A program made the position numbers and the translations under genes. A stretch of 64,000 nucleotides of DNA from Hypanus sabinus. Lineage: Eukaryota. Numbering within the stretch: position 1 is the stretch's first letter; each line of letters begins with the position of its first letter. This document shows positions 1 through 64,000 of the stretch, piece by piece. The notes under the pieces are model-generated. The model was not told where the DNA came from. It made no database searches and saw only the letters and a list, made by a program, of their open reading frames with translations. Where the stretch lies: assembly GCF_030144855.1 (NCBI RefSeq), contig NC_082720.1, positions 23,064,001 through 23,128,000 on the forward strand, given 5' to 3'.

Positions 1-1880
1 ATTGACAGAAGTTTGTGTGGGGGAACACTTTGTATCTAGTGATCATAATGCCATTAGTTTCGAGGTCATTATGGAAAAGGATAGGTACACTCCTGGGGTT
101 GAGATCCAAAACTGAAGAAATGCCAATTTTGATGGTATCAGAATGAATCTAACAAATGTGGATTGGGACCGGTTGTTTCTCAGCAAAGGTCTATTTGGTA
201 AGTGTGTGGTCTTATTGAAATTTTGAAAGTACAGAGTTTCTATGTCCCTGTCAGAATAAAAGGCAAGGATAACAGGTTTACGTTGGAGGTGCAACACCTC
301 ATATCCTGTCTCAGTAGCATCAAACTTGATGGTATGAACATCTGTTTCTCCAGATTCTAGTAATTTTTCCCTCTCCCTCAGCCCTTTCCTGACCTGCTGA
401 GTTCTGCCAGCATTTTGTGTTGCACAGGTTTAGGGAACATTGGTTTTTGAGAGACATTGAGGCCCCATTTAAAAATTAGAAGGAGGTGTATAGCAGGCAG
501 GAACAAATGAGGTACTTCAGGAGTCTAAGGAAGCAAGAGAACAGTGAAGAAGGAATCAGGATGGCTAAGAGAAGACATGAGGTTGCTCTTGGGCAAGGTG
601 AAGAAGAATCCTCAGGACAGAGGTAAAGAACAAAAGGATAACAAGAGAAGAAATTGATCCTCTGGAAGATCACAGTGGTAATCTATGTGTGGAGCCAAAA
701 GAAATTTCACAACATATGCCAGTGATATTAATCCTGATTCTGGTCAGGAATATCTTAAAAGGATTTTTGGTGTGCGTATTTACTTGGTGGATGGACACAG
801 ATTGTATAAATGTGAGGAAATGCAGTCATGAAGAAATGGACCTTATACAGATTACAGAGGAGGAGGTGCTTGTACTTTGAGGCAAATTAGAGTGGATAAA
901 TCCCCAGAGCCTACAAGGTGTTCCCTCAGACCTTGTAGGAGGCTAATGCAGAAATTGCAGGGACCCTAGCAAAGATACCTAAATCATCCTTAGTTACAAG
1001 TGTGGTGCCAGAGGATTGGAGGATAGCCATTGTTGTTCTGTTGTTTAAGAAAGGCTCTAAGAATAAGACAGGAAATTATATGCCAGTGACCCTGACATCA
1101 GTAGTGGGAAAGTTATTGGAAGGTATTCTAAGGAACCAGATATGTAAGTATTTGGATAGATATGGACAGTTTAGGGATATTTAACATGGCTTTGTGCATG
1201 CTAAGTTATTTCTAACCAAACTATAAGTTTATTGAGAAAATTACCAGATAAATTCAAGAAGTAAGGCAGTGGATATTTTCTACATGGACTTTAGCAAGAC
1301 CTTAAGACAAGGTCTGGCACAGGAGGTTGGTCAAGAATGTTCAGTCACTCAGCATTCAAGATGAGGTAGTAAATTGGATTAAGCACTGGCTTCGTGGAAG
1401 AAGCCTTTGGGTGGTAGTGGATGATGACTTCTCTGACTGGAGATCTGGGACTAGTGTTGTCCTACAGGGATTGGTGCTGTGTCTGCTGTTGTTTGTCATT
1501 TATATCAATGATCTGGATGATAATGTGGTAAACTAGATCAGCAAATTTACAGATGACACCAAGATTGTGGGTGTAGTGGATAGCAAGAAAGGCTATGAAA
1601 GCCTTCAGTGGGATCTGGACCAGCTGGAAAAATGGGTTGAAAAATGGCAGGTGGAATTTAGTGCAGACAAGTGTGTGGTGTTGCACTTTGGAAGACAAAT
1701 CAGGGTTGGTCTTCCATGGTGAGCAGTAGGACACTGAGGAGTGTGGTAAAGCAAAAGGGAATGGGAATGCAGATCCATTATTCCCTAAAAGTGGTGTTAC
1801 AGGTAGATAAGTTTTGGCACATTGGCCTTCATAAATCAATGTAATGTCTACAGGAGTTGGGATGATATATTGAAATTGCA
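1..1880 (+). mobile_element. Decayed CR1 LINE fragment (endonuclease end to RT), with a Penelope-tail insert at ~284-430
   Basis: ORF fragments VPEDWRIAIVVLLFKKGSKNKTGNYMPVTLTSVVGK and SVVLQGLVLCLLLFVIYINDLDD (CR1 RT motifs, frameshifted); insert flanked by caggttta repeats. Confidence 0.85.
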
Positions 1881-1899
1881 GTGTGTGTGTTGGGACCAC

Positions 1900-2885
1900 T
1901 TTTTTATGCTGTATATGTTATTTAGATGATGGAATAGATGGCTTTGTTGCCGAGTTTGCAGATGATAAGAAGATCGGTGAAGAGGCAGGTAGTGTCTGGG
2001 AAACAGGTAGGATGCAGTAAAACTTTGACAGATTAGGAGAATGGGTAAGAAAGTGGCAAATGAAGCACAATGTTGGAAAATGCATGGTCATGCACTTTGG
2101 TAGTTGAAATAAATGTGCAGACTATTTTCTAAACAGAGAAAATCCAAAAATCTGAGATGCAAAGGAACTTGGGAGTCCTTGTGCAGAACACCTGAAAGGT
2201 TAACTTGCAGGTCGAGTCAGTGGTGAGGAAGGCAAATGCCATGTTAGCATTCATTTCAAAAGGTCTAGAATATAAAAGCAGTGATGTGATGCTGAGGCTT
2301 TTTAAGGCACTGGTGAGGCCTCACCTTGAGTATTGTGAACAGTTTTGGGCTTCTCATCTCAGAGAAGATGTGCTGGCATTGGAGAGAGTCCTGAGGAAGT
2401 TCACAAGGATGATTCCAGGAATGAAAGTGTTATCATACAAGGAATATTTGATGGCTCTGGGTCTATATTCGCTGGAATTCAGGACAATGAGGGATCTTAT
2501 TGAAACCTTTTGAATATTGAAAGGCCTAGACTGAGTAGCTGTGTAAAACATGTTTCCAATGGCAGGAGTGTCTAGGACAAGAGGCCGAAGCCTCAGGATC
2601 AAGGGGTGCCCTTTCAAAACAGAGATGCAGAAAAAAATTCTTTAGCCAAAGGGTGGTGAATTTGTGCAACTTCTTGCCACATGCAGCTCTGGAGGCCAGG
2701 TCGTTGGATGTATTTAAGGCAGAGATTGATAGGTTCTTGACTGGATATGGCATCAAAGGTTATGGAGAGAAGGCCAGGAACTGGGTTGAGGAGGAGACAG
2801 GAAAAGGATCAGCCATGATTGAATGGTGGAGTAGACTTCATGGGCCAAATGGCCTTATTCTGCTCCTATGTGTTATGGTCTTATG
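1900..2885 (+). mobile_element. 5'-truncated CR1 3' fragment
   Basis: ORF 2205-2513 MLRLFKALVRPHLEYCEQFWASHL; ttatggtcttatgg tail. Confidence 0.85.
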
Positions 2886-2889
2886 GAAA

Positions 2890-4110
2890 TTGTAAAGGCC
2901 ATTGGTGAGGCTTAGTTTGGAGTATTGCATGCAGTTTAGGTCACCTACTTACAGAAAAGATGTTAATAAGATTGAAAGAATGCACAAAAAAATTACAAGG
3001 ATGTTGAATAGGTTAGGACTTTATTCCCAAGAATCTAGGAGAATGAGGGAAAATTTGATGGCGGTATTACAAAGTTATGAGGGGTATAGATAGGGAAAAT
3101 GCAAGCAGGCTTTTTCCACTGAGGTTGGGTGAGACTACAATGAGAGGTCATGGGTTACAGGTGAAAGGTGAAATGTTTAAGGGAACATGAGGAGGAGCTT
3201 CTTCACTCAAAGTGGTGAGAGTGGGGAACAAGCTGCCAGTGCAAGCGTTGGATGCAGGATCAATTTCACCATTTAAAAGAAATTTGGATAGGTACATGGG
3301 TGGGAGGTGTATGGAGGGCTATGGTGCGGATGCCGGTCAATGGGACTGTAACGTTCTCCTTCGCGTGTAACAAAACGCCGAATTAAACGTCGAGATAAAC
3401 CACAGTTAATAAGAACCAGATCGCAGTAAGATTAACCATTTACTGTTCACTCTTCACATTAACATATGGTGAAAACTGTTGATAAAACAATACAAGATTG
3501 ATACAGTATTTGTTCCTTCCTTAATATCACATTTCAAGTGTAAATACTTGCAAAGGTGACTATAACTACATTACACTAAGGTGCAGTATACAGGGAGAGT
3601 TTACCTGCTCCATTGACTACTTTAAATACACTTCCATGCAAACTATCCGCGACTCTTTAACTAACGAAAGCATAAACATTATCTACCGTTGTTACTTCTA
3701 ACAGGATCGGCATTAACATCTTAGTTCAATATATCGATTATCTATTAACTTACAGCGTTGCTCTCACTGTGATTTCTCATGCCTGCAAAACAACTTCTGC
3801 TCGGGTCTGCCTCGTGGTGAGCCCCCACCCTCGCGCTAATTTCAAACCGGTATTTTCCCACAAGACGCGGCGAAACCGGATGTGACGTCATCGCATGCCG
3901 ATATATTTTACATGCAATGAATATACTTTAAACACTTCTAATTCTAACTAGAAAATACTATCGAATGAATTAATAAGCGGAAATATTATAAACTAAATAA
4001 CTGTCGTAAAGACAGCACAGGGACTAGGCTGATTAATATTTTGGCACTGACTTGATGGGCCAAGGAGCCTGTTTCTTTGCTGTAGTGTTCCATAACTCTA
4101 TGACTTGTAA
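2890..4110 (+). mobile_element. CR1 3' end interrupted by a solo LTR
   Basis: LVRLSLEYCMQFRSPTYRKDVNKIER; 3' UTR resumes at 4020 after the LTR. Confidence 0.8.
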
Positions 4111-5632
4111 CATCCTGGAAATTGCTATAAATATGAACTGGAAAGCAGGAAGGAATTCATTAACATTAAATCATTCTGTGAAGACCTTTGTGCTGATCCA
4201 GTTGCTGCATTTGCATTCTCACCTGTTCCACCCTGTTGCCCCCTCATGATGTATCCCTACAGCCTGTCCAGAGGACAGAGGGCATCTTTTCTGTTTCCCA
4301 TCTCACTCAAAGCCTCTCATGCTCCGCCTGCAAGTTGCCCAGCCTTGTTCTCTGGTGTCAGGCTGTCTTTGTAACAAGCTGCAGCAGCTCTGCAACACCA
4401 GCTGCAAGCACAGTGCACCTTCTGCTTTACAATAAATATGAGTGAATGTACCTGATGAGTCTATCTCCTGCTTGACCCAATGATAGATGAGTGTTGACTG
4501 CCTCCAGATAATGGGGATGGGGCAGTGGGGAGAGCAGGTGAGAAGTGGAAAGTGATATTGGTGGTGGTTTGACTGTTTAAAGGTAAGATGTTGGTGAACT
4601 TCCCAGTACCATCATCTCCAGACATGGTTTGTTATGAAGACACAATGAAAATATTGAAAGGAGATGTGCCTTTGGATATTTACAAATTTAGCACTTATAG
4701 CTATGGACTGAGTGAAACATTTTGTCAATGTGGTCTAACACTAATGAGATTCATGGAAATATAATGAGGGCTGTGGGTGTCGTGTATGTGTGGAAGGGAT
4801 TCAAGTGGAACCATGAGCTCTTGTACTGAATATTCACGGAAGTGAATCGAGCAACCACCAGGATAGAGAAGGAGTCTGAAAATGTGGAGGCAGGAAGCCA
4901 GCCTACCAAAGGTACAGGGAATGTGGTCTCATTCCCGATCATTTGAAACCATACTGTTATGCAGGATTAAAGTTTGTGTGGTCACCAGTAACATGGGTAC
5001 AAGGGGCAGGCTGTTTTACTGGGGCCCACACTCTGGATGCTTGGAGCTGCAATGGTTACGGGTTGAGTCACATTATAGGGGCTGCTGGTCCCTGCAGAAG
5101 GTAACTGCTGACAAAGACTGTAATTCCTTATTACCATGGCAGCGATCCAGACAAATGTGAGTGGGAGCAGCGATCCCCTCAAAATAGACACTGGGGAAAT
5201 GTAAACAACTTCTATCAACTTGCTGATAATTGGGATAAGAATAATTAGTTGGATTGGATTTGTCCTGCTTTGTCTTGACAAGACATATTTAGGCAATTAT
5301 CCACATCATTAGGTGGGGGTCAGAGTTGTAAATGCTGGAGCAGACCAGAGGGAGGAGTGTTTAGTTCTGGAGTGGACTTTTGTAGTGTAATGGGAATGGT
5401 ATCCAGTCCTTTGTGACACTCAAAGCCATTTCTTGATGTCAGGTAAATTGGGCGAAGAGTGAGGTGAAAAAAGGTGGTTGTGCCCATGAGGTCAGGGCCT
5501 AGGACAGATGGAGCTTGATGACAATCCATCTGAGAAGGAATGAAGAGCTTGGGCCGAAAGCTGAATGAAGAATCTCAATGTGACGCCTTCCTGGGAAGAG
5601 GTCAGCAGAATCCAGGCAGTGCGTCCAGAATT
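3261..5632 (+). repeat. Segmental duplication copy 1 (pairs with 52506-54197)
   Basis: Long collinear near-identity across several repeat junctions, except the 673-bp LTR. Confidence 0.9.
3347..4019 (-). mobile_element. Solo LTR (673 bp) with 5-bp TSD GGGAC
   Basis: TGT...ACA ends; GGGAC at 3342-3346 and 4020-4024; the empty site (caatgagactagg) is seen in the duplicate copy near 52580. Confidence 0.9.
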
Positions 5633-5640
5633 GACTGGGT
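4700..5640 (-). mobile_element. Heavily decayed L2/CR1-type RT fragment
   Basis: Frame-mixed minus-strand motifs KQDKSNPTNY, IISKLIEVV and TIAAPSIQSVGP resemble DKSNPANYRPISLLSIISK and VPQGSVLGP. Confidence 0.5.
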
Positions 5641-6067
5641 TGACAAACCAAATTTCGACAGCCAGTGCAGAGCAGGCTGGAGTTAAAACAGAAAATGGTG
5701 GAATCACCCTCTTTGGGTCTCTTGGTCTCTCTCTCACTCTCTACTTCACCCTCGGTTCCCTTCACGTACCAAACATTGAAATGTCACACAAAGTGAGAGG
5801 ACTCAACCAGACCAGCGATCCAGCAGTTCAAACAGCCAGCTGGATACTTGACAACTTGCCCATTTGTGTTTCTGATGGACATTTCAGACACGAACTTCTG
5901 TTGATGTAGCGTCACATCTGTGATCGGAAGAAGTGTTTTATCCCCAAAACCGGGAACTGAAAGTAACATTGAAAGAAATCCGTGCGCGTTTAGACATTGA
6001 TGGTAACGCCACGGAGGAGCCGAATGTTTGATAAGACTTACCGGGGTGTCGGTGAACAACACGCGTC

Positions 6068-7260
6068 TTTTTTTTTTGTTTGTTTGTTTTTCTTTTCACT
6101 TTTTAAAATTTTTTTATTGAACACAAACAAAAACAGAAACACTAAACATATGCTAACAAAGCCAGGGAATCACACTTAAGGAGCAACAAATATAACTGTT
6201 AACTTTAAATAAACAAATAAACAAGAAAATCCACTCCAAATACTGTTGGACAGAAGGAACTATATCTAAAAGGAGTCACAAAACAGAAACATTTACAGAA
6301 ATAACCTGAAACGTTGACAGACTTGTACAGTATTTACAGCTTTCTCGTTATGGGAAGTTTTCAGAGAATTAACGTACAGTTTGAAGTCTGACGTAAAAAT
6401 ATAAATGAAGGTTTTTTTATTGCTGTATTTGCATTTATGGATATAAAATTTGCTGTACATTAACAAAAGATTTATGATAAAGAAATGATCCCTATGAGAT
6501 TTGGTATTAGTAAACCCAAATAAGACATTTTCAAAGCAAAAAGTAAAATCCACATTAATATATTGATCTATAAATTGACAAACATCAACCCAAAACGTTT
6601 TAACATATTCACAATCCCAAAACAGATTAAATAAATCCTCTGGATATAAACCACAAAAAGAACAGTTAGTTTCAATATCAGAATTAAACCTTGTCTAATA
6701 TACATTGGTTGGATAATAACCTATGTATAATTTTAAATGAAATTTCTTTAATTTTATTCCTCAATAAAAATTTATTAAATAAGCCCCAAATACTCTTCCA
6801 CCTCAGAATCCCCAAGCGACTATTCCAAAAACTAACAGCCTTAGGAATAGAAGTAATGTCTTTTTGAAACAAACTTCTAATACCTCTATTATTTTTTTAA
6901 AAGACGGATCGGTGGATTGAATTTTTGTCTTTTATGTAATTAAAAATTAGACAAAGCCCCTCTCCATTTATCTCAGTATTCATAAACAGATGTTTTGATC
7001 TTGGTCTTAGATTTACAAACAGAATTTTTCTGCACAGTTCCTTTATCTTAAATAACCACAACAAAACTTATAAGAATGAATCTTTGCTTTATAAAGATTG
7101 GTTTGATAATATTTTCAGGCGGTACTTTATTGAGATATACTGAGTTTTTACACGCCTTTGAATTTCCTGTGACTCCAAAAGAATTTGCTGTTGTTATGGA
7201 TGCAATTCCCTCTGGTGTAATAATGTTGTTTAGAAATACATCACATTTGGTACAGAGCTG
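6068..7260 (-). mobile_element. 5'-truncated L1/Tx1-clade ORF2 3' end with inverted 5' segment (~6900-7260 on +)
   Basis: Poly-T at 6068-6077 and AATAAA (minus) at 6113-6118; minus-strand NNRGIRSLFQ..NKIKEISFKIIHR..INLLLMYSKFYIHKCK; plus-strand GGLNF..HKQM..YKQNFS..EFPVTPKEFAVVMDAIPSGVIMLFR. Confidence 0.85.
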
Positions 7261-7269
7261 TGTTACCTT

Positions 7270-7345
7270 TAGCTGATGCCGCGCTGTTTATAATTTCCAA
7301 CTTCTTTTCAAGTGTTAAAGCGGTTCTCTACCGCTCGGCTGATGG
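7270..7345 (-). mobile_element. pogo/Tigger (CENP-B N-terminal HTH)-like transposase remnant
   Basis: Minus frame reads ER*RTALTLEKKLEIINSAAS, resembling the KRKxLTLEEKLEII start of Tigger-type proteins; in-frame stop; no continuation found. Confidence 0.5.
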
Positions 7346-8270
7346 CCCTGGAAGGACATGACGTCGGACGCATAGTTAAATATTTCAAGCACAAAATCAC
7401 TGCACCATAGATAAAACCATCAAAAGTTTAAGAGCGCAAGATCGGACAATCACTCCTTGCCAAAACCAATGCGAGACTGGCGGGAGTGAGATTGTGAGGC
7501 GCGCGCACCTAACTTTATTGGCGGGAAAGCGGCGCTTCTCGTCCCTGCAGCGAGACGGCGAGGCATGCGCACGTGACGTATTGGCGGGAAACCGGTGCTT
7601 CTCGCATAACTGTGAGTTTTGGACGCATATAAAAAGACGCTGGTAGAAATGGGCCCATCGCATAACTCTGAATTCGCATAGTCCGAAGACGCATATAAGA
7701 ATGTAGTTGAATTTCCCAACTTCGATCCATCCTGTATAAGCTACGTCTTTTTAAAAAAAACAACACCCATCTTCCTGTGGAAGGAACTCTTGTCCACGAC
7801 AAGCCGGAAGCAACAGTTTAACTCGCAGCCACGGCATCTGGTGCAGCGACACGGAGAGCGGCCGCCACAGTGTCCGGCGCGATGGCTCTTACTGGCTCCG
7901 TGGCTCATTTGCCAATAGTGTTTCTTCTGTTAGGTACGTTTCTGAAAGTAGGAATTGAATTATCTTGTTCAAACTTCTTATTACAATTTCATGGAATGTA
8001 GTAATTGAGGTGGAGCTAGTGTGTGAATGAGGGACCCGGGAGGGGCACAGCCGAGACCCTGAGTGATGCCCGGCGCTGCCGGTTGTTGAAGATTGGGTGG
8101 GAGGTGAGCTGACGGGGCGAGTGAACTTGGAGGACCGACCAGTGTTCATCTGAATAGACCGTGGAACAAGATCAAAGCACCGAATTTCCCTTGGTCATTA
8201 CGTTGAAGGTTTGGTAGCACAGTAGTATGTGAGTGGGTGAATGAACCAGAGGCTGGATCTGTGATCAAAG

Positions 8271-8337
8271 ATGTTGGTTCGATTCCCTCCGAGCAGTTTT
8301 GGGATTTTCCGTAATATTCCTCATATGCCGCCAACAG
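8271..8337 (+). CDS. Candidate leader exon of TIM-family gene (MLVRFPPSSFGIFRNIPHMPPT-G)
   Basis: ATG at 8271; donor CAG|GTAACA; phase 1 matches the IgV exon; but the peptide is poorly hydrophobic. Confidence 0.4.
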
Positions 8338-8441
8338 GTAACATGGATCACATTCCCGTTGCTAGGACAGGTTTTTAAACTGTGGATTCTCCCACTCTCA
8401 TTCAGCGCCATCTGTAACTTTCTTTCCCTGGATTGTTTCAG

Positions 8442-8789
8442 GTCGAGTCGCCTTCGTCTCTGGAACAGAAGTGCGAGGAGTCACGGGACAGTCGATCACA
8501 CTGCCGTGCCGCTATTGTGTCGGAAAATATGGAAAAAGTGAGATGTGCTGGGCCTGGGGACAGTGTGGTGTTATGAACTGTGGAGATGAGCTGATTGGAA
8601 CAAATGGAGACAGAGTAACTTCTGTAACATCCCAGAGATATAGTCTTGGTGGTAGAATTGCGGCAGGAGATGTGTCGCTCACTATAAATGATCTACGGAG
8701 AGAAGATAGCGGCTGGTATTGCTGCCGTGTGGAGATTCCGGGATGGTTTAATGATCTGAAAACGAATTTGAATCTCCGGGTTCCGGACG
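8442..8789 (+). CDS. IgV exon of a TIM-family receptor (HAVCR1/TIMD4-like, T-cell immunoglobulin and mucin domain protein); paralogue not distinguishable
   Basis: Acceptor tgtttcag, donor G|GTAAGC, phase 1-1, 348 nt. Encodes ITLPC..MCWAWGQCGVMNC..GDVSLTI..DSGWYCCRVEIPGWFNDLK: the TIM non-canonical cysteines plus the WFND FG-loop motif. Confidence 0.95.
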
Positions 8790-8939
8790 GTAAGCAGCTC
8801 AATGTTACACGATTGAGTTGTCCATTGGGCATTCCTGGCTGTTCCACCATTCACTCCGAATGTGATTGATCATCTACCTCAGCGCCATTTCCACCACTGT
8901 CCTGTATCTTTAGACTCCATGTCCAGACATCTACCAATC

Positions 8940-9605
8940 TGTGTTTTGTACAAATACAAAGAATGGGCATCGACAGCCTAAAGCTTCACCACCACAGAAA
9001 GATCTTCTCATGCTGGGCCCTTATAAGACACTAGTCAGGCCGCACATAGAGTATTGTCTACAGTTTTGGGCCCCATATCTCAGAAAGGATGTGTTGTCAT
9101 TGGAGAGATTTCAGAAGGTGTTCACCGGGATGATTATGGGATTCAATGGGTTAACATGTGAGAGCATTTGGCAGCTTTGTGCCTGTACTCACTGGAATTT
9201 AGAAAAATGTAGGAAGACATCATTGAAACCTACAGAATGTTGAAAGGACTAGATAGGGTGGAAGTGGAGCCAATGTTTCCTATGGTGGGGGTGTCCAGAA
9301 CTATCGGACACAGCCAGAAGTTTTGGGGGCGACCCTTTAGAACAGAGGTAAGGAGGAATGTTTTTTAGCCAGAGAGCAGTAAATCTGTGGAATGCTCTGC
9401 CACAAACTGCAGTGGAGGCCAAGTCTGGGTGTAAGTTTAAGGCGGAAGTTGATTGTTTCCTCATCGGTCAGGGCATCAAAGTATACGGCGAGCAGGCAGG
9501 TGTATAGGATTGAGTGGTAACCGGGATCAGCCATGATAGAATAGTAAAGTAGACTCAATGGGCTGAATGGCCTATTTCTGATCCTACATCTAATGGTCTT
9601 ATGGT
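8940..9605 (+). mobile_element. CR1 3' fragment
   Basis: YKTLVRPHIEYCLQFWAPYLRKDV; taatggtcttatgg tail. Confidence 0.85.
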
Positions 9606-10203
9606 ACGTACAGTTCTGATGAAAGGTATTGCTCCAAGCCATCAACTCTTTTCCATAGATGCTGCCTGGCCTGCGGAGTACCTCCAGCATTTTGTGTGCG
9701 CTGTTTGTATTTCCAGCATCAGCAGATTTTCTCTTGTTTCTCATGTAAGTTCTGGCTGGACTGTCTCAAGTTTGAGGTTCCTCAGGCGGGGAAAGCACCC
9801 TCCTTACATTTTTTCTCCCCAAGTTCTTGAAGGGTTTTGTATGTTTTGTTGAAGCTGAAGAAAGTAAAATGTCAGTCTACTCAATACCTTCTCATTTAGA
9901 AAACCTACCAATCCTGAATTATTATTGCACTCTGCCTGTGGCAAGTACGTCCTTGCTTGTATAAGAGGTCAAAACTGTCCAATATACTACTCGGTGATTT
10001 TGCCAAGCCATTTTACAAGTACAGCAAGACATGCTCATTGCTGTATTTAAATTCTCTTGTAAATGATAATCTACCATTTGCACCTACATCAGACCTTGAT
10101 CTCTATAAACTTTAACATTACCTAAGCACTCTCCATTTAATAACTAATTCACTTTTCTATTAATCGCACCAAAATGGATAAGCTTTAAATTTTTTCACAT
10201 TGT

Positions 10204-11715
10204 AGAAACATGGAAACATAGAAAACCTACAGCACAATAGAGGCCCTTCAGCCCGCAAACTGCTGAGGATGTCCTTACCTTAGATATTACCTAGCTTTAC
10301 CCATAGCCCTCTATTTTCCTAAGTTCAATGTACCTATCCAGGAGTCTCTCAAAAGATCCTATTGTATCTGCCTCCACCACTGACACCGGCAGCCCATTCC
10401 ACACACTCAGTACTTTCTGCATGAAAAACCTACCCCTGACATCTCCTCTGTACCTACTTCCAAGCACTTTGAAACTGTGCCCTCTCTTGCTAGCCAGTTC
10501 AGTCCTGGGAAAAAATCTTTGACTATCAACATGCCTCTCATCATGTTATACACCCCTATCAGATCACCTCTCATCCTTCGTTGCTCCAAGGAGAAAAGGA
10601 CGAGTTCAATCAACCTATTCTCATAAGTCATGTTCCCCAATACAGGCAACATCCTTACAAATCTCTTTTGCACCTTCTCTATGGTTTCCACATCCTTCCT
10701 GTAGTGAGGCAACCAGAAATGAGTACAGTACTCCAAGTGGGGTCTGACCAGGGTCCTATATAGCTGCAACATTACCTCTCAGCTCCTAAACTCAATCCCA
10801 CAATTGATTAAGGCTAATGCACCATATGCCTTCTTTACCGCAGAGTTAACCTGCATAGCAGTTTTGAGTGTCCTGTGGACCACAAGATCCCTCTGATCCT
10901 CCACACTTCCAAGAGTCTTACCATTAATATTATATTCTGCCATCATCTTTGACCTACCAAAGTGAACAACCTCACACTTATCTGGGTTGGACTCCATCTG
11001 TCACTCCTCAGCCCAGTTTTGTATCCTATCGATGTACCATTGTAGCCTCTGATGGCCCTCCACACTATCCACAACACCCTGAACTTTGTGTATTCAGCAA
11101 ATTTACTAACTCAACCCTCCACTTCCTCATCCAGGTCATTCATAAAAATCACAGAGTCCCAGAACAGATCCCTGAGGCACACCTCCGCTCACCAGCCTCC
11201 ATGCAGAATATGACCTGTCTACAACCACTCTTTACCTTCTGTGGGCAAGCCAGTTCAGGATCCCATGCCTCCTTACTTTCTCAATAAGCTTTGCATGGGG
11301 TACCTTATCAAATGCCTTGCTAAAATCCATATACACTACATCTACAGCTCTACTTTAATCAATTTGCTTAGTCACATCCTCAAAAAATTTAATCAGGCTT
11401 GTAAGGCACGACCTGCCTTTGAAAAAAGCCGTACTGACTATTCCTAATCATATTATCCCTTTGCAAATGTTCATAAATCCTGCCTGTCAGGATCTTTTCC
11501 ATCAACTTACCAACCACTGAAGTAAGACTCACTGGCCTATAATTTCCTGGGATATCTCTACTCCTTTTCTTGACTAAGGAAACAACATCCGCAGTCCTCC
11601 AATCCTCCAGAACCTCTCCAGTACCTCTGCTATTTCCTCCAGTTCCATACACACTTTTCCATTGTCACACTTGATGAGTCGTATTGTCTCACGTCTTATC
11701 CTCGTGCTCTTCAAG
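10204..11715 (-). mobile_element. CR1 fragments (RT to 3' end)
   Basis: Minus ORFs MLQLYRTLVRPHLEYC and EDWRTADVVSLVKKRSRDIPGNYRPVSLTSVVGK. Confidence 0.85.
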
Positions 11716-14700
11716 GTTTGTGTGAATCCTTTGTGATTTACTGCCTCTGGCAATCGCCATCAGCAAGAAATAACAGATCATACTCTGCATACATATATAA
11801 AAAGTATATTTATGAATGTCAACTTAAGCAACTAGTTGTTAAAGAAAAGAAAGAAAAAAAAGCAAAATAGGTCTATTATACATAAACAGTCACATATGCA
11901 TGGTGGAGCTCAAATCTTGCAAATGCTGTTGGTTTTTGATGTACACGCTGCACCTTCCTATCGTCACTCAAAATCTATCGTATACAAACAGGCTCTCCCT
12001 CGTGAGTAATGGTTTTCCTTCTTGAAGCCATTCATCTGCACAAAGCACCTTGTGGAGTAGGAACGCATCCTCAGCCAACTTTCCTCTTGTATTCTCCCAG
12101 CTCCCGCCAACAAAGACCTCTCCACCCAGCGTTCTCCAGAACCTCCTCCCAATTCTACCATCCTGACTGGCTGACAGCACGTTCCTAAGTTGAACAACAA
12201 AGCTATTTATCTCAGCTCAAACCCAAACAAGGTGAAAGCAGAACTGGTAATTTGAAATATCTACAGCATAGCAGTAAAAATCTTAACCAGGTTGTTACAC
12301 ATAGAATCAATGTATAGACATTTATTTCTTTTATTCAAGTTTTTTTATTGTTTATCTTATTGCCTTTCTTATTTTTCAGTGACCATGTACACAGACATGT
12401 AACAAAAATCTGTTTTTCTAATGTTCCTACTGAAGTGGATCATGTCACATTTCAACACATTATTTTCCATTCGTCATGTGCTTGTCTATTTAGCTAGCCC
12501 TCTCTTTTCTGCTGATTTCTCCTGGCATTCTCTGCAAATCTCACACAGGCAGGTGAGGATCCATCATGAAATCTTGGAAATGTTGTCCTTGAGCTAATAC
12601 ATTGTTATGTTATGAACAGAAGTAGTTCCGGCCCCATAACTATGGAAACCAATGCAAGATTAACTTCAACACAGACAAAATGCTGGAGGAACTCAGCAGG
12701 CCTGTCACAACCACAGATTTGACAGCGCAGCAGATATGGCAATTGCGCTTGTGAATATGCACAAGTCAGCTAATTATTTCATTGTGATTGTCTTTAACTC
12801 TATACTTGTCATCGTAGTGCTTGTCAGGACTTGAACACAGCACAGCAATTCATTGCTTCCTGTTTCCAATCAGCCTTGCCAGAGAAATTGGACTGTTAAG
12901 TCAACTGACTGAAGACTAGCGGTTTTCATTTATTATTTAGTTGTTCTTCTTAGCTGCAGTGTAGCCTTCGTTTTCCATTTGAGAGTTTTACTTAATGGCT
13001 CTGTGTGGCCTGGCATTTATTGTTTTCTTTTCCCTTTAATGCTGTTGGCTTTAAATTCTGTGAACTATCGCCCTGCTTCACTGTCTCTCACTCTGCACTT
13101 GGGCCATGTCTGAACCATTGGTGATAAGGTTGGGTATGACCTATGGAAAAAAATACAGAACTAATAAACCCCGATGACTGGTTTCAACCCGAAACCCTTT
13201 CCGTAGATGCTACCTGGCCTGTTGAGTTCCTCCAGTATTTTGTGTGTGATGCTTGGATTCCAGCATCTGCAGATTTTCTCTTGTTTGTGACAAGAATAAC
13301 TTGTTGATTTTATTTCTGTTTTCTAAGTAAACCAGTACACAGTAGTATATTAACCCCAATCCAATGTGTTCTTATTTTGCCTAACAGTGGCAGCTAAAAG
13401 ACCTTCTTCTGGTCAAAATACCTGTTCTCCCTGACCTTTGTTATAAGTTGTATGAGCTTGATGTGAGTGAATAACAGTTTCTGACTGAGCATTGACCAAC
13501 AGAAAAATAAGTTTTATAGTTGTTGTGTTCCACAGACCATCATAACAGTTCTGTTAACCAGAAGTAAGTGCTGTATGTATACCATTGATATGATGTTGCT
13601 TATTTACATTCTGATATTAATGTCTTTTTATTTGGACAAACTGCACCGTCAGTAATAAAGGTTAACTACTATGCCTTGATGTTGCTTTTTGTATAACTGT
13701 TTCTGTTTAGAACCTTAAGATTAGGTGAAGATTAGAGTTGCATAAGGACAGAATAGAAATGTTTGCGATTGAAGTTAAAGTAAGACGTGCATTTTTTAAA
13801 TTGCCTCTCTCACTGAGCAACAAATGGGAAAATCCTTCCACAGACAGGGATGTGGTGATGATCAGATGTAGGTCATGATTGTAGATCTTTTAATTTGATT
13901 AATTCTTGGGAGGAATGTGATAATTTCTTGATCTTGAAAATAATCAAAGTTGTGCCAATAAGGAGAGATCATAATATTACACTATTAATGGTACTGTGTC
14001 TGTTCATACATTGGCAACGCGGTAAACAAATCCATCAAACAAACAGAAGTAATCCTGATTTAATCACCACTTGGGAATGAGTCCTCAGGATTTTACAAAC
14101 AAGCTCAGTGATATGACAAGAACTTGGCAGATGGACCACCATGAAGAAAAGTGGGAGATCATCCATTTTAGTACCAATAATGGAAAAGCGGAGTTTTTAT
14201 TAAATGCTAAGTGATTGGGTAGCGTTGAACTTTAGGAGTAACAAAGTTGTAGTTGTACAGAGTCTTGGCATGGATCTAGCAAACCCATTCTGTAAAAACA
14301 CTGACCTATGTAAACACCAGCAGAAGCTCCTAAGTCCTCATCCCTGGGAGAGGACGGATACACCATGATGTGTTACACCTGTGGATGGTTTGAAATACCG
14401 GCTCAGGACAGAGGATTCTGGTGAATTACTCTCGGTGGCTTGTGCCGTAGTAGAGGTGATGGTTTTAGCTAACTGACAGAGTATTGGCAAGACTGCATTG
14501 GGAAGGTAGTGGAGACATTTGGTTTCTTAACAATGAATGGACATTCTTGCCATAGAAAGAGAACAATGAATAACTGGAGTCACAGATGGCAATTCACAAC
14601 ACCCTTCCCTCACTCTACAATTGAGTGAATGCTGAATGTATTTTCAGGCTTCATGATAGATTAATTGCTTGAACATTTCAGTGGTCTATTTGGTCAGAAT

Positions 14701-15414
14701 ATATCTGTGACAAGAGACCTAGACGAGGATCCAAGTACTAGAGTATCAGAGACTAGAATCAAGACGTAGCCGCCAATTAGCAGGTCAGGTCTGAGTCATT
14801 AAAGAATGTATCAGCTGTCAATATTCCAGAGAGTCAGAGTGTCCAAGCACCGGAAGCTGGTACGGTCGGGTGCTTATCATAACAATATCTGAACTGCCCT
14901 TTGACCATCTGGTGTTCAGACAATTACTGTCCTTGCCCGGAAACTGCTTACTTATCATTGTTTCTCATAAGCTGAAGGCACAGCAATCTGTGACAGAGTG
15001 AATTTATATCTGCAGCCTGGATCTGGGACACTGAGCATCAGAGTGCTCTCTGTGTTTTCACACAGTGATGAACATTCGGGTGTGGGTGAATCTTTTCTGG
15101 TGCAGCACATCTGAGATTGTCATGTGGAGCTCATAAATAACATGGAGAGATTCATAAATGCCAGTTGATTGACATGTCGAACATAAGATGATGTACACTG
15201 AGGTTCATATTGGCCAGGCTGACATCAGATCAGGATTGGACTTTGACTAATAAACCAATTTATATTTTAGATTAAAAATCACCTCATGACTGTGTAGCTC
15301 CTAGAACTGGAATAAAAACATCCCAATGTGTTATTTTCAATAACAAGAAATTGTCTCCATTACTCGCCAATAATTAATCAAATTAAAAATCTACAATTGT
15401 GATCTATATCTCAA

Positions 15415-17400
15415 GACAAGTCAGTCAACTTTTATTGTCATTTCGACCATAACTGCTGGTACAGTGCATAGTTAAAATGAGACAACGTTTTTCAGGACCA
15501 TGGTGTTACATGACACAGTACAAAAGACTAAACTGAACTACGTAAAAAAAAACACAGAGAAAGCTACACTAGACTATAGATCTACTCTGGACTGCATAAA
15601 GTGCACAAAAACTGTGCAGGCATTACAATAAATAAATAGGACAGTAGGGCAAGGTGTCAGTCCAGGCTTCAAGTATTGAAGGAGTCTGATAGCTTGGGGG
15701 GAAGAAGCTGTTACATAGTCTGGTCATGAGAGTCTTTTCCCAGATGGCAGGAGGGAAAAGAGATTGTATGAGGGGTGCGTGGGGTCCTTCATAATCCTTC
15801 ATAAATCTATTTATTTTATCTGGTACTTTTCTCTTTCTCTTGCAAACACTCAGAAATCTGTAGTTAGAGTCTTTTTCCAATGTGGAGAGGAACGTATTGT
15901 GAGAACTAAATTTAACATACTTATGTGGAAGAAGTACAAAGGGTGATGGGACGCAGTAATTGGGCAGATGTTGCATCACAGAAGCTACATTGGTAGTTGT
16001 AAGAGGTGGAGTGTGTAGAGATGGAGGTGGTAGATTGAGACTGGTAGCTACAGAGAGGATGAACACCTGGAGAGATGAGAAAAATGTTAGGTCCAGTTGG
16101 CATCATATTGATGATGGGGAAAATGACCCAGGATAGATGTAGAAACTGGTGGTGGGGGGGGGGGGGGGAGGTGAGGTCACTAACGGAGGAATGAGAGCAC
16201 AAGTGTGGGGAGCTGAACAGTTGCAGTTACTGACAGTTGGTGAGAAATAAGCAGTAAGAATATTTGCAACTGTCTTGCTCATACAGTGTCAAGCATTCAG
16301 GCTGGGAGTGAAAATGAATATATATATAGAAAACAAGTAGTGCAAAATTAGAGAAGTGGTGTTCATGGGTGGAGGAGGGGAAGAAGCTGTTCCCCTCCAC
16401 TGAGTATGTGTCTTAAGGCTCCTGTACTTCCTCGTTGATGGTAGCAGTGAGATGAGGGCATCTCCTGGGTAGTGGGGCCCCTTAAGGATGGATGTGGCCT
16501 TCATGAGGAATCAGTTTTTGAAGATGCCTTTGATGCTGGGGAGGATGGAGCCCGTAATGAAGCTGGCTGAGTTTGTAACCTTCTGCAGCTTTTTCTGATC
16601 CGTGCTGTGGTTCATTGATACCTGCCAGTGATGGAACCAGTTAGAATGCTCTCCATAGTACATCTGTCACAATTTGCCAGTGTCTTTGGTGACACGGAAA
16701 ATCTCCTCAAACCCCATTGAGATGACAGCGCGCTTGGTTGCAACAGCTGTTGGGTTGAACCAGTCATGTGATTGTTTGTCCTTTCTATGAACACTGAGCA
16801 CTGCACGACTACCCCACTAGTGAACTGCTGGATAGTGGGGGAACTGGACTTGTCGCATGCTGTTTCATCACCTGCTACAGCCATGCAGGGGAGAAGGCAT
16901 CAGTGCATGGTCCAATAAACTATGCAAATGATTGTCCAACATTTTTCTTATAATCGCAAATCCCTGCTCAAATTGATCATGTAAAATACTGCATTGGTTC
17001 ATTAGCGAGACCAACAGGAGGGGGGTTGCATGGCCTTGGTTGTTGTGTGAACCAGGTCTCATGCTGTGACGACTCTTATTACAGCTGGTCAGGGGAAGTG
17101 ACGCAGGAGGCAGTGTAGCAGAGAGCAAAGGCATGGCGGGCACACCAATATCTGTGCTGGGCTGGAGCTGGCACACACAGACCAGCTCTCCTGTTGGTGC
17201 TACTCGCTAGTGTTCACTCAGTGGAAGTAAAGCTGGATTTTGCTAGTCTATGGCTGCACTAGTGCATAATGAGGAACTGCTGTGTGATTGTTCTTGTGGA
17301 AACATGGCTCAATGACAATACCACATGCACCATCAATCTACAGGCCATAACATTTAGGTCCTCAATCTTGTTCTCCATCGACTGTACATCTGCTAACAGT
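15415..17400 (-). mobile_element. Rex1/Babar-like LINE fragments and tail
   Basis: Minus ORF KATSILKGPHYPGDALISLLPSTRKYRSLKTHT; same tail as 63700-63815. Confidence 0.65.
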
Positions 17401-18010
17401 ATACTGGGAGAGTAAATTTCATGCCCTGACTTTTCACTCTAACTTTGAGTCTTCCCCTCCTCCCTCTCTTCCAAACATGGTGATCTACCTTTGTCCGCTT
17501 AAAGATGCCGTACCTGCTTGCTTGAGAGTTAAGTCCTCTGAGTCCCCAGAAGATCGTGAAATCACTAATTCTTCAAAATGGTTCAAAATTATGTTCAAGG
17601 GAAATTTTGGTCTACAGATTGCAGTGAGAGTCATTCAGAAGTATATTTGGAATTTTGTAAACCACCCATAGCACGTTGCAATTTTCACTCGTCCTCGCCA
17701 ATAGAGTGTAAGTAACTGGGTCCTCCATAGAACTGAATTCGACCCAGCACTTACTCCCAAGACAAAGACCATCTGTTTACTTCACTGTTTTATTTCTGGA
17801 ACAAGAGCATTCCTGTGTATCACCACAAATTCAATGTATTTTTTTGTTTAATTGTGCAAATGTGAAAGGCACTTTGAACCTGCATATACGGCACACTTAC
17901 TGGTTCTCCAGATCTAACCCAGCCCTCATTTAGTTCTACATGAGTCATTGATTGAGAAAAATGAATGAGTTCACTGACATGGAAGTAAATTAACTTTTCT
18001 TCTGTTACAG

Positions 18011-18094
18011 GCACCAGCACAACATCTCCATCGACCACAACTGAGTCCTTGTCTACAGACCATGGAAGTGACACAATTTATCCACTAAACAATG
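18011..18094 (+). CDS. Candidate mucin-stalk exon (TSTTSPSTTTESLSTDHG[SDTIYPLNN])
   Basis: Acceptor cttttcttctgttacag; S/T-rich only in the phase-1 frame. The 3' end is either 18067 (A|GTGACA) or 18094 (G|GCATTA), both phase 1. Confidence 0.7.
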
Positions 18095-19817
18095 GCATTA
18101 ATATTTTTTTATTTGTGTATACTGCACAATTTAACTATAATCTTCAAAGTGGACAAGAAGGCCTTGAAATTGCTTACAATTTAAATGTTCATGTGTGGAA
18201 CATTAACAATTATGGTGGCTTTAACTTAGATAAAGTATTGTATAGCCAGGTCTCTGTAGATCCCATGGTCCTCAATCTTCTGAAGCTCCTTGCCATTCAC
18301 TTTACTGAAGTTGAAGTAAACAGCATCCATCCTCATTAATTAACCTAACACCTCCTCAAAACACACAAATAAGTAAAATATTTCCTTCCCTTTCTAGAGA
18401 AGGGGCTAGACTTGACCTCTTCTTAGGAAATGAGGTGGGAAAGAGACTGATTTATTCAATGGTGGGAGAGCACTTTGTGATCAGTGACCATAATTATATT
18501 AGCTTTTGATATGATTCAATATAATGTCATAAACTGGGGTAGGGCTTATTCCGATAGCATCAGACAGGAATTCTTAAAAACTGATTGACTGTGGTTGTGC
18601 TCCCTCTTATCATGCCAGACAGTGCTATCTGTGACACTGAATTGTTACTGGTTAGAACAAATGGAGACAGAGAAACTTCTGTAATATCCCAGGGCTATCA
18701 TCTTGGTGGTAAAATTGGGGAAGGAGATGTATCACACACTATGTGATCTACAGAGAGGAGTTAATGGATGGTATTGTTGCCATGTGGAGATTTCTGGACT
18801 GTTCACAATACAGGCCCTTCAGCCCACAAAGTTGTGTCGAACATGTCCCTACCTTAGAAATTGCCAGGCTTACCCATAGCTCTCTATTTTTCTAAGCTCC
18901 ATGTACCTATCCAGAAGTCTCTTAAAAGACCCTATCATATCCACCTCTACCACCGTTACCAGCAGCCCATTCCACCCACTCACCACTGTCTGATTAAAAA
19001 ACTTACCCCTGACATCTTTTCTGTACCTACTCCCCAGCACCTTAAACCTGTGCCCTCTTGTGGTAACCATTTCAGCCCTGGGAAAAAGCCTCTGACTATC
19101 CACACAATCAAAGCCTCTCATAATCTTATACACCGCTATCAGGTCCCCTCTCCTCCTCTGTCGCTCCAAGCAGAAAAGGCCGAGTTCACTCAACCTGTTT
19201 TCATAAGGCATGCTCCCCAATCCAAGCAACATCCTTATAAGTGTCCTCTGCACCCTTTCAATGGCTTCCACATCCTTCCTGTAGTGAAGCAACCAGAACT
19301 GAGCACAGTACTCCAAGTGGGGTCTGATCAGGGTCCTATATAGCTACAACATTACCTCTTTGCTCCTAAATTCAATTCCACAATTAATGAAGGCCAATAC
19401 ACTATATACCTTCTTAACCACAGAGTCAACCTGCATAGCTGCTTTGAGCGTCCTATGGACTCGGACCCCAGGATCCCTCTGATCCTCCATACTGCCAAGA
19501 GTCTTACCGCTAATACTATTCTGCCATCATATTTGACCTACAAAAATGAATCACTTCACACTTATCAGGGTTGAACTCCATCAGCCACTTCTCAGCCCAG
19601 TTTTGCATCCTATCAATGTCCCACTGTAACCTCTGACAGCCCTCCACACTATCCACAACACCTCTAACCTTTGTGTCATCAGCAAACTTACTAACCCATC
19701 CCTCCACTTCCTCATCCAGGTCATTTATAAAAATCACAAAGTGTAACGGTCCCAGAACAGATCCCTAAGGCACACCATTGGTCACCGACCTCCATGCAGA
19801 ATATGACCCATCTACAA

Positions 19818-20716
19818 GCATGAGGAAATCTGCAGATGCTGGAAATTCAAGTAACACTCACAAAATGCTGGTGGAACACAGCAGGCCAGGTAGCATCTAT
19901 AGGGAGAAGCACTGTCAACGTTTTGGGCCGAGACCCTTAATCAGGTCTAACTGAAAGGAAAGATAGTAAGAGATTTGAAAGTAGGAGGGGGAGGGGAAAA
20001 TGCGAAATGATAGGACAGGAGAGGTCCCGGAGGATTGGAGAGCTGTGGATGTTTTTCCTTTATTCAAGAAAGGGAGTAGAGATAGCCCAGGAAATTATAG
20101 ACCAATGAGACTTACTTCAGTGGTTGCAAAGTTGATGGTGAAGGCCCTGAGAGGCAGGATTTATCAACATCAGGATTTATCAATGTACATAGTCACATCC
20201 TGATACATGGTCTCCTCAACCATCAAGATGAAGCCACACTCAGGTTGGAGGAACAACACCTTATATACCGGCTGGGTAGCCTCCAACCTGATGGCATGAA
20301 GATTGACTTCTCTAACTTCCGTTCATGCCCCTCCTCCCCTTCTTACCCCATTCCATATATATTACATTTTCCCCCTCCTTTTTTTTCCTCTCATTCTGCC
20401 CATCACTCTGCCTGTTCTCCATCTCCGTCTGGTGCTCCCCTCCCCCTTCCTTTCTCCCTAGGCCTCCCATCCCATGATCCTTTCCCTTCTCCATCTCTGT
20501 ATCCCTTTTGCCAATCACATTTCTGGCTCTCAGCTTCACCCCACCCCTCCAGTCTTCTCCTATCATTTCACATTATTCCCTCCCCCTCCTAATTTCAAAT
20601 CTCTTATTATCTTTCCTTTCAGTTAGTCCTGACGAAGGGTCTCAGCCTGAAACGTTGACAGTGCTTCTCCCTATAGATGCTGCCTGGCCTGCTGTGTTCC
20701 ACCAGCATTTTGTTTG
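19818..20716. mobile_element. Penelope-like composite insertion with inverted tails and 16-bp TSD
   Basis: tatgacccatctacaa (19802-19817) and tatgacccgtctacaa (20717-20732); arms ~19859-20010 and ~20560-20716 are reverse complements. Confidence 0.8.
20624..20661 (+). ncRNA. Minimal type I hammerhead ribozyme-like motif in Penelope tail
   Basis: AGTC-CTGACGA-agggtctcagcct-GAAAC-GTT-GAC: conserved core boxes, short stem II, stem I AGTC/GAC, palindromic AACGTT. Confidence 0.6.
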
Positions 20717-21263
20717 TATGACCCGTCTACAACCACGCTTTGCCTTCTGTGGGCAAACCAATTCTGGATCCACAAAGCAATATCCTCTTGGATCCCATGC
20801 CCCCTTACTTTCTCAATAAGACTTGCATGGGGTACCTTATCTAATACCTTGCTGAAATCCATCTACACTACATCTACTGCTCTTTGTTCATCAATGTGTA
20901 TAGTCACATCCTCAAAAATTTCAATCAGGCTTATAAGGCATGATCTGCCTTTGACAAAGCCATGCTGACTACTCCTAATCATATTCTGCCTTTCCAAATG
21001 TTGATAAATCCTGCCTCTCAGGACCTTCATCAACTTACCAACCACTGAAGTAAGACTCACTGGTCTATAATATCCTAGGCTATCACTACTCCCTTTTTTG
21101 TATAAAGGAACAACATCCACAGCTCTCCAATCCTCCAGAACCTCTCCTGTCCCCATTGATAATGCGAAGATCATCGCCAGAGGCTCAGCAATCTCCTCCC
21201 TCACCTCCCACAGCAGCGTGGGGTACATCTCATCCATTCCTGGTGACTTATCCAACTTGATGC

Positions 21264-21476
21264 TGATGCACCATCAATAACTCACACTGAGACGTAAGGC
21301 GAGATATCGGCTTTTATTGACTGGAAGAAGGAACCAGGAGTGAGTGTCCATCATACTATGTCCTGGAGACTGAGGCCGAGCGTCAGGCCTCAGATCGCCT
21401 TTATACAGGGGCCTGTGGGAGGAGCCACAGGAGCAGTCAGCAGGGGCGTGTCCAGACAGGCACATAGTTCACCACA
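21264..21476 (-). mobile_element. Solo LTR (213 bp) with 5-bp TSD GATGC
   Basis: TG...CA ends; GATGC at 21259-21263 and 21477-21481; AATAAA near the minus-strand 3' end. Confidence 0.85.
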
Positions 21477-21992
21477 GATGCTTTAAAAAATGTCCAGCAT
21501 ATCCTTTCTTAATAACTACATGCTCAAGCTTTTCAGTCTGCTGCAAGTCATCACTACAATCACCAAGATCCTTTTCCACAGTGAATACTGAAGTAAGGTA
21601 TTCATTAAGTGCATCAACTATTTCCTCCTGTTCCATACAAACTTTCCCACTGTCACACTTGATAGGTCCTATTCTTTCATGTCTTATCCTCTTGCTCTTC
21701 ACGTACTTCTAGAATGCCTTGGGGTTTTCCTTAATCCTGCCCGCCAAGGCCTTCTCATGGCCCTTTCTGGCTCTCCTAATTTCCTTTTTAAGCTCCTTCC
21801 TGTTAGCCTTTTCATCTGCTAGATCTCTAACATTATCTAACTCTCTGAACCTTTTGTAAGCTTTTCTTTTCTTCATGACTATATTTATTACAGCCTTTGA
21901 ATACCACAAAGCACAAAGATGATCTGAAATTGAACTTGCATTTTCTGGTTTTGGACAGCAAGCAGCTCAATATTCCATCTTTCTGTCTCAGC

Positions 21993-22170
21993 AATGGTGG
22001 TGCCGCAGTGTAGTGGTTTCTGTAACTGTCCCACAGATCCTGTGACCCAGGTTCAACCCTGAGCTCTGATGCTCCATTTGAGGAGGTCACCCTCGGTTCC
22101 CCATGTGCTCGGGTTTCCTCCATGTACATGGGGAACATCTGTTTGGAGAGATTACATTGCTTTGATTGAA
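21993..22170 (+). mobile_element. tRNA-derived SINE (V-SINE/HE1-like)
   Basis: A-box-like tggtgccgcagtgtagtgg; B-box-like ggttcaaccc (22050-22059); core-like gggtttcctcc. Confidence 0.55.
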
Positions 22171-22499
22171 TGAATTGTGCTCTTCTGCTCACTGAAAGCA
22201 TATGAAGTGACATAAGGAATATTGATTCTGTCTTTGTTGTTAATTGTATATGTAGTAAGGATAATGCGCTGGGTGAAAGTGGCAGGATGCTACAATATAA
22301 AATGTACAATGTAATAGTGATGCTACCCAGGAGTTATCATGACAACATCAATGGCTCATTAATGACAGAATGCATCTTCACAAGGACTTGACTCTAATCC
22401 TGACCTTGGAACATTCTCATTACTTATTTCAATCTCTTCTTGAGGTAAAGAACTGAACTCAATGGTAGAAGATGTAACAGACTCCTTGACGGACAGATA

Positions 22500-23100
22500 A
22501 TTTCTGACCAAATTAGTGGAGTGCAGAAGACCAAGAAAAATTGATTGCCTGGGAATTGTGTTTCGGGAGGTAGGAAAGAGGCTGAAGTGCAGGACTGCCA
22601 AGGCAATAACTTCCAGATTAATCCCTGTTTCACTTGCTAGTTAGAGCAGGAATAGGATGATAGTACAGATGAATGAATAACTATAGAATTAGTGCAGGGG
22701 CAGGGTTTCAGGTTCTTGGATCATTGGAACCTCTTCTGGGCCACGAGTGACTTGAACAGAAGGGACTGGATGCACCTAAACTGGAGAAGAACCAATTTCT
22801 TGGCCAGGAGGGTCATTAGTGCCACTCAGGATTGATTAAATTAGTTTAGCCGGGGATTGGAATCAGAACACTCGGTCAGAAAGTGGAGGGATACAGATGT
22901 ATCCCTGGTAGATGTCAGGGCCAGTAAAAACAGACAGGAGAAAAGTAATAAGTAGATATGATGGATAGTTTGAAGAGTGTATAATTTAATCCTAGGAGTA
23001 TTATAGATAAAGAGGATGAACTGGAGCTTGGATCAGTACAGGAATTATGATGTTCTGGCCATTGCAGAGATTTTGTTGAGAGAGGGATAGGAATATGTGG
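22500..23100 (+). mobile_element. CR1 ORF1 (esterase-like) and endonuclease-start remnant
   Basis: Similar to 49450-49820 (ttcttggatcattgg...ctcttc; ggaattatgatg). Confidence 0.6.
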
Positions 23101-24348
23101 TTAATTTATTTGTGTCAGCACTACATAGTGGGTTGAGGGGCCTAGTTATAAGAATCACCCCTTGCAACAATGATCAGAAAGGCACAGAGAGAATCTTTAT
23201 TTACCTAACCACAAAGTACACCACAGATGCTGTGGTCAAATCAAGACGTAGAAAAAAGCTGGATGAGCTCAACAGCTCGGGCAGTATCCGGTTGAAAGAA
23301 GCAGTCAACGTTTTGGGTCGAGACCTTAAAAGTTGACTGCTTCTTTCAACGGATGCTGCCCGACCTGCTGAGTTCATCCAGCTTTTTTGTATGTCTTGAT
23401 CTCTATTTACCTACAAGTAACCTTTATTGTCTCAACTAAAAAGCATGTGGGTTCGCTAACTAACTACTTGTGAGCACACCCACAAGAATTCCCAGAACCT
23501 CCATGAACAGTCAATGAAGGGAACAGGTACTACCAGGGAAAGGAGTCTATGCTGACCAGGCATTCTCATTATCCTGATCTCCACATATCCATGGCATCCT
23601 CCTCACCTGCGATGGTTGCTGGAGAGTTATCGCTGTAACGCATTTGGAGCTCCAGACTTTTTCAGTGTACCTCATCAGTTGAACTGGTGGATCTCCAACC
23701 CATTGGCTCAAGGTCACCTGGCCCAGCTGGTTCTAGTCCAGGGCTATAACCAACATTGATTTATGTTTCTGTCCACACCATCCTTACGTATTTGTGTCTT
23801 TCAAATCTGATTGGTCCAAACATTAAACTGGGCGACCCAAGCACTAAACCTAATGAGATTACAAATCATTTCTCTGGTAAATCTACCATTTTACATAATA
23901 AATAGCAGCTCATCTGAGAAAGGTCTCAGGGTTAGCAGGTCATTAGCTGAAGCTCCGTATGTCCACATTCAATTGTTCTGTTTAGATAATCCAGGAGCAA
24001 GAATCAGTTCTGAGTTCACAAAATGGGGGGTGGGGGAACAAGGACAATTGGTTTGTCTACTTCCCCTGTCCTTGATTCATCCAAATCCACTAATCTGTAG
24101 ACTGTAGTTCCTTTTGGCAGTAGTAGGCATAAGGGTTTAGTTTAGTTGGCCATTTTATTACTAATTTATTTGTTCTGGGACTACATTATGAGTTGAAGAG
24201 CCTGTTTATGTGCTGTACTGTTCTATGTTCTGAAAACTGAGATTGGAATTTTTGGCAAATTATCTCAGTATCTGGATAAACTGTTTTTACACTCAATACC
24301 ATCTTGTTCTGTTTCCTGCACATTTCATTCTTAAAACTGTCATTACAG

Positions 24349-24407
24349 GTTTTACAACCTATCCGTTGACATCTCCTAGAGATTTCAGTTCAACTCCACA
24401 TTTACCT
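24349..24407 (+). CDS. Candidate mucin-stalk exon (FTTYPLTSPRDFSSTPHLP)
   Basis: Acceptor gtcattacag, donor CCT|GTGAGC, phase 1-0, S/T/P-rich. Confidence 0.55.
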
Positions 24408-24659
24408 GTGAGCAATTTCTTTTTTTATCCAGAAGATAAGTGTAATTATTCATAAAATTTCACTGAGATGACAAGGTTATCTCCTTCTGCTCAGCTTGTT
24501 CCAGTGTTGTATTGTACATGCATACTTTGACAATAAAATAACCTTTGGAATGCCAGAACTTTGAAAGTTCTTCTTTTTCATAGAAAAAGTTAAATAATTG
24601 AAAAGATTGTTCTGAAATGAAAGCAGAACTCTGTTTGGATCATAGTGAAGGGAGGGTTA

Positions 24660-25330
24660 GACCATAAGACCATAACAAGAGGAGGAAGACAGGAGCAGAA
24701 TTGGCAGAATTTGGCCCCTCAAGTCTGTAGCCTCTTACACACTTACTAATCCAGAATATGTCAACCTCCACTTTAAATATATACCCTGGCTTAGCCTCCA
24801 GCCATCTCTGATGATGAAGTCCAGATTCACCACCCTACAGATAAAAATATTCCTACTAATCTCTATTCTAAAGGGATGTCTTCATTATTTTGAGGTTGTG
24901 CCTTCTGGTCCTCAACTCTTGTACTACTGGAAACATCCTCTCCATTTACACTCTATTCAGGCCTTTCGATTTTCAGTGGGTTTTAATGAGATCTCAACTT
25001 ATTCTTATAAACTTGCAGCAAGTACAGACCTAGAGCCATCATATGTTCCTCATACATCAAGCCTTTCATTCCTGGATCATTCTCATAAACCTCCTCTGGA
25101 CTCTCTATAATGCCAACACATATTTCCTTAGTTATGAGGCCCAAAGGTGCCCACAAGATTCCAAATATGTTGACAAACACCTTATCAAGCCTCAGCATTA
25201 CATTCTGGCTTTATATTCCAGTTCACTCGAAATAATTGCTAACACTGCATTTCGTTCCTCATCACTGACTCAAACCGAAAATTAAAATTTGTGAATCCTA
25301 CATTAGGACTCCCCCATTTCTTTGCACCCA
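24660..25330 (-). mobile_element. CR1 3' fragment
   Basis: Minus ORF DPGMKGLMYEEHMMALGLYLL. Confidence 0.7.
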
Positions 25331-27950
25331 ATACTTCCAGTCAAGATAGTACCAGCAAACAACGGTTCCTCAGGCAACATCTTCCAGGTAGTCAATCTCT
25401 TCAATGATTTAACTTTTTTTACAAAAAAGTAGAACTTTCAAAGTTCTGGCATCCTAAAGGTTACTTTATTGTCAAAGTATGCGTGTACAATACAATTCTG
25501 ATATTCGTCTTTTCCAGATAGCCATGAAATACAGAAAAACCATGGGTGTTGTTGAAAGAAAGTACATCAACCTGTCTCAACCCCTTGTTCTCTCTGTTGT
25601 GATTGTTTCAGAGACTGTTCGAGCCTGTGGTGTACTGGTTGGCATTTGATCAGGTGATCTGGCATGTTGCTATCCTCAGATAGTATCATGAGCACAGGTT
25701 GCCTATTGCAGGAGACCAGAGAAGGGCCATAATCAACTCCATTTTGAAGCATTGAGGAAGATCATGGTGAATGTGGGGGAGGTCAGTGGTTGCTCTTCAC
25801 AGAGGCCATGGACTGATGGTGGTTGGTAGCCAGGTCAGCAGCATCTGGATGGCCTCAGATCAGCATGCGGTGGTCAGCATGCCACAGGACGGTGGCGGAG
25901 TAGTCACTCTTCATGGAAGGACTGAGTTCAAGCAGTCGCTGTTACGGTTCTGGTGGGACGATATGCTAGAAATTCTGAGATTTGTGTGATCATTGGGCAG
26001 TAGTTTATTTTGCACTCCTTCAGGTTTTTCTTTTCTTGCTTCTTGCTGATTGGCTGGTTAGGTTTCTGGGTGCGCAGTGTGTTGGTTTTTGTACAAGGGA
26101 GGGGTTGGGGATTTGGGATCCGATGATCTGTGTGGGCAATCTCCTGATTTTTTTTGTGTGTTTGATGGGGTTAGGGGTTTGGTGCTGCGTTTCCTGTTTG
26201 TTTTTGTGGGGGAGGGGTTTGGTGGGGAGATGTTATTGTCACTTAGTGCAAGGGACAGGGTTGTTCTGGCTACTGTATTCCAGGTGAGATGTTAGTCAGT
26301 TTGTTTCTGTGAGAGAGGGGGTGAGGGGGTGTTCTATTTTCCATTTCATGCGGGAAGGGGGTTTGTTGTCTATTTTTTCAATGACACCTATAGTTTTTCT
26401 GCATTTTTTGGCTATCTGGAAAAGACCCATATTGGAGTTGCATCATACATGAATACTCTGACAATAAAATGAAACTTTGGAACACGTCTTTTTAGGAAAG
26501 AGTCTTTTATGCCCATGCACATGTATATGTAAACTGTGAGCTTTTACCTGGGCTCAGTGCATAAAGGTGAGGTGAATCTTTTGAACTGAAGTGTTGAGGA
26601 CTGAGCAATGCAGATGTTTCATTTGTGTGTCAGGATTCATTGTACAATCAATGATGCTAATAGCCACATGGATGGATATACCAGTATTAGATTTAATGGG
26701 AAATAATTCATCTTTCTCACAGCATTTACATTCTTGGAGCATTTACATTCTTGGAGCATTCTCCATGATATTGATATGCACAGCTGGTACTTATTAGTAG
26801 GGACATGTTTGGCAGAGGTAGGGACATGTTCAGCACAACTTTGTGGGCCGAAGGGCCTGTATTGTGCTGTAAGTTTTCTATGTTTCTATGTTTCCCTCTA
26901 ATTCCTGAACATCCGTCCAGCAGATCTGCTCTTCTGCAGGTAATTTATGTTGATCTTCTCTGAAAGGCTTGTGATGGGTTCCATTACATTTCAGAACACT
27001 TTGCAGCTCCAGCTGTCTCACATTCTCTTATTTGTCAACATTTCACAGCAGAAATAGAAAATGAAGATCAGTTCTTCCAACCTGATCATCGTGAACAGTT
27101 CACTATTGCCTTTTCCTAATGGCCCATTTCCATCTCTTTTTGCAACCCAGTGTGACCACAGCCAAGTTGAGGAGAGTCCTAGCCAGGGTAAATCCACACA
27201 AAGCTGCCGGGTGCTGAGGGATTCTCTGCCCCAGCTAACAGACATCTTAATGGATATCTTTAATATCTCTTTGCAACAGTCCATGCTGTCCATGCAGGTT
27301 TTAAGGTTTTATTAAGTGCTTGCAGTTCGCTCATTTTAAATTTAAAACCGAGAAAATAGGTCTTGTTCTCTGTTTCAGGTTTCTGCTGAGCTTGTGAACA
27401 ACCTGATTTCTCTTCTTTGCTGGACCGCTCGTGCCTCAGTTTTCATCTCTTTCCATCACTGTGCTGCTTTGCAAGTGGAAACATAAGTGACAAATTAATA
27501 TTTAATATTCAGAACATATATTTAAGATATTTGTGTAAAGTTGCTCTTCACATTTCACACAATGTGATGATGATATTTATTTGAAGTAAACTGCTTTATT
27601 TGAGCAAAGCAATTACAAAGGTCAGATATGTGACTCTCATGTTTCCCTCTGTGTGGATAAGACCACGTCTCTACTCAACAAAGTACTCTCTGTAACTGGG
27701 TGAAACTTGTTAACAGTCTATTCCCATTTCCTCTGTACTCTGGTCATAATGTATAGTTGTCATACTACACACATTTGTTACCTCTCTGCCCACCTGTGCT
27801 CACTCTTTTAGGGAACTATGAACTTGCACCCTAAAGTTTCACTCTTCAGTCACAGTTCCCAGAGTCACGTCATGGTTTACCAATCATCCCATCCACATTT
27901 CCTTTCAATTCATTAATATGCAGAGCAAACAAAACAGAATAGACAAGAAA

Positions 27951-29002
27951 GTTTCTCGGACTGGCTGGAGGTGACCAGTGGGGTACCACAGGGCTCTGTA
28001 TTGGGACCACAGCTCTTTACGATTTATGTCAATGATTTAGATGAGGGCATTGAAAACTATATCAGCAAGTTTGCTGATGATACTAAACTGGGTGGCAGTG
28101 TGACATGCGAAGAAGACGTTAGGAGAATACAGGGAGACTTGGATAGGCTGGGTGAGTGGGCAGATACTTGGCAGATGTCATTCAATGTGAATAAATGTGA
28201 AGTTATCCACTTTGGAAGCAGGAACAAGAGGGCAGAGTATTGTCTGAACGGTGTAGAGTTAGGTAAGGGAGAAATGCAAAGAGACCTAGGAGTCCTAGTT
28301 CACCAGTCAATGAAGGTGAATGAACAAGTGCAACAGGCAGTGAAGAGGGCAAATGGAATGTTGGCCTTTGTTACAAGGGGAATTGAGTACAAGAGCAAGG
28401 ATGTCCTTTTGCATTTGTACAGGGCCCTGGTGAGACCACACCTGGAATATTGTGTACAGTTTTGATCTCCAGGTTTAAGGAAGGACATTCTGGCAATTGA
28501 GGAAGTGCAGCGTAGATTCACTAGGTTGATTCCTGGGATGGCAGGGCTGTCTTACGCAGAGAGATTGGAGAGATTGGGCTTGTACACGCTGGAATGGAGG
28601 AGATTGAGAGGGGATCTGATTGAAACGTTTAAGATAATTAAAGGATTTGATAGGATTGAGGCAGGAAATATGTTCCAGATGTTGGGAGAGTCCAGTACCA
28701 GAGGGCATGGATTGAGAATAAGAGGTCAGTTATTTAAAACAGAGTTGAGGAAGAGCTTCTTCTCCCAGAGAGTTGTGGAGGTGTGGAATGCACTGCCTCA
28801 GAAGACGGTGGAGGCCAATTCTCTGGATGCTTTCAAGAAGGAGCTAGATAGATATCTGATGGATAGGGGAATCAAGGGATATGGGGACAAGGCAGGGACT
28901 GGGTATTGTTAGTGAATGATCCGCCATGATCTCAGAATAGCGGTGCAGACTCGAGGGGCCGAATGGTCTACTTCTGCACCTATTGTCTATTGTCTATTGT
29001 CT
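27951..29002 (+). mobile_element. Young 5'-truncated CR1 (single nonsense codon)
   Basis: ORFs 27971-28465 and 28505-28912 are the same frame broken by TGA at 28463-28465 (W codon position); YADD-like FADD; (ctattgt)n tail. Confidence 0.95.
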
Positions 29003-30984
29003 AAAGTGGAAGCATTTATCAATCATTATGGGCATGGAGTAAAGGAATTGCTCGAGGAATATAAAGAATGTAAAAGGAATCTTAAGAAAAATTAGAAAAG
29101 CTAAAAGTAGATACGAGGTTGGTTTGGCAAATAAGGTGAAAGTAAATCCGAAAGGTTTCTACAGTTATATTAAAAGCAAGAGGATAGTGAGGGATAAAAT
29201 TGGTCCCTTAGAGAATCAGCGTGGTCAGCTATGTGTGGAGCCGAGGGAGATGGGAGAGATTTTGAATGATTTCTTCTCTTCGGTATTCACTAAGGAGAAG
29301 GATATTAAATTGTGTAAGGTGTGGGAAACAAGTAAGGAGGTTATGGAACCTATGACAATTAAAGAGATGGAAGTACTGGCGCTTTTAAGAAATTTAAAAG
29401 TGGATAAATCTCCGGGTCCTGACAGGATATTCCCCAGGACCTTGAGGGAAGTTTGTGTAGAGATAGCAGGAACTCTGACGGAGATCTTTCAGATGTCATT
29501 AGAAATGGGGATTGTGCTGGAGGATTGGAGTATTGCTCATATGGTTCCATTGTTTAAAAAGGGTTCTAGAAGTAAGCCTAGCAATTATAGACCTGTCAGT
29601 TTGACAGCAGTGGTGGGTAAATTAATGGAAAGTATTCTTAGAGATAGTACTTATAATTATCTGGATAGACAGGATCTGATTAGGAGTAGCCAGCATGGAT
29701 TTGTGCGTGGAAGGTCATGTTTGACAAACTTTATTGAATTTTTTGAAGAAGTTACGAGGAATGTTGATGAGGGTAAGGCAGTGGATGTAGTCTATATGGA
29801 CTTCAGCAAGGCCTTTGACAAAGTTCCACATGGAAGGTTAGTTAAGAAGGTTCAGCCGTTAGGTATTAATGCTGGAGTAATAATATGGATTCAACAGTGG
29901 CTAGATGGGAGATGCCAGAGAGTAGTGGTGGATAGTTGTTTATCGGGATGGAGGCCGGTGACTAGCGGGGTGCCTCAGGGATCTGTTTTGGGCCCAATGT
30001 TGTTTGTAATATACATTAATGATCTGGATGATGGGGTGGTAAGTTGGATTAGTAAGTATGCCGATGATACTAAGGTAGGAGGTGTTGTGGATAATGAAGT
30101 GGGTTTTCAAAGCTTGCAGGGAGATTTATGCCGGTTAGAAGAATGGGCTGAACGTTGGCAGATGGAGTTTAATGCTGAAAAGTGTGAGGTTCTACACTTT
30201 GGCAGGAATAATCCAAATAGAACATACAGGGTAAATGTTAGGGCATTGAGGAATGCAGTGGAACAGAGAGATCTAGGAATAACAGTGTATAGTTCCCTGA
30301 AGGTGGAGTCTCATGTAGATAGGGTGGTGAAGAAGGCTTTTGGAATGCTGGCCTTTATAAATCAAAGCATTGAGTACAGAAGTTGGGATGTAATGCTAAA
30401 ATTGTACAAGGCATTGGTAAGGCCAAATTTGGAATATTGTGTACAGTTCTGGTCACCGAATTATAGGAAAGATATCAATAAATTAGAGAGAGTGCAGAGA
30501 CAATTTACTAGGATGTTACCTGTGTTTCAGCACTTAAGTTACAGAGAAAGGTTGAACAAGTTAGGTCTCTATTCATTGGAGCGTAGAAGGTTGAGGGGAG
30601 ATTTGATCGAGGTATTTAAAATTTTGAGAGGGATAGATAGAGTTGACGTGAATAGGCTGTTTCCATTGAGAGTAGGGGAGATTCAAACGAGAGGACATGA
30701 TTTGAGAGTTAGGAGGCAGAAGTTTAAGGGAAACACGAGGGAGTATTTCTTTACTCAGAGAGTGATAGCTGTGTGGAATGAGCTTCCTGTAGAAGTAGTA
30801 CAGGCCAGTTCAGTTGTGTCATTTAAGGTAAAATTGGATAGGTATATGGACAGGAAAGGAGTGGAGGGTTATGGGCTGAGTGCGGGTAGGTGGGACTAGA
30901 TGAGATTAAGAGTTCGGCACGGACTCGGAGGGCCGAGATGGCCTGTTTCCATGCTGTGACTGTTATATAGTTATACTGTTATAT
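29003..30984 (+). mobile_element. Young 5'-truncated CR1 with uninterrupted 591-codon RT ORF (29124-30899)
   Basis: KSPGPD, NYRPVSLT, YMDFSKAFDKV, GVPQGSVLGP, YADD motifs; no endonuclease domain. Confidence 0.95.
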
Positions 30985-32246
30985 GGAATTCTTTGAGGAG
31001 ATTACACATAGGATAGATAAAGGGGATGCAGTGAATTTTGTACATTTAGTCTTTCAGAAGTCTTTTGACAGGGTGCCACACTTGAGGCTGCTTCCCATAT
31101 TAAGAAACCATGGTATTACAGGAAAGTTACTGGCATGGTTAGAGCATTGGCTGATTGGTAGGAGGAAGTGAGTGGGAATAAAAGAATCCTTTTCTGGTTG
31201 GCTGCCAGTGGCTGCTGGCGTTCTGCAGGGTTCGGTTGGGACTGCTTCTTTGTATGCTGCATATCAATGATTTAGATGATTGAATAGATGGTTTTGTTGC
31301 TAAATTTGCAGATGATATGAAGATTGGTGGAGGGGCAGGAAGTGTTGAGGAAACAGGAAGGCTGTAGAAGGACTTAGACAGATTAGGAGATTGGGCAAGA
31401 AAGTGGCAAATGAAATATAATGTTGGAAAATGTGTTGTCATGCACTATTGTAGAAGAGGTCAATGTGCGGACTCTTTTCTAAACAGGAAGAAAATCCCAA
31501 AATCTGAGCTGCAAAGTGATTTGGGAGTCATTGGGCAGAATACCCTAAAGGTTAACTTGCAGGTTGAGTTGGAGGTGAGGAACACAAATGCAATAATAGC
31601 ATTCATTTCAAGAGGTCTAGAATACAAGAGCAGGGATGTGATGCTGAGACTTTATAAGGCACTGGTGAGGCCTCACCTTGAGTATTGTGAACAGGTTTGA
31701 GCCCCTCATCTAAGAAAAGATGTGCTGGCATTGGAGAGGGTTCAGAGGAAGTTCACAAGGATGACTCGGGGGAATGAGAGGGTTATCATATGAGAAACGT
31801 TAGATAGCTCTGGGTCTGTACTGGCTGGAATTCAGAAGGATGAAGGGAAATCTCATTGAAACCTTTCGAATGTTGGAAGGCCTAGACAGATTAGATGTGG
31901 AAAGGATGTTTCCAATGGCACAGGAGTCCAGGACAAGAGGGCACAGCCTCATGATAGAGGGGTGTCCATTTAAAGCAGAGATGTGGAGAAATTTCTTTCG
32001 CCAGAGGGTGGTGAATTTGTGGAATTTATTACCACAGGCAGCTTTGGAGACCAGGTCATTGGGTGTATTTAAAGCAGAGCTTGATAGGTTCTTGATTGGC
32101 CACAGCATCAAAGGTTACAGAGAGAGAAGGGTAGGGAGTGTTGCTGAGGAAGGGATAATAGATCAGCCATGATTGAATGGTGAAGCAGACTCGATGGACC
32201 AAATAGTCTAATTCTGCTCCCATGTCTTATGGTCTAATGGTCTTAT
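30985..32246 (+). mobile_element. Older 5'-truncated CR1
   Basis: Frameshifted RT ORFs (MLRLYKALVRPHLEYCEQV); ttatggtctaatggtctt tail. Confidence 0.9.
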
Positions 32247-33093
32247 TTTATAGAACCAACATGGCATTCTGACAGTCACTGAGACTATTTTGATTTGCAA
32301 TTTGAGTGAAAAAAATTCATTTTTCTACTTGTTGAGATTTACTTCAATTTGATTAAAATGAACATCTGTCAGTGAGTGAATTGCACATTATATTCTTTCT
32401 TCAGATTCATTGGTAAATATGCAAAAAAAGCAACAATTTTGGTAAAGTTGTTTCACTTTTTATGCCAAACTGATGTCTTTGCTCATTCTATCACCATGAA
32501 CTGCAGTCTATGTAGTTCCAGTTCAGCATCTAAGGTTCACTCATCAGAGTTCTGCATTTTTGTGTCACTCAGGCACATCCTCCATCTGTCTGAACAGGAA
32601 TAACACCAAGCCCATCAGAGACTCCATACCCTTGCAGCAATCACGTTGATGTCCACAGGAAGGCCCTCCCATAGTGAAACAAAGATTGACCATATACGGT
32701 GACTGAAATACCCATCCCAAGTGAGTGTGCAGAGCCCAGAGTTAGTACTAAACTTTACTGAAAAATTATGAACTGGAAAGAAAGCCTGAAATTTTTGTTT
32801 ATGGAAACAAAATCCTTTTGTCTGGACTCCTGCTAAGTCATCAATGTCACAAATCACCACATAACTGAAAAGTTATGATGGTTTTCACCTGAAACCAAAT
32901 TCCTTTTTAGTAAGAATCAGTGAGATTCATCAGAATTACCTTTATTATTCCATTTTCTCTAATTAGATCCAATGCTATTCCCTATTCAAAGGTTTACTGA
33001 CTAACATTTGCCTTTTTATTTATCCCTAGTTAGTTAGGAATCTAATTGAATTCCTATTTTCAAGTATTATGGTTAACTTCAGTTTCTCTTCAG

Positions 33094-33190
33094 GTCAGTA
33101 CATCTACAAATTCAAATTCAACCCCAAATATATATCGATACAGCTTAACTCTTTTCACAACAAATTCTACAACATCACAACTTTTAAACA
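33094..33190 (+). CDS. Candidate mucin-stalk exon (VSTSTNSNSTPNIYRYSLTLFTTNSTTSQLLN)
   Basis: Acceptor tttctcttcag, donor AACA|GTAAAC, phase 0-1 complementary to the 24349 exon; two N-S-T sequons. Confidence 0.55.
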
Positions 33191-33465
33191 GTAAACCTCA
33201 TTCAGTCACTTATCAAAGTTCTTGCAAAAGGAATTAGTTCTTCAATAAATCAAATCAGATTCTTCGAATGAAAAATAAACTTATACATCCAATGATATTA
33301 AATCCTCCACATCGTGAAGCATTCCATTCCCGTGCTGGATCCTCGATCTTGGGTGACTCACCATCCTGTTTCTTGGTTCATTGGATGAAATGGTGGGTCA
33401 TCCACTGAAAGTCCATTCACTATACATTACACAAAAAATAACTTGACCAAATCCCTTGGTATGAT

Positions 33466-36400
33466 TGTAATGTTGAATCAGGTTTGCAGGCCCTGCAAGT
33501 GAGACAGGAGTTGCACTGACTTTGAATAGGTATTTTAATAATTTATTTACAAACAGTAAAAATACAACCAAACATTCACGTTCCCCTGTTACAGACTCTA
33601 CAAAGCTGAATACTCAACAAACACATGAACATTCAACGAACATACTTAGTTAAAAGTACGTGCAGAGCATACCTTCCCAATCATCATGTGCATCCTTGCC
33701 TTAAACAAAAGAAGAAGAGAGAAAGCATCTTCCATTTGCAATTTTACAGTACATCTCCAGGATATTTGAAATTGGACACCAGGCAGTTATCCAATGGGAA
33801 AAGGTACTGCAGCTTCTAAACTAACTAATCATGATGGAAACAACTTTCCATAATTAGAATACAGCACAACCCACAGAATACGAAAGTCACAAAAGTGATG
33901 ATCCAACTCTCAGACTAGTATGACTCTCATGAACTCCTAACTAAGTTATACATAAAACACAAGAGCCCAATACCCAGTACTGTAAAGCCAATAGTCACCC
34001 CCCAGTATACTATAGTAGTCCACCAGCCTCCCTCTACTGCAAGAGGCCACCAGCCCTACCCTAGAGTGTGATAGCCAATGAGCTAGTCTCCCATTTAATT
34101 TGATCAACCAGGTGAGAGATGTTACCCGACCCATCAGGAATGGAGATCCAGCATTCTTAACCAATAAGTACAAGTGCCACTTTCCTTTGTGATCAGGTAA
34201 TCCAAGGCCATCAAAATCAGTTCCTGGGACAGTCTGGCCGTCCCATGCAGAGAAAGGCTATCACTCAAAACATCCTTCCTTTGAAATAGTCCTCTTACCA
34301 ACCAGCGTAGGCAAGGTGCTCATCCAGGGCACTAGGGTGGCATACATACAGCACCACATATCAACTGCACCATCCCTGTGGGAACAACAGGTAGGCCTAG
34401 GAACTGCGTATCCAGTAAGTGCCATTCAGCTTCCAACAATTGCCCGGCCTCAAAACACCATCTGGCATGGACACAGTCATCCCAGGATACTGTTCCTGCT
34501 CAGACTTGCCATCCACCTTGCACCTTGTACCAGTGCTCAACACCCACACCCACACTCTGTCAGGTGGGAAAATCACATTAAGAGTCAGGACATTCCAATG
34601 AACGGAAGGGTATGTGGGGAAATTTCAGCCCTTAAAGCACTCACTCCACCAGAGCTATTAAGGCTCAAGTCCCTTAAGCCTGTTACCATACTGTGGGTCG
34701 AGGTTGGTTGGAATAGGCTTCTCCCAAAACAGAATGCCAAACCCCAAGAAGCCAGATAACTTCCCCAACAGGCTTTTCTTTGTCGTCGAAGGGAGCGATA
34801 TCAGTGGCATCCTTCTGTGATGTTGTAAGGATTTTTCATACAAATTCAACAATCTGACTCATTGGTCCAGTGTACAAATTCAAACGCCATCCACAGGAAT
34901 GTATAACAGGATCTCCCGCCACAAATCAACATTCCCCACTTTGCCATTCTGTAATGTAGGGAGATACAAATACACTCGCTCCTGATTAGTCACTGGATAT
35001 TTAGAAAACACAAAAACAATAAAACTACAAATGCTCAATTCCCTCTGAAATGTGGGCATCTCATATCTGGAATAAAGTTGCCCAAATTCCTACCAAGTTT
35101 CAACATTGCCAGTATGTAATGAGACATCCCTAAATCAATTAACATATTGAAACACGATAATCATGTAACAGATTTAGAAAACAAGAAACAAAGAAGTAAT
35201 GGATTAAATGCAAAACATAAATCACAAAGTCTAGGTTGTATTCATCTTCTTTAACACTTCCTATGGAACTGGGAAAACATAAACCGGACAGTTAATTCAG
35301 AGAAGTAGCACTTAGCGGAGAACAACTGATAAGAAAAAAGTAACTGGGTGGGACCCAACACATTCACAGNNNNNNNNNNNNNNNNNNNNNNNNNNNNNNN
35401 NNNNNNNNNNNNNNNNNNNNNNNNNNNNNNNNNNNNNNNNNNNNNNNNNNNNNNNNNNNNNNNNNNNNNNNNNNNNNNNNNNNNNNNNNNNNNNNNNNNN
35501 NNATGTGAATATATTAACCATCTCCGGATTGCCATTGCTGGTGATCGTCAGCAGGGAACCCTGAATGGAATGCGAGGAGTCTGGCAGATGACAAAAAGAA
35601 CCCTTATCTGCAGAGGACTTGAAGAAAGACCCTTCCCCTCAACAATCTCCCTTTTTTGCTTTTCCATACAGAACTTCCTCCACTTCGCATAGAGTGTGGG
35701 GATAGGTACCCCATTTAGCTGCTCGTCCGGGACCCAGCTTTAAGCTTTGTGGAATATGCAGGATCTCCCACTTCCCCTCTGCTCATCCAACTTGGCTACG
35801 TGCACTCTCTTCTACAGACTCTAATCCTTGTAATGATTGATTCTCTGTACTTACAGGATGACCAACAAGCCGGTGCAGTTAAAGACAGCCTTACCCCTCT
35901 AATTGGAAAAACTTCCTCCATAACCATGTGCCTCACTGTTTCAGAGGTTAATCCAATGACCTCCGGTGGGAATCACTATCACAGTGTATTTCTGTGATAG
36001 CAGCCCACTGGTGTAGAAATGTAGAACCTTCCTCTACTGTGCTCCATTCTGCTTGGGGTTTTAAATTCCGTTCAGTAAGAATGGGAAACCTCAGTTTAAC
36101 TGCAGCCGTTACCCAAATCCAGAGTGATGTATTAAACTCAGGGGAAGCAAGCAGTGATCTCAGGATGTTATTGATCGCGTGTTGAGACAACAGTCTCCCT
36201 AAGGCACCCATCTCTCGATTAGATAGGTTCACTCAGGTACTCACCCCATTACCTCAACAATTTGTAGCTATCTCTAAACTCGACAATTCCTTAGCAGAGC
36301 ATTGTCTCAGCTCTGTTTTCTCAAAGGTGTCCTTTACACCACCCCCACACATTCCTGAGCCTCCTACCCCTCCCCTCCCCCTCCTGAGAGGAAGAAGCTG

Positions 36401-37531
36401 CAGATTGATGCCCCCCCCCCCCAACAGCGGGTGTTGGAACTCGTAATTACTGGCCTGGCCTGTACTGTTTTGGACACAAAAGGGAGAGGGAGATCATTTC
36501 AACAATTAAACGGAGGGGTCCACTCTACTCTCTCTCCCCCTCATTTTCATCATCCATCCAGGCATCTCATCCCCCAGTCCCACAGTCGGATCATTGCCCC
36601 ATCTCAACATTGCTCAAGCTTTAATGGGATCAGGTTCCCAACTGGCCCATCAGGCCCCCTTGAAATTCTATTCTTTCATTAGCCAACAGGCTATCTGTAG
36701 ATTCATATCTTCTGACTTCACAGCCCACTGTGAGCCATCAATAGTGACTCATTCCGAATAATACAATCCTGACTGAGATCTTCCAATTCGTTCTTAAGAC
36801 TCGCTATTGTTTTATACTGATGTCTTACTATTGCTGCAAAAAGACAAAAAGCATCCCGCCAGCTCTCTTTCCTCCTGGAAAAACCCTATGTCTAGTATAG
36901 AAACAATGTGATGTCCCACTCCCACCCCAGTGAAGTCTAACTAGGCTGACCAATTTGCTGGGATCCCATCACCCATCAGCAGGTGAGCGAGACTTCCAAA
37001 GCCTGCATTAGTGTTCATCCTGGTCTCTGCATCTTTCAAAGGGAGAGTCATCTCTTTTAAATAACCTCTTAAGGAAATGTATTTCTGCTCAAAAAGCCAT
37101 ACCCTGCTTGCAGTGCCAGGTTTAATATTACATCAGGTATATGAGTCGAGCAAGTAAGACAGAAAATACACTGACTTTGAATAGGTATATTAATTGTTTA
37201 TTTACAAATAATAAAAATTCAACCACACGTTCATGTACCCCGAGTTACAGATATTACAAAGCTGAATACTCAACAAACACCCATGAATTCAACAAACATA
37301 CTTAGTTGAAAGTACGTGCAGAGCATACCTTCCCAATCGTCATGTGCACCCTTGCCTTAGACAAAGGAGTAAGAGAGAAAGCCTCTTCTATGTGTAATTT
37401 TATATACCAAAGATATTTGAAACTGGACCCCAGGCAGTTATCCAATCGGAAAAGGCGATGCAGTTTCTACCTAACTGATCACAACAGAAGCAACTTTCGA
37501 CAATCAGAATAAGGCAAAGCCCAACAATATA
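33466..37531 (-). mobile_element. Endogenous retrovirus remnant: 5' LTR 37121-37531, PBS 37101-37118, gag remnant ~35520-36230, env remnant ~33950-35064, 3' LTR 33466-33882
   Basis: Two ~415-bp LTRs (~80% identical by eye); ATGAT TSD at 33461-33465 and 37532-37536; PBS TGGCACTGCAAGCAGGGT 2 nt from the LTR; env motifs NGTYW..AYLLFPQGW and MALDYLITKESGTC..LIG.ECWISIPD. Confidence 0.85.
35370..35502. other. Assembly gap (133 N)
   Basis: Run of N inside the provirus between gag and env. Confidence 1.
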
Positions 37532-40108
37532 ATGATTTAACAGAACTAATTTCCTGTTACACGGTGAAGATCTTGGACTCTACTCGCTGCTGATATCGTC
37601 TCACTATAGCCAGTGCTCATTATCGCTTTGTTTTATCAATATTGTCTCTCCTTCAGGAGTTTCACCCTGAGGATTTCTAATAAGTAGGGTAGAGATACTA
37701 ACTACTAATTCCACTTTTAACAGTTTATACCTTTAGTTCGTTTCTATAGTTTGCTGAATTTCTATTGCTTGTCTATGCATACATCAGCCACACGTTGTAC
37801 TCATATAGCTATTTTTTCAAGTTCTTTTTCTTTTAAATTCAGTAAACCTCATTTACACCCCTTCACAGGTGGAGCTTTCTAACATTATATCTTTGGGTTT
37901 AACTATCCTGGGTTCATTTTTTCATTGCATTTCAAATGAAAAAATAATGAATGATAACCTGAGTTACACTAACTTCAAAGATAACCTGAAGAACTGCCTT
38001 GTAGGACTGTATTGTAGTGTACAGACAGGAAGATTGAACCTTGGATGCATGTTTTAATCTCCTGAGTTTGTCACAAAGGTGAGAGAGATGCTTCTTAAGA
38101 ACAGTCATCATGTCAATGTGTGGAGGATATTCTGACAACCTAATCAATCTAACCTGCTCAGAATCAAGGTACTCACTGTCTGCTGGGTGTGTTGTGAGTC
38201 TAGATGTATGGCAACATGGTTGGAATTAAGTGTGAAGCAGCGGTTGTGAAGATTCAATAAATACAGGTGAATTGCTGTTAGCTTTCTCTCCAACATTCAC
38301 ATTAGATTTTAAAGCCAAGAAGAAACAGGAAGTGAATATTTCACAACAAGACACACAACACCATTGATGGAGAGTGAATTCTATCCTGACTGGAATGTTG
38401 TTGATGTATTGTAAAAACATTGTAAACTGCCTCTACTGTAGATGAATGGCAGGGGAATAGCAGGGAGCTCTAGGAGAAAGATTCTAAGAAGATAGCGTGG
38501 AGTGCGTCTGATGGGAACATATGGACTGATGATATAAACTTGATATGCTGGATGGTCCTCTCCTGTCCACTAAGAACGCTTGAAGTAACAAAATGAATAC
38601 CATTGTTCACAATCATTCACTCAACTTCACGTGTCCCATCAGTGAACTGGTCCCACAACCTATGGACTCACATCCAAGGACTATTTAGCTCATGTCTCGA
38701 TATTTACTGCTTTTTTTTCTTTTGTATTTGCACAGTTTGTTGCCTTTTTACACCGGTTGTCCACCCAGTTGGGTCCAGTCTTTCATTGATTCTATTATGG
38801 TTATTGGATTTACTGAGTAGGCCCACAAGAAAATGAATCTCAGGTTTGTGAATGGTGATGGATAATTTCTTGGATAATGAATTTACTTTTGAATTTGTTC
38901 TTTGAATATTGGTAATATGGATAATATGCAAGATGAAAACGGCAGGGTAGTACAATGTGATACGGACAAAGAAGCATTGTCTGATATTCTGTGGGGAAGA
39001 AACTTGTGTGTGTTGAACAACCCTGTGCTGGGTGCTCTACAGAAACTTGGGGTCATCCTGTTCTTGCTGGTTTTGATGCTGCTGTCATAGGAGCATTAGA
39101 AATAGGAGCAGGGGTTGTCCATTGGATGCTCCAGCCTGCACCTCTGTTCATTAGGAATTGCAACTTCACTGCCATTTTCCAGCACTACTCTGTATTTCTG
39201 GACTCCATGTCCAAGTGTCTATCAATCCATGATTAGAACAAATACAATAACTGAGCTTCTGCAGCCCAATGATCCACCAAACCAGAAAGCTCCTCTCATC
39301 TATACCTCAGCTTCCATATTCTTTCCAGACATCTACCTTGCCATTTTCTCCACTGTTTTTCTTTTGTTCTCCCGTTCTTCTAAACTTGAATGTGCAGTCA
39401 CACTCGACTCAGTTTCTCCTCTTAGAATAACCCACTAGAACAGTATCTTCTCTGAGCTCTACCTAAGGTAAATAAATTCTTTCTTTTTGACAAGAAACCA
39501 AAACTACAACAGAGGACAGGTCCAGATCTCATATAACTGAAGTTTTGCTTCCTTACTCCTGCATTGAAACGCTCATTAATCAAGGAAAACCAGTCATTTG
39601 TCCCTACATGCTGGTCTGAATCAGTTTGTGTACCATTTTGCCAAACTCCAACACTGTCCAAACGCTGCCCACCAGGTTCAGGGACAGTTTTTATCCTTCA
39701 TCCATCAGACTCTTGAACCAGCGAGCATTACCTGACTCACCTCAACCTTGAATGCATTTCACAACCTATGAATTCACTTTCAAGGGCTTTGTATTATTTA
39801 TTTATTTACTTAGTAATACACAAAATGCAGGAAGAACTCAGCAGGTCAGACAGCATCAATGGAAAGAAATAAAGAGTCAATATTTCAAGCTGTGAGCCTT
39901 CACCAGGACTTGAAAGGAAGGGGGAAGAAGCTAGGATAAGAAGGTGGGGGAGGGGAAGGAGTACAAACCAGCTGAGGGGAAATGTATGCAGCTGGGTGGG
40001 GAGGAAGACACTGGGGTAGTGAGTCAGGTTGAATACATGGTCAGAGTGTGAGAGCAGCAGAGATTACAAAGGGGAAGCAATGTGAGGGGTTTTCACTGAA
40101 CTCCCGTC

Positions 40109-40349
40109 TGTTTTGTTTTGTAACTTCAAAACAATAAACTAATTCAAAGGAAGATGCAGGGAGTCTGAAATATGTGCTTATTCACTTTATGCGAGGCAAA
40201 ACCGTATCATGTGGTACCGTGGTGACGTATGCAATTAACATATTTTTACATATAACCCATAATTAATTATTTAAGTGAACAAGAATGCTTAATCAAACAA
40301 TACAGGTACAAGATTACTCAAATATTAGTGACATATCAGATACACAGCA
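40109..40349 (-). mobile_element. Solo LTR (241 bp) with 5-bp TSD CCRTC
   Basis: TG...CA ends; ccgtc 40104-40108 and ccatc 40350-40354. Confidence 0.7.
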
Positions 40350-40444
40350 CCATCAAGTAACTGGTTGAAGAGTCTGAGAGCAACAGAGATCACTGAGGGT
40401 CTCACTGAGCTCCCATCGAGGAGAAGATTTAAATTTCTTCAGGG

Positions 40445-43400
40445 TAGGGTTGCATCGAAGAGCGTGGACAGATCACAGTTCTGGTACAGCTTCACCTTGG
40501 TGTAGATGCTGTGCTTGGTTGATCTCCATATGTTTCTCATTGCTCTGGAGGCGCTTCTAGCTTTGCCGAGTCTGCACTACATGTCCTTCTTGGTCCCAGC
40601 GTCCCGCCGAATGATGCTGTTCGGGTAGGTGAATCTGCCGGTGCTGGATAAGTCCAAGCCATATCGTATGCCTTGACGGGAGGAGGAGACTTTACATTAA
40701 GGGTCATAGTCTCACTCTTTCTCAGGCTGACTCTGAATCCAACCTGTCCACCAATGAGACACAAGTGGTGAGTTTTCTCTTGCCATGTGCTGGTATGTAT
40801 GTGACAGTAATGTAAGGTCATTTGCACAGTCAAGTTCTTCTAAAGTTATGAATATTTGTTCACCTAATGCTTCTCTGCTTATTTTTCATTGTTTGCCTCA
40901 TAACCCAGTCAATCACCAGGGTAAATAATATTGCCAACATCACAGAGTCTTGCCTGACTCCTGTCTTGACTTCAAAGCTCAAATTGCAGTCCCAACTGTG
41001 CAGATGAAATAAGCATACAAACTCTGGATAAGTGAACAATTTTGGAAGGGATTCCATATGATCTGAGAGTTTGCTAGAGGCTCTCCCTGTGAATGCTATC
41101 AAAAGGCTTTTCAAAGTCCACAAATTTCATATACAGTTGTCACTACCACTCTGTAAACTGTTCTATGATGTTACACAGCATGGAGTTCTGATCAACACAG
41201 CCTCTGTTCCTCCTGAAGGCAGTTTTCCCTTTCCTCAAGAACACATCGACAATATCTGCAACTCATTGGACAATCACTTTGGTAAGAATCACTTAGAACT
41301 CCTTTCTTGGAGATCCTAACGATAACTCCCTTTGTCCAGTTCTTGGGTGCTTGCTCCCATTCCCCGATTATAGTAAACAGTGTTTGCAGGATGGTTGCTG
41401 CAACTTTTGGTTCAGTTTTGAACAGCTCAGCAATCAAATTATTTGTTGGGGTCCGGTCCCAAGCCCGCCTTCCAGGTCTTGCTCTGCTCTGCGGACTCTG
41501 GACTCTGGGCCTTGCAGCCAGCCCTCCTGTCACACGGAGCCATTGGATCATCTTGGCTTAAGGAGGGACACCAGTTGCCTATTAGGGGGCAGGTGTTTAT
41601 AAGGGGCTCAGACCCCTAGTTGTGGGGTTGTTATCCTCTGAAGTTGGTTTAACCTGCTCTGTACCTGGGCTGCTGGCTCTGAATCTTGTCTGTATCCTGT
41701 TCTACCCTGGTTACCACCCTGCTTGGAATCTTGCTCTGCCCTGGTTGCTGGTCTGTTCTGTATATGCTCTATCTGGTTGGTCTTGTTCCCCTGCTTCTCT
41801 CCTGTGCACTGGTCCTGCTGTTCTGACTTATTCTTCTTGCTTGTGCTGCCATGCTGTTGGTTGCCTTTCCCAATTTATCTGTATATCATGGTAGTCCTGC
41901 TGCTCACCCTGGACCCAGTTTCCTTCTGATCCCTTGCTTCTGTTGGGCAAGTCTGGCTGGACTGCTGCTGCCTGATGGGGGTTCTACCCCTTCCTACCTG
42001 TTGCCTCTTTTGGGGAGGTCTGGCTGGACTGCTGCTGCCTGGTGGGGGTTTGGCCCCTACCTACCTGTTGCCTCTGTTGGGTAGGTCTGGCTGAACTGCT
42101 GCTGCCCAGTGGAGGTTCTGCCCTTTCCACCTATTGCTCCCTAAGGGTTGTGCCCTGCACCTGCCCAGGTGTCTGTGACTGGCCCAGGCCTCTGAGCTTT
42201 TTCACCTGGGAGGTGTCCCTGCCCAAGATCCATGTGGCCTGACATGTGGAATCCTCCTGCCCTGCCTCAAATGAACTCTGGGATTCTCCTGCCCTGCCTC
42301 AAATGAACTCTGGGATTCTCCTGCCCTGCCTGACCTCTGTGATCTAGCTCCACCTGCCTTACCTTTTACATGCCATGGCATCCCCATCCTGTCCTACCCC
42401 TAGTACTTCAGTGTCTGCGTCCTGCGTTTGGGTCCATCTGGCCCCCGTTCCTGACAGTATTATAAAGCTGGAACCTTGCTGTTTTTTAATGATTTAATCG
42501 CAGCAACAATTTCTTCTTTCTTGGGTGGATCTGTATTGATGTTGAGGTCCTCTGCTACATCTTATGTCAGATTCTTCATTTGATGGTCATCTATTCAGTA
42601 ATTCTCTGAAAGACTCTGTCCATCATACCACTAGCTCTTTCTCAGTTGTCAAATGCAGATCGTTCTTATCTCTCATGGGACCACTGGACCTGGCCTGGCA
42701 CTTTCCGCAGACCAATTTTGCATATATTTCCATGATCACCTGAATTGGCTGCTGTTTTGGCTTTCTCTGCTAGGTTTTCAATGTAGACTCTCTTATCCTT
42801 TCTTACAAATCTCTTCACTTCCTTGTTAGAATCAGTGAAAGCCTGTTGAAGTTCCACCTTAATGCCTATTGACTTTGCATCTAATAATTTCTTCTTAATT
42901 TTCCACCTTTCTTCTAAAGCTGTCCATGTTACCTGTTGTATCCATTCTGTGTTCTTCTTTGTGGCTCTGTGTCCCAGACAAGCCTCACAGTTCTCCTTGA
43001 AGAGCAAGGCAATCCATTTCCACATTGTGTCAGTCTTGTCTACTGACACATCCTCGTCAAGGTCTGGAGTCTGTTCTTAAGCTGATTGGTGAAGATGATC
43101 TCACACTGGTGTCCTTGAGCTCTTCAACATCAAAACATCTTCGTACATGTGTTTTAGCCCCAGTGCTTCTCAGTTTGAGTGCTACAACAAGGTGGCGATC
43201 ACTTCCTGTATCTACTTCTCCTTTCAGCTTTACATCCTGCAAGGATCGTCTCCAAGTACCATTGATCATGAAATGGTCAATCTGATTCTTGTCTTGTCCA
43301 TGGGATGAGCACTAACTCAGTTTGGAGATTTCACAGTGTGGAGCGAGGATCCCTCCTTTGACCAGATGGTTCACGGCACAAAATTCCACCAGTCTTTCAC

Positions 43401-44283
43401 CATTGTTATTCATCGTTCCACATCCATGCGTGCCCATGACCCTAGAGAAGTGTGAGTTGTTATTTCCCACTTTAGTGTTTAGATCTCCCTTGACGATGAT
43501 TATGTCAGGATGTGGTGTTAACTCTACCTCCGACTGCAGTTGTTTGTAGAAGATATCCTTTTCTTCAATGCCACTATTGTTAGTTGGAGCATAGCACTGG
43601 ATCACAGTCATGTTCACTTGCTTCACTTTTATGCTGACTCTCATCAGCCTACTGTTGATTGGTTTCCACTCCAGCAAGCACTTCTCAACGCCTTTCTTCA
43701 AAATGACAGCCACACCATCATGATGCTGCCCATTTTCCCATCCTGAGTCTAAAACTGTTTCACCAGTTGCTGCCTTTAGTCTGTCAGACCCTGTCCATGT
43801 GCTTTCACTGACACCCAGTATATGCAGGTTGTAACAACACATTCCTGCAGTTATTTGTGCTGGCTTTCCAGTGTTGTACATGGTTTGTACATTCCAAAAA
43901 AAAGTTTGGCCTTGGTCTTGGTGGTGCTCAGGGCTTCCTTCATCGTGCCAGTAGCTTCCTCTTGGTTTTCACTACTGTCAGTCATGCAGATCCCGGGTGG
44001 AGACTAGGAATACAGTTGCACACAGATATAGAAGGATTCTTCATTTCTGTTTTCGTAACCATTGTTTTTGACCAATAAGGGTTGTTAGTCCTGGTTTGAA
44101 TTCATGAACCTGGAGGACCAGTGGACCACTCTTGGTCTGACCTCTACCTTTATAACTGTTTGGCATGGGTGACCCTTCTAAGAGTCAAAGCACGGAGCCC
44201 TCACTCCAGTCAACGTAGCTCTCCAGGTCATTGAGGCATGCAAGCCTCCGAGCCCTAAGACAAGGTTGTGGTCCTCTTGGAGG
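40445..44283 (-). mobile_element. RTE-clade LINE, near full span, decayed and internally deleted
   Basis: Minus ORF 43312-43881 endonuclease (LGVSE..W.GS..TVIQCYAPT..GDLNTKVG); ELFKTEPKVAATIL; FEVKTGVRQ; RTE-type 5' UTR near 44150-44280. Confidence 0.85.
41444..42456 (+). mobile_element. Solo LTR (~1 kb, Gypsy-like) nested in the RTE, with internal tandem repeats
   Basis: TGTTGGG...CCTGACA ends; ttatt/gtatt imperfect TSD; ~31-bp unit repeated at ~42253-42330. Confidence 0.75.
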
Positions 44284-44289
44284 CAACAG

Positions 44290-45490
44290 TGGAAAGGGTG
44301 AGCATTTTCAAGTTCCTGTGTGTCAACATTTCTGAAAATCTATCCAGGGCCCAACATATTGATGCAATAAAGAAGAAGGCATGGCAGTAGCTATATATAA
44401 TAACAAGATAGGTTTGTCACCCAAAGCCTCTAGCAAATTTCTACAGATGTACTGTGGCAGTAGCTATATATAATAACAAGATAAAGGAGATTTGGTTTGT
44501 CACCCAAAGCCTCTAGCAAATTTCTACAGATGTACTGCGGTTGCAATTCTCTGGCACTGAGGGGCCACTGCACAGGATCAGAGAAAGCCACAGAGCCAGC
44601 TCCATCATGGACACTAGCCTCCCCAACAATGAGGCCATCTTCAAAAGGTGATGCCTCAAAAATGCAGCATCTATCATCAAGGACCGAGAAAATGCTTTTC
44701 TCCTTGGGTGACTGTAGAAGGCAGGTACACAGTACACAACATTCAGCTCCATTGCCATTGATGAACTCATTGATGGGGTAGATGCCAGTATATGATGTTC
44801 TTAATTTCCAGTAGGGTCTTAAGACCATAAAAAAGACATAAAGGGCAAACAACTAAACCTTTGTTTGAACCTGGAATGCTCACTGTGACCGAGCGTGCCG
44901 CCAAATGGTGCAAATGTTTGTCTTGGATGATCTACTTGTGATTGCAAGACCCTGTTGGACATTGATGATGTAGATTACTGCAAATCTAGATCATCTTCCA
45001 CTGTAAATCTAGTTCACTGGTTCGACAGCAGGGCAGCTGCTTCTCCAGGTCATTTTGCCAGGGCAGCCACTCGGGAGAGGTGATTCTGGAGGCAGGGCGC
45101 CATGCTAGGCATCTAGGCAAGGTTGTTCCCACCATTGCTGCCACCCTCCAGTGTTCAGATGGTGGAAGATAAACTGGACTGAGTAGGCCTGCATCTGCAA
45201 AAACACGTACCGGGGAACTGCTGTGTGCTTGTTCTTGCAGAAACATGGCTCCAGAACAACATCCAAGCATCATCAATCTACAGCCATGATACTCAGGGAG
45301 CTGGGCTGTGTTTTTTTTTGTGACTGTATGCTTTACTGTTATCATAATTATGTGTGCTACATGTGACTTGTGCTGTGTGTGTGTCTGTTAGTAACATGTT
45401 TTGCACCTGGGCCTGGGAGGAACACTGCTTCATTTGGCTGTATTCATTTGTATGGTTGAATGACAATTAAAGTGGAACTTGAACTTAGTA
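44290..45490 (+). mobile_element. Rex1/Babar-like fragments with ~72-bp local tandem duplication (44383-44540)
   Basis: Similar to 59400-59800; duplicated ggcagtagctatatataataacaagata...ctacagatgtactg. Confidence 0.6.
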
Positions 45491-45798
45491 TTACCATCAG
45501 GGAGGAGGCCATTGATCCCGAAGACACACACTCAGCATTTTAGAAACAGTTTCTTTCTTTCGGCCATCAGATTTCTGAATAGCCTGTGAACCCATACAAA
45601 CTACGTCACAATTTTTGCTCTCTTTTTGCACTACTGATTCACTTTTACATAGATTTCTTATTATAATTTATAGCATATTTTATGAATTGCACAGTACAGC
45701 TGCCACAGAACAACAAATTTTATAATATATGTCACTGATAATCAACCTGCTTCTGTTTTCACCAAAATGAAAATAAATTAACTTTTCTTTTCTTACAG

Positions 45799-45846
45799 AG
45801 ACTAGCACAGACCACGGAAATGATACCGACCCATTTAGATCTGAAT
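45799..45846 (+). CDS. Candidate mucin-stalk exon (TSTDHGNDTDPFRSE), paralogue of the 18011 exon
   Basis: Acceptor taaattaacttttcttttcttacag nearly identical to that of 18011; donor T|GTCAGT; phase 1-1; N-D-T sequon. Confidence 0.7.
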
Positions 45847-46110
45847 GTCAGTCTAAACCTTCCAGACATTACTAATCACATTCTCATCTCTAATGTTGTT
45901 GGCTTCATTTGCATAAGCAGGACCTTTTGACTATCGATGATGAAAGTGGACAACTTTGTCTTGAAATTAAGTTTATTTAATTATTTTATACCAAAACCCT
46001 AAAAATTATCATTATTTTAATATCAGAATGAGAATCAGGTTTATTATCACTAACATATACATGAAATTTCTGGCTGCCGTACAGAGCAAGACATGAAAGT
46101 TACAAATATT

Positions 46111-46580
46111 CATTCACTGGCCACTTTATTAGGTACACCTGTGCAGCTGCTCATTAATGCAAATATCTAATCAGTCAATCATGTGGCAGCAACTCAAAGC
46201 ATAAAAAGCAGGTAGACATGGTCAAGAGGGGAAATAAATATAATCTAAGTCACTTTGACCTGGGAATGAATATTGGGGCCAGAGGAGGTGCTTTCAGTAT
46301 CTCAGAAACTGCTGATCTTCTTGTATTTTCACATACAGCAATCTCTAGAGTTTTCAGAGAATGGTACAATAAACAAAAAACACTTTGCTAATGAGAGAGG
46401 TCAGAGAAGAATGTTCAAGCTGATAGGAGTGTGACAGGAATTCAAATAACTACGTTACAAAAGTGGTGTGCAGAATAATATCTCTGAATGCTCAACACAT
46501 TGAACCTTGAAATGGACGGGCTACAGCAGCTGAAGACCTAAAACATACTGTCTGTGGCCACTTTATTAGGTACAGGAGAT
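46111..46580 (+). mobile_element. Non-autonomous Tc1-like remnant
   Basis: tggccactttattaggtaca at 46118 and ~46554, with decayed Tc1-type leader between. Confidence 0.5.
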
Positions 46581-46659
46581 ACAGGAGTGTGTGTATATAA
46601 ATTACGCACAAGAGGAATAGTGAGGAAATGTGAATGAATCTTTCAGAAATCTAACGGTG

Positions 46660-48270
46660 GAAGGGAAGTGGCTGTCCTAAATTGTTGACTGTGTGTCTTC
46701 AGGCTCCTCTAACCCCCAGCAATGGCAGTAGCGAGAAGAGGACATGTCCCAGATGGTGAAGGTCCTTAATGATTAATGTCTCCTTCTTAAGGCACTATTT
46801 TTTGAGGATTCCCTCGACGGTGGGGAGGGTTGTGCCCATGATGGAGCTGACTGAGCCTACAACACTCTGTACCCTGTTGCAATCACGTGCACTGGAACTT
46901 CCATAACAGGCGGTGGTGAAACCAGTAGGAATGTTCCCCACTGTTCATCTGTAGAAATGAGCAAGTCTTTGGTGATATACCAAATCTCCTCACAATCCTA
47001 ATGAGGTTTAGCCATTGTATGTCGCCTTCATGATCACATCAACGTGTTGGACCCAGGAAAGATTCTTGATAGGAACTTGAACCACTCAACCTTTCTACAG
47101 ATGGCCCCTCAATGATGGTTCCAAGACCTTGGCCTTAAAACTGCCTTGTTCCTTCCTTGCAGACCCCAGTCGGTTCAGATTAGCAACATCTCCTCCATGA
47201 TCTCGATTAACACAGGTGCATCACAAAGCTGTATGCATAGACCCCTGCTCTACTTGCTACACACTTTTGACTGAGCGGCTAAGCACAGCTCCAGTGCCAT
47301 ATTCTAGTTTGCGGATGACATCACTGTTGTAGGCCAAGTCAAAGATGGTGATGAATCAGCATATAGGAAGGAGATTGAAAATCTAACTGAGTGGTGCCAC
47401 AGTGACAATCTCTTACTCAATATCAGTAAGACCAAGGAGATGATTATTGACTTCAGGAGGAGAAATCCCTGAGCGAGTCCTCATCAGAGGATCAGAGAGT
47501 TTGGCTACTTTAAATTCCTTGGTGTAATTATTTTGGAGGACCTGTTCTCGACCCAATACGCAAGTGCAAATGTGAAAAACCACGACGGTGCTTCTATTTC
47601 CTTAGGAATTTGTGGAAATTTGACATGACATCTGAAATTTTGAAAAACTTCCGCAGATGTGTGGTGGAGAGCATATTGACTGGTATGGAGATGACAAAGC
47701 CATTGATTGGAAAATCCTACAAAAAGTAATGGATACGGCCTTATCCATCACAATTAATGCCCACCCGACCACTGAGTGCATCTACAAGAAGCTCTGTCAC
47801 AGGAAAGCAACATCCACCATCAGGGAGCCCCACCACCTGAGAGATGCTCTCTTCTCATAGCTACCATCAGGAAGAAAGTACAGGTACCTGGGGACTCACA
47901 CCACCAGGTTCAGGAACAGTTATTACCCCTCAACCATCAGACTCTTGAACCAAAGAGGGTAACCTCGCTCGATTTCACTTGCCCAATCATTAAAATGTTC
48001 CCTCAAACAATGGACTCACTTTCAAGGACTCTTCATCTCAGGTTCTGGATATTTATTGCTTATTTATGTATTATTATTAATTCTTTCTTTTCACATTTTC
48101 TCAGTTTGTTGTCGTCTGCTCTCTGGTCGAATGTCCAAGTTGGGCAGTCTTTCGTTGATTCTGTTAGGGTTATTATTCTATAGATTTATTGAGTATGTCC
48201 ACAGGAAAATGAACCACACAGTTGTAAATGGTGACCTGCATGTATTTAGATAAGAAACATACTTTGAACT
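46660..48270. mobile_element. Rex1/Babar-like fragments (minus ~46660-47100, plus ~47160-48270)
   Basis: tttgcggatgac (FADD) near 47310; CSLLIATIRKKVQVP frame equivalent of the Rex 3' end. Confidence 0.65.
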
Positions 48271-49039
48271 TTGCGGACTGTTATGTGTTCTCCAGACTTC
48301 CCTTTCCTAATGCCCACCATCAATTCCATGGTCTATTGCAAGAGAGTGGGTTTGAAATGTTTGCATTTAAAATGAAAGTAAGCTGTTAATAAAGTTACTT
48401 TCACACATCACCAGAACATCCCAAAGCACTGACATCCAAGATGGACCTGCTTCAGCAAAAACCCATGTGCTAATGATCAGATATAGATTGTATTGTAGAT
48501 TCTTAATGGATTCTGATTGAAGACTAATTAACAGCCATAAACTGACATCATCTCTTACTTTTCAAAACAAGGTTGGAATTGAAATACACTGACAGACTTT
48601 GAAAAATTCACAGAATAGGTACATTCCAACAGGAAAGAAAAATACCACATGTAAGTAAACGAGAGGTCATAAGTTTCAGGAGAGAGGGGAATGATTTAAA
48701 GGTGTCGAGGGGAGCACGTTTTTCACACACACTCTAGTGCTTGCATGAAATGAACTGCCAGAGAAAAAGTTGGGACAAAGGTCCTTTTCTCATGTCATAT
48801 ACATCAATTAATCTATACGGAATATGAAAACTGATGGTAGGTGATCTTGTAGATATTTCCAAACAGAAATGAGGATTAACCAAGTGAGCATTGTTTTGTG
48901 GAAAAGAATGTTGGGGAATTCATAATAGAAAACAAGGGATGGCAATTGATAAAACAAATATTTTGCTTAAATCTTCACTGTGTAGGATACAAATAACATC
49001 TTTATTTGTGAGAGAGTGACATCTTGTAGAGCTGGAGCC

Positions 49040-52000
49040 ATCTCATTGGGAGTGAGTGATAGTTTGAGCCAATTTAAATAAAGCAGCTGTAAGCAGAGCG
49101 GCCATTGTGTGAGTGGAACAGTGTTAGGGTGGTCCAGCTTTGATACAACAGGCTTGGGCCAGAACCTGCTTGGACAAGAACCTACTTGGACAAACACAGA
49201 CACAGTTTCTAAGTAATTTTCAAGTAATTTTTTTCAAAATATTAGTACATAACTAGTCTGCTGTGAATGAGTCCAAATTTTGTGGTATGTTCCTTGTGTG
49301 AGATGTGGGAACTTTGGGAGACCTTCAGTTTCCCTGATAACTACATCTGCATGAAGTGCACTGAGCAGCAGCTCCTTAGAGTCCATGTTAAAGAGCTGAA
49401 GCTGCAGCTTGACGGCCTTTGGCTCATACAGAAAGTTGAGGAGGTGATAGATGGATTCTTGGATCATTGGTCTCTCTTTCAGGGAAGATGGGATCTGTAC
49501 ACAAGGGACAGTCTGCACCTGTATAGGATGGGGACTTATATCCTAGCGAGAAGGTGTTCTCGTGCTGCATGGTGGGGAATGCAGTTTAAACTAGAGTTGC
49601 AGGGGGATGGGAACCAGAGCACCAGAATGGATAGTGCTGTGGTTGTGAAGAAAGATGTTGTTAAGTCTACAGAAAAGGCTAGGAATCAAAAGATTGATCA
49701 TACTGAGACTAATATTCTAAGATGCATATATTACAATACAAGGAGTACTGTGGGAAAGGCGAAGAACTTAAGGTGTGGATCAGCAAGTGGAATTATGATG
49801 TCGTAGCCATTAGTTTGCAGGAGGGGCAAGACGAGCAACTCAGTGTTCCGGGATTCCGTTGTTTTAATAAATATAGAATGAGAGGGATTAAAGGGGGAAA
49901 GATAACATTACTATTCAGGGAAAATATCATGGTAGTACTCAGTCAGGACAGACCAAGGAACTCATCCAGTCAGTCCTTATGGGTAAAACTGAGGAATAAG
50001 AAAAGTATGACAATGTTAATTGGATTATATTATAGAACACCCAACAGTCAGCCGGATTTAGTGAAGCGAATTTGTAGAGATCGCACGTTGTTGCAAAAGA
50101 TGTATAGTTGTGTTAATAGGTGATTTTAACTTTCCACACATTGACCAGGACTCCCATACCATGAAAGGGCTGGATGGGAGGCATATATCAAATGTGTTTA
50201 GGAAAGTTTACTTAATCAGAACATAGGAGTCCCAAGCAGAGAGAGTGTGTTATTAGATCTCCTAATAGGGAATGAGACAGTGCAGGTGACAGAATTTTGT
50301 GCTGGGGAACATTTGGTATATTGTGAACATACTGCCATTAGCTTCGAGGTAATTATGGTAAAGGATAGTTCTGGTTGAGTTTCTAAATTGGAGAAAGGCC
50401 AATTTTGATGGTATCAGGAAGGATCTGGCAAGTGTGGATTAGAATAGGTTGCTTTCTAGCGAAGCTGTACTTGGTAAGTGGGAGGCCTTCAGAAGTAAAA
50501 TCTGAGTGTACAGAATGTGTATATTTATGTCAGAATAAAAGGGAAGAATAACAGGTTCATGTTGGAGGACCAACACCTTATATTCTGTCTAGGAACATTG
50601 ATTTCTCCAAAATCCCATAATTTTTCCCCTCCTCCTTTCCTCTCCTGATCTGTTGAGTTCCTCTGGCATTTTGTGTGTGTTGCGCAGATTTAAGCAGATA
50701 GTTTGAAGTGAATAACTCATCTCCTTCTACCTTAGGCCACACACATATCAATCACCCCTGCTGTGGACACTTTCTGGAGGTCCAAGATCTGTATGCTCCA
50801 CATCCACCGGACTAAGTGTGTAAATGTAAGAGGGGACTATGTTGAAAAATAAATGTGCTAGGTTTTCTAAAATTGACTCCTCTACCTTAGGCCACAATCT
50901 TATCAATCACCCCTCGTATGTTAAGAGCAAAGGGATGGCAAGGGAGATAATTGATCTTCTGTAAAATCAGAGTGGTAATCTCTGAGGAGCTGAAAGAGTT
51001 GAGGAAAAGCCTAAATTGACTTTTTGTACCTGTATTTACTTGATTGACAAGACACAGAGTCTATAGATGTGAGGAAATGCAGCAGTGAGGTCATGCACAC
51101 TATACAGATTACAGAGGAGCAGATGTTTGCTGCCTTGAGGCACACTAGGATCGATAAATCCCCCAGTCCTGACAAGGTGTTCCCTCAGACCCTGAGGGAG
51201 GCTAGTGAAAAAATTGCAAGGGTCCTAGTTGAGACATTTAAAACATCCTTAGCCATGGATGTGGTGCCAGAGGATTGGAGGATAGCTATTGCTGTTCCAT
51301 TGTTTATGAAAGGCTCTAAGAATAAGCCAGGAAATTATAGACTGGTAAACTTGACATTAGTCATGGGAATGTTATTGGAAGCTTTTCAAAGGGACTGAAT
51401 ATATGATTATTTGGATAGACAAGGGGTAATTAGGGATAGTTACCATGGCTTTGTGCATGGTAGGTCATGTCTAAATAATCTTTTAGTTTATTTCAAAGGA
51501 AATTACCAAAAACGTGGATGAAGGCAAGACAGTAGATATTGTCAATGTGGACTTCAGCAAGGCACAAGAGGTTGGTCAAGAAGATGAGTTTGTAAATTTG
51601 ATTAGACATTGGCTTTGCGAGTGAATCCAGCGAGATGGTTGCCTCTCTGACTGGAGGCCCGTGACCAGTTCATTGCCACAGGGATTGCCACAGACTTGTT
51701 GGGCCCTTTGTTGTTTGTCATCTATTCAATGATCTCGATGATAATGTGCTTAACCAGATCAGCAAATTTCTGGATGACTCAGAGACTGGGGGTCTAGTAG
51801 AAAACTATCAAAGCTTGCAGCAGTATCTGGACTAGCTGGAAAATGGGCTGAAAAATGGCAGATAGAACTTAATGCAGACAAGTGTGAGGTGTTGCACTTT
51901 GGGAGGATCAACCAGGGTAGGTCTTACACAGTGATCAGTAGGGAACGAGCAGTGTGGTAGAACAGAGGGATCTGGAAATACAAATCCATAATTCCTTGAA

Positions 52001-52660
52001 AGTGGTTTTACAGGTGGATAGTGCCAGAAAGAAATTTTTTGGCACATTGGTCTTCATAAAAGAATGTATTGAGTACAGGAGTTGGGATGTTATGTTGAAG
52101 TTGTAAAAGATGTTGGTGAGTCCTGATTTGGAGAATTGTGTGCAGTGTTGGTCACCTACTTGCAGGAAAGATGTCAATAAGTTTGAAAGATTGCAGGGAA
52201 AATTTACAAGGATGCTGCGAGGACTTGAGGACCTGAGTTAAAGGCAAAGGTTGCATAGGTTAGGACTTCATTTCCTAGAATGTAGAAGAATAAGAGGAGA
52301 TTTATTAAAGGTATACAAAATTATGAGGGGGATAGATAGGGCAAGCAAGCTTTCTTTCCACTGAGGTTGTGTGAGCCTGCAACTAGAGGTCATGCATTAT
52401 GGGTGAAAGGTGAAATGTTTAAGGAGAACCTAAGTGGGAACTCCCTCATTCAGAGGGTGGTGATAGAGTGGAACAAGGTAGCAGTGCAAGTGGTGGATAT
52501 GGGGACAATTTCACCATTTATGAGAAATTTGGATAGGTACATGGGTGAGAGGTGTATGGAGGGTTATGGTGTGGATGCCGGTCAATGAGACTAGGCTGAT
52601 TAATATTTTGGCACTGACTTGATGGGCCAAGGAGCCTGTTTCTTTGCTGTAGTGTTCCAT
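49040..52660 (+). mobile_element. Near full-length decayed CR1 (ORF1 zinc finger/esterase remnant, endonuclease, RT)
   Basis: ORF 49267 VVCSLCEMWE..YICMKC..DHWSLFQGRWDLY..LHL; CIYYNTRS; DKSPSPD..EDWRIAIAVPLF. Confidence 0.85.
50716..50918. mobile_element. Mariner-like MITE fragment
   Basis: Ends in cttatcaatcacccctcg-TA; internal direct repeat ctaccttaggccac...tatcaatcacccct. Confidence 0.55.
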
Positions 52661-54197
52661 AACTCTATGACTTGTTACATCCTGGAGATTGCTATAAATA
52701 TGAACTGGAAAGCAGGGAGGAATTCATTAAAATTAACATTACTTCATTCTGTGCAGACCTTTGTGCTGATCCAGTTGCTGCATTTGCGTTCTCACCTGTT
52801 CCACCCTGTTGCCCCCTCATGATGTATCCCTACAGCCTGTCCAGAGGACAGAGGGCATCTTTTCTGTTTCCCATCTCAGTCAAAGCCTCTCATGCTCCGC
52901 CTGAAAGCTGCCCAGCCTTGTTCTCTGGTGTCAGGCTGTCTTTGTAACAAGCTGCAGCAGCTCTGCAACACCAGCTGCAAGCACAGTGCACCTTCTGCTT
53001 TACAATAAATATGAGTGAATGTACCTGATGAGTCTATCTCCTGCTTGACCCAATGATAGATGAGTGTTGACTGCCTCCAGATAATGGGGATGGGGCAGTG
53101 GGGAGAGCAGGTGAGAAGTGGAAAGTGATATTGGTGGTGGTTTGACTGTTTAAAGGTAAGATGTTGGTGAACTTTCCAGTACCATCATCTCCAGACATGG
53201 TTTGTTATGAAGACACAATGAAAACATTGAAAGGAGATGTGTCTTTGGATATTTACAAATTTAGCACTTATAACTACGGACTGAGTGAAACATTTTGTCA
53301 ATGTGGTCTAACACTAATGAGATTCGTGGAAATATAATGAGGTTTGTGGGTGTCGTGTATGTGTGGAAGGGATTCAAGCAGAACCACGAGGTCTTGTACT
53401 GAATATTCATGGGAATGAATCGCGCAACCACCAGGATAGAGAAGGAGTCTGAAAATGTGGAACCAGGAATCAAGCGTACCAAAGGTACAGTGAATGTCGT
53501 CTCATTCCCGATCATTTGAAACCATACTGTTATGCAGGATTAAAGTTTGTGTGGTCACCAGTAACATGGGTACAAGGGGCAGGCTGTTTTACTGGGGCCC
53601 AAACTCTGGATGCTTGGAGCTGCAATGGTTACGGGTTGAGTCACATTATAGGGGCTGCTGGTCCCTGCAGAAGGTAACTGCTGACCAAGATTGTGATTCC
53701 TTATTACCATGGCAGCTATCGGGGCAAATGTGAGTGGGAGCAGCGATCCCCTCTAAATAGTTGCAAGGGAAATGCAAACAACTTCTATCAGCTTGCTGAT
53801 TATCAGGATTAGAATGATTACCTGGATCGGATTTGTCCTGCTTTGTCTGGACAAGACATATTTAGGCAATTATCCACATCGTTAGGTGGGGGTCAGAGTT
53901 GTAAATTTACTGGAGCAGACTGGAGGGAGGAGTGTTTAGTTCTGGAGTGGACTTTGGTAGTGTAATGGGAAGGGTACCCTGTCCTTTGTGACACTCGAAG
54001 CCATTTCTTGATGTCAGGTGAATTGGGCAAAGAGTGAGGTTAAGAAAGGTGGTTGTGCCCATGAGGTCAGGCACTAGAACAGCTGACAATCCATCTGAGA
54101 GGAAATTCAGAGCTTGGGCTGAAAGCTGAATGAAGAATCTCAATGTGACACCTTCCTCGGAAGAGGTCAGCAGAATCCAGGCAGTGCATCCAGAATT
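52506..54197 (+). repeat. Segmental duplication copy 2 (pairs with 3261-5632)
   Basis: Collinear near-identity; lacks the solo LTR. Confidence 0.9.
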
Positions 54198-56139
54198 CCC
54201 AAGTCCAAGAGATCTGTAAAAGCTGAAGTTATCTGGAGCTAAGGGTTGTGGTGAAATTGCTGCTGGTGAATGGGTATGATGATAATCACTGAGGTGATAT
54301 TGCATTGTGAGTTGGTGGTATCAACCAAGAGTACACCCTTGAGCCAGAAGTGAACATTTGCAGTACTCTAACAAACTATTAGCTTGCAGTTCTAACTGGT
54401 CAAAACTGTACCTGTGTCTACTGTGGGCCAGTTAATAAAGTGAATACTGCATTATAATGACAGTGGGATATGAGGGCAGAAGGTGTTGATTACTGAAACA
54501 TCCACAGAAACCATCATGAGGCTAGAAAGCAGATCACAGAGTGAAGAATGTTCAACCCATTAACTGAAACTGAGGGAAACACAGAGCGGGTCAGGCAGCA
54601 TCTGTGGAAAGACAAGTAGAGTTAACATTTCAAGTTCTTGGTCTTTCTTCAGCATTTTCTGTTTTATTTCAGATTTCTAGCATCCGCAGTATTTTTTCTT
54701 CCAGAAAATTGGGATTAGGATGAGGCTTCTCAAAATGTAAGCTGTTGTCTGCAGATGAAATTTGGAGATTCATTTGAACACTAATTCAGAGCAAGGGAAA
54801 GAGTCACAATATTTGACAGAGAGCAGCTCACAGGAACAGTCTCCGATTTATTTGGATAGTATGAGGCATCATGCACAGTTTGTTCAGTTATGATTCAGTT
54901 ATGAATTCTGGTCCCTGGACTGGATAATGAAATCTTGTTGGATTTAGCTCATGTTGTTGAGTTTGTAACAAAATGATGTTTGGTTAAATTTTCTCTGAGT
55001 TACAACGTTCTTTGAGATGTACTTGCCTCTCCTAAAATTGCAAACTTTGGTGACTCACAAATGCAATGAACTTTGTGGTCAGGGCTGGTTGGTGTGAAAG
55101 CAGCATGAATTTTGTCCACAACCTTTATTGTGTTGATCTGACATGAGTAAACTGCGCATCATGGTCCTTCCTTGTGTTACCCACAAAATAACGATTTGCA
55201 TTTTCTACGGAGGTTTTGCATGCCCATGACTGAAGTACTGAACATGTGGTTAATACGGGGAGAAATGTCACTGAAATTATCAGCTTTGTGGATGTGTTTT
55301 TGTAAAGCTCTTGCAGGATTACTTAAGAAAAATCAATTTAGTTTTTTTTTTGCTTTTACAGACAGTTGCTATCTTTGAATGATTGAAATTGTGATGGGGT
55401 GCAGACTTCAGATGAGGATCTGAAGTTCGTGACATCATTCAGTCCAGTGAGACATTGAAGCTGACCTAGTCCACCTAGACCAGCCTCATCAATAGCTGCT
55501 GGGAAGGTAAAATGCACCAATATTCACCATGGATCACTATTCAACGACCAAGGGCGGCAGTACGTGTGAACGACAAATTATAATGTGAAGATAACTGTCT
55601 AAATTTAATGTGGACTTCCATTGTTTCAAGTGGTTTATCTAGTTTGCTAACTACATTTTGAAATAAACTCTTGTTATTTGTGACATATACAGTAGAAAAT
55701 ATTACTGGCTTCAAACTTATGTTATTTTTGAAGTGCATGAGTTATAATCCTTCATCTATCCACCAGTCTCAAACTGAAAGTGTGAAGTTGAAAGCTCCAA
55801 ACATTTGTAGAACTAACATCCTAGAATGAATCTCAAAATTTTTTGTCAGAAATGGACTAAATCAACCTTAAGAATTTTTGGAACACTTGACATAATTTGG
55901 ATACACAGATGTATTTTCATAATCTTGTTGTTAACAGACCTCTTGCCAACAAGTTCAATCTTGTCCAAAAATTGAAGTGATCTCTTTGTGTCACCTCTCA
56001 GTGGTTGGGCTAAATAAGTAAGTGCTGCAGTTCCAGGAAATCCTGTCTGTGAATCAGCAACATACAAGTCACCAGAGGGACTAGATGTGTCAGGCAATGC
56101 CTATGGAGGCAAATGGACAGTTGAGACCATTTGAGACCA

Positions 56140-57800
56140 TTCATCTGGATCCTTCATGAAGGGTCTTGATCTGAAACGTAGCCTGTCCATTTCCCTCCAT
56201 TGATGCTGCCTGACATTTTAAGTTCCTTCAGCATTTTGTGTGATTCCAGATTCCAGCACTCTGGTAGATATGAATGATGGCTGCTGGCCTTGAATTTGAA
56301 CTGAGCCAAATTGTTACAGTTCATCTAATTTCCTTGGAATTTGAATGGAAATCTTGAGCAACGCACACAAAATGCTGAAGGAATGAAACAAGTATTATGG
56401 AGGGGGATAAATAATTGTTTTGAGCCAAGCTTCTCCAGGAGGACTGCAAAAGAAGGGGGCAGGAGCAGGAATAACGAAGTGTTGGAGGAAAAGAGGAACA
56501 TACTGGTTGGTAATAAGTGGGACCATGTGAGGGGAGCAGTGGCCTCACTGAGGGAAGGGTGATGAAATAAGAAGCTGGGATGTAATGATTGGAAGATGCA
56601 AAGGACTGAAGAAGATGGCACCTATCAGGAGCAGACATTGGACCATTGAAGAGAAGGAAGGAAGAGAGGAACCAAAGGGAAATGATAGGCAGGTGAGGAG
56701 AAGAGAAGGAGTAACAACATGAGGACTGCAATTCATATCATCAGGTTGGAGAGCACCCTCCTGTAACAATCAGGTGTTGCTCCTCCAACTTGAGAATGGC
56801 CTCATCATGGGAGTAAAGGAAGCCATAGATAGACATGTCGGAATGGGAAGTCAAACTGCAATAAGTAGTCACTGGGATATCTCTTGTCTTGCAGCAGATA
56901 CAGTGAAGATGCTTGACAAAGTGTTTCCCCCATTTTGCATCCAGTCTCACCAATGTAGGCTGCTCTGGGGGAACCGGATACAAACAATGTCCCTGTTGGT
57001 CTCATCGGTGGTGCGTCACCTAACGTGTTTGGGACCTTGAATGGTGGTGATGGATGAAATGTGGGGGCATGCGTAGCACTTGTTATGCTTGCAGGAATAC
57101 GAGCTAGGAGGGAGATCAGTGTTGAGGGACAAGTGTATAAAGCCATCCCTATGGAAAGCAGGGGGAATGTGGGGGTGGCGGGTAATGGAAAGATGTACTT
57201 AGTGGCAGAATCCAGTTGGAGATGGCAGGTGTTGGGGAGAGTGATATGCTGTCTATGGAGGCTTGTTGAGTAGTAGGTGAGGACAAGGGGAACCCTATCA
57301 GTGTTATGACAGTGGGAGGATGGGGTGAAAACAGATGTGCGGGAAATGGAAGAGATGTAGATGAAGGAAGCATCAATGCTGGTGGAAAGGAAACTCCAAT
57401 TTTTGAAAAGTGAAGAGTTCTCAGATGTTCTAGAATAGAAACCCTCAGTATGAAAACAGATGTGGTAGAAATGGAGGAACAGGGAGAAGGAAATAGTGCT
57501 TTTACATGTGATGGTGTGGGAAGAGGTTTGGTGAAGATAACTGTGAGAGTCACAGTTTGTAAAAGATGTCAGCGGATAGTTCATCTCTAGAGATCAAGAA
57601 AAGGGAGAGAAGTATCAGAGATGGACATAGTAAGTATGAAGGCTGGGTGGAACTTTCAGACAACATTGATAAACTTAACAAATTCAGCATGGGTGTAGCA
57701 AGAAATACCAATGCAATTGACAATGTACCTGGCATTGAAAAATTTGGGGAGCATGACCAGTGTAGGTGTTTAACGTGTACAGTACTCTTCTATTGTAGCC
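56140..57800 (-). mobile_element. Penelope-like element (RT C-terminus, GIY-YIG region, tail), decayed
   Basis: Minus ORF RVPLVLTYYSTSLHRQHI..LQLDSATKYIFP..AYIGETG; tail shared with 20200-20716. Confidence 0.8.
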
Positions 57801-57819
57801 AATGAAGAGAAAGGCATAG

Positions 57820-60060
57820 TTGGAGCCCATGTGAGTGCCCATGATTATACTTGTGGAAAGTGGGAGGAGTCAAAAAAGAATTGTTGAGGGTGACGAACAG
57901 TTTTTGCAAGAACCCTAGGTATAGGCAGAGACTGAAGTCTGCAGCACCAGTAGAGAGGACCAAGAAGGTATGGACCAGGGATGCACAAGAGCACTTACAG
58001 GACTACTTTGAAAATGTGGACTGGACTGTACTCAGGGATTCATGTCCGAATCTAGATGAGTATACTGTAGTTGTCACAGACTTCATTAAAACCTCTGCGG
58101 ATGAATGTGTGCTGACAGAAGCTTACTGTACATTCCCAAAACAAAAGCCATGGATGAACCAGGAGGTTTGTAGTCTGCTGAGCATCTATGGCATTTAAGT
58201 CTGGTTACCCAGTTCTGTACAAAAATACCAGGTATAACTTGCGGAAGGTTACTCCAAGAGCTAAAATACAAATCCAAGAGAGATTAGAGGCAATGTCAGA
58301 TGCACTTCAACTCTGGTGAGCTTTGCAGGCCATTACTTCCTTCAAAGCAAAACCCAGCATCATTAATGACAATGATGCTTCACTTTCAGAGAAGCTCAAT
58401 GTCTTCTGTGCTTGCTTTGAAAGGGAGACTGAAAAAACAGCAATGAAGATCCCTGCTATATTTGGTGATCTGTGATTGCTGTCTCAGAGGCCGACATTTC
58501 AGGAGGGTGAACTCTTGCAAGGTGGCAGGAGTACCTGGTGAGGCTCTGAAAATTTGTGCCAACCAACTGGCGGGGATATTCAAAGACATTTTCAATCTCT
58601 TATTACTACGGTTGGTAGTTCCCACCTGTTTCTAAAGGGAACAATTATACCAGTACCCAAGAAGAGCAGTGAAAGCTGTCTAAATGACTACCATCCAGTA
58701 GCACTCATGTCTACAGTGATGAAGTGCTTTGAGAGGCTGGGCATGGTGAGAATTGATTCCTGCCTCAGTAATGACCTGGACCCTCTTCAATTTGCCAATC
58801 ACCACAATAGGTCTCTGACAGACTTCTCTCAATGGCTCTGCATACGGCCTTGGATCACCTGGACAATACAAATACCTATGTCAGGATTCTGTTAGTTGAG
58901 TACAGCTCAGCATTCAACACCATCATTCCTACAGTCCTGATTGAAAAGCTGCAGAATCTGGGCCTCTTTACCTCCCTCTGCAAATGAATCCTTGACTTCC
59001 TAACCAGAAGACCACAATCTGTGTGGATTGGAAATAGCACCTCCTCCTTCCTGACAATCAACATTGGTCCACCACAGGGATATATGCTTAGCCCATGCTC
59101 TATTCTCTCTGCACCCATATACGTCAAACAGCATCTATAAATTTGCTGATGATATAACCACGGTAGGCAGAATCTCAGATGGTGGCAAGAGGGTATTAAA
59201 AAGTTAACAAATTTCATGCCACATGCCGGTGATAATAAACCTGATTCTGATTCTGAGGGTGTACATAAGTGAGATACATCAGCTAATTGAGTGGCTTCAT
59301 GGCAACAACCTTGCACTCAGTGTTGGTAAGACCGAAGAGATGATTGTGGATTCAGAAAGGGCAGAACGAGGGAGCACAAACCAGAGGGATCAGAAGTGGA
59401 GAGATTGAGCAATTTCAAGTTCCTGGGTGTCAGTTTCGCTGAGGAGCTAACCTGGTCACAACATACTGATGCCGCTATAAAGACGGTAAGACAGTGTCTA
59501 CATCTCATCAGGAGTTTGAGGAGATTTAATTTGTCACCTAAAACACTCAAAAACTTCTGCAGGTACACCACGGAGAGCATTCTGACTGGCTGCATCACCG
59601 TCTGGTATGGGTGGGGTGGGGGCCACTGCACAAGATCGAAGTAAGTTGCCAAAAGTTGTAAAATTAGTTTGCTCCATCATGGGTACTAGCCTCTAAGGTA
59701 TCCAAGACACCATCAAGTGGCGATGCCTCAGGAAGGCAGCATCCATCATTAAGGACCCCCACCACACAGGACATGCCATCTTCTCATTGCTACCATTGGG
59801 AGGGAGGTACAGAAGCCTGAAGGTACACACTCACCAATTCAGGAACAGCTTCTTCCCCTCTGCCATCCGACATTGAACCCACAAACACTACCTCACTAAT
59901 TTTTAAAACATTATTTTCTGTTGTTATACTACTTAATATACATTTATACTTAATGTAATTCAGTTTTTTTCTCTATATTTATCATATATTGCATTGTACT
60001 GCTGTTGCAAAGTTAACAAATTTAAGGATATATGCAGTAATATTAAACCTGATGCTGAAG
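57820..60060 (+). mobile_element. Rex1/Babar-like LINE, 5'-truncated, decayed
   Basis: [32 protein letters not shown]; FPKQKPWMNQEV; tttgctgatgat. Confidence 0.9.
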
Positions 60061-61807
60061 TTCATCTAGAGTACAGCAGTCTGCACATAACTTATTTCAA
60101 CATCTATTAGTTTCTGGAAAATGTTTAGAACATTGACTTCTATTGCACAAGAAACGTTCCCTGACTTGTAATGAAATTTAATGACCTGAATGAAATGTAG
60201 ATGGGGGTGTTATGTTCTGTGTGACCGTGAGAGGAAGTGGCAGAGAAGAGGAAGTTACTAATTTTACTTTCTGCTGATTATTCAGAGAAACTAAACAATG
60301 AGGAAATGTCCACAGATCTGGTATATCAGACCTAAACTGGTGACAAAGCATTCTTCATGCAACAGATTAGACACACCTCCTGACCAGTGAGTCTGGGCAT
60401 CAAGTAAAACATCCAGGGCTTTTGTTCAAGACAGATTATAGGCCCCATGTTAATAAAAATCAGAGCCCAGATGTTCAACATACTTTTTGTGATCCTTGCA
60501 GTCCCGACTGTAAAAAATGATTCTTTTAATTAAGAATGCAAGGACTGTGGGCTTATGTCACTTTCAGACTGATATGACAACATCTGTAGACCTTACTTAA
60601 CAAGGGATATTCAGCTTTGAAAATGTTTCAAAAAAGTCTCATCAGAACTATTTCTGAGGTGGAATGTTTGAACAGGTTGAGCCTATATTGACTGGAATTT
60701 GGAAGAATGAAAGGTGATTTGAGGGAGATGAACAAAATGGATATTCTGAAGATGTTTTTCCTCCCTGCAGTAATCTGGGTCAAGAAGGGAAATCATTTCT
60801 TCTCTCAGAATGTTATGCATGTTTCAGTTTTCTGCTCTGTGGAGCTGTGGACCCTGGAAATGAACACTTTCAAGGCTGAGTCAGATAGAAGTTTAGACTC
60901 AAGTGCAAGCAAAAGCAAAAAGTATCGGTAAAGGTGTTGAGGTGAGGCCTGAGGCCTGCAAGCACTTCAGTCTGTGGGCAGACAGGTGGATGATGTTCAA
61001 AGATTCAGTACTTGGAGATTCTTGGAAAGTTTGTAATTTAGATTTTGAATTTGTTCCCTGTTCCTGAGCGGCAGGTTAACAACCTAATAGCTCTCCTTAC
61101 TAGGGCTGCTCGTGTCTCAGGTATCAGCTCCCTTTTCTGATCACAGTATTCCTTTGTTAGTGGAAATGTAGGTACTATAGATTAACAAATTGCTTGGGCC
61201 CTTGAAATATGTTGTTCACATACTTTTGTAAAGTGAACTGTTGATATTTCACCAGATCCAATGACGTCTGCCAGAAGAACTAAATTACTTGAGCAAAGTG
61301 GTCGGTAGTGAGAATGGAACAATTTCACTTCCTCAGCAAGTTAGGATTTACAGAGGTATCAACAATCATCTTGAAAATAAAGATTTGGAGGATGCAAACA
61401 TCTAAAGCATTGCAGGTTGATAATTGATAACCTGCACTAGGCATCTGCACTGATTTTGTTTGTTTACAGTCAATTATAAAAACAACAGATGTATTCCTCT
61501 ATTGATAACTATTAGGAATTAATGCACAGCTTTATGGTACTGTAGAACTATTGGTAGAGTACTAACGTGGTCTTATTTCATTTAAATACATCAATTGCAA
61601 CTCAGTAAAACAGTAATTTATCTTTTTAAAACATTTTTCTATTTACTTGAAAGTTTGCTTAATTTGGGGAGCCTCTTGAAACGGGCCAGAGTCCCAATTC
61701 ACTAGAATGTAATTTACAGTATCTATCTATTTATTTATTTTTCTTCTTCTGCATTAAGATGACAGAACAAAATAGCAAATTATAGGTTTCTAATATTTCA
61801 TTTTCAG

Positions 61808-61856
61808 AAACGCACATAGAAGGAATTAAACTGGGTGAGGACAACCAAACTGAAAG
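61808..61856 (+). CDS. Candidate stalk exon (THIEGIKLGEDNQTE)
   Basis: Strong acceptor tttcattttcag; donor AAG|GTGAGG (phase 1-2), with alternative donor after 61834; N-Q-T sequon. Confidence 0.5.
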
Positions 61857-61899
61857 GTGAGGATGTGACAGATATGACACTTTAACTTTCAATTCATCA

Positions 61900-62760
61900 A
61901 TTCTTGGCAAAAGCGAGAATGAGACAAGGTGGTCATCTTGCATCAGCAAGGTCTCTCCTTAGCAGTAATTTCATGGCAGACAGGAGTTTCAAGATGTGCT
62001 ATCCAGACTCCTTTGAAGATTCTCAAAGAAACAACAGGGTTGAGGACCAGAAACCTAGTGGTCGGTCACAGAAACTGAGTACAGCTGATGAGAGAGACAC
62101 TGAACTGATGTCTCTTTCAAACAGGAAGAAGTCCAGAACTAGTAGTTCTGGAACTCAAGTACACCCCTCCACAGTTTGGAGAAGTCTTGTCAGAAATTAT
62201 CTTCAGAGAAGAACATAATCTGCTTGAAGAATTATCTTTAAGTAGAAATGCCATTCTTCTGAAAAGGAAACAAAGGCAAAAGACTCACCTACATGAAAAA
62301 AAACACAAGGACAGGGGTGCTGAACAATTGCAGCAGTTACTCTGGACGGATAAGTCAAAATAAGAATTTTTGGCTCAAACTGGAAGCAGTTTGTCTGTAG
62401 AAGAGCTGGAGAGCGCTACTTGGATGAGAGTCTGCAGCCAAAAGTGAAGCAAGGCGGAGGTTCCCTGAAGGTCTGGGGATGCATTTCTGCAAATAGAGTT
62501 GGTGATCTGGTCGGAATTAATGGAATCCTCAATACTGAGAAGTACAAGCAGATTCTCATCTATCACATAATACCAGCAGTAAGGTATCCGATCAGTCCAA
62601 CTTCATTCTGCACCAAGGTAATAACCCCAAACACACAGCCAAGGTCATAAAGAACTACCTTCAGTGTAAAGAAGAACAAGGAGTTCTGCAACAGATGATG
62701 TAGCCTCCACAGAGTTCTGATGTAAACATCATTGAGGCTGTCTAGGATTTCCTTCTGGTA
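61900..62760 (+). mobile_element. Tc1 transposase remnant
   Basis: ORFs KPSGRSQKLSTADER..VHPSTVWRSL and KQGGGSLKVWGCIS..GILNTEKYKQIL. Confidence 0.85.
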
Positions 62761-63519
62761 AGATAACGGTGCGTTTTTTTTTACAGTCTGAGAACAATTC
62801 TACTCCAAGAACATTGGATACTGCAGGGCTACTGGGTCAGTGAGATGCTCATTGATTGGAGTAGCTGGTGGCGGTGCTGGTTGAGGTATTGAAGGAGTCA
62901 GTCAGGATATTGGAGGAGCCAGTTTGGGTTTGGAGGTGCTGACCTGGCAACAAACCATGTTGCTGGCCACTGCTTGGAGGCATCGGAGTTGGTGCAGAAT
63001 AACAATGGGAGACAGTTTCGGACATTTCACTTACGATTGCAAGACTCTATTGGTCAGTGATAATGTCAGTTGCCCTTGTCTGGTGGTGGGGCAGTAATAC
63101 AGACTGAATTATATGCCACTGTACACAGCCAGCAGGCTGTACCTTTGATTGCTGGACGTTGTCGCTCAGAGTTTTGGATAAATATGTTTTTTTAATGCCT
63201 TATTGCTCGAAACCTTGAAATATGTTACCCGCTATTTTTGAATGTTTGTTAGTTATTTTGAATAATTTTCACCCTCGTCCCAGAGAAACACTGTCTTGTT
63301 CAGCTGTATCTATGTATGGCTCAAAGGATGATTAAAATTGACTTGATTCATCTGGAGAAACAGAAGCAAGCAAGGGAGCCAAAGTCTGCAGAAGAACTGT
63401 AGGAGTGAAACAAGAACTGTCTCATGTTCTATAAAAAGACAAGCAAGCCTAGCTTAGATTCCTTTGTCTTCTCAAAGCAACATCTTTAACTTCCCAGGTG
63501 CCGCCATTCAGCTGATTAT

Positions 63520-63815
63520 TTAAGTAACAGATTTTACCCCGAGCCATCGGACCACCAACCTACTGACCTCTGCTGTGCCTATCGTTTTGTTTATTATTTA
63601 TTGTAATGTCTGCACTGTTCTGTGTACTTTATGCAGTCCTGGGTAGGACTGTAGTCTAGTGTAGTTTTTGTGTTGGTTTACATAGTTCAGTGTAGTTTTT
63701 GTATTGTTCATGTAGCACCATGGTCCTGAAAAACGTCGTCTCGTTTTTACTGTGCACTGTACCAGCAGTTACGATCGAAATGACAATGAAAAGCATCTTG
63801 ACTTGACTTGACTTG
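63520..63815 (+). mobile_element. Rex/Babar-type 3' tail with (cttga)n microsatellite
   Basis: Reverse complement of 15415-15600. Confidence 0.6.
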
Positions 63816-64000
63816 GAGAAGTGAAAGGACTTTATAGGAAAGTGAAAAGAAGTGAAAGGGAGTGAGAAGAAAAGCAATAAAAAAGAGTACATACATGTCA
63901 CCACACACAAGCCTGAGATTCTTTTTCCTGCGGGCATACTCAACAAATCTATAGAACAGTAACTGTAAACAGGATCAATGAACAACAAACTGCAAATGCA

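Follow-up and report, generated by a model that had tools for sequence, protein, structure and literature searches.

Retroviral elements in which a class I env accompanies a class III gag-pol have already been published. In the human genome, all credible env genes of class III elements are reported to be class I (Vargiu et al., PMC4724089), and class III Pol with gamma-type Env was reported from fish and amphibian screens by Chen et al. (bioRxiv 2021.11.23.469661), including ERV-SA.a-Ppe and other fish ERVs, with gamma-type Env in six cartilaginous fishes, three of which had over 500 copies. The same feature set is described for XtERV-S of Xenopus tropicalis (Yedavalli et al. 2021, PMC8278194), which has a zinc-finger-free class III Gag, a tRNA-Ser primer-binding site (PBS), a 5-bp target-site duplication (TSD), TGT...ACA termini, an SU CXXC motif at residues 40-43 and a gamma-type TM with CX6CC. 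All have counterparts in the family described here, designated family A. However, XtERV-S is described as intact, with pol, dUTPase and a tRNA-Ser(AGA/TGA) PBS, and its 19 internally deleted derivatives keep only the 5' end of gag (PMC8278194), whereas family A has a full-length gag and a broken env but no pol (compared by description), and its pol-bearing relatives, unlike XtERV-S, show no dUTPase. HERV-S/HSERVIII (Vargiu et al. 2016, PMC4724089) is described as a class III backbone with a class I env and, like our families B and D, no dUTPase; it is mammalian, pol-bearing and low in copy number, and its likeness is one of description, with no shared tree. The combination of Ser-type PBS, class III backbone and gamma-type env, which the initial annotation of this locus considered unusual and perhaps a sign of a poorly described lineage, is thus normal for env-bearing class III ERVs and is not the news here. 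Judging from its name, we take HERV-S to have a Ser PBS, and we guess that the "Ppe" host is a sawfish.

ERVL-MaLR elements have 5-bp TSDs and LTRs of 350-450 nt. They are described as high-copy, non-autonomous class III elements with an ERV-L-related gag, without pol or env, and as eutherian (PMC11359688, PMC4724089), whereas family A retains, besides its tRNA-Ser PBS, ∼1 kb of broken env. It probably comes from a different class III lineage, its nearest named relatives being from rays and amphibians; the likeness would therefore be convergent. Bovine ERVK[2-1-LTR] D-type, ETn/MusD, IAP I-delta-1 and RecKoRV are described as defective, trans-complemented elements that outnumber their helpers and, like family A, keep LTRs and parts of gag/env (PMC10924933). 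Those are young class I/II elements whose helper has the same LTRs, while family A is an old class III family for which no helper sharing its LTRs was found. The env-bearing ERVs described from a cartilaginous fish, CmiERV lineages I-III of the elephant shark (Han 2015, PMC4422223), are complete, SnRV- or epsilon-related and defined by Pol; a screen so defined would miss pol-less families. The text of Chen et al. describes no pol-less family, and its supplements may include sequences related to families B, C or D. No published description of family A was found in the literature searched.

The window analyzed here (a 64,000-nt stretch of Hypanus sabinus contig NC_082720.1) contains one old, broken copy of family A, an LTR-gag-env-LTR family of ∼4-kb elements that probably numbers hundreds of copies (Table 1). 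We consider it likely (probability about 0.8) that this pol-less family spread as a non-autonomous class III parasite, with pol functions provided in trans by relatives. A first look across the genome returned 1181 LTR, 584 env and 342 gag DNA candidates, of which the best 40 for each were scored; the loci fetched were the top-scoring only, ∼90 of several hundred, and L001, L002, L110, L116 and L117 were dropped as duplicates before counting. ERV groups in this genome include at least A, A2, B, C and D.

Table 1. Features of the family A copy and of the neighboring gene in the window, in element order.
Feature	Position	Strand	Basis or remark
5' TSD, ATCAT on element strand	37532..37536	-	same flank in paralog L001
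5' LTR, ∼411 nt	37121..37531	-	LTR pairing
PBS	37101..37118	-	complementarity to host tRNA-Ser(TGA/CGA) 3' end
Broken full-length gag, Fv1/ERV-L type	35620..37060 (ends approximate)	-	colinear with pol-bearing sister-family Gag
Conserved Gag C-terminal motif KAGVP...WRK	35674..35741	-	two frames
Non-coding spacer in pol's place	34960..35600	-	includes N run 35370-35502
Broken gamma-type env from homologous start codon 34947	33927..34947	-	homology to pol-bearing relatives
SU CXXC motif, stop inside	34840..34851	-	stop in 35/42 copies
TM ectodomain remnant: MALDYL, then frameshifted CX6CC	34150..34244	-	comparison with relatives
TM membrane-spanning segment	33960..34013	-	
Site of PPT (lost here)	33883..33900	-	position set by other copies
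3' LTR, 417 nt, ends ...TTACA	33466..33882	-	LTR pairing
3' TSD	33461..33465	-	
IgV exon of TIM/HAVCR-like gene, one of a tandem cluster	8442..8790	+	V-set E=1.8e-15
Candidate Thr/Ser-rich (mucin-like) exon	18011..18067	+	

The paired LTRs, the ATGAT/ATCAT duplication and the PBS 2 nt from the 5' LTR, all noted previously from the letters of the sequence, were confirmed. LTR termini of family A are TGT...ACA, which together with the 5-bp TSD is a class III ERV feature, and both are decayed in the 5' LTR of the window copy. Across 41 spans, some of which cannot carry a TSD, we found 8 exact and 17 near-exact 5-bp duplications and no exact ones of 4 or 6 bp, in line with independent insertion of the copies. 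The Ser-like identity of the PBS held, although the earlier figure of 15/18 did not: the genome's own tRNA-Ser(TGA/CGA) 3' end matches at 16/18, both mismatches being CpG-type, and copies L027, L033 and the sister-family copy L055 match at 18/18, in keeping with the tRNA-Ser PBS of ERV-S/XtERV-S. Of 12 host loci with a PBS-complementary end, 11 are tRNA-Ser (9 TGA, 2 CGA). The initial annotation found no clear polypurine tract (PPT), and it is indeed gone from the window copy and from paralog L001; other family A copies have a purine tract at that site, identical to that of the sister family, and families A and B have identical PBS and PPT.

Dating by LTR divergence, as had been proposed, gave a difference of 17% between the two LTRs of the window copy (K2P 0.197 over 405 columns, with the 5' LTR taken as 37531-37124). 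Family A copies had a median K2P of 0.18, compared with 0.27-0.29 for the three best-dated D/A2 pairs and 0.04-0.08 for family B. One copy, L033, had an LTR divergence of 0.039 though its gag was normally decayed, which suggests LTR homogenization rather than youth. With the rate that PMC4422223 assumes for sharks (2.2e-10 per site per year), a K2P of 0.2 would correspond to ∼450 My, which we judged implausibly old; no age is therefore claimed.

The absence of pol from the window copy, also recorded previously, extended to the family A loci that were fetched. The suggestion that pol might be hidden in the sequence gap was rejected, since the N run corresponds in paralog L001 to ∼72 nt with a (GT)n repeat; the extra 2.1 kb in L001 is an insertion and had no pol matches. 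Among 80 de-duplicated loci, 48 contained both gag and env and none of these 48 contained pol, while the same queries detected pol in 5/5 family C loci, gag in 57 family A loci and env in 52. A search for pol in 12 more family A loci, out of 20 fetched, gave no match. A single pol match inside the gag-env interval of L027 (E=0.004) was without catalytic motif and was rejected as chance. Instead, independent insertions that differ in their TSDs have the same spacer where pol would be. Family A LTRs are unalignable with those of B or D, so the fetched loci include no pol-bearing element that has family A LTRs.

The motifs NGTYW (34426) and MALDYL (34211), reported earlier as env-like, are present in the window, as is a membrane anchor; the CX6-C(C/W)-like stretch also exists but is broken by a frameshift, and the ISD-like reading of MALDYL holds only in part, as the N-terminal half of the ISD is missing. 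Both the ATG at 35064 and its splice acceptor are real, but homology places the env start at 34947, so that the start codon first proposed is probably wrong; the hydrophobic AFVVLLFLCFL taken as the beginning of Env lies upstream of 34947 between two stops. The gamma-type assignment of TM was upheld: sister Env matches TLV_coat at E=3.4e-14, although family A fragments alone match weakly (E=0.019, in one of eight Pfam-searched fragments from other copies), and the defining SU CXXC and TM CX6CC are both present, the latter readable in many family A copies.

Several env breaks are shared across family A. The CXXC is uninterrupted in B, D and A2 and interrupted in family A by the stop listed in Table 1, while other Trp-homologous codons show at most ∼21% stops. 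CpG decay was rejected as its cause, because one stop triplet accounts for 34/42 copies and the reciprocal product for 0. A second SU stop occurs in 23/40 copies. The complete N-heptad and ISD, present in B and D, are missing in 36/36 copies, in which TM is ∼41 codons (∼123 nt) shorter than in relatives; TM spacing is 25-33 nt in all 36 (excluding one mis-anchored row, L032, 115 nt) versus 140-156 nt in family B (11/11) and 141-157 nt in group D (6/6 rows). A further 7 nt are lost in 8/36. The signal peptide is ∼7 codons short across the family, with a start-to-CXXC distance of ≤110 nt in 47/47 copies versus 112-125 nt in group D (6/6). Modulo-3 frame spacing between anchors proved too noisy to be informative.

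It had been implicit in the initial annotation that this was an isolated class III provirus with its pol lost, i.e. that each copy was a complete infectious provirus and that pol and env function disappeared after insertion. Family A copies are indeed old, star-like and decaying near-neutrally, but the same spacer in place of pol across insertions with different TSDs, the identical env breaks and the absence of pol from all 48 loci leave this reading with hardly any credibility. The absence of pol, the env breaks shared across insertions and a gag with no majority-shared stop make spread as a non-autonomous, MaLR-like parasite likely. In the replicating template env would already have been dead, with a short signal peptide, an SU stop and no N-heptad, and hence the template would have supplied no fusion protein of its own. 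Priming would have been by host tRNA-Ser, with protease, RT and integrase predicted to have been borrowed in trans from pol-bearing relatives. Several points count against this explanation. The pN/pS of the TM remnant was lower than that of gag, at 0.66 (0.49-0.89; controls 0.81 and 0.95), contrary to what a dead env predicts. The lack of detected purifying selection on gag, the shared mid-gag indels, the LTR mismatch with B and D and the LTR ages also weigh against it.

The gag of the template was probably still open and may have favored packaging of the RNA that encoded it. In family A gag, none of the 334/500 testable positions showed a majority-shared stop, and single copies retain stop-free segments of 140-155 aa (N-terminal) and 261 aa (C-terminal). 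The middle of gag shows shared indels. Purifying selection on gag within family A was not detected by pN/pS (0.85, 0.72-1.01) relative to off-frame controls (0.82 and 1.12).

Germ-cell reinfection in virions, with Pol and Env from a co-infecting helper, is an unlikely variant, analogous to VL30 or RecKoRV (the latter in PMC10924933). Such a route would fit the existence of pol-bearing relatives with a long TM and uninterrupted CXXC, the PBS and PPT common to the families and the env remnant retained in most copies. However, no sequence feature separates reinfection from intracellular trans-complementation, making the route a variant of the preferred explanation, and intracellular spread is assumed for env-less class III relatives (PMC11359688). 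For the non-autonomous parasite, the likely parent and helper would be the older, pol-bearing group D, which has a long TM and is sister to A in the Gag tree (local support 0.994; this and the other trees used fragmentary, query-anchored rows without named reference viruses). The younger, complete family B could have acted as helper later; as a direct parent it was rejected, its LTRs being unalignable and group D closer. With D/A2 older and B younger than most A copies, helper co-existence is without support from LTR ages.

Class III-type Gag, as originally proposed, was borne out by relatives: a HMMER search of representatives found 28 at E≤0.001, one named Fv1-like, and the modeled fold of the best relative is nearest Fv1 (TM 0.50). 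The nearest named relatives of the family, an electric ray Gag and a stingray Gag-Pol, indirectly support a cartilaginous-fish host. A capsid-type fold is weakly suggested by the models (Z 4.4-5.7). The gag-like stretch first noticed is genuine, although in the window it is split between two frames (KAG 35741, VPDEQ... 35733), and it belongs to the Gag C-terminal domain, not the MHR; the MHR-like core is damaged in this copy. The C-terminal motif region is predicted to form a small helical domain, in which no zinc knuckle was seen; its structural matches when folded alone (Z≤5.3) were to mixed helical proteins, among them SAP/LEM/Rho-N domains. Reading of the sister Gag likewise revealed no Cys-His box or zinc knuckle, so that ERV-L/Fv1 kinship, an MHR-like motif and the lack of a Cys-His box occur together. 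Pfam found no matches for the window's own fragments, word-indexed searches of Gag and TM fragments against longer proteins gave none, PDB sequence searches with Gag profiles were empty, and ESM Atlas returned only low, unrelated matches for the degenerate Gag ORF. Foldseek returned nothing at E≤0.001, the top viral match being the non-significant WEHV-2 Gag (E=0.094).

That fold match is one of several points for an SnRV-like (CmiERV lineage I) or epsilon-like rather than ERV-S/ERV-L-like lineage: the ERVs published from cartilaginous fishes are SnRV- or epsilon-related (PMC4422223), the class III group of Chen et al. is termed SnRV-related (bioRxiv 2021.11.23.469661), and the sister-family RT tree had no named references. 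We regard this placement as improbable given the Fv1-like Gag relatives and fold, the sister Gag without visible zinc knuckle and the group D Env CXXC at residues 40-43, the same as in XtERV-S (PMC8278194 Table 2). Furthermore, sister RT shows 51-56% identity to amphibian Pols, of which nine listed ones have dUTPase, and much weaker similarity to MLV and foamy RT. Family B RT is nearest a stingray Pol and amphibian, lungfish and bichir Pols; no search returned an SnRV or CmiERV sequence. A Gypsy grouping, named earlier as an outcome that would overturn the class III reading, was not seen: sister RT scores E 1e-31 against retroviral RTs versus 1e-18 against Ty3, and the 51-56% identities are to vertebrate retroviral Pols. 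No dUTPase follows integrase: B and D alignments to dUTPase-bearing Pol tails skip it.

More tentatively, at somewhat less than even odds, family A may be an independent, cartilaginous-fish MaLR-like element caught half-way, in which pol was lost and env then died stepwise while gag stayed open, with parent, intermediates and a later possible helper surviving in one genome; it may have arisen by recombination between a group D gag and an env that was broken beforehand. The heptad would have been lost first in an older pol-less group, followed by signal-peptide shortening and the SU stop in family A and a frameshift in a sub-lineage. The shared env breaks form a datable series from infectious retrovirus to gag-only parasite, a step of which only the end point (MaLR) is seen in mammals. 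Repeated radiations of ERV-S/L-type retroviruses have taken place in this genome, and those without pol would escape screens built on Pol.

The element lies antisense, 25 kb downstream of the IgV exon, whose gene we presume to be TIM/HAVCR-like from its WFND motif. Its earlier description as intronic and antisense was supported for orientation and for upstream + strand exons, but exon hunting did not find a downstream transmembrane exon, and the element is at best putatively intronic; contigs aligned to 8000-27900 were mostly repeats. The element was duplicated along with the tandem TIM-like gene cluster, paralog L001 having the same flank; the window copy would have lost its PPT and been duplicated passively with the cluster. 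That its LTR or gag serves the neighboring TIM-like genes and caused the locus to be retained is very improbable: its antisense position near the IgV exon and its carriage through the cluster duplications would fit, but all frames of the window element are broken, and its LTRs differ from those of L001 by 7-8% and env by 2%, which argues against LTR conservation. The insertion does provide a marker for ordering duplications in the TIM-like immune gene cluster.

The window element is real, and its first reading is partly reinterpreted here. The paired LTRs, the 5-bp target-site duplication (TSD; ATCAT on both flanks) and the primer-binding site (PBS) beginning 2 nt downstream of the 5′ LTR that the initial annotation had reported were all recovered, with the two LTRs differing by 17% over 405 columns (K2P 0.197). 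The PBS matched the 3′ end of host tRNA-Ser at 16 of 18 positions, and at 18 of 18 in two other copies of the same family (family A; L027 and L033) and in L055, a copy of a younger, complete sister family (family B). A pattern derived from the PBS occurred 53 times in the 4.04-Gb genome, and its reversed control did not occur at all; tRNA-Ser was found at 11 of the 12 pattern sites scanned (9 TGA, 2 CGA). A tRNA-Ser-like gene at L065:1442-1523, called as tRNA-Arg(TCG) by ARAGORN owing to a one-base loss near the anticodon, is likely a pseudogene. The purine tract that precedes the 3′ LTR in other family A copies was gone from the window copy and its paralog, L001. Locus L003, an independent insertion with other flanks, shared the 5-bp TSD of the window copy and neighbored it in one Gag tree; the identity of the TSDs is probably due to chance.

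Features of the window copy and of the host gene
Feature	Position	Strand	Basis
ERV, window copy	33466-37531	-	paired LTRs, TSD and PBS
5′ LTR	37531-37121	-	LTR pair comparison
3′ LTR	33882-33466	-	LTR pair comparison
IgV exon, host gene	8442-8790	+	V-set, E=1.8e-15

Genome searches with query DNA yielded 1181 LTR, 584 env and 342 gag candidates, of which the best 40 of each were scored. The 84 loci fetched on the basis of LTR, PBS, gag or env similarity, less five duplicates and with the window added, gave 80 family A loci: 48 with gag and env, 11 with gag only, 12 with env only and 9 with LTR only. Termini were TGT...ACA. Among 41 spans, 5-bp TSDs were exact in 8 and near-exact in 17, and no exact duplication of 4 or 6 bp was seen. 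Divergence between LTRs in 18 two-LTR copies had a median K2P of 0.184 (range 0.039–0.265). The distance from the end of gag to the start of env was mostly 309–520 nt; six longer intervals were searched for pol, with no match in five and a chance-level match in the remaining one. Across whole family A loci, Pol queries matched only neighboring elements or, weakly, sequence outside the ERV, and no pol was found in 12 further family A loci (from 20 fetched later). The same queries found pol in 5/5 loci of family C, a family with longer LTRs, and family A was detected at 57 loci by sister-family Gag and at 52 by sister-family Env. Pol had been described as deleted or hidden in the N run of the window copy; the run conceals no pol, since the paralog L001 has a stretch of ∼72 nt containing a (GT)n repeat at that place. 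None of the loci examined combined pol with family A LTRs.

We regard family A as most likely a non-autonomous class III element, with a probability of roughly 80%. Host tRNA-Ser would prime its RNA, and a pol-bearing relative would provide the enzymes for reverse transcription and integration. That insertion was of the integrase type is shown by the 5-bp TSDs. Family A's own env would have been unable to supply a fusion protein, Gag may have helped packaging in cis, and copies could have moved either within one cell or in helper-enveloped virions. Trans-complementation of defective ERVs is well documented (PMC10924933).

Relatives were present in the same genome. Families B (L045–L059) and C (L060–L064) were reached using ray Gag and medaka integrase queries. 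Family B is gag-pol-env without dUTPase, with LTR pairs 4–8% apart, 5-bp TSDs, and a PBS and polypurine tract identical to those of family A; its RT was closest to a Pol from a stingray (70% over 129 aa), in the company of Pols from amphibians, lungfish, bichir and turtle. Several family B copies carried tandem expansions within gag, the gag-pol junction or env, for example a 1577-aa repeat ORF in L045 and repeated heptad units in L052. The Gag of family C clusters with electric-ray and stingray proteins; its LTRs are ∼780–830 nt, its tRNA-Ser-type PBS is a different one, and in L064 the env contains a tandem repeat rich in Cys. Two older groups were reached with an unaltered TM fragment as query: D, which is pol-bearing and in which the TM is long and the CXXC, at residues 40–43, uninterrupted, and A2, with no pol match, an uninterrupted CXXC and, in the one measurable copy, a short TM. 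In fragment-based trees, built on short anchored rows, the sister of family A was D by gag (0.994) and part of A2 by env (0.966), a hint that family A may be a recombinant. Older pol-less A2 loci (L157–L160, L162, L164, L168, L137) had LTRs of their own, which suggests that pol may have been lost, or LTRs replaced, on more than one occasion. Integrase and env matches recurring at regular spacing at G000:C75:46.23-46.58 Mb are apparently an ERV amplified in tandem.

The Gag motif reported for the window copy is present, though split over two frames rather than lying in one. Using the natural 261-aa ORF of copy L041 as query, 28 relatives were identified, the named ones from electric ray (‘Friend virus susceptibility protein 1-like’), frogs, snake, owl and medaka. 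The fold of the best relative was nearest to Fv1 (TM 0.50), a protein derived from MERV-L Gag (PMC11359688); the features of this relative scored as spumaviral Gag (0.84), which we treat as a lead only. The predicted model of the L041 ORF (pLDDT 85) matched retroelement capsid domains weakly (Z 4.4–5.7), one of them being foamy virus capsid, matched over 151 residues. A conserved C-terminal motif (window 35674-35741; model residues 187–233 of L041:3796-4512) is predicted to form a small helix-extension-helix domain, with weak matches including Rho-N, SAP and LEM domains (Z 3.6–5.5); the domain may replace the missing zinc knuckle in these class III elements. No majority-shared stop was found at the 334 of 500 gag positions with at least 8 copies; the commonest occurred in 10/28 copies, in a mixed pattern typical of CpG decay. 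The copies share indels in the middle linker of gag, and selection on gag within family A was not detected in the copies tested.

The env start had been placed at the ATG at 35064; the start that corresponds to that of pol-bearing relatives is instead at 34947. Sister-family Env matched TLV_coat (E=3.4e-14), and the family A TM remnant retained CX6CC with a weak match to class I fusion-protein TMs. In 36/36 copies this TM falls ∼123 nt short of the length seen in relatives and has neither the N-heptad nor the first half of the ISD. The SU CXXC was broken by a stop in 35/42 copies (other Trp-homologous codons had at most ∼21% stops), a second SU stop position was shared by 23/40, start-to-CXXC spacing in the signal peptide was ∼7 codons short in 47/47, and a further 7-nt loss was common to 8/36. 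These breaks, common to separate insertions, are best read as inherited from a replicating template, although the pairwise pN/pS of the TM remnant (0.66), below its off-frame controls, counts against inheritance of a dead env.

Class III affinity with gamma-type env, Ser PBS and 5-bp TSDs, initially presented as an unusual set, was already known. XtERV-S joins class III gag-pol to a class I env and also shows a Ser PBS, 5-bp TSDs and CWIC at 40–43 (PMC8278194); in HERV-S the env is class I and dUTPase is absent, and every credible class III env in the human genome is class I (PMC4724089); and Chen et al. (bioRxiv 2021.11.23.469661) describe gamma-type Env in six cartilaginous fishes, citing a case in which the Pol is class III and the Env class I. 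Elephant-shark ERVs (Han) are given as SnRV- or epsilon-related (PMC4422223), and clade Huo of Xu et al. as taking in class III ERVs. In ancestry, family A appears to resemble XtERV-S and HERV-S. It works like the MaLRs, which lack pol and env and have a gag homologous to ERV-L, yet is no MaLR, since env is retained. Literature searches listed no published description of family A, and the supplements of Chen et al. may hold relatives. What is new is the variant, a pol-less, env-dead, multi-hundred-copy family that shares its genome with a candidate parent and with intermediates.

The window ERV lies antisense to the IgV exon, 25 kb downstream. From its WFND motif, we take this exon to be TIM/HAVCR-like. 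It had 10 further matches at 84–93% identity, plus fragments, within 0.45 Mb; the tandem expansion at G000:C33:22.75-23.20 Mb comprises 11 matches including the window exon (84–100%), on both strands, and a literature search on it listed no paper. A second, more distant V-set cluster occurs at G000:C75:13.4-15.6 Mb (33–38% identity to the window exon). The ERV had been labeled intronic; no exon downstream of it was found in the host locus, so that label is putative. The nearest named relatives suggest that the host is a cartilaginous fish. Two paralogous ERV copies have the flanks of the window copy, and env differed by only 2% between the window copy and L001, which indicates that the insertion long predates the cluster duplications. 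LINE-type ORFs were seen nearby at 29043-30896 (618 aa) and 43315-43968 (218 aa), amid many LINE fragments.
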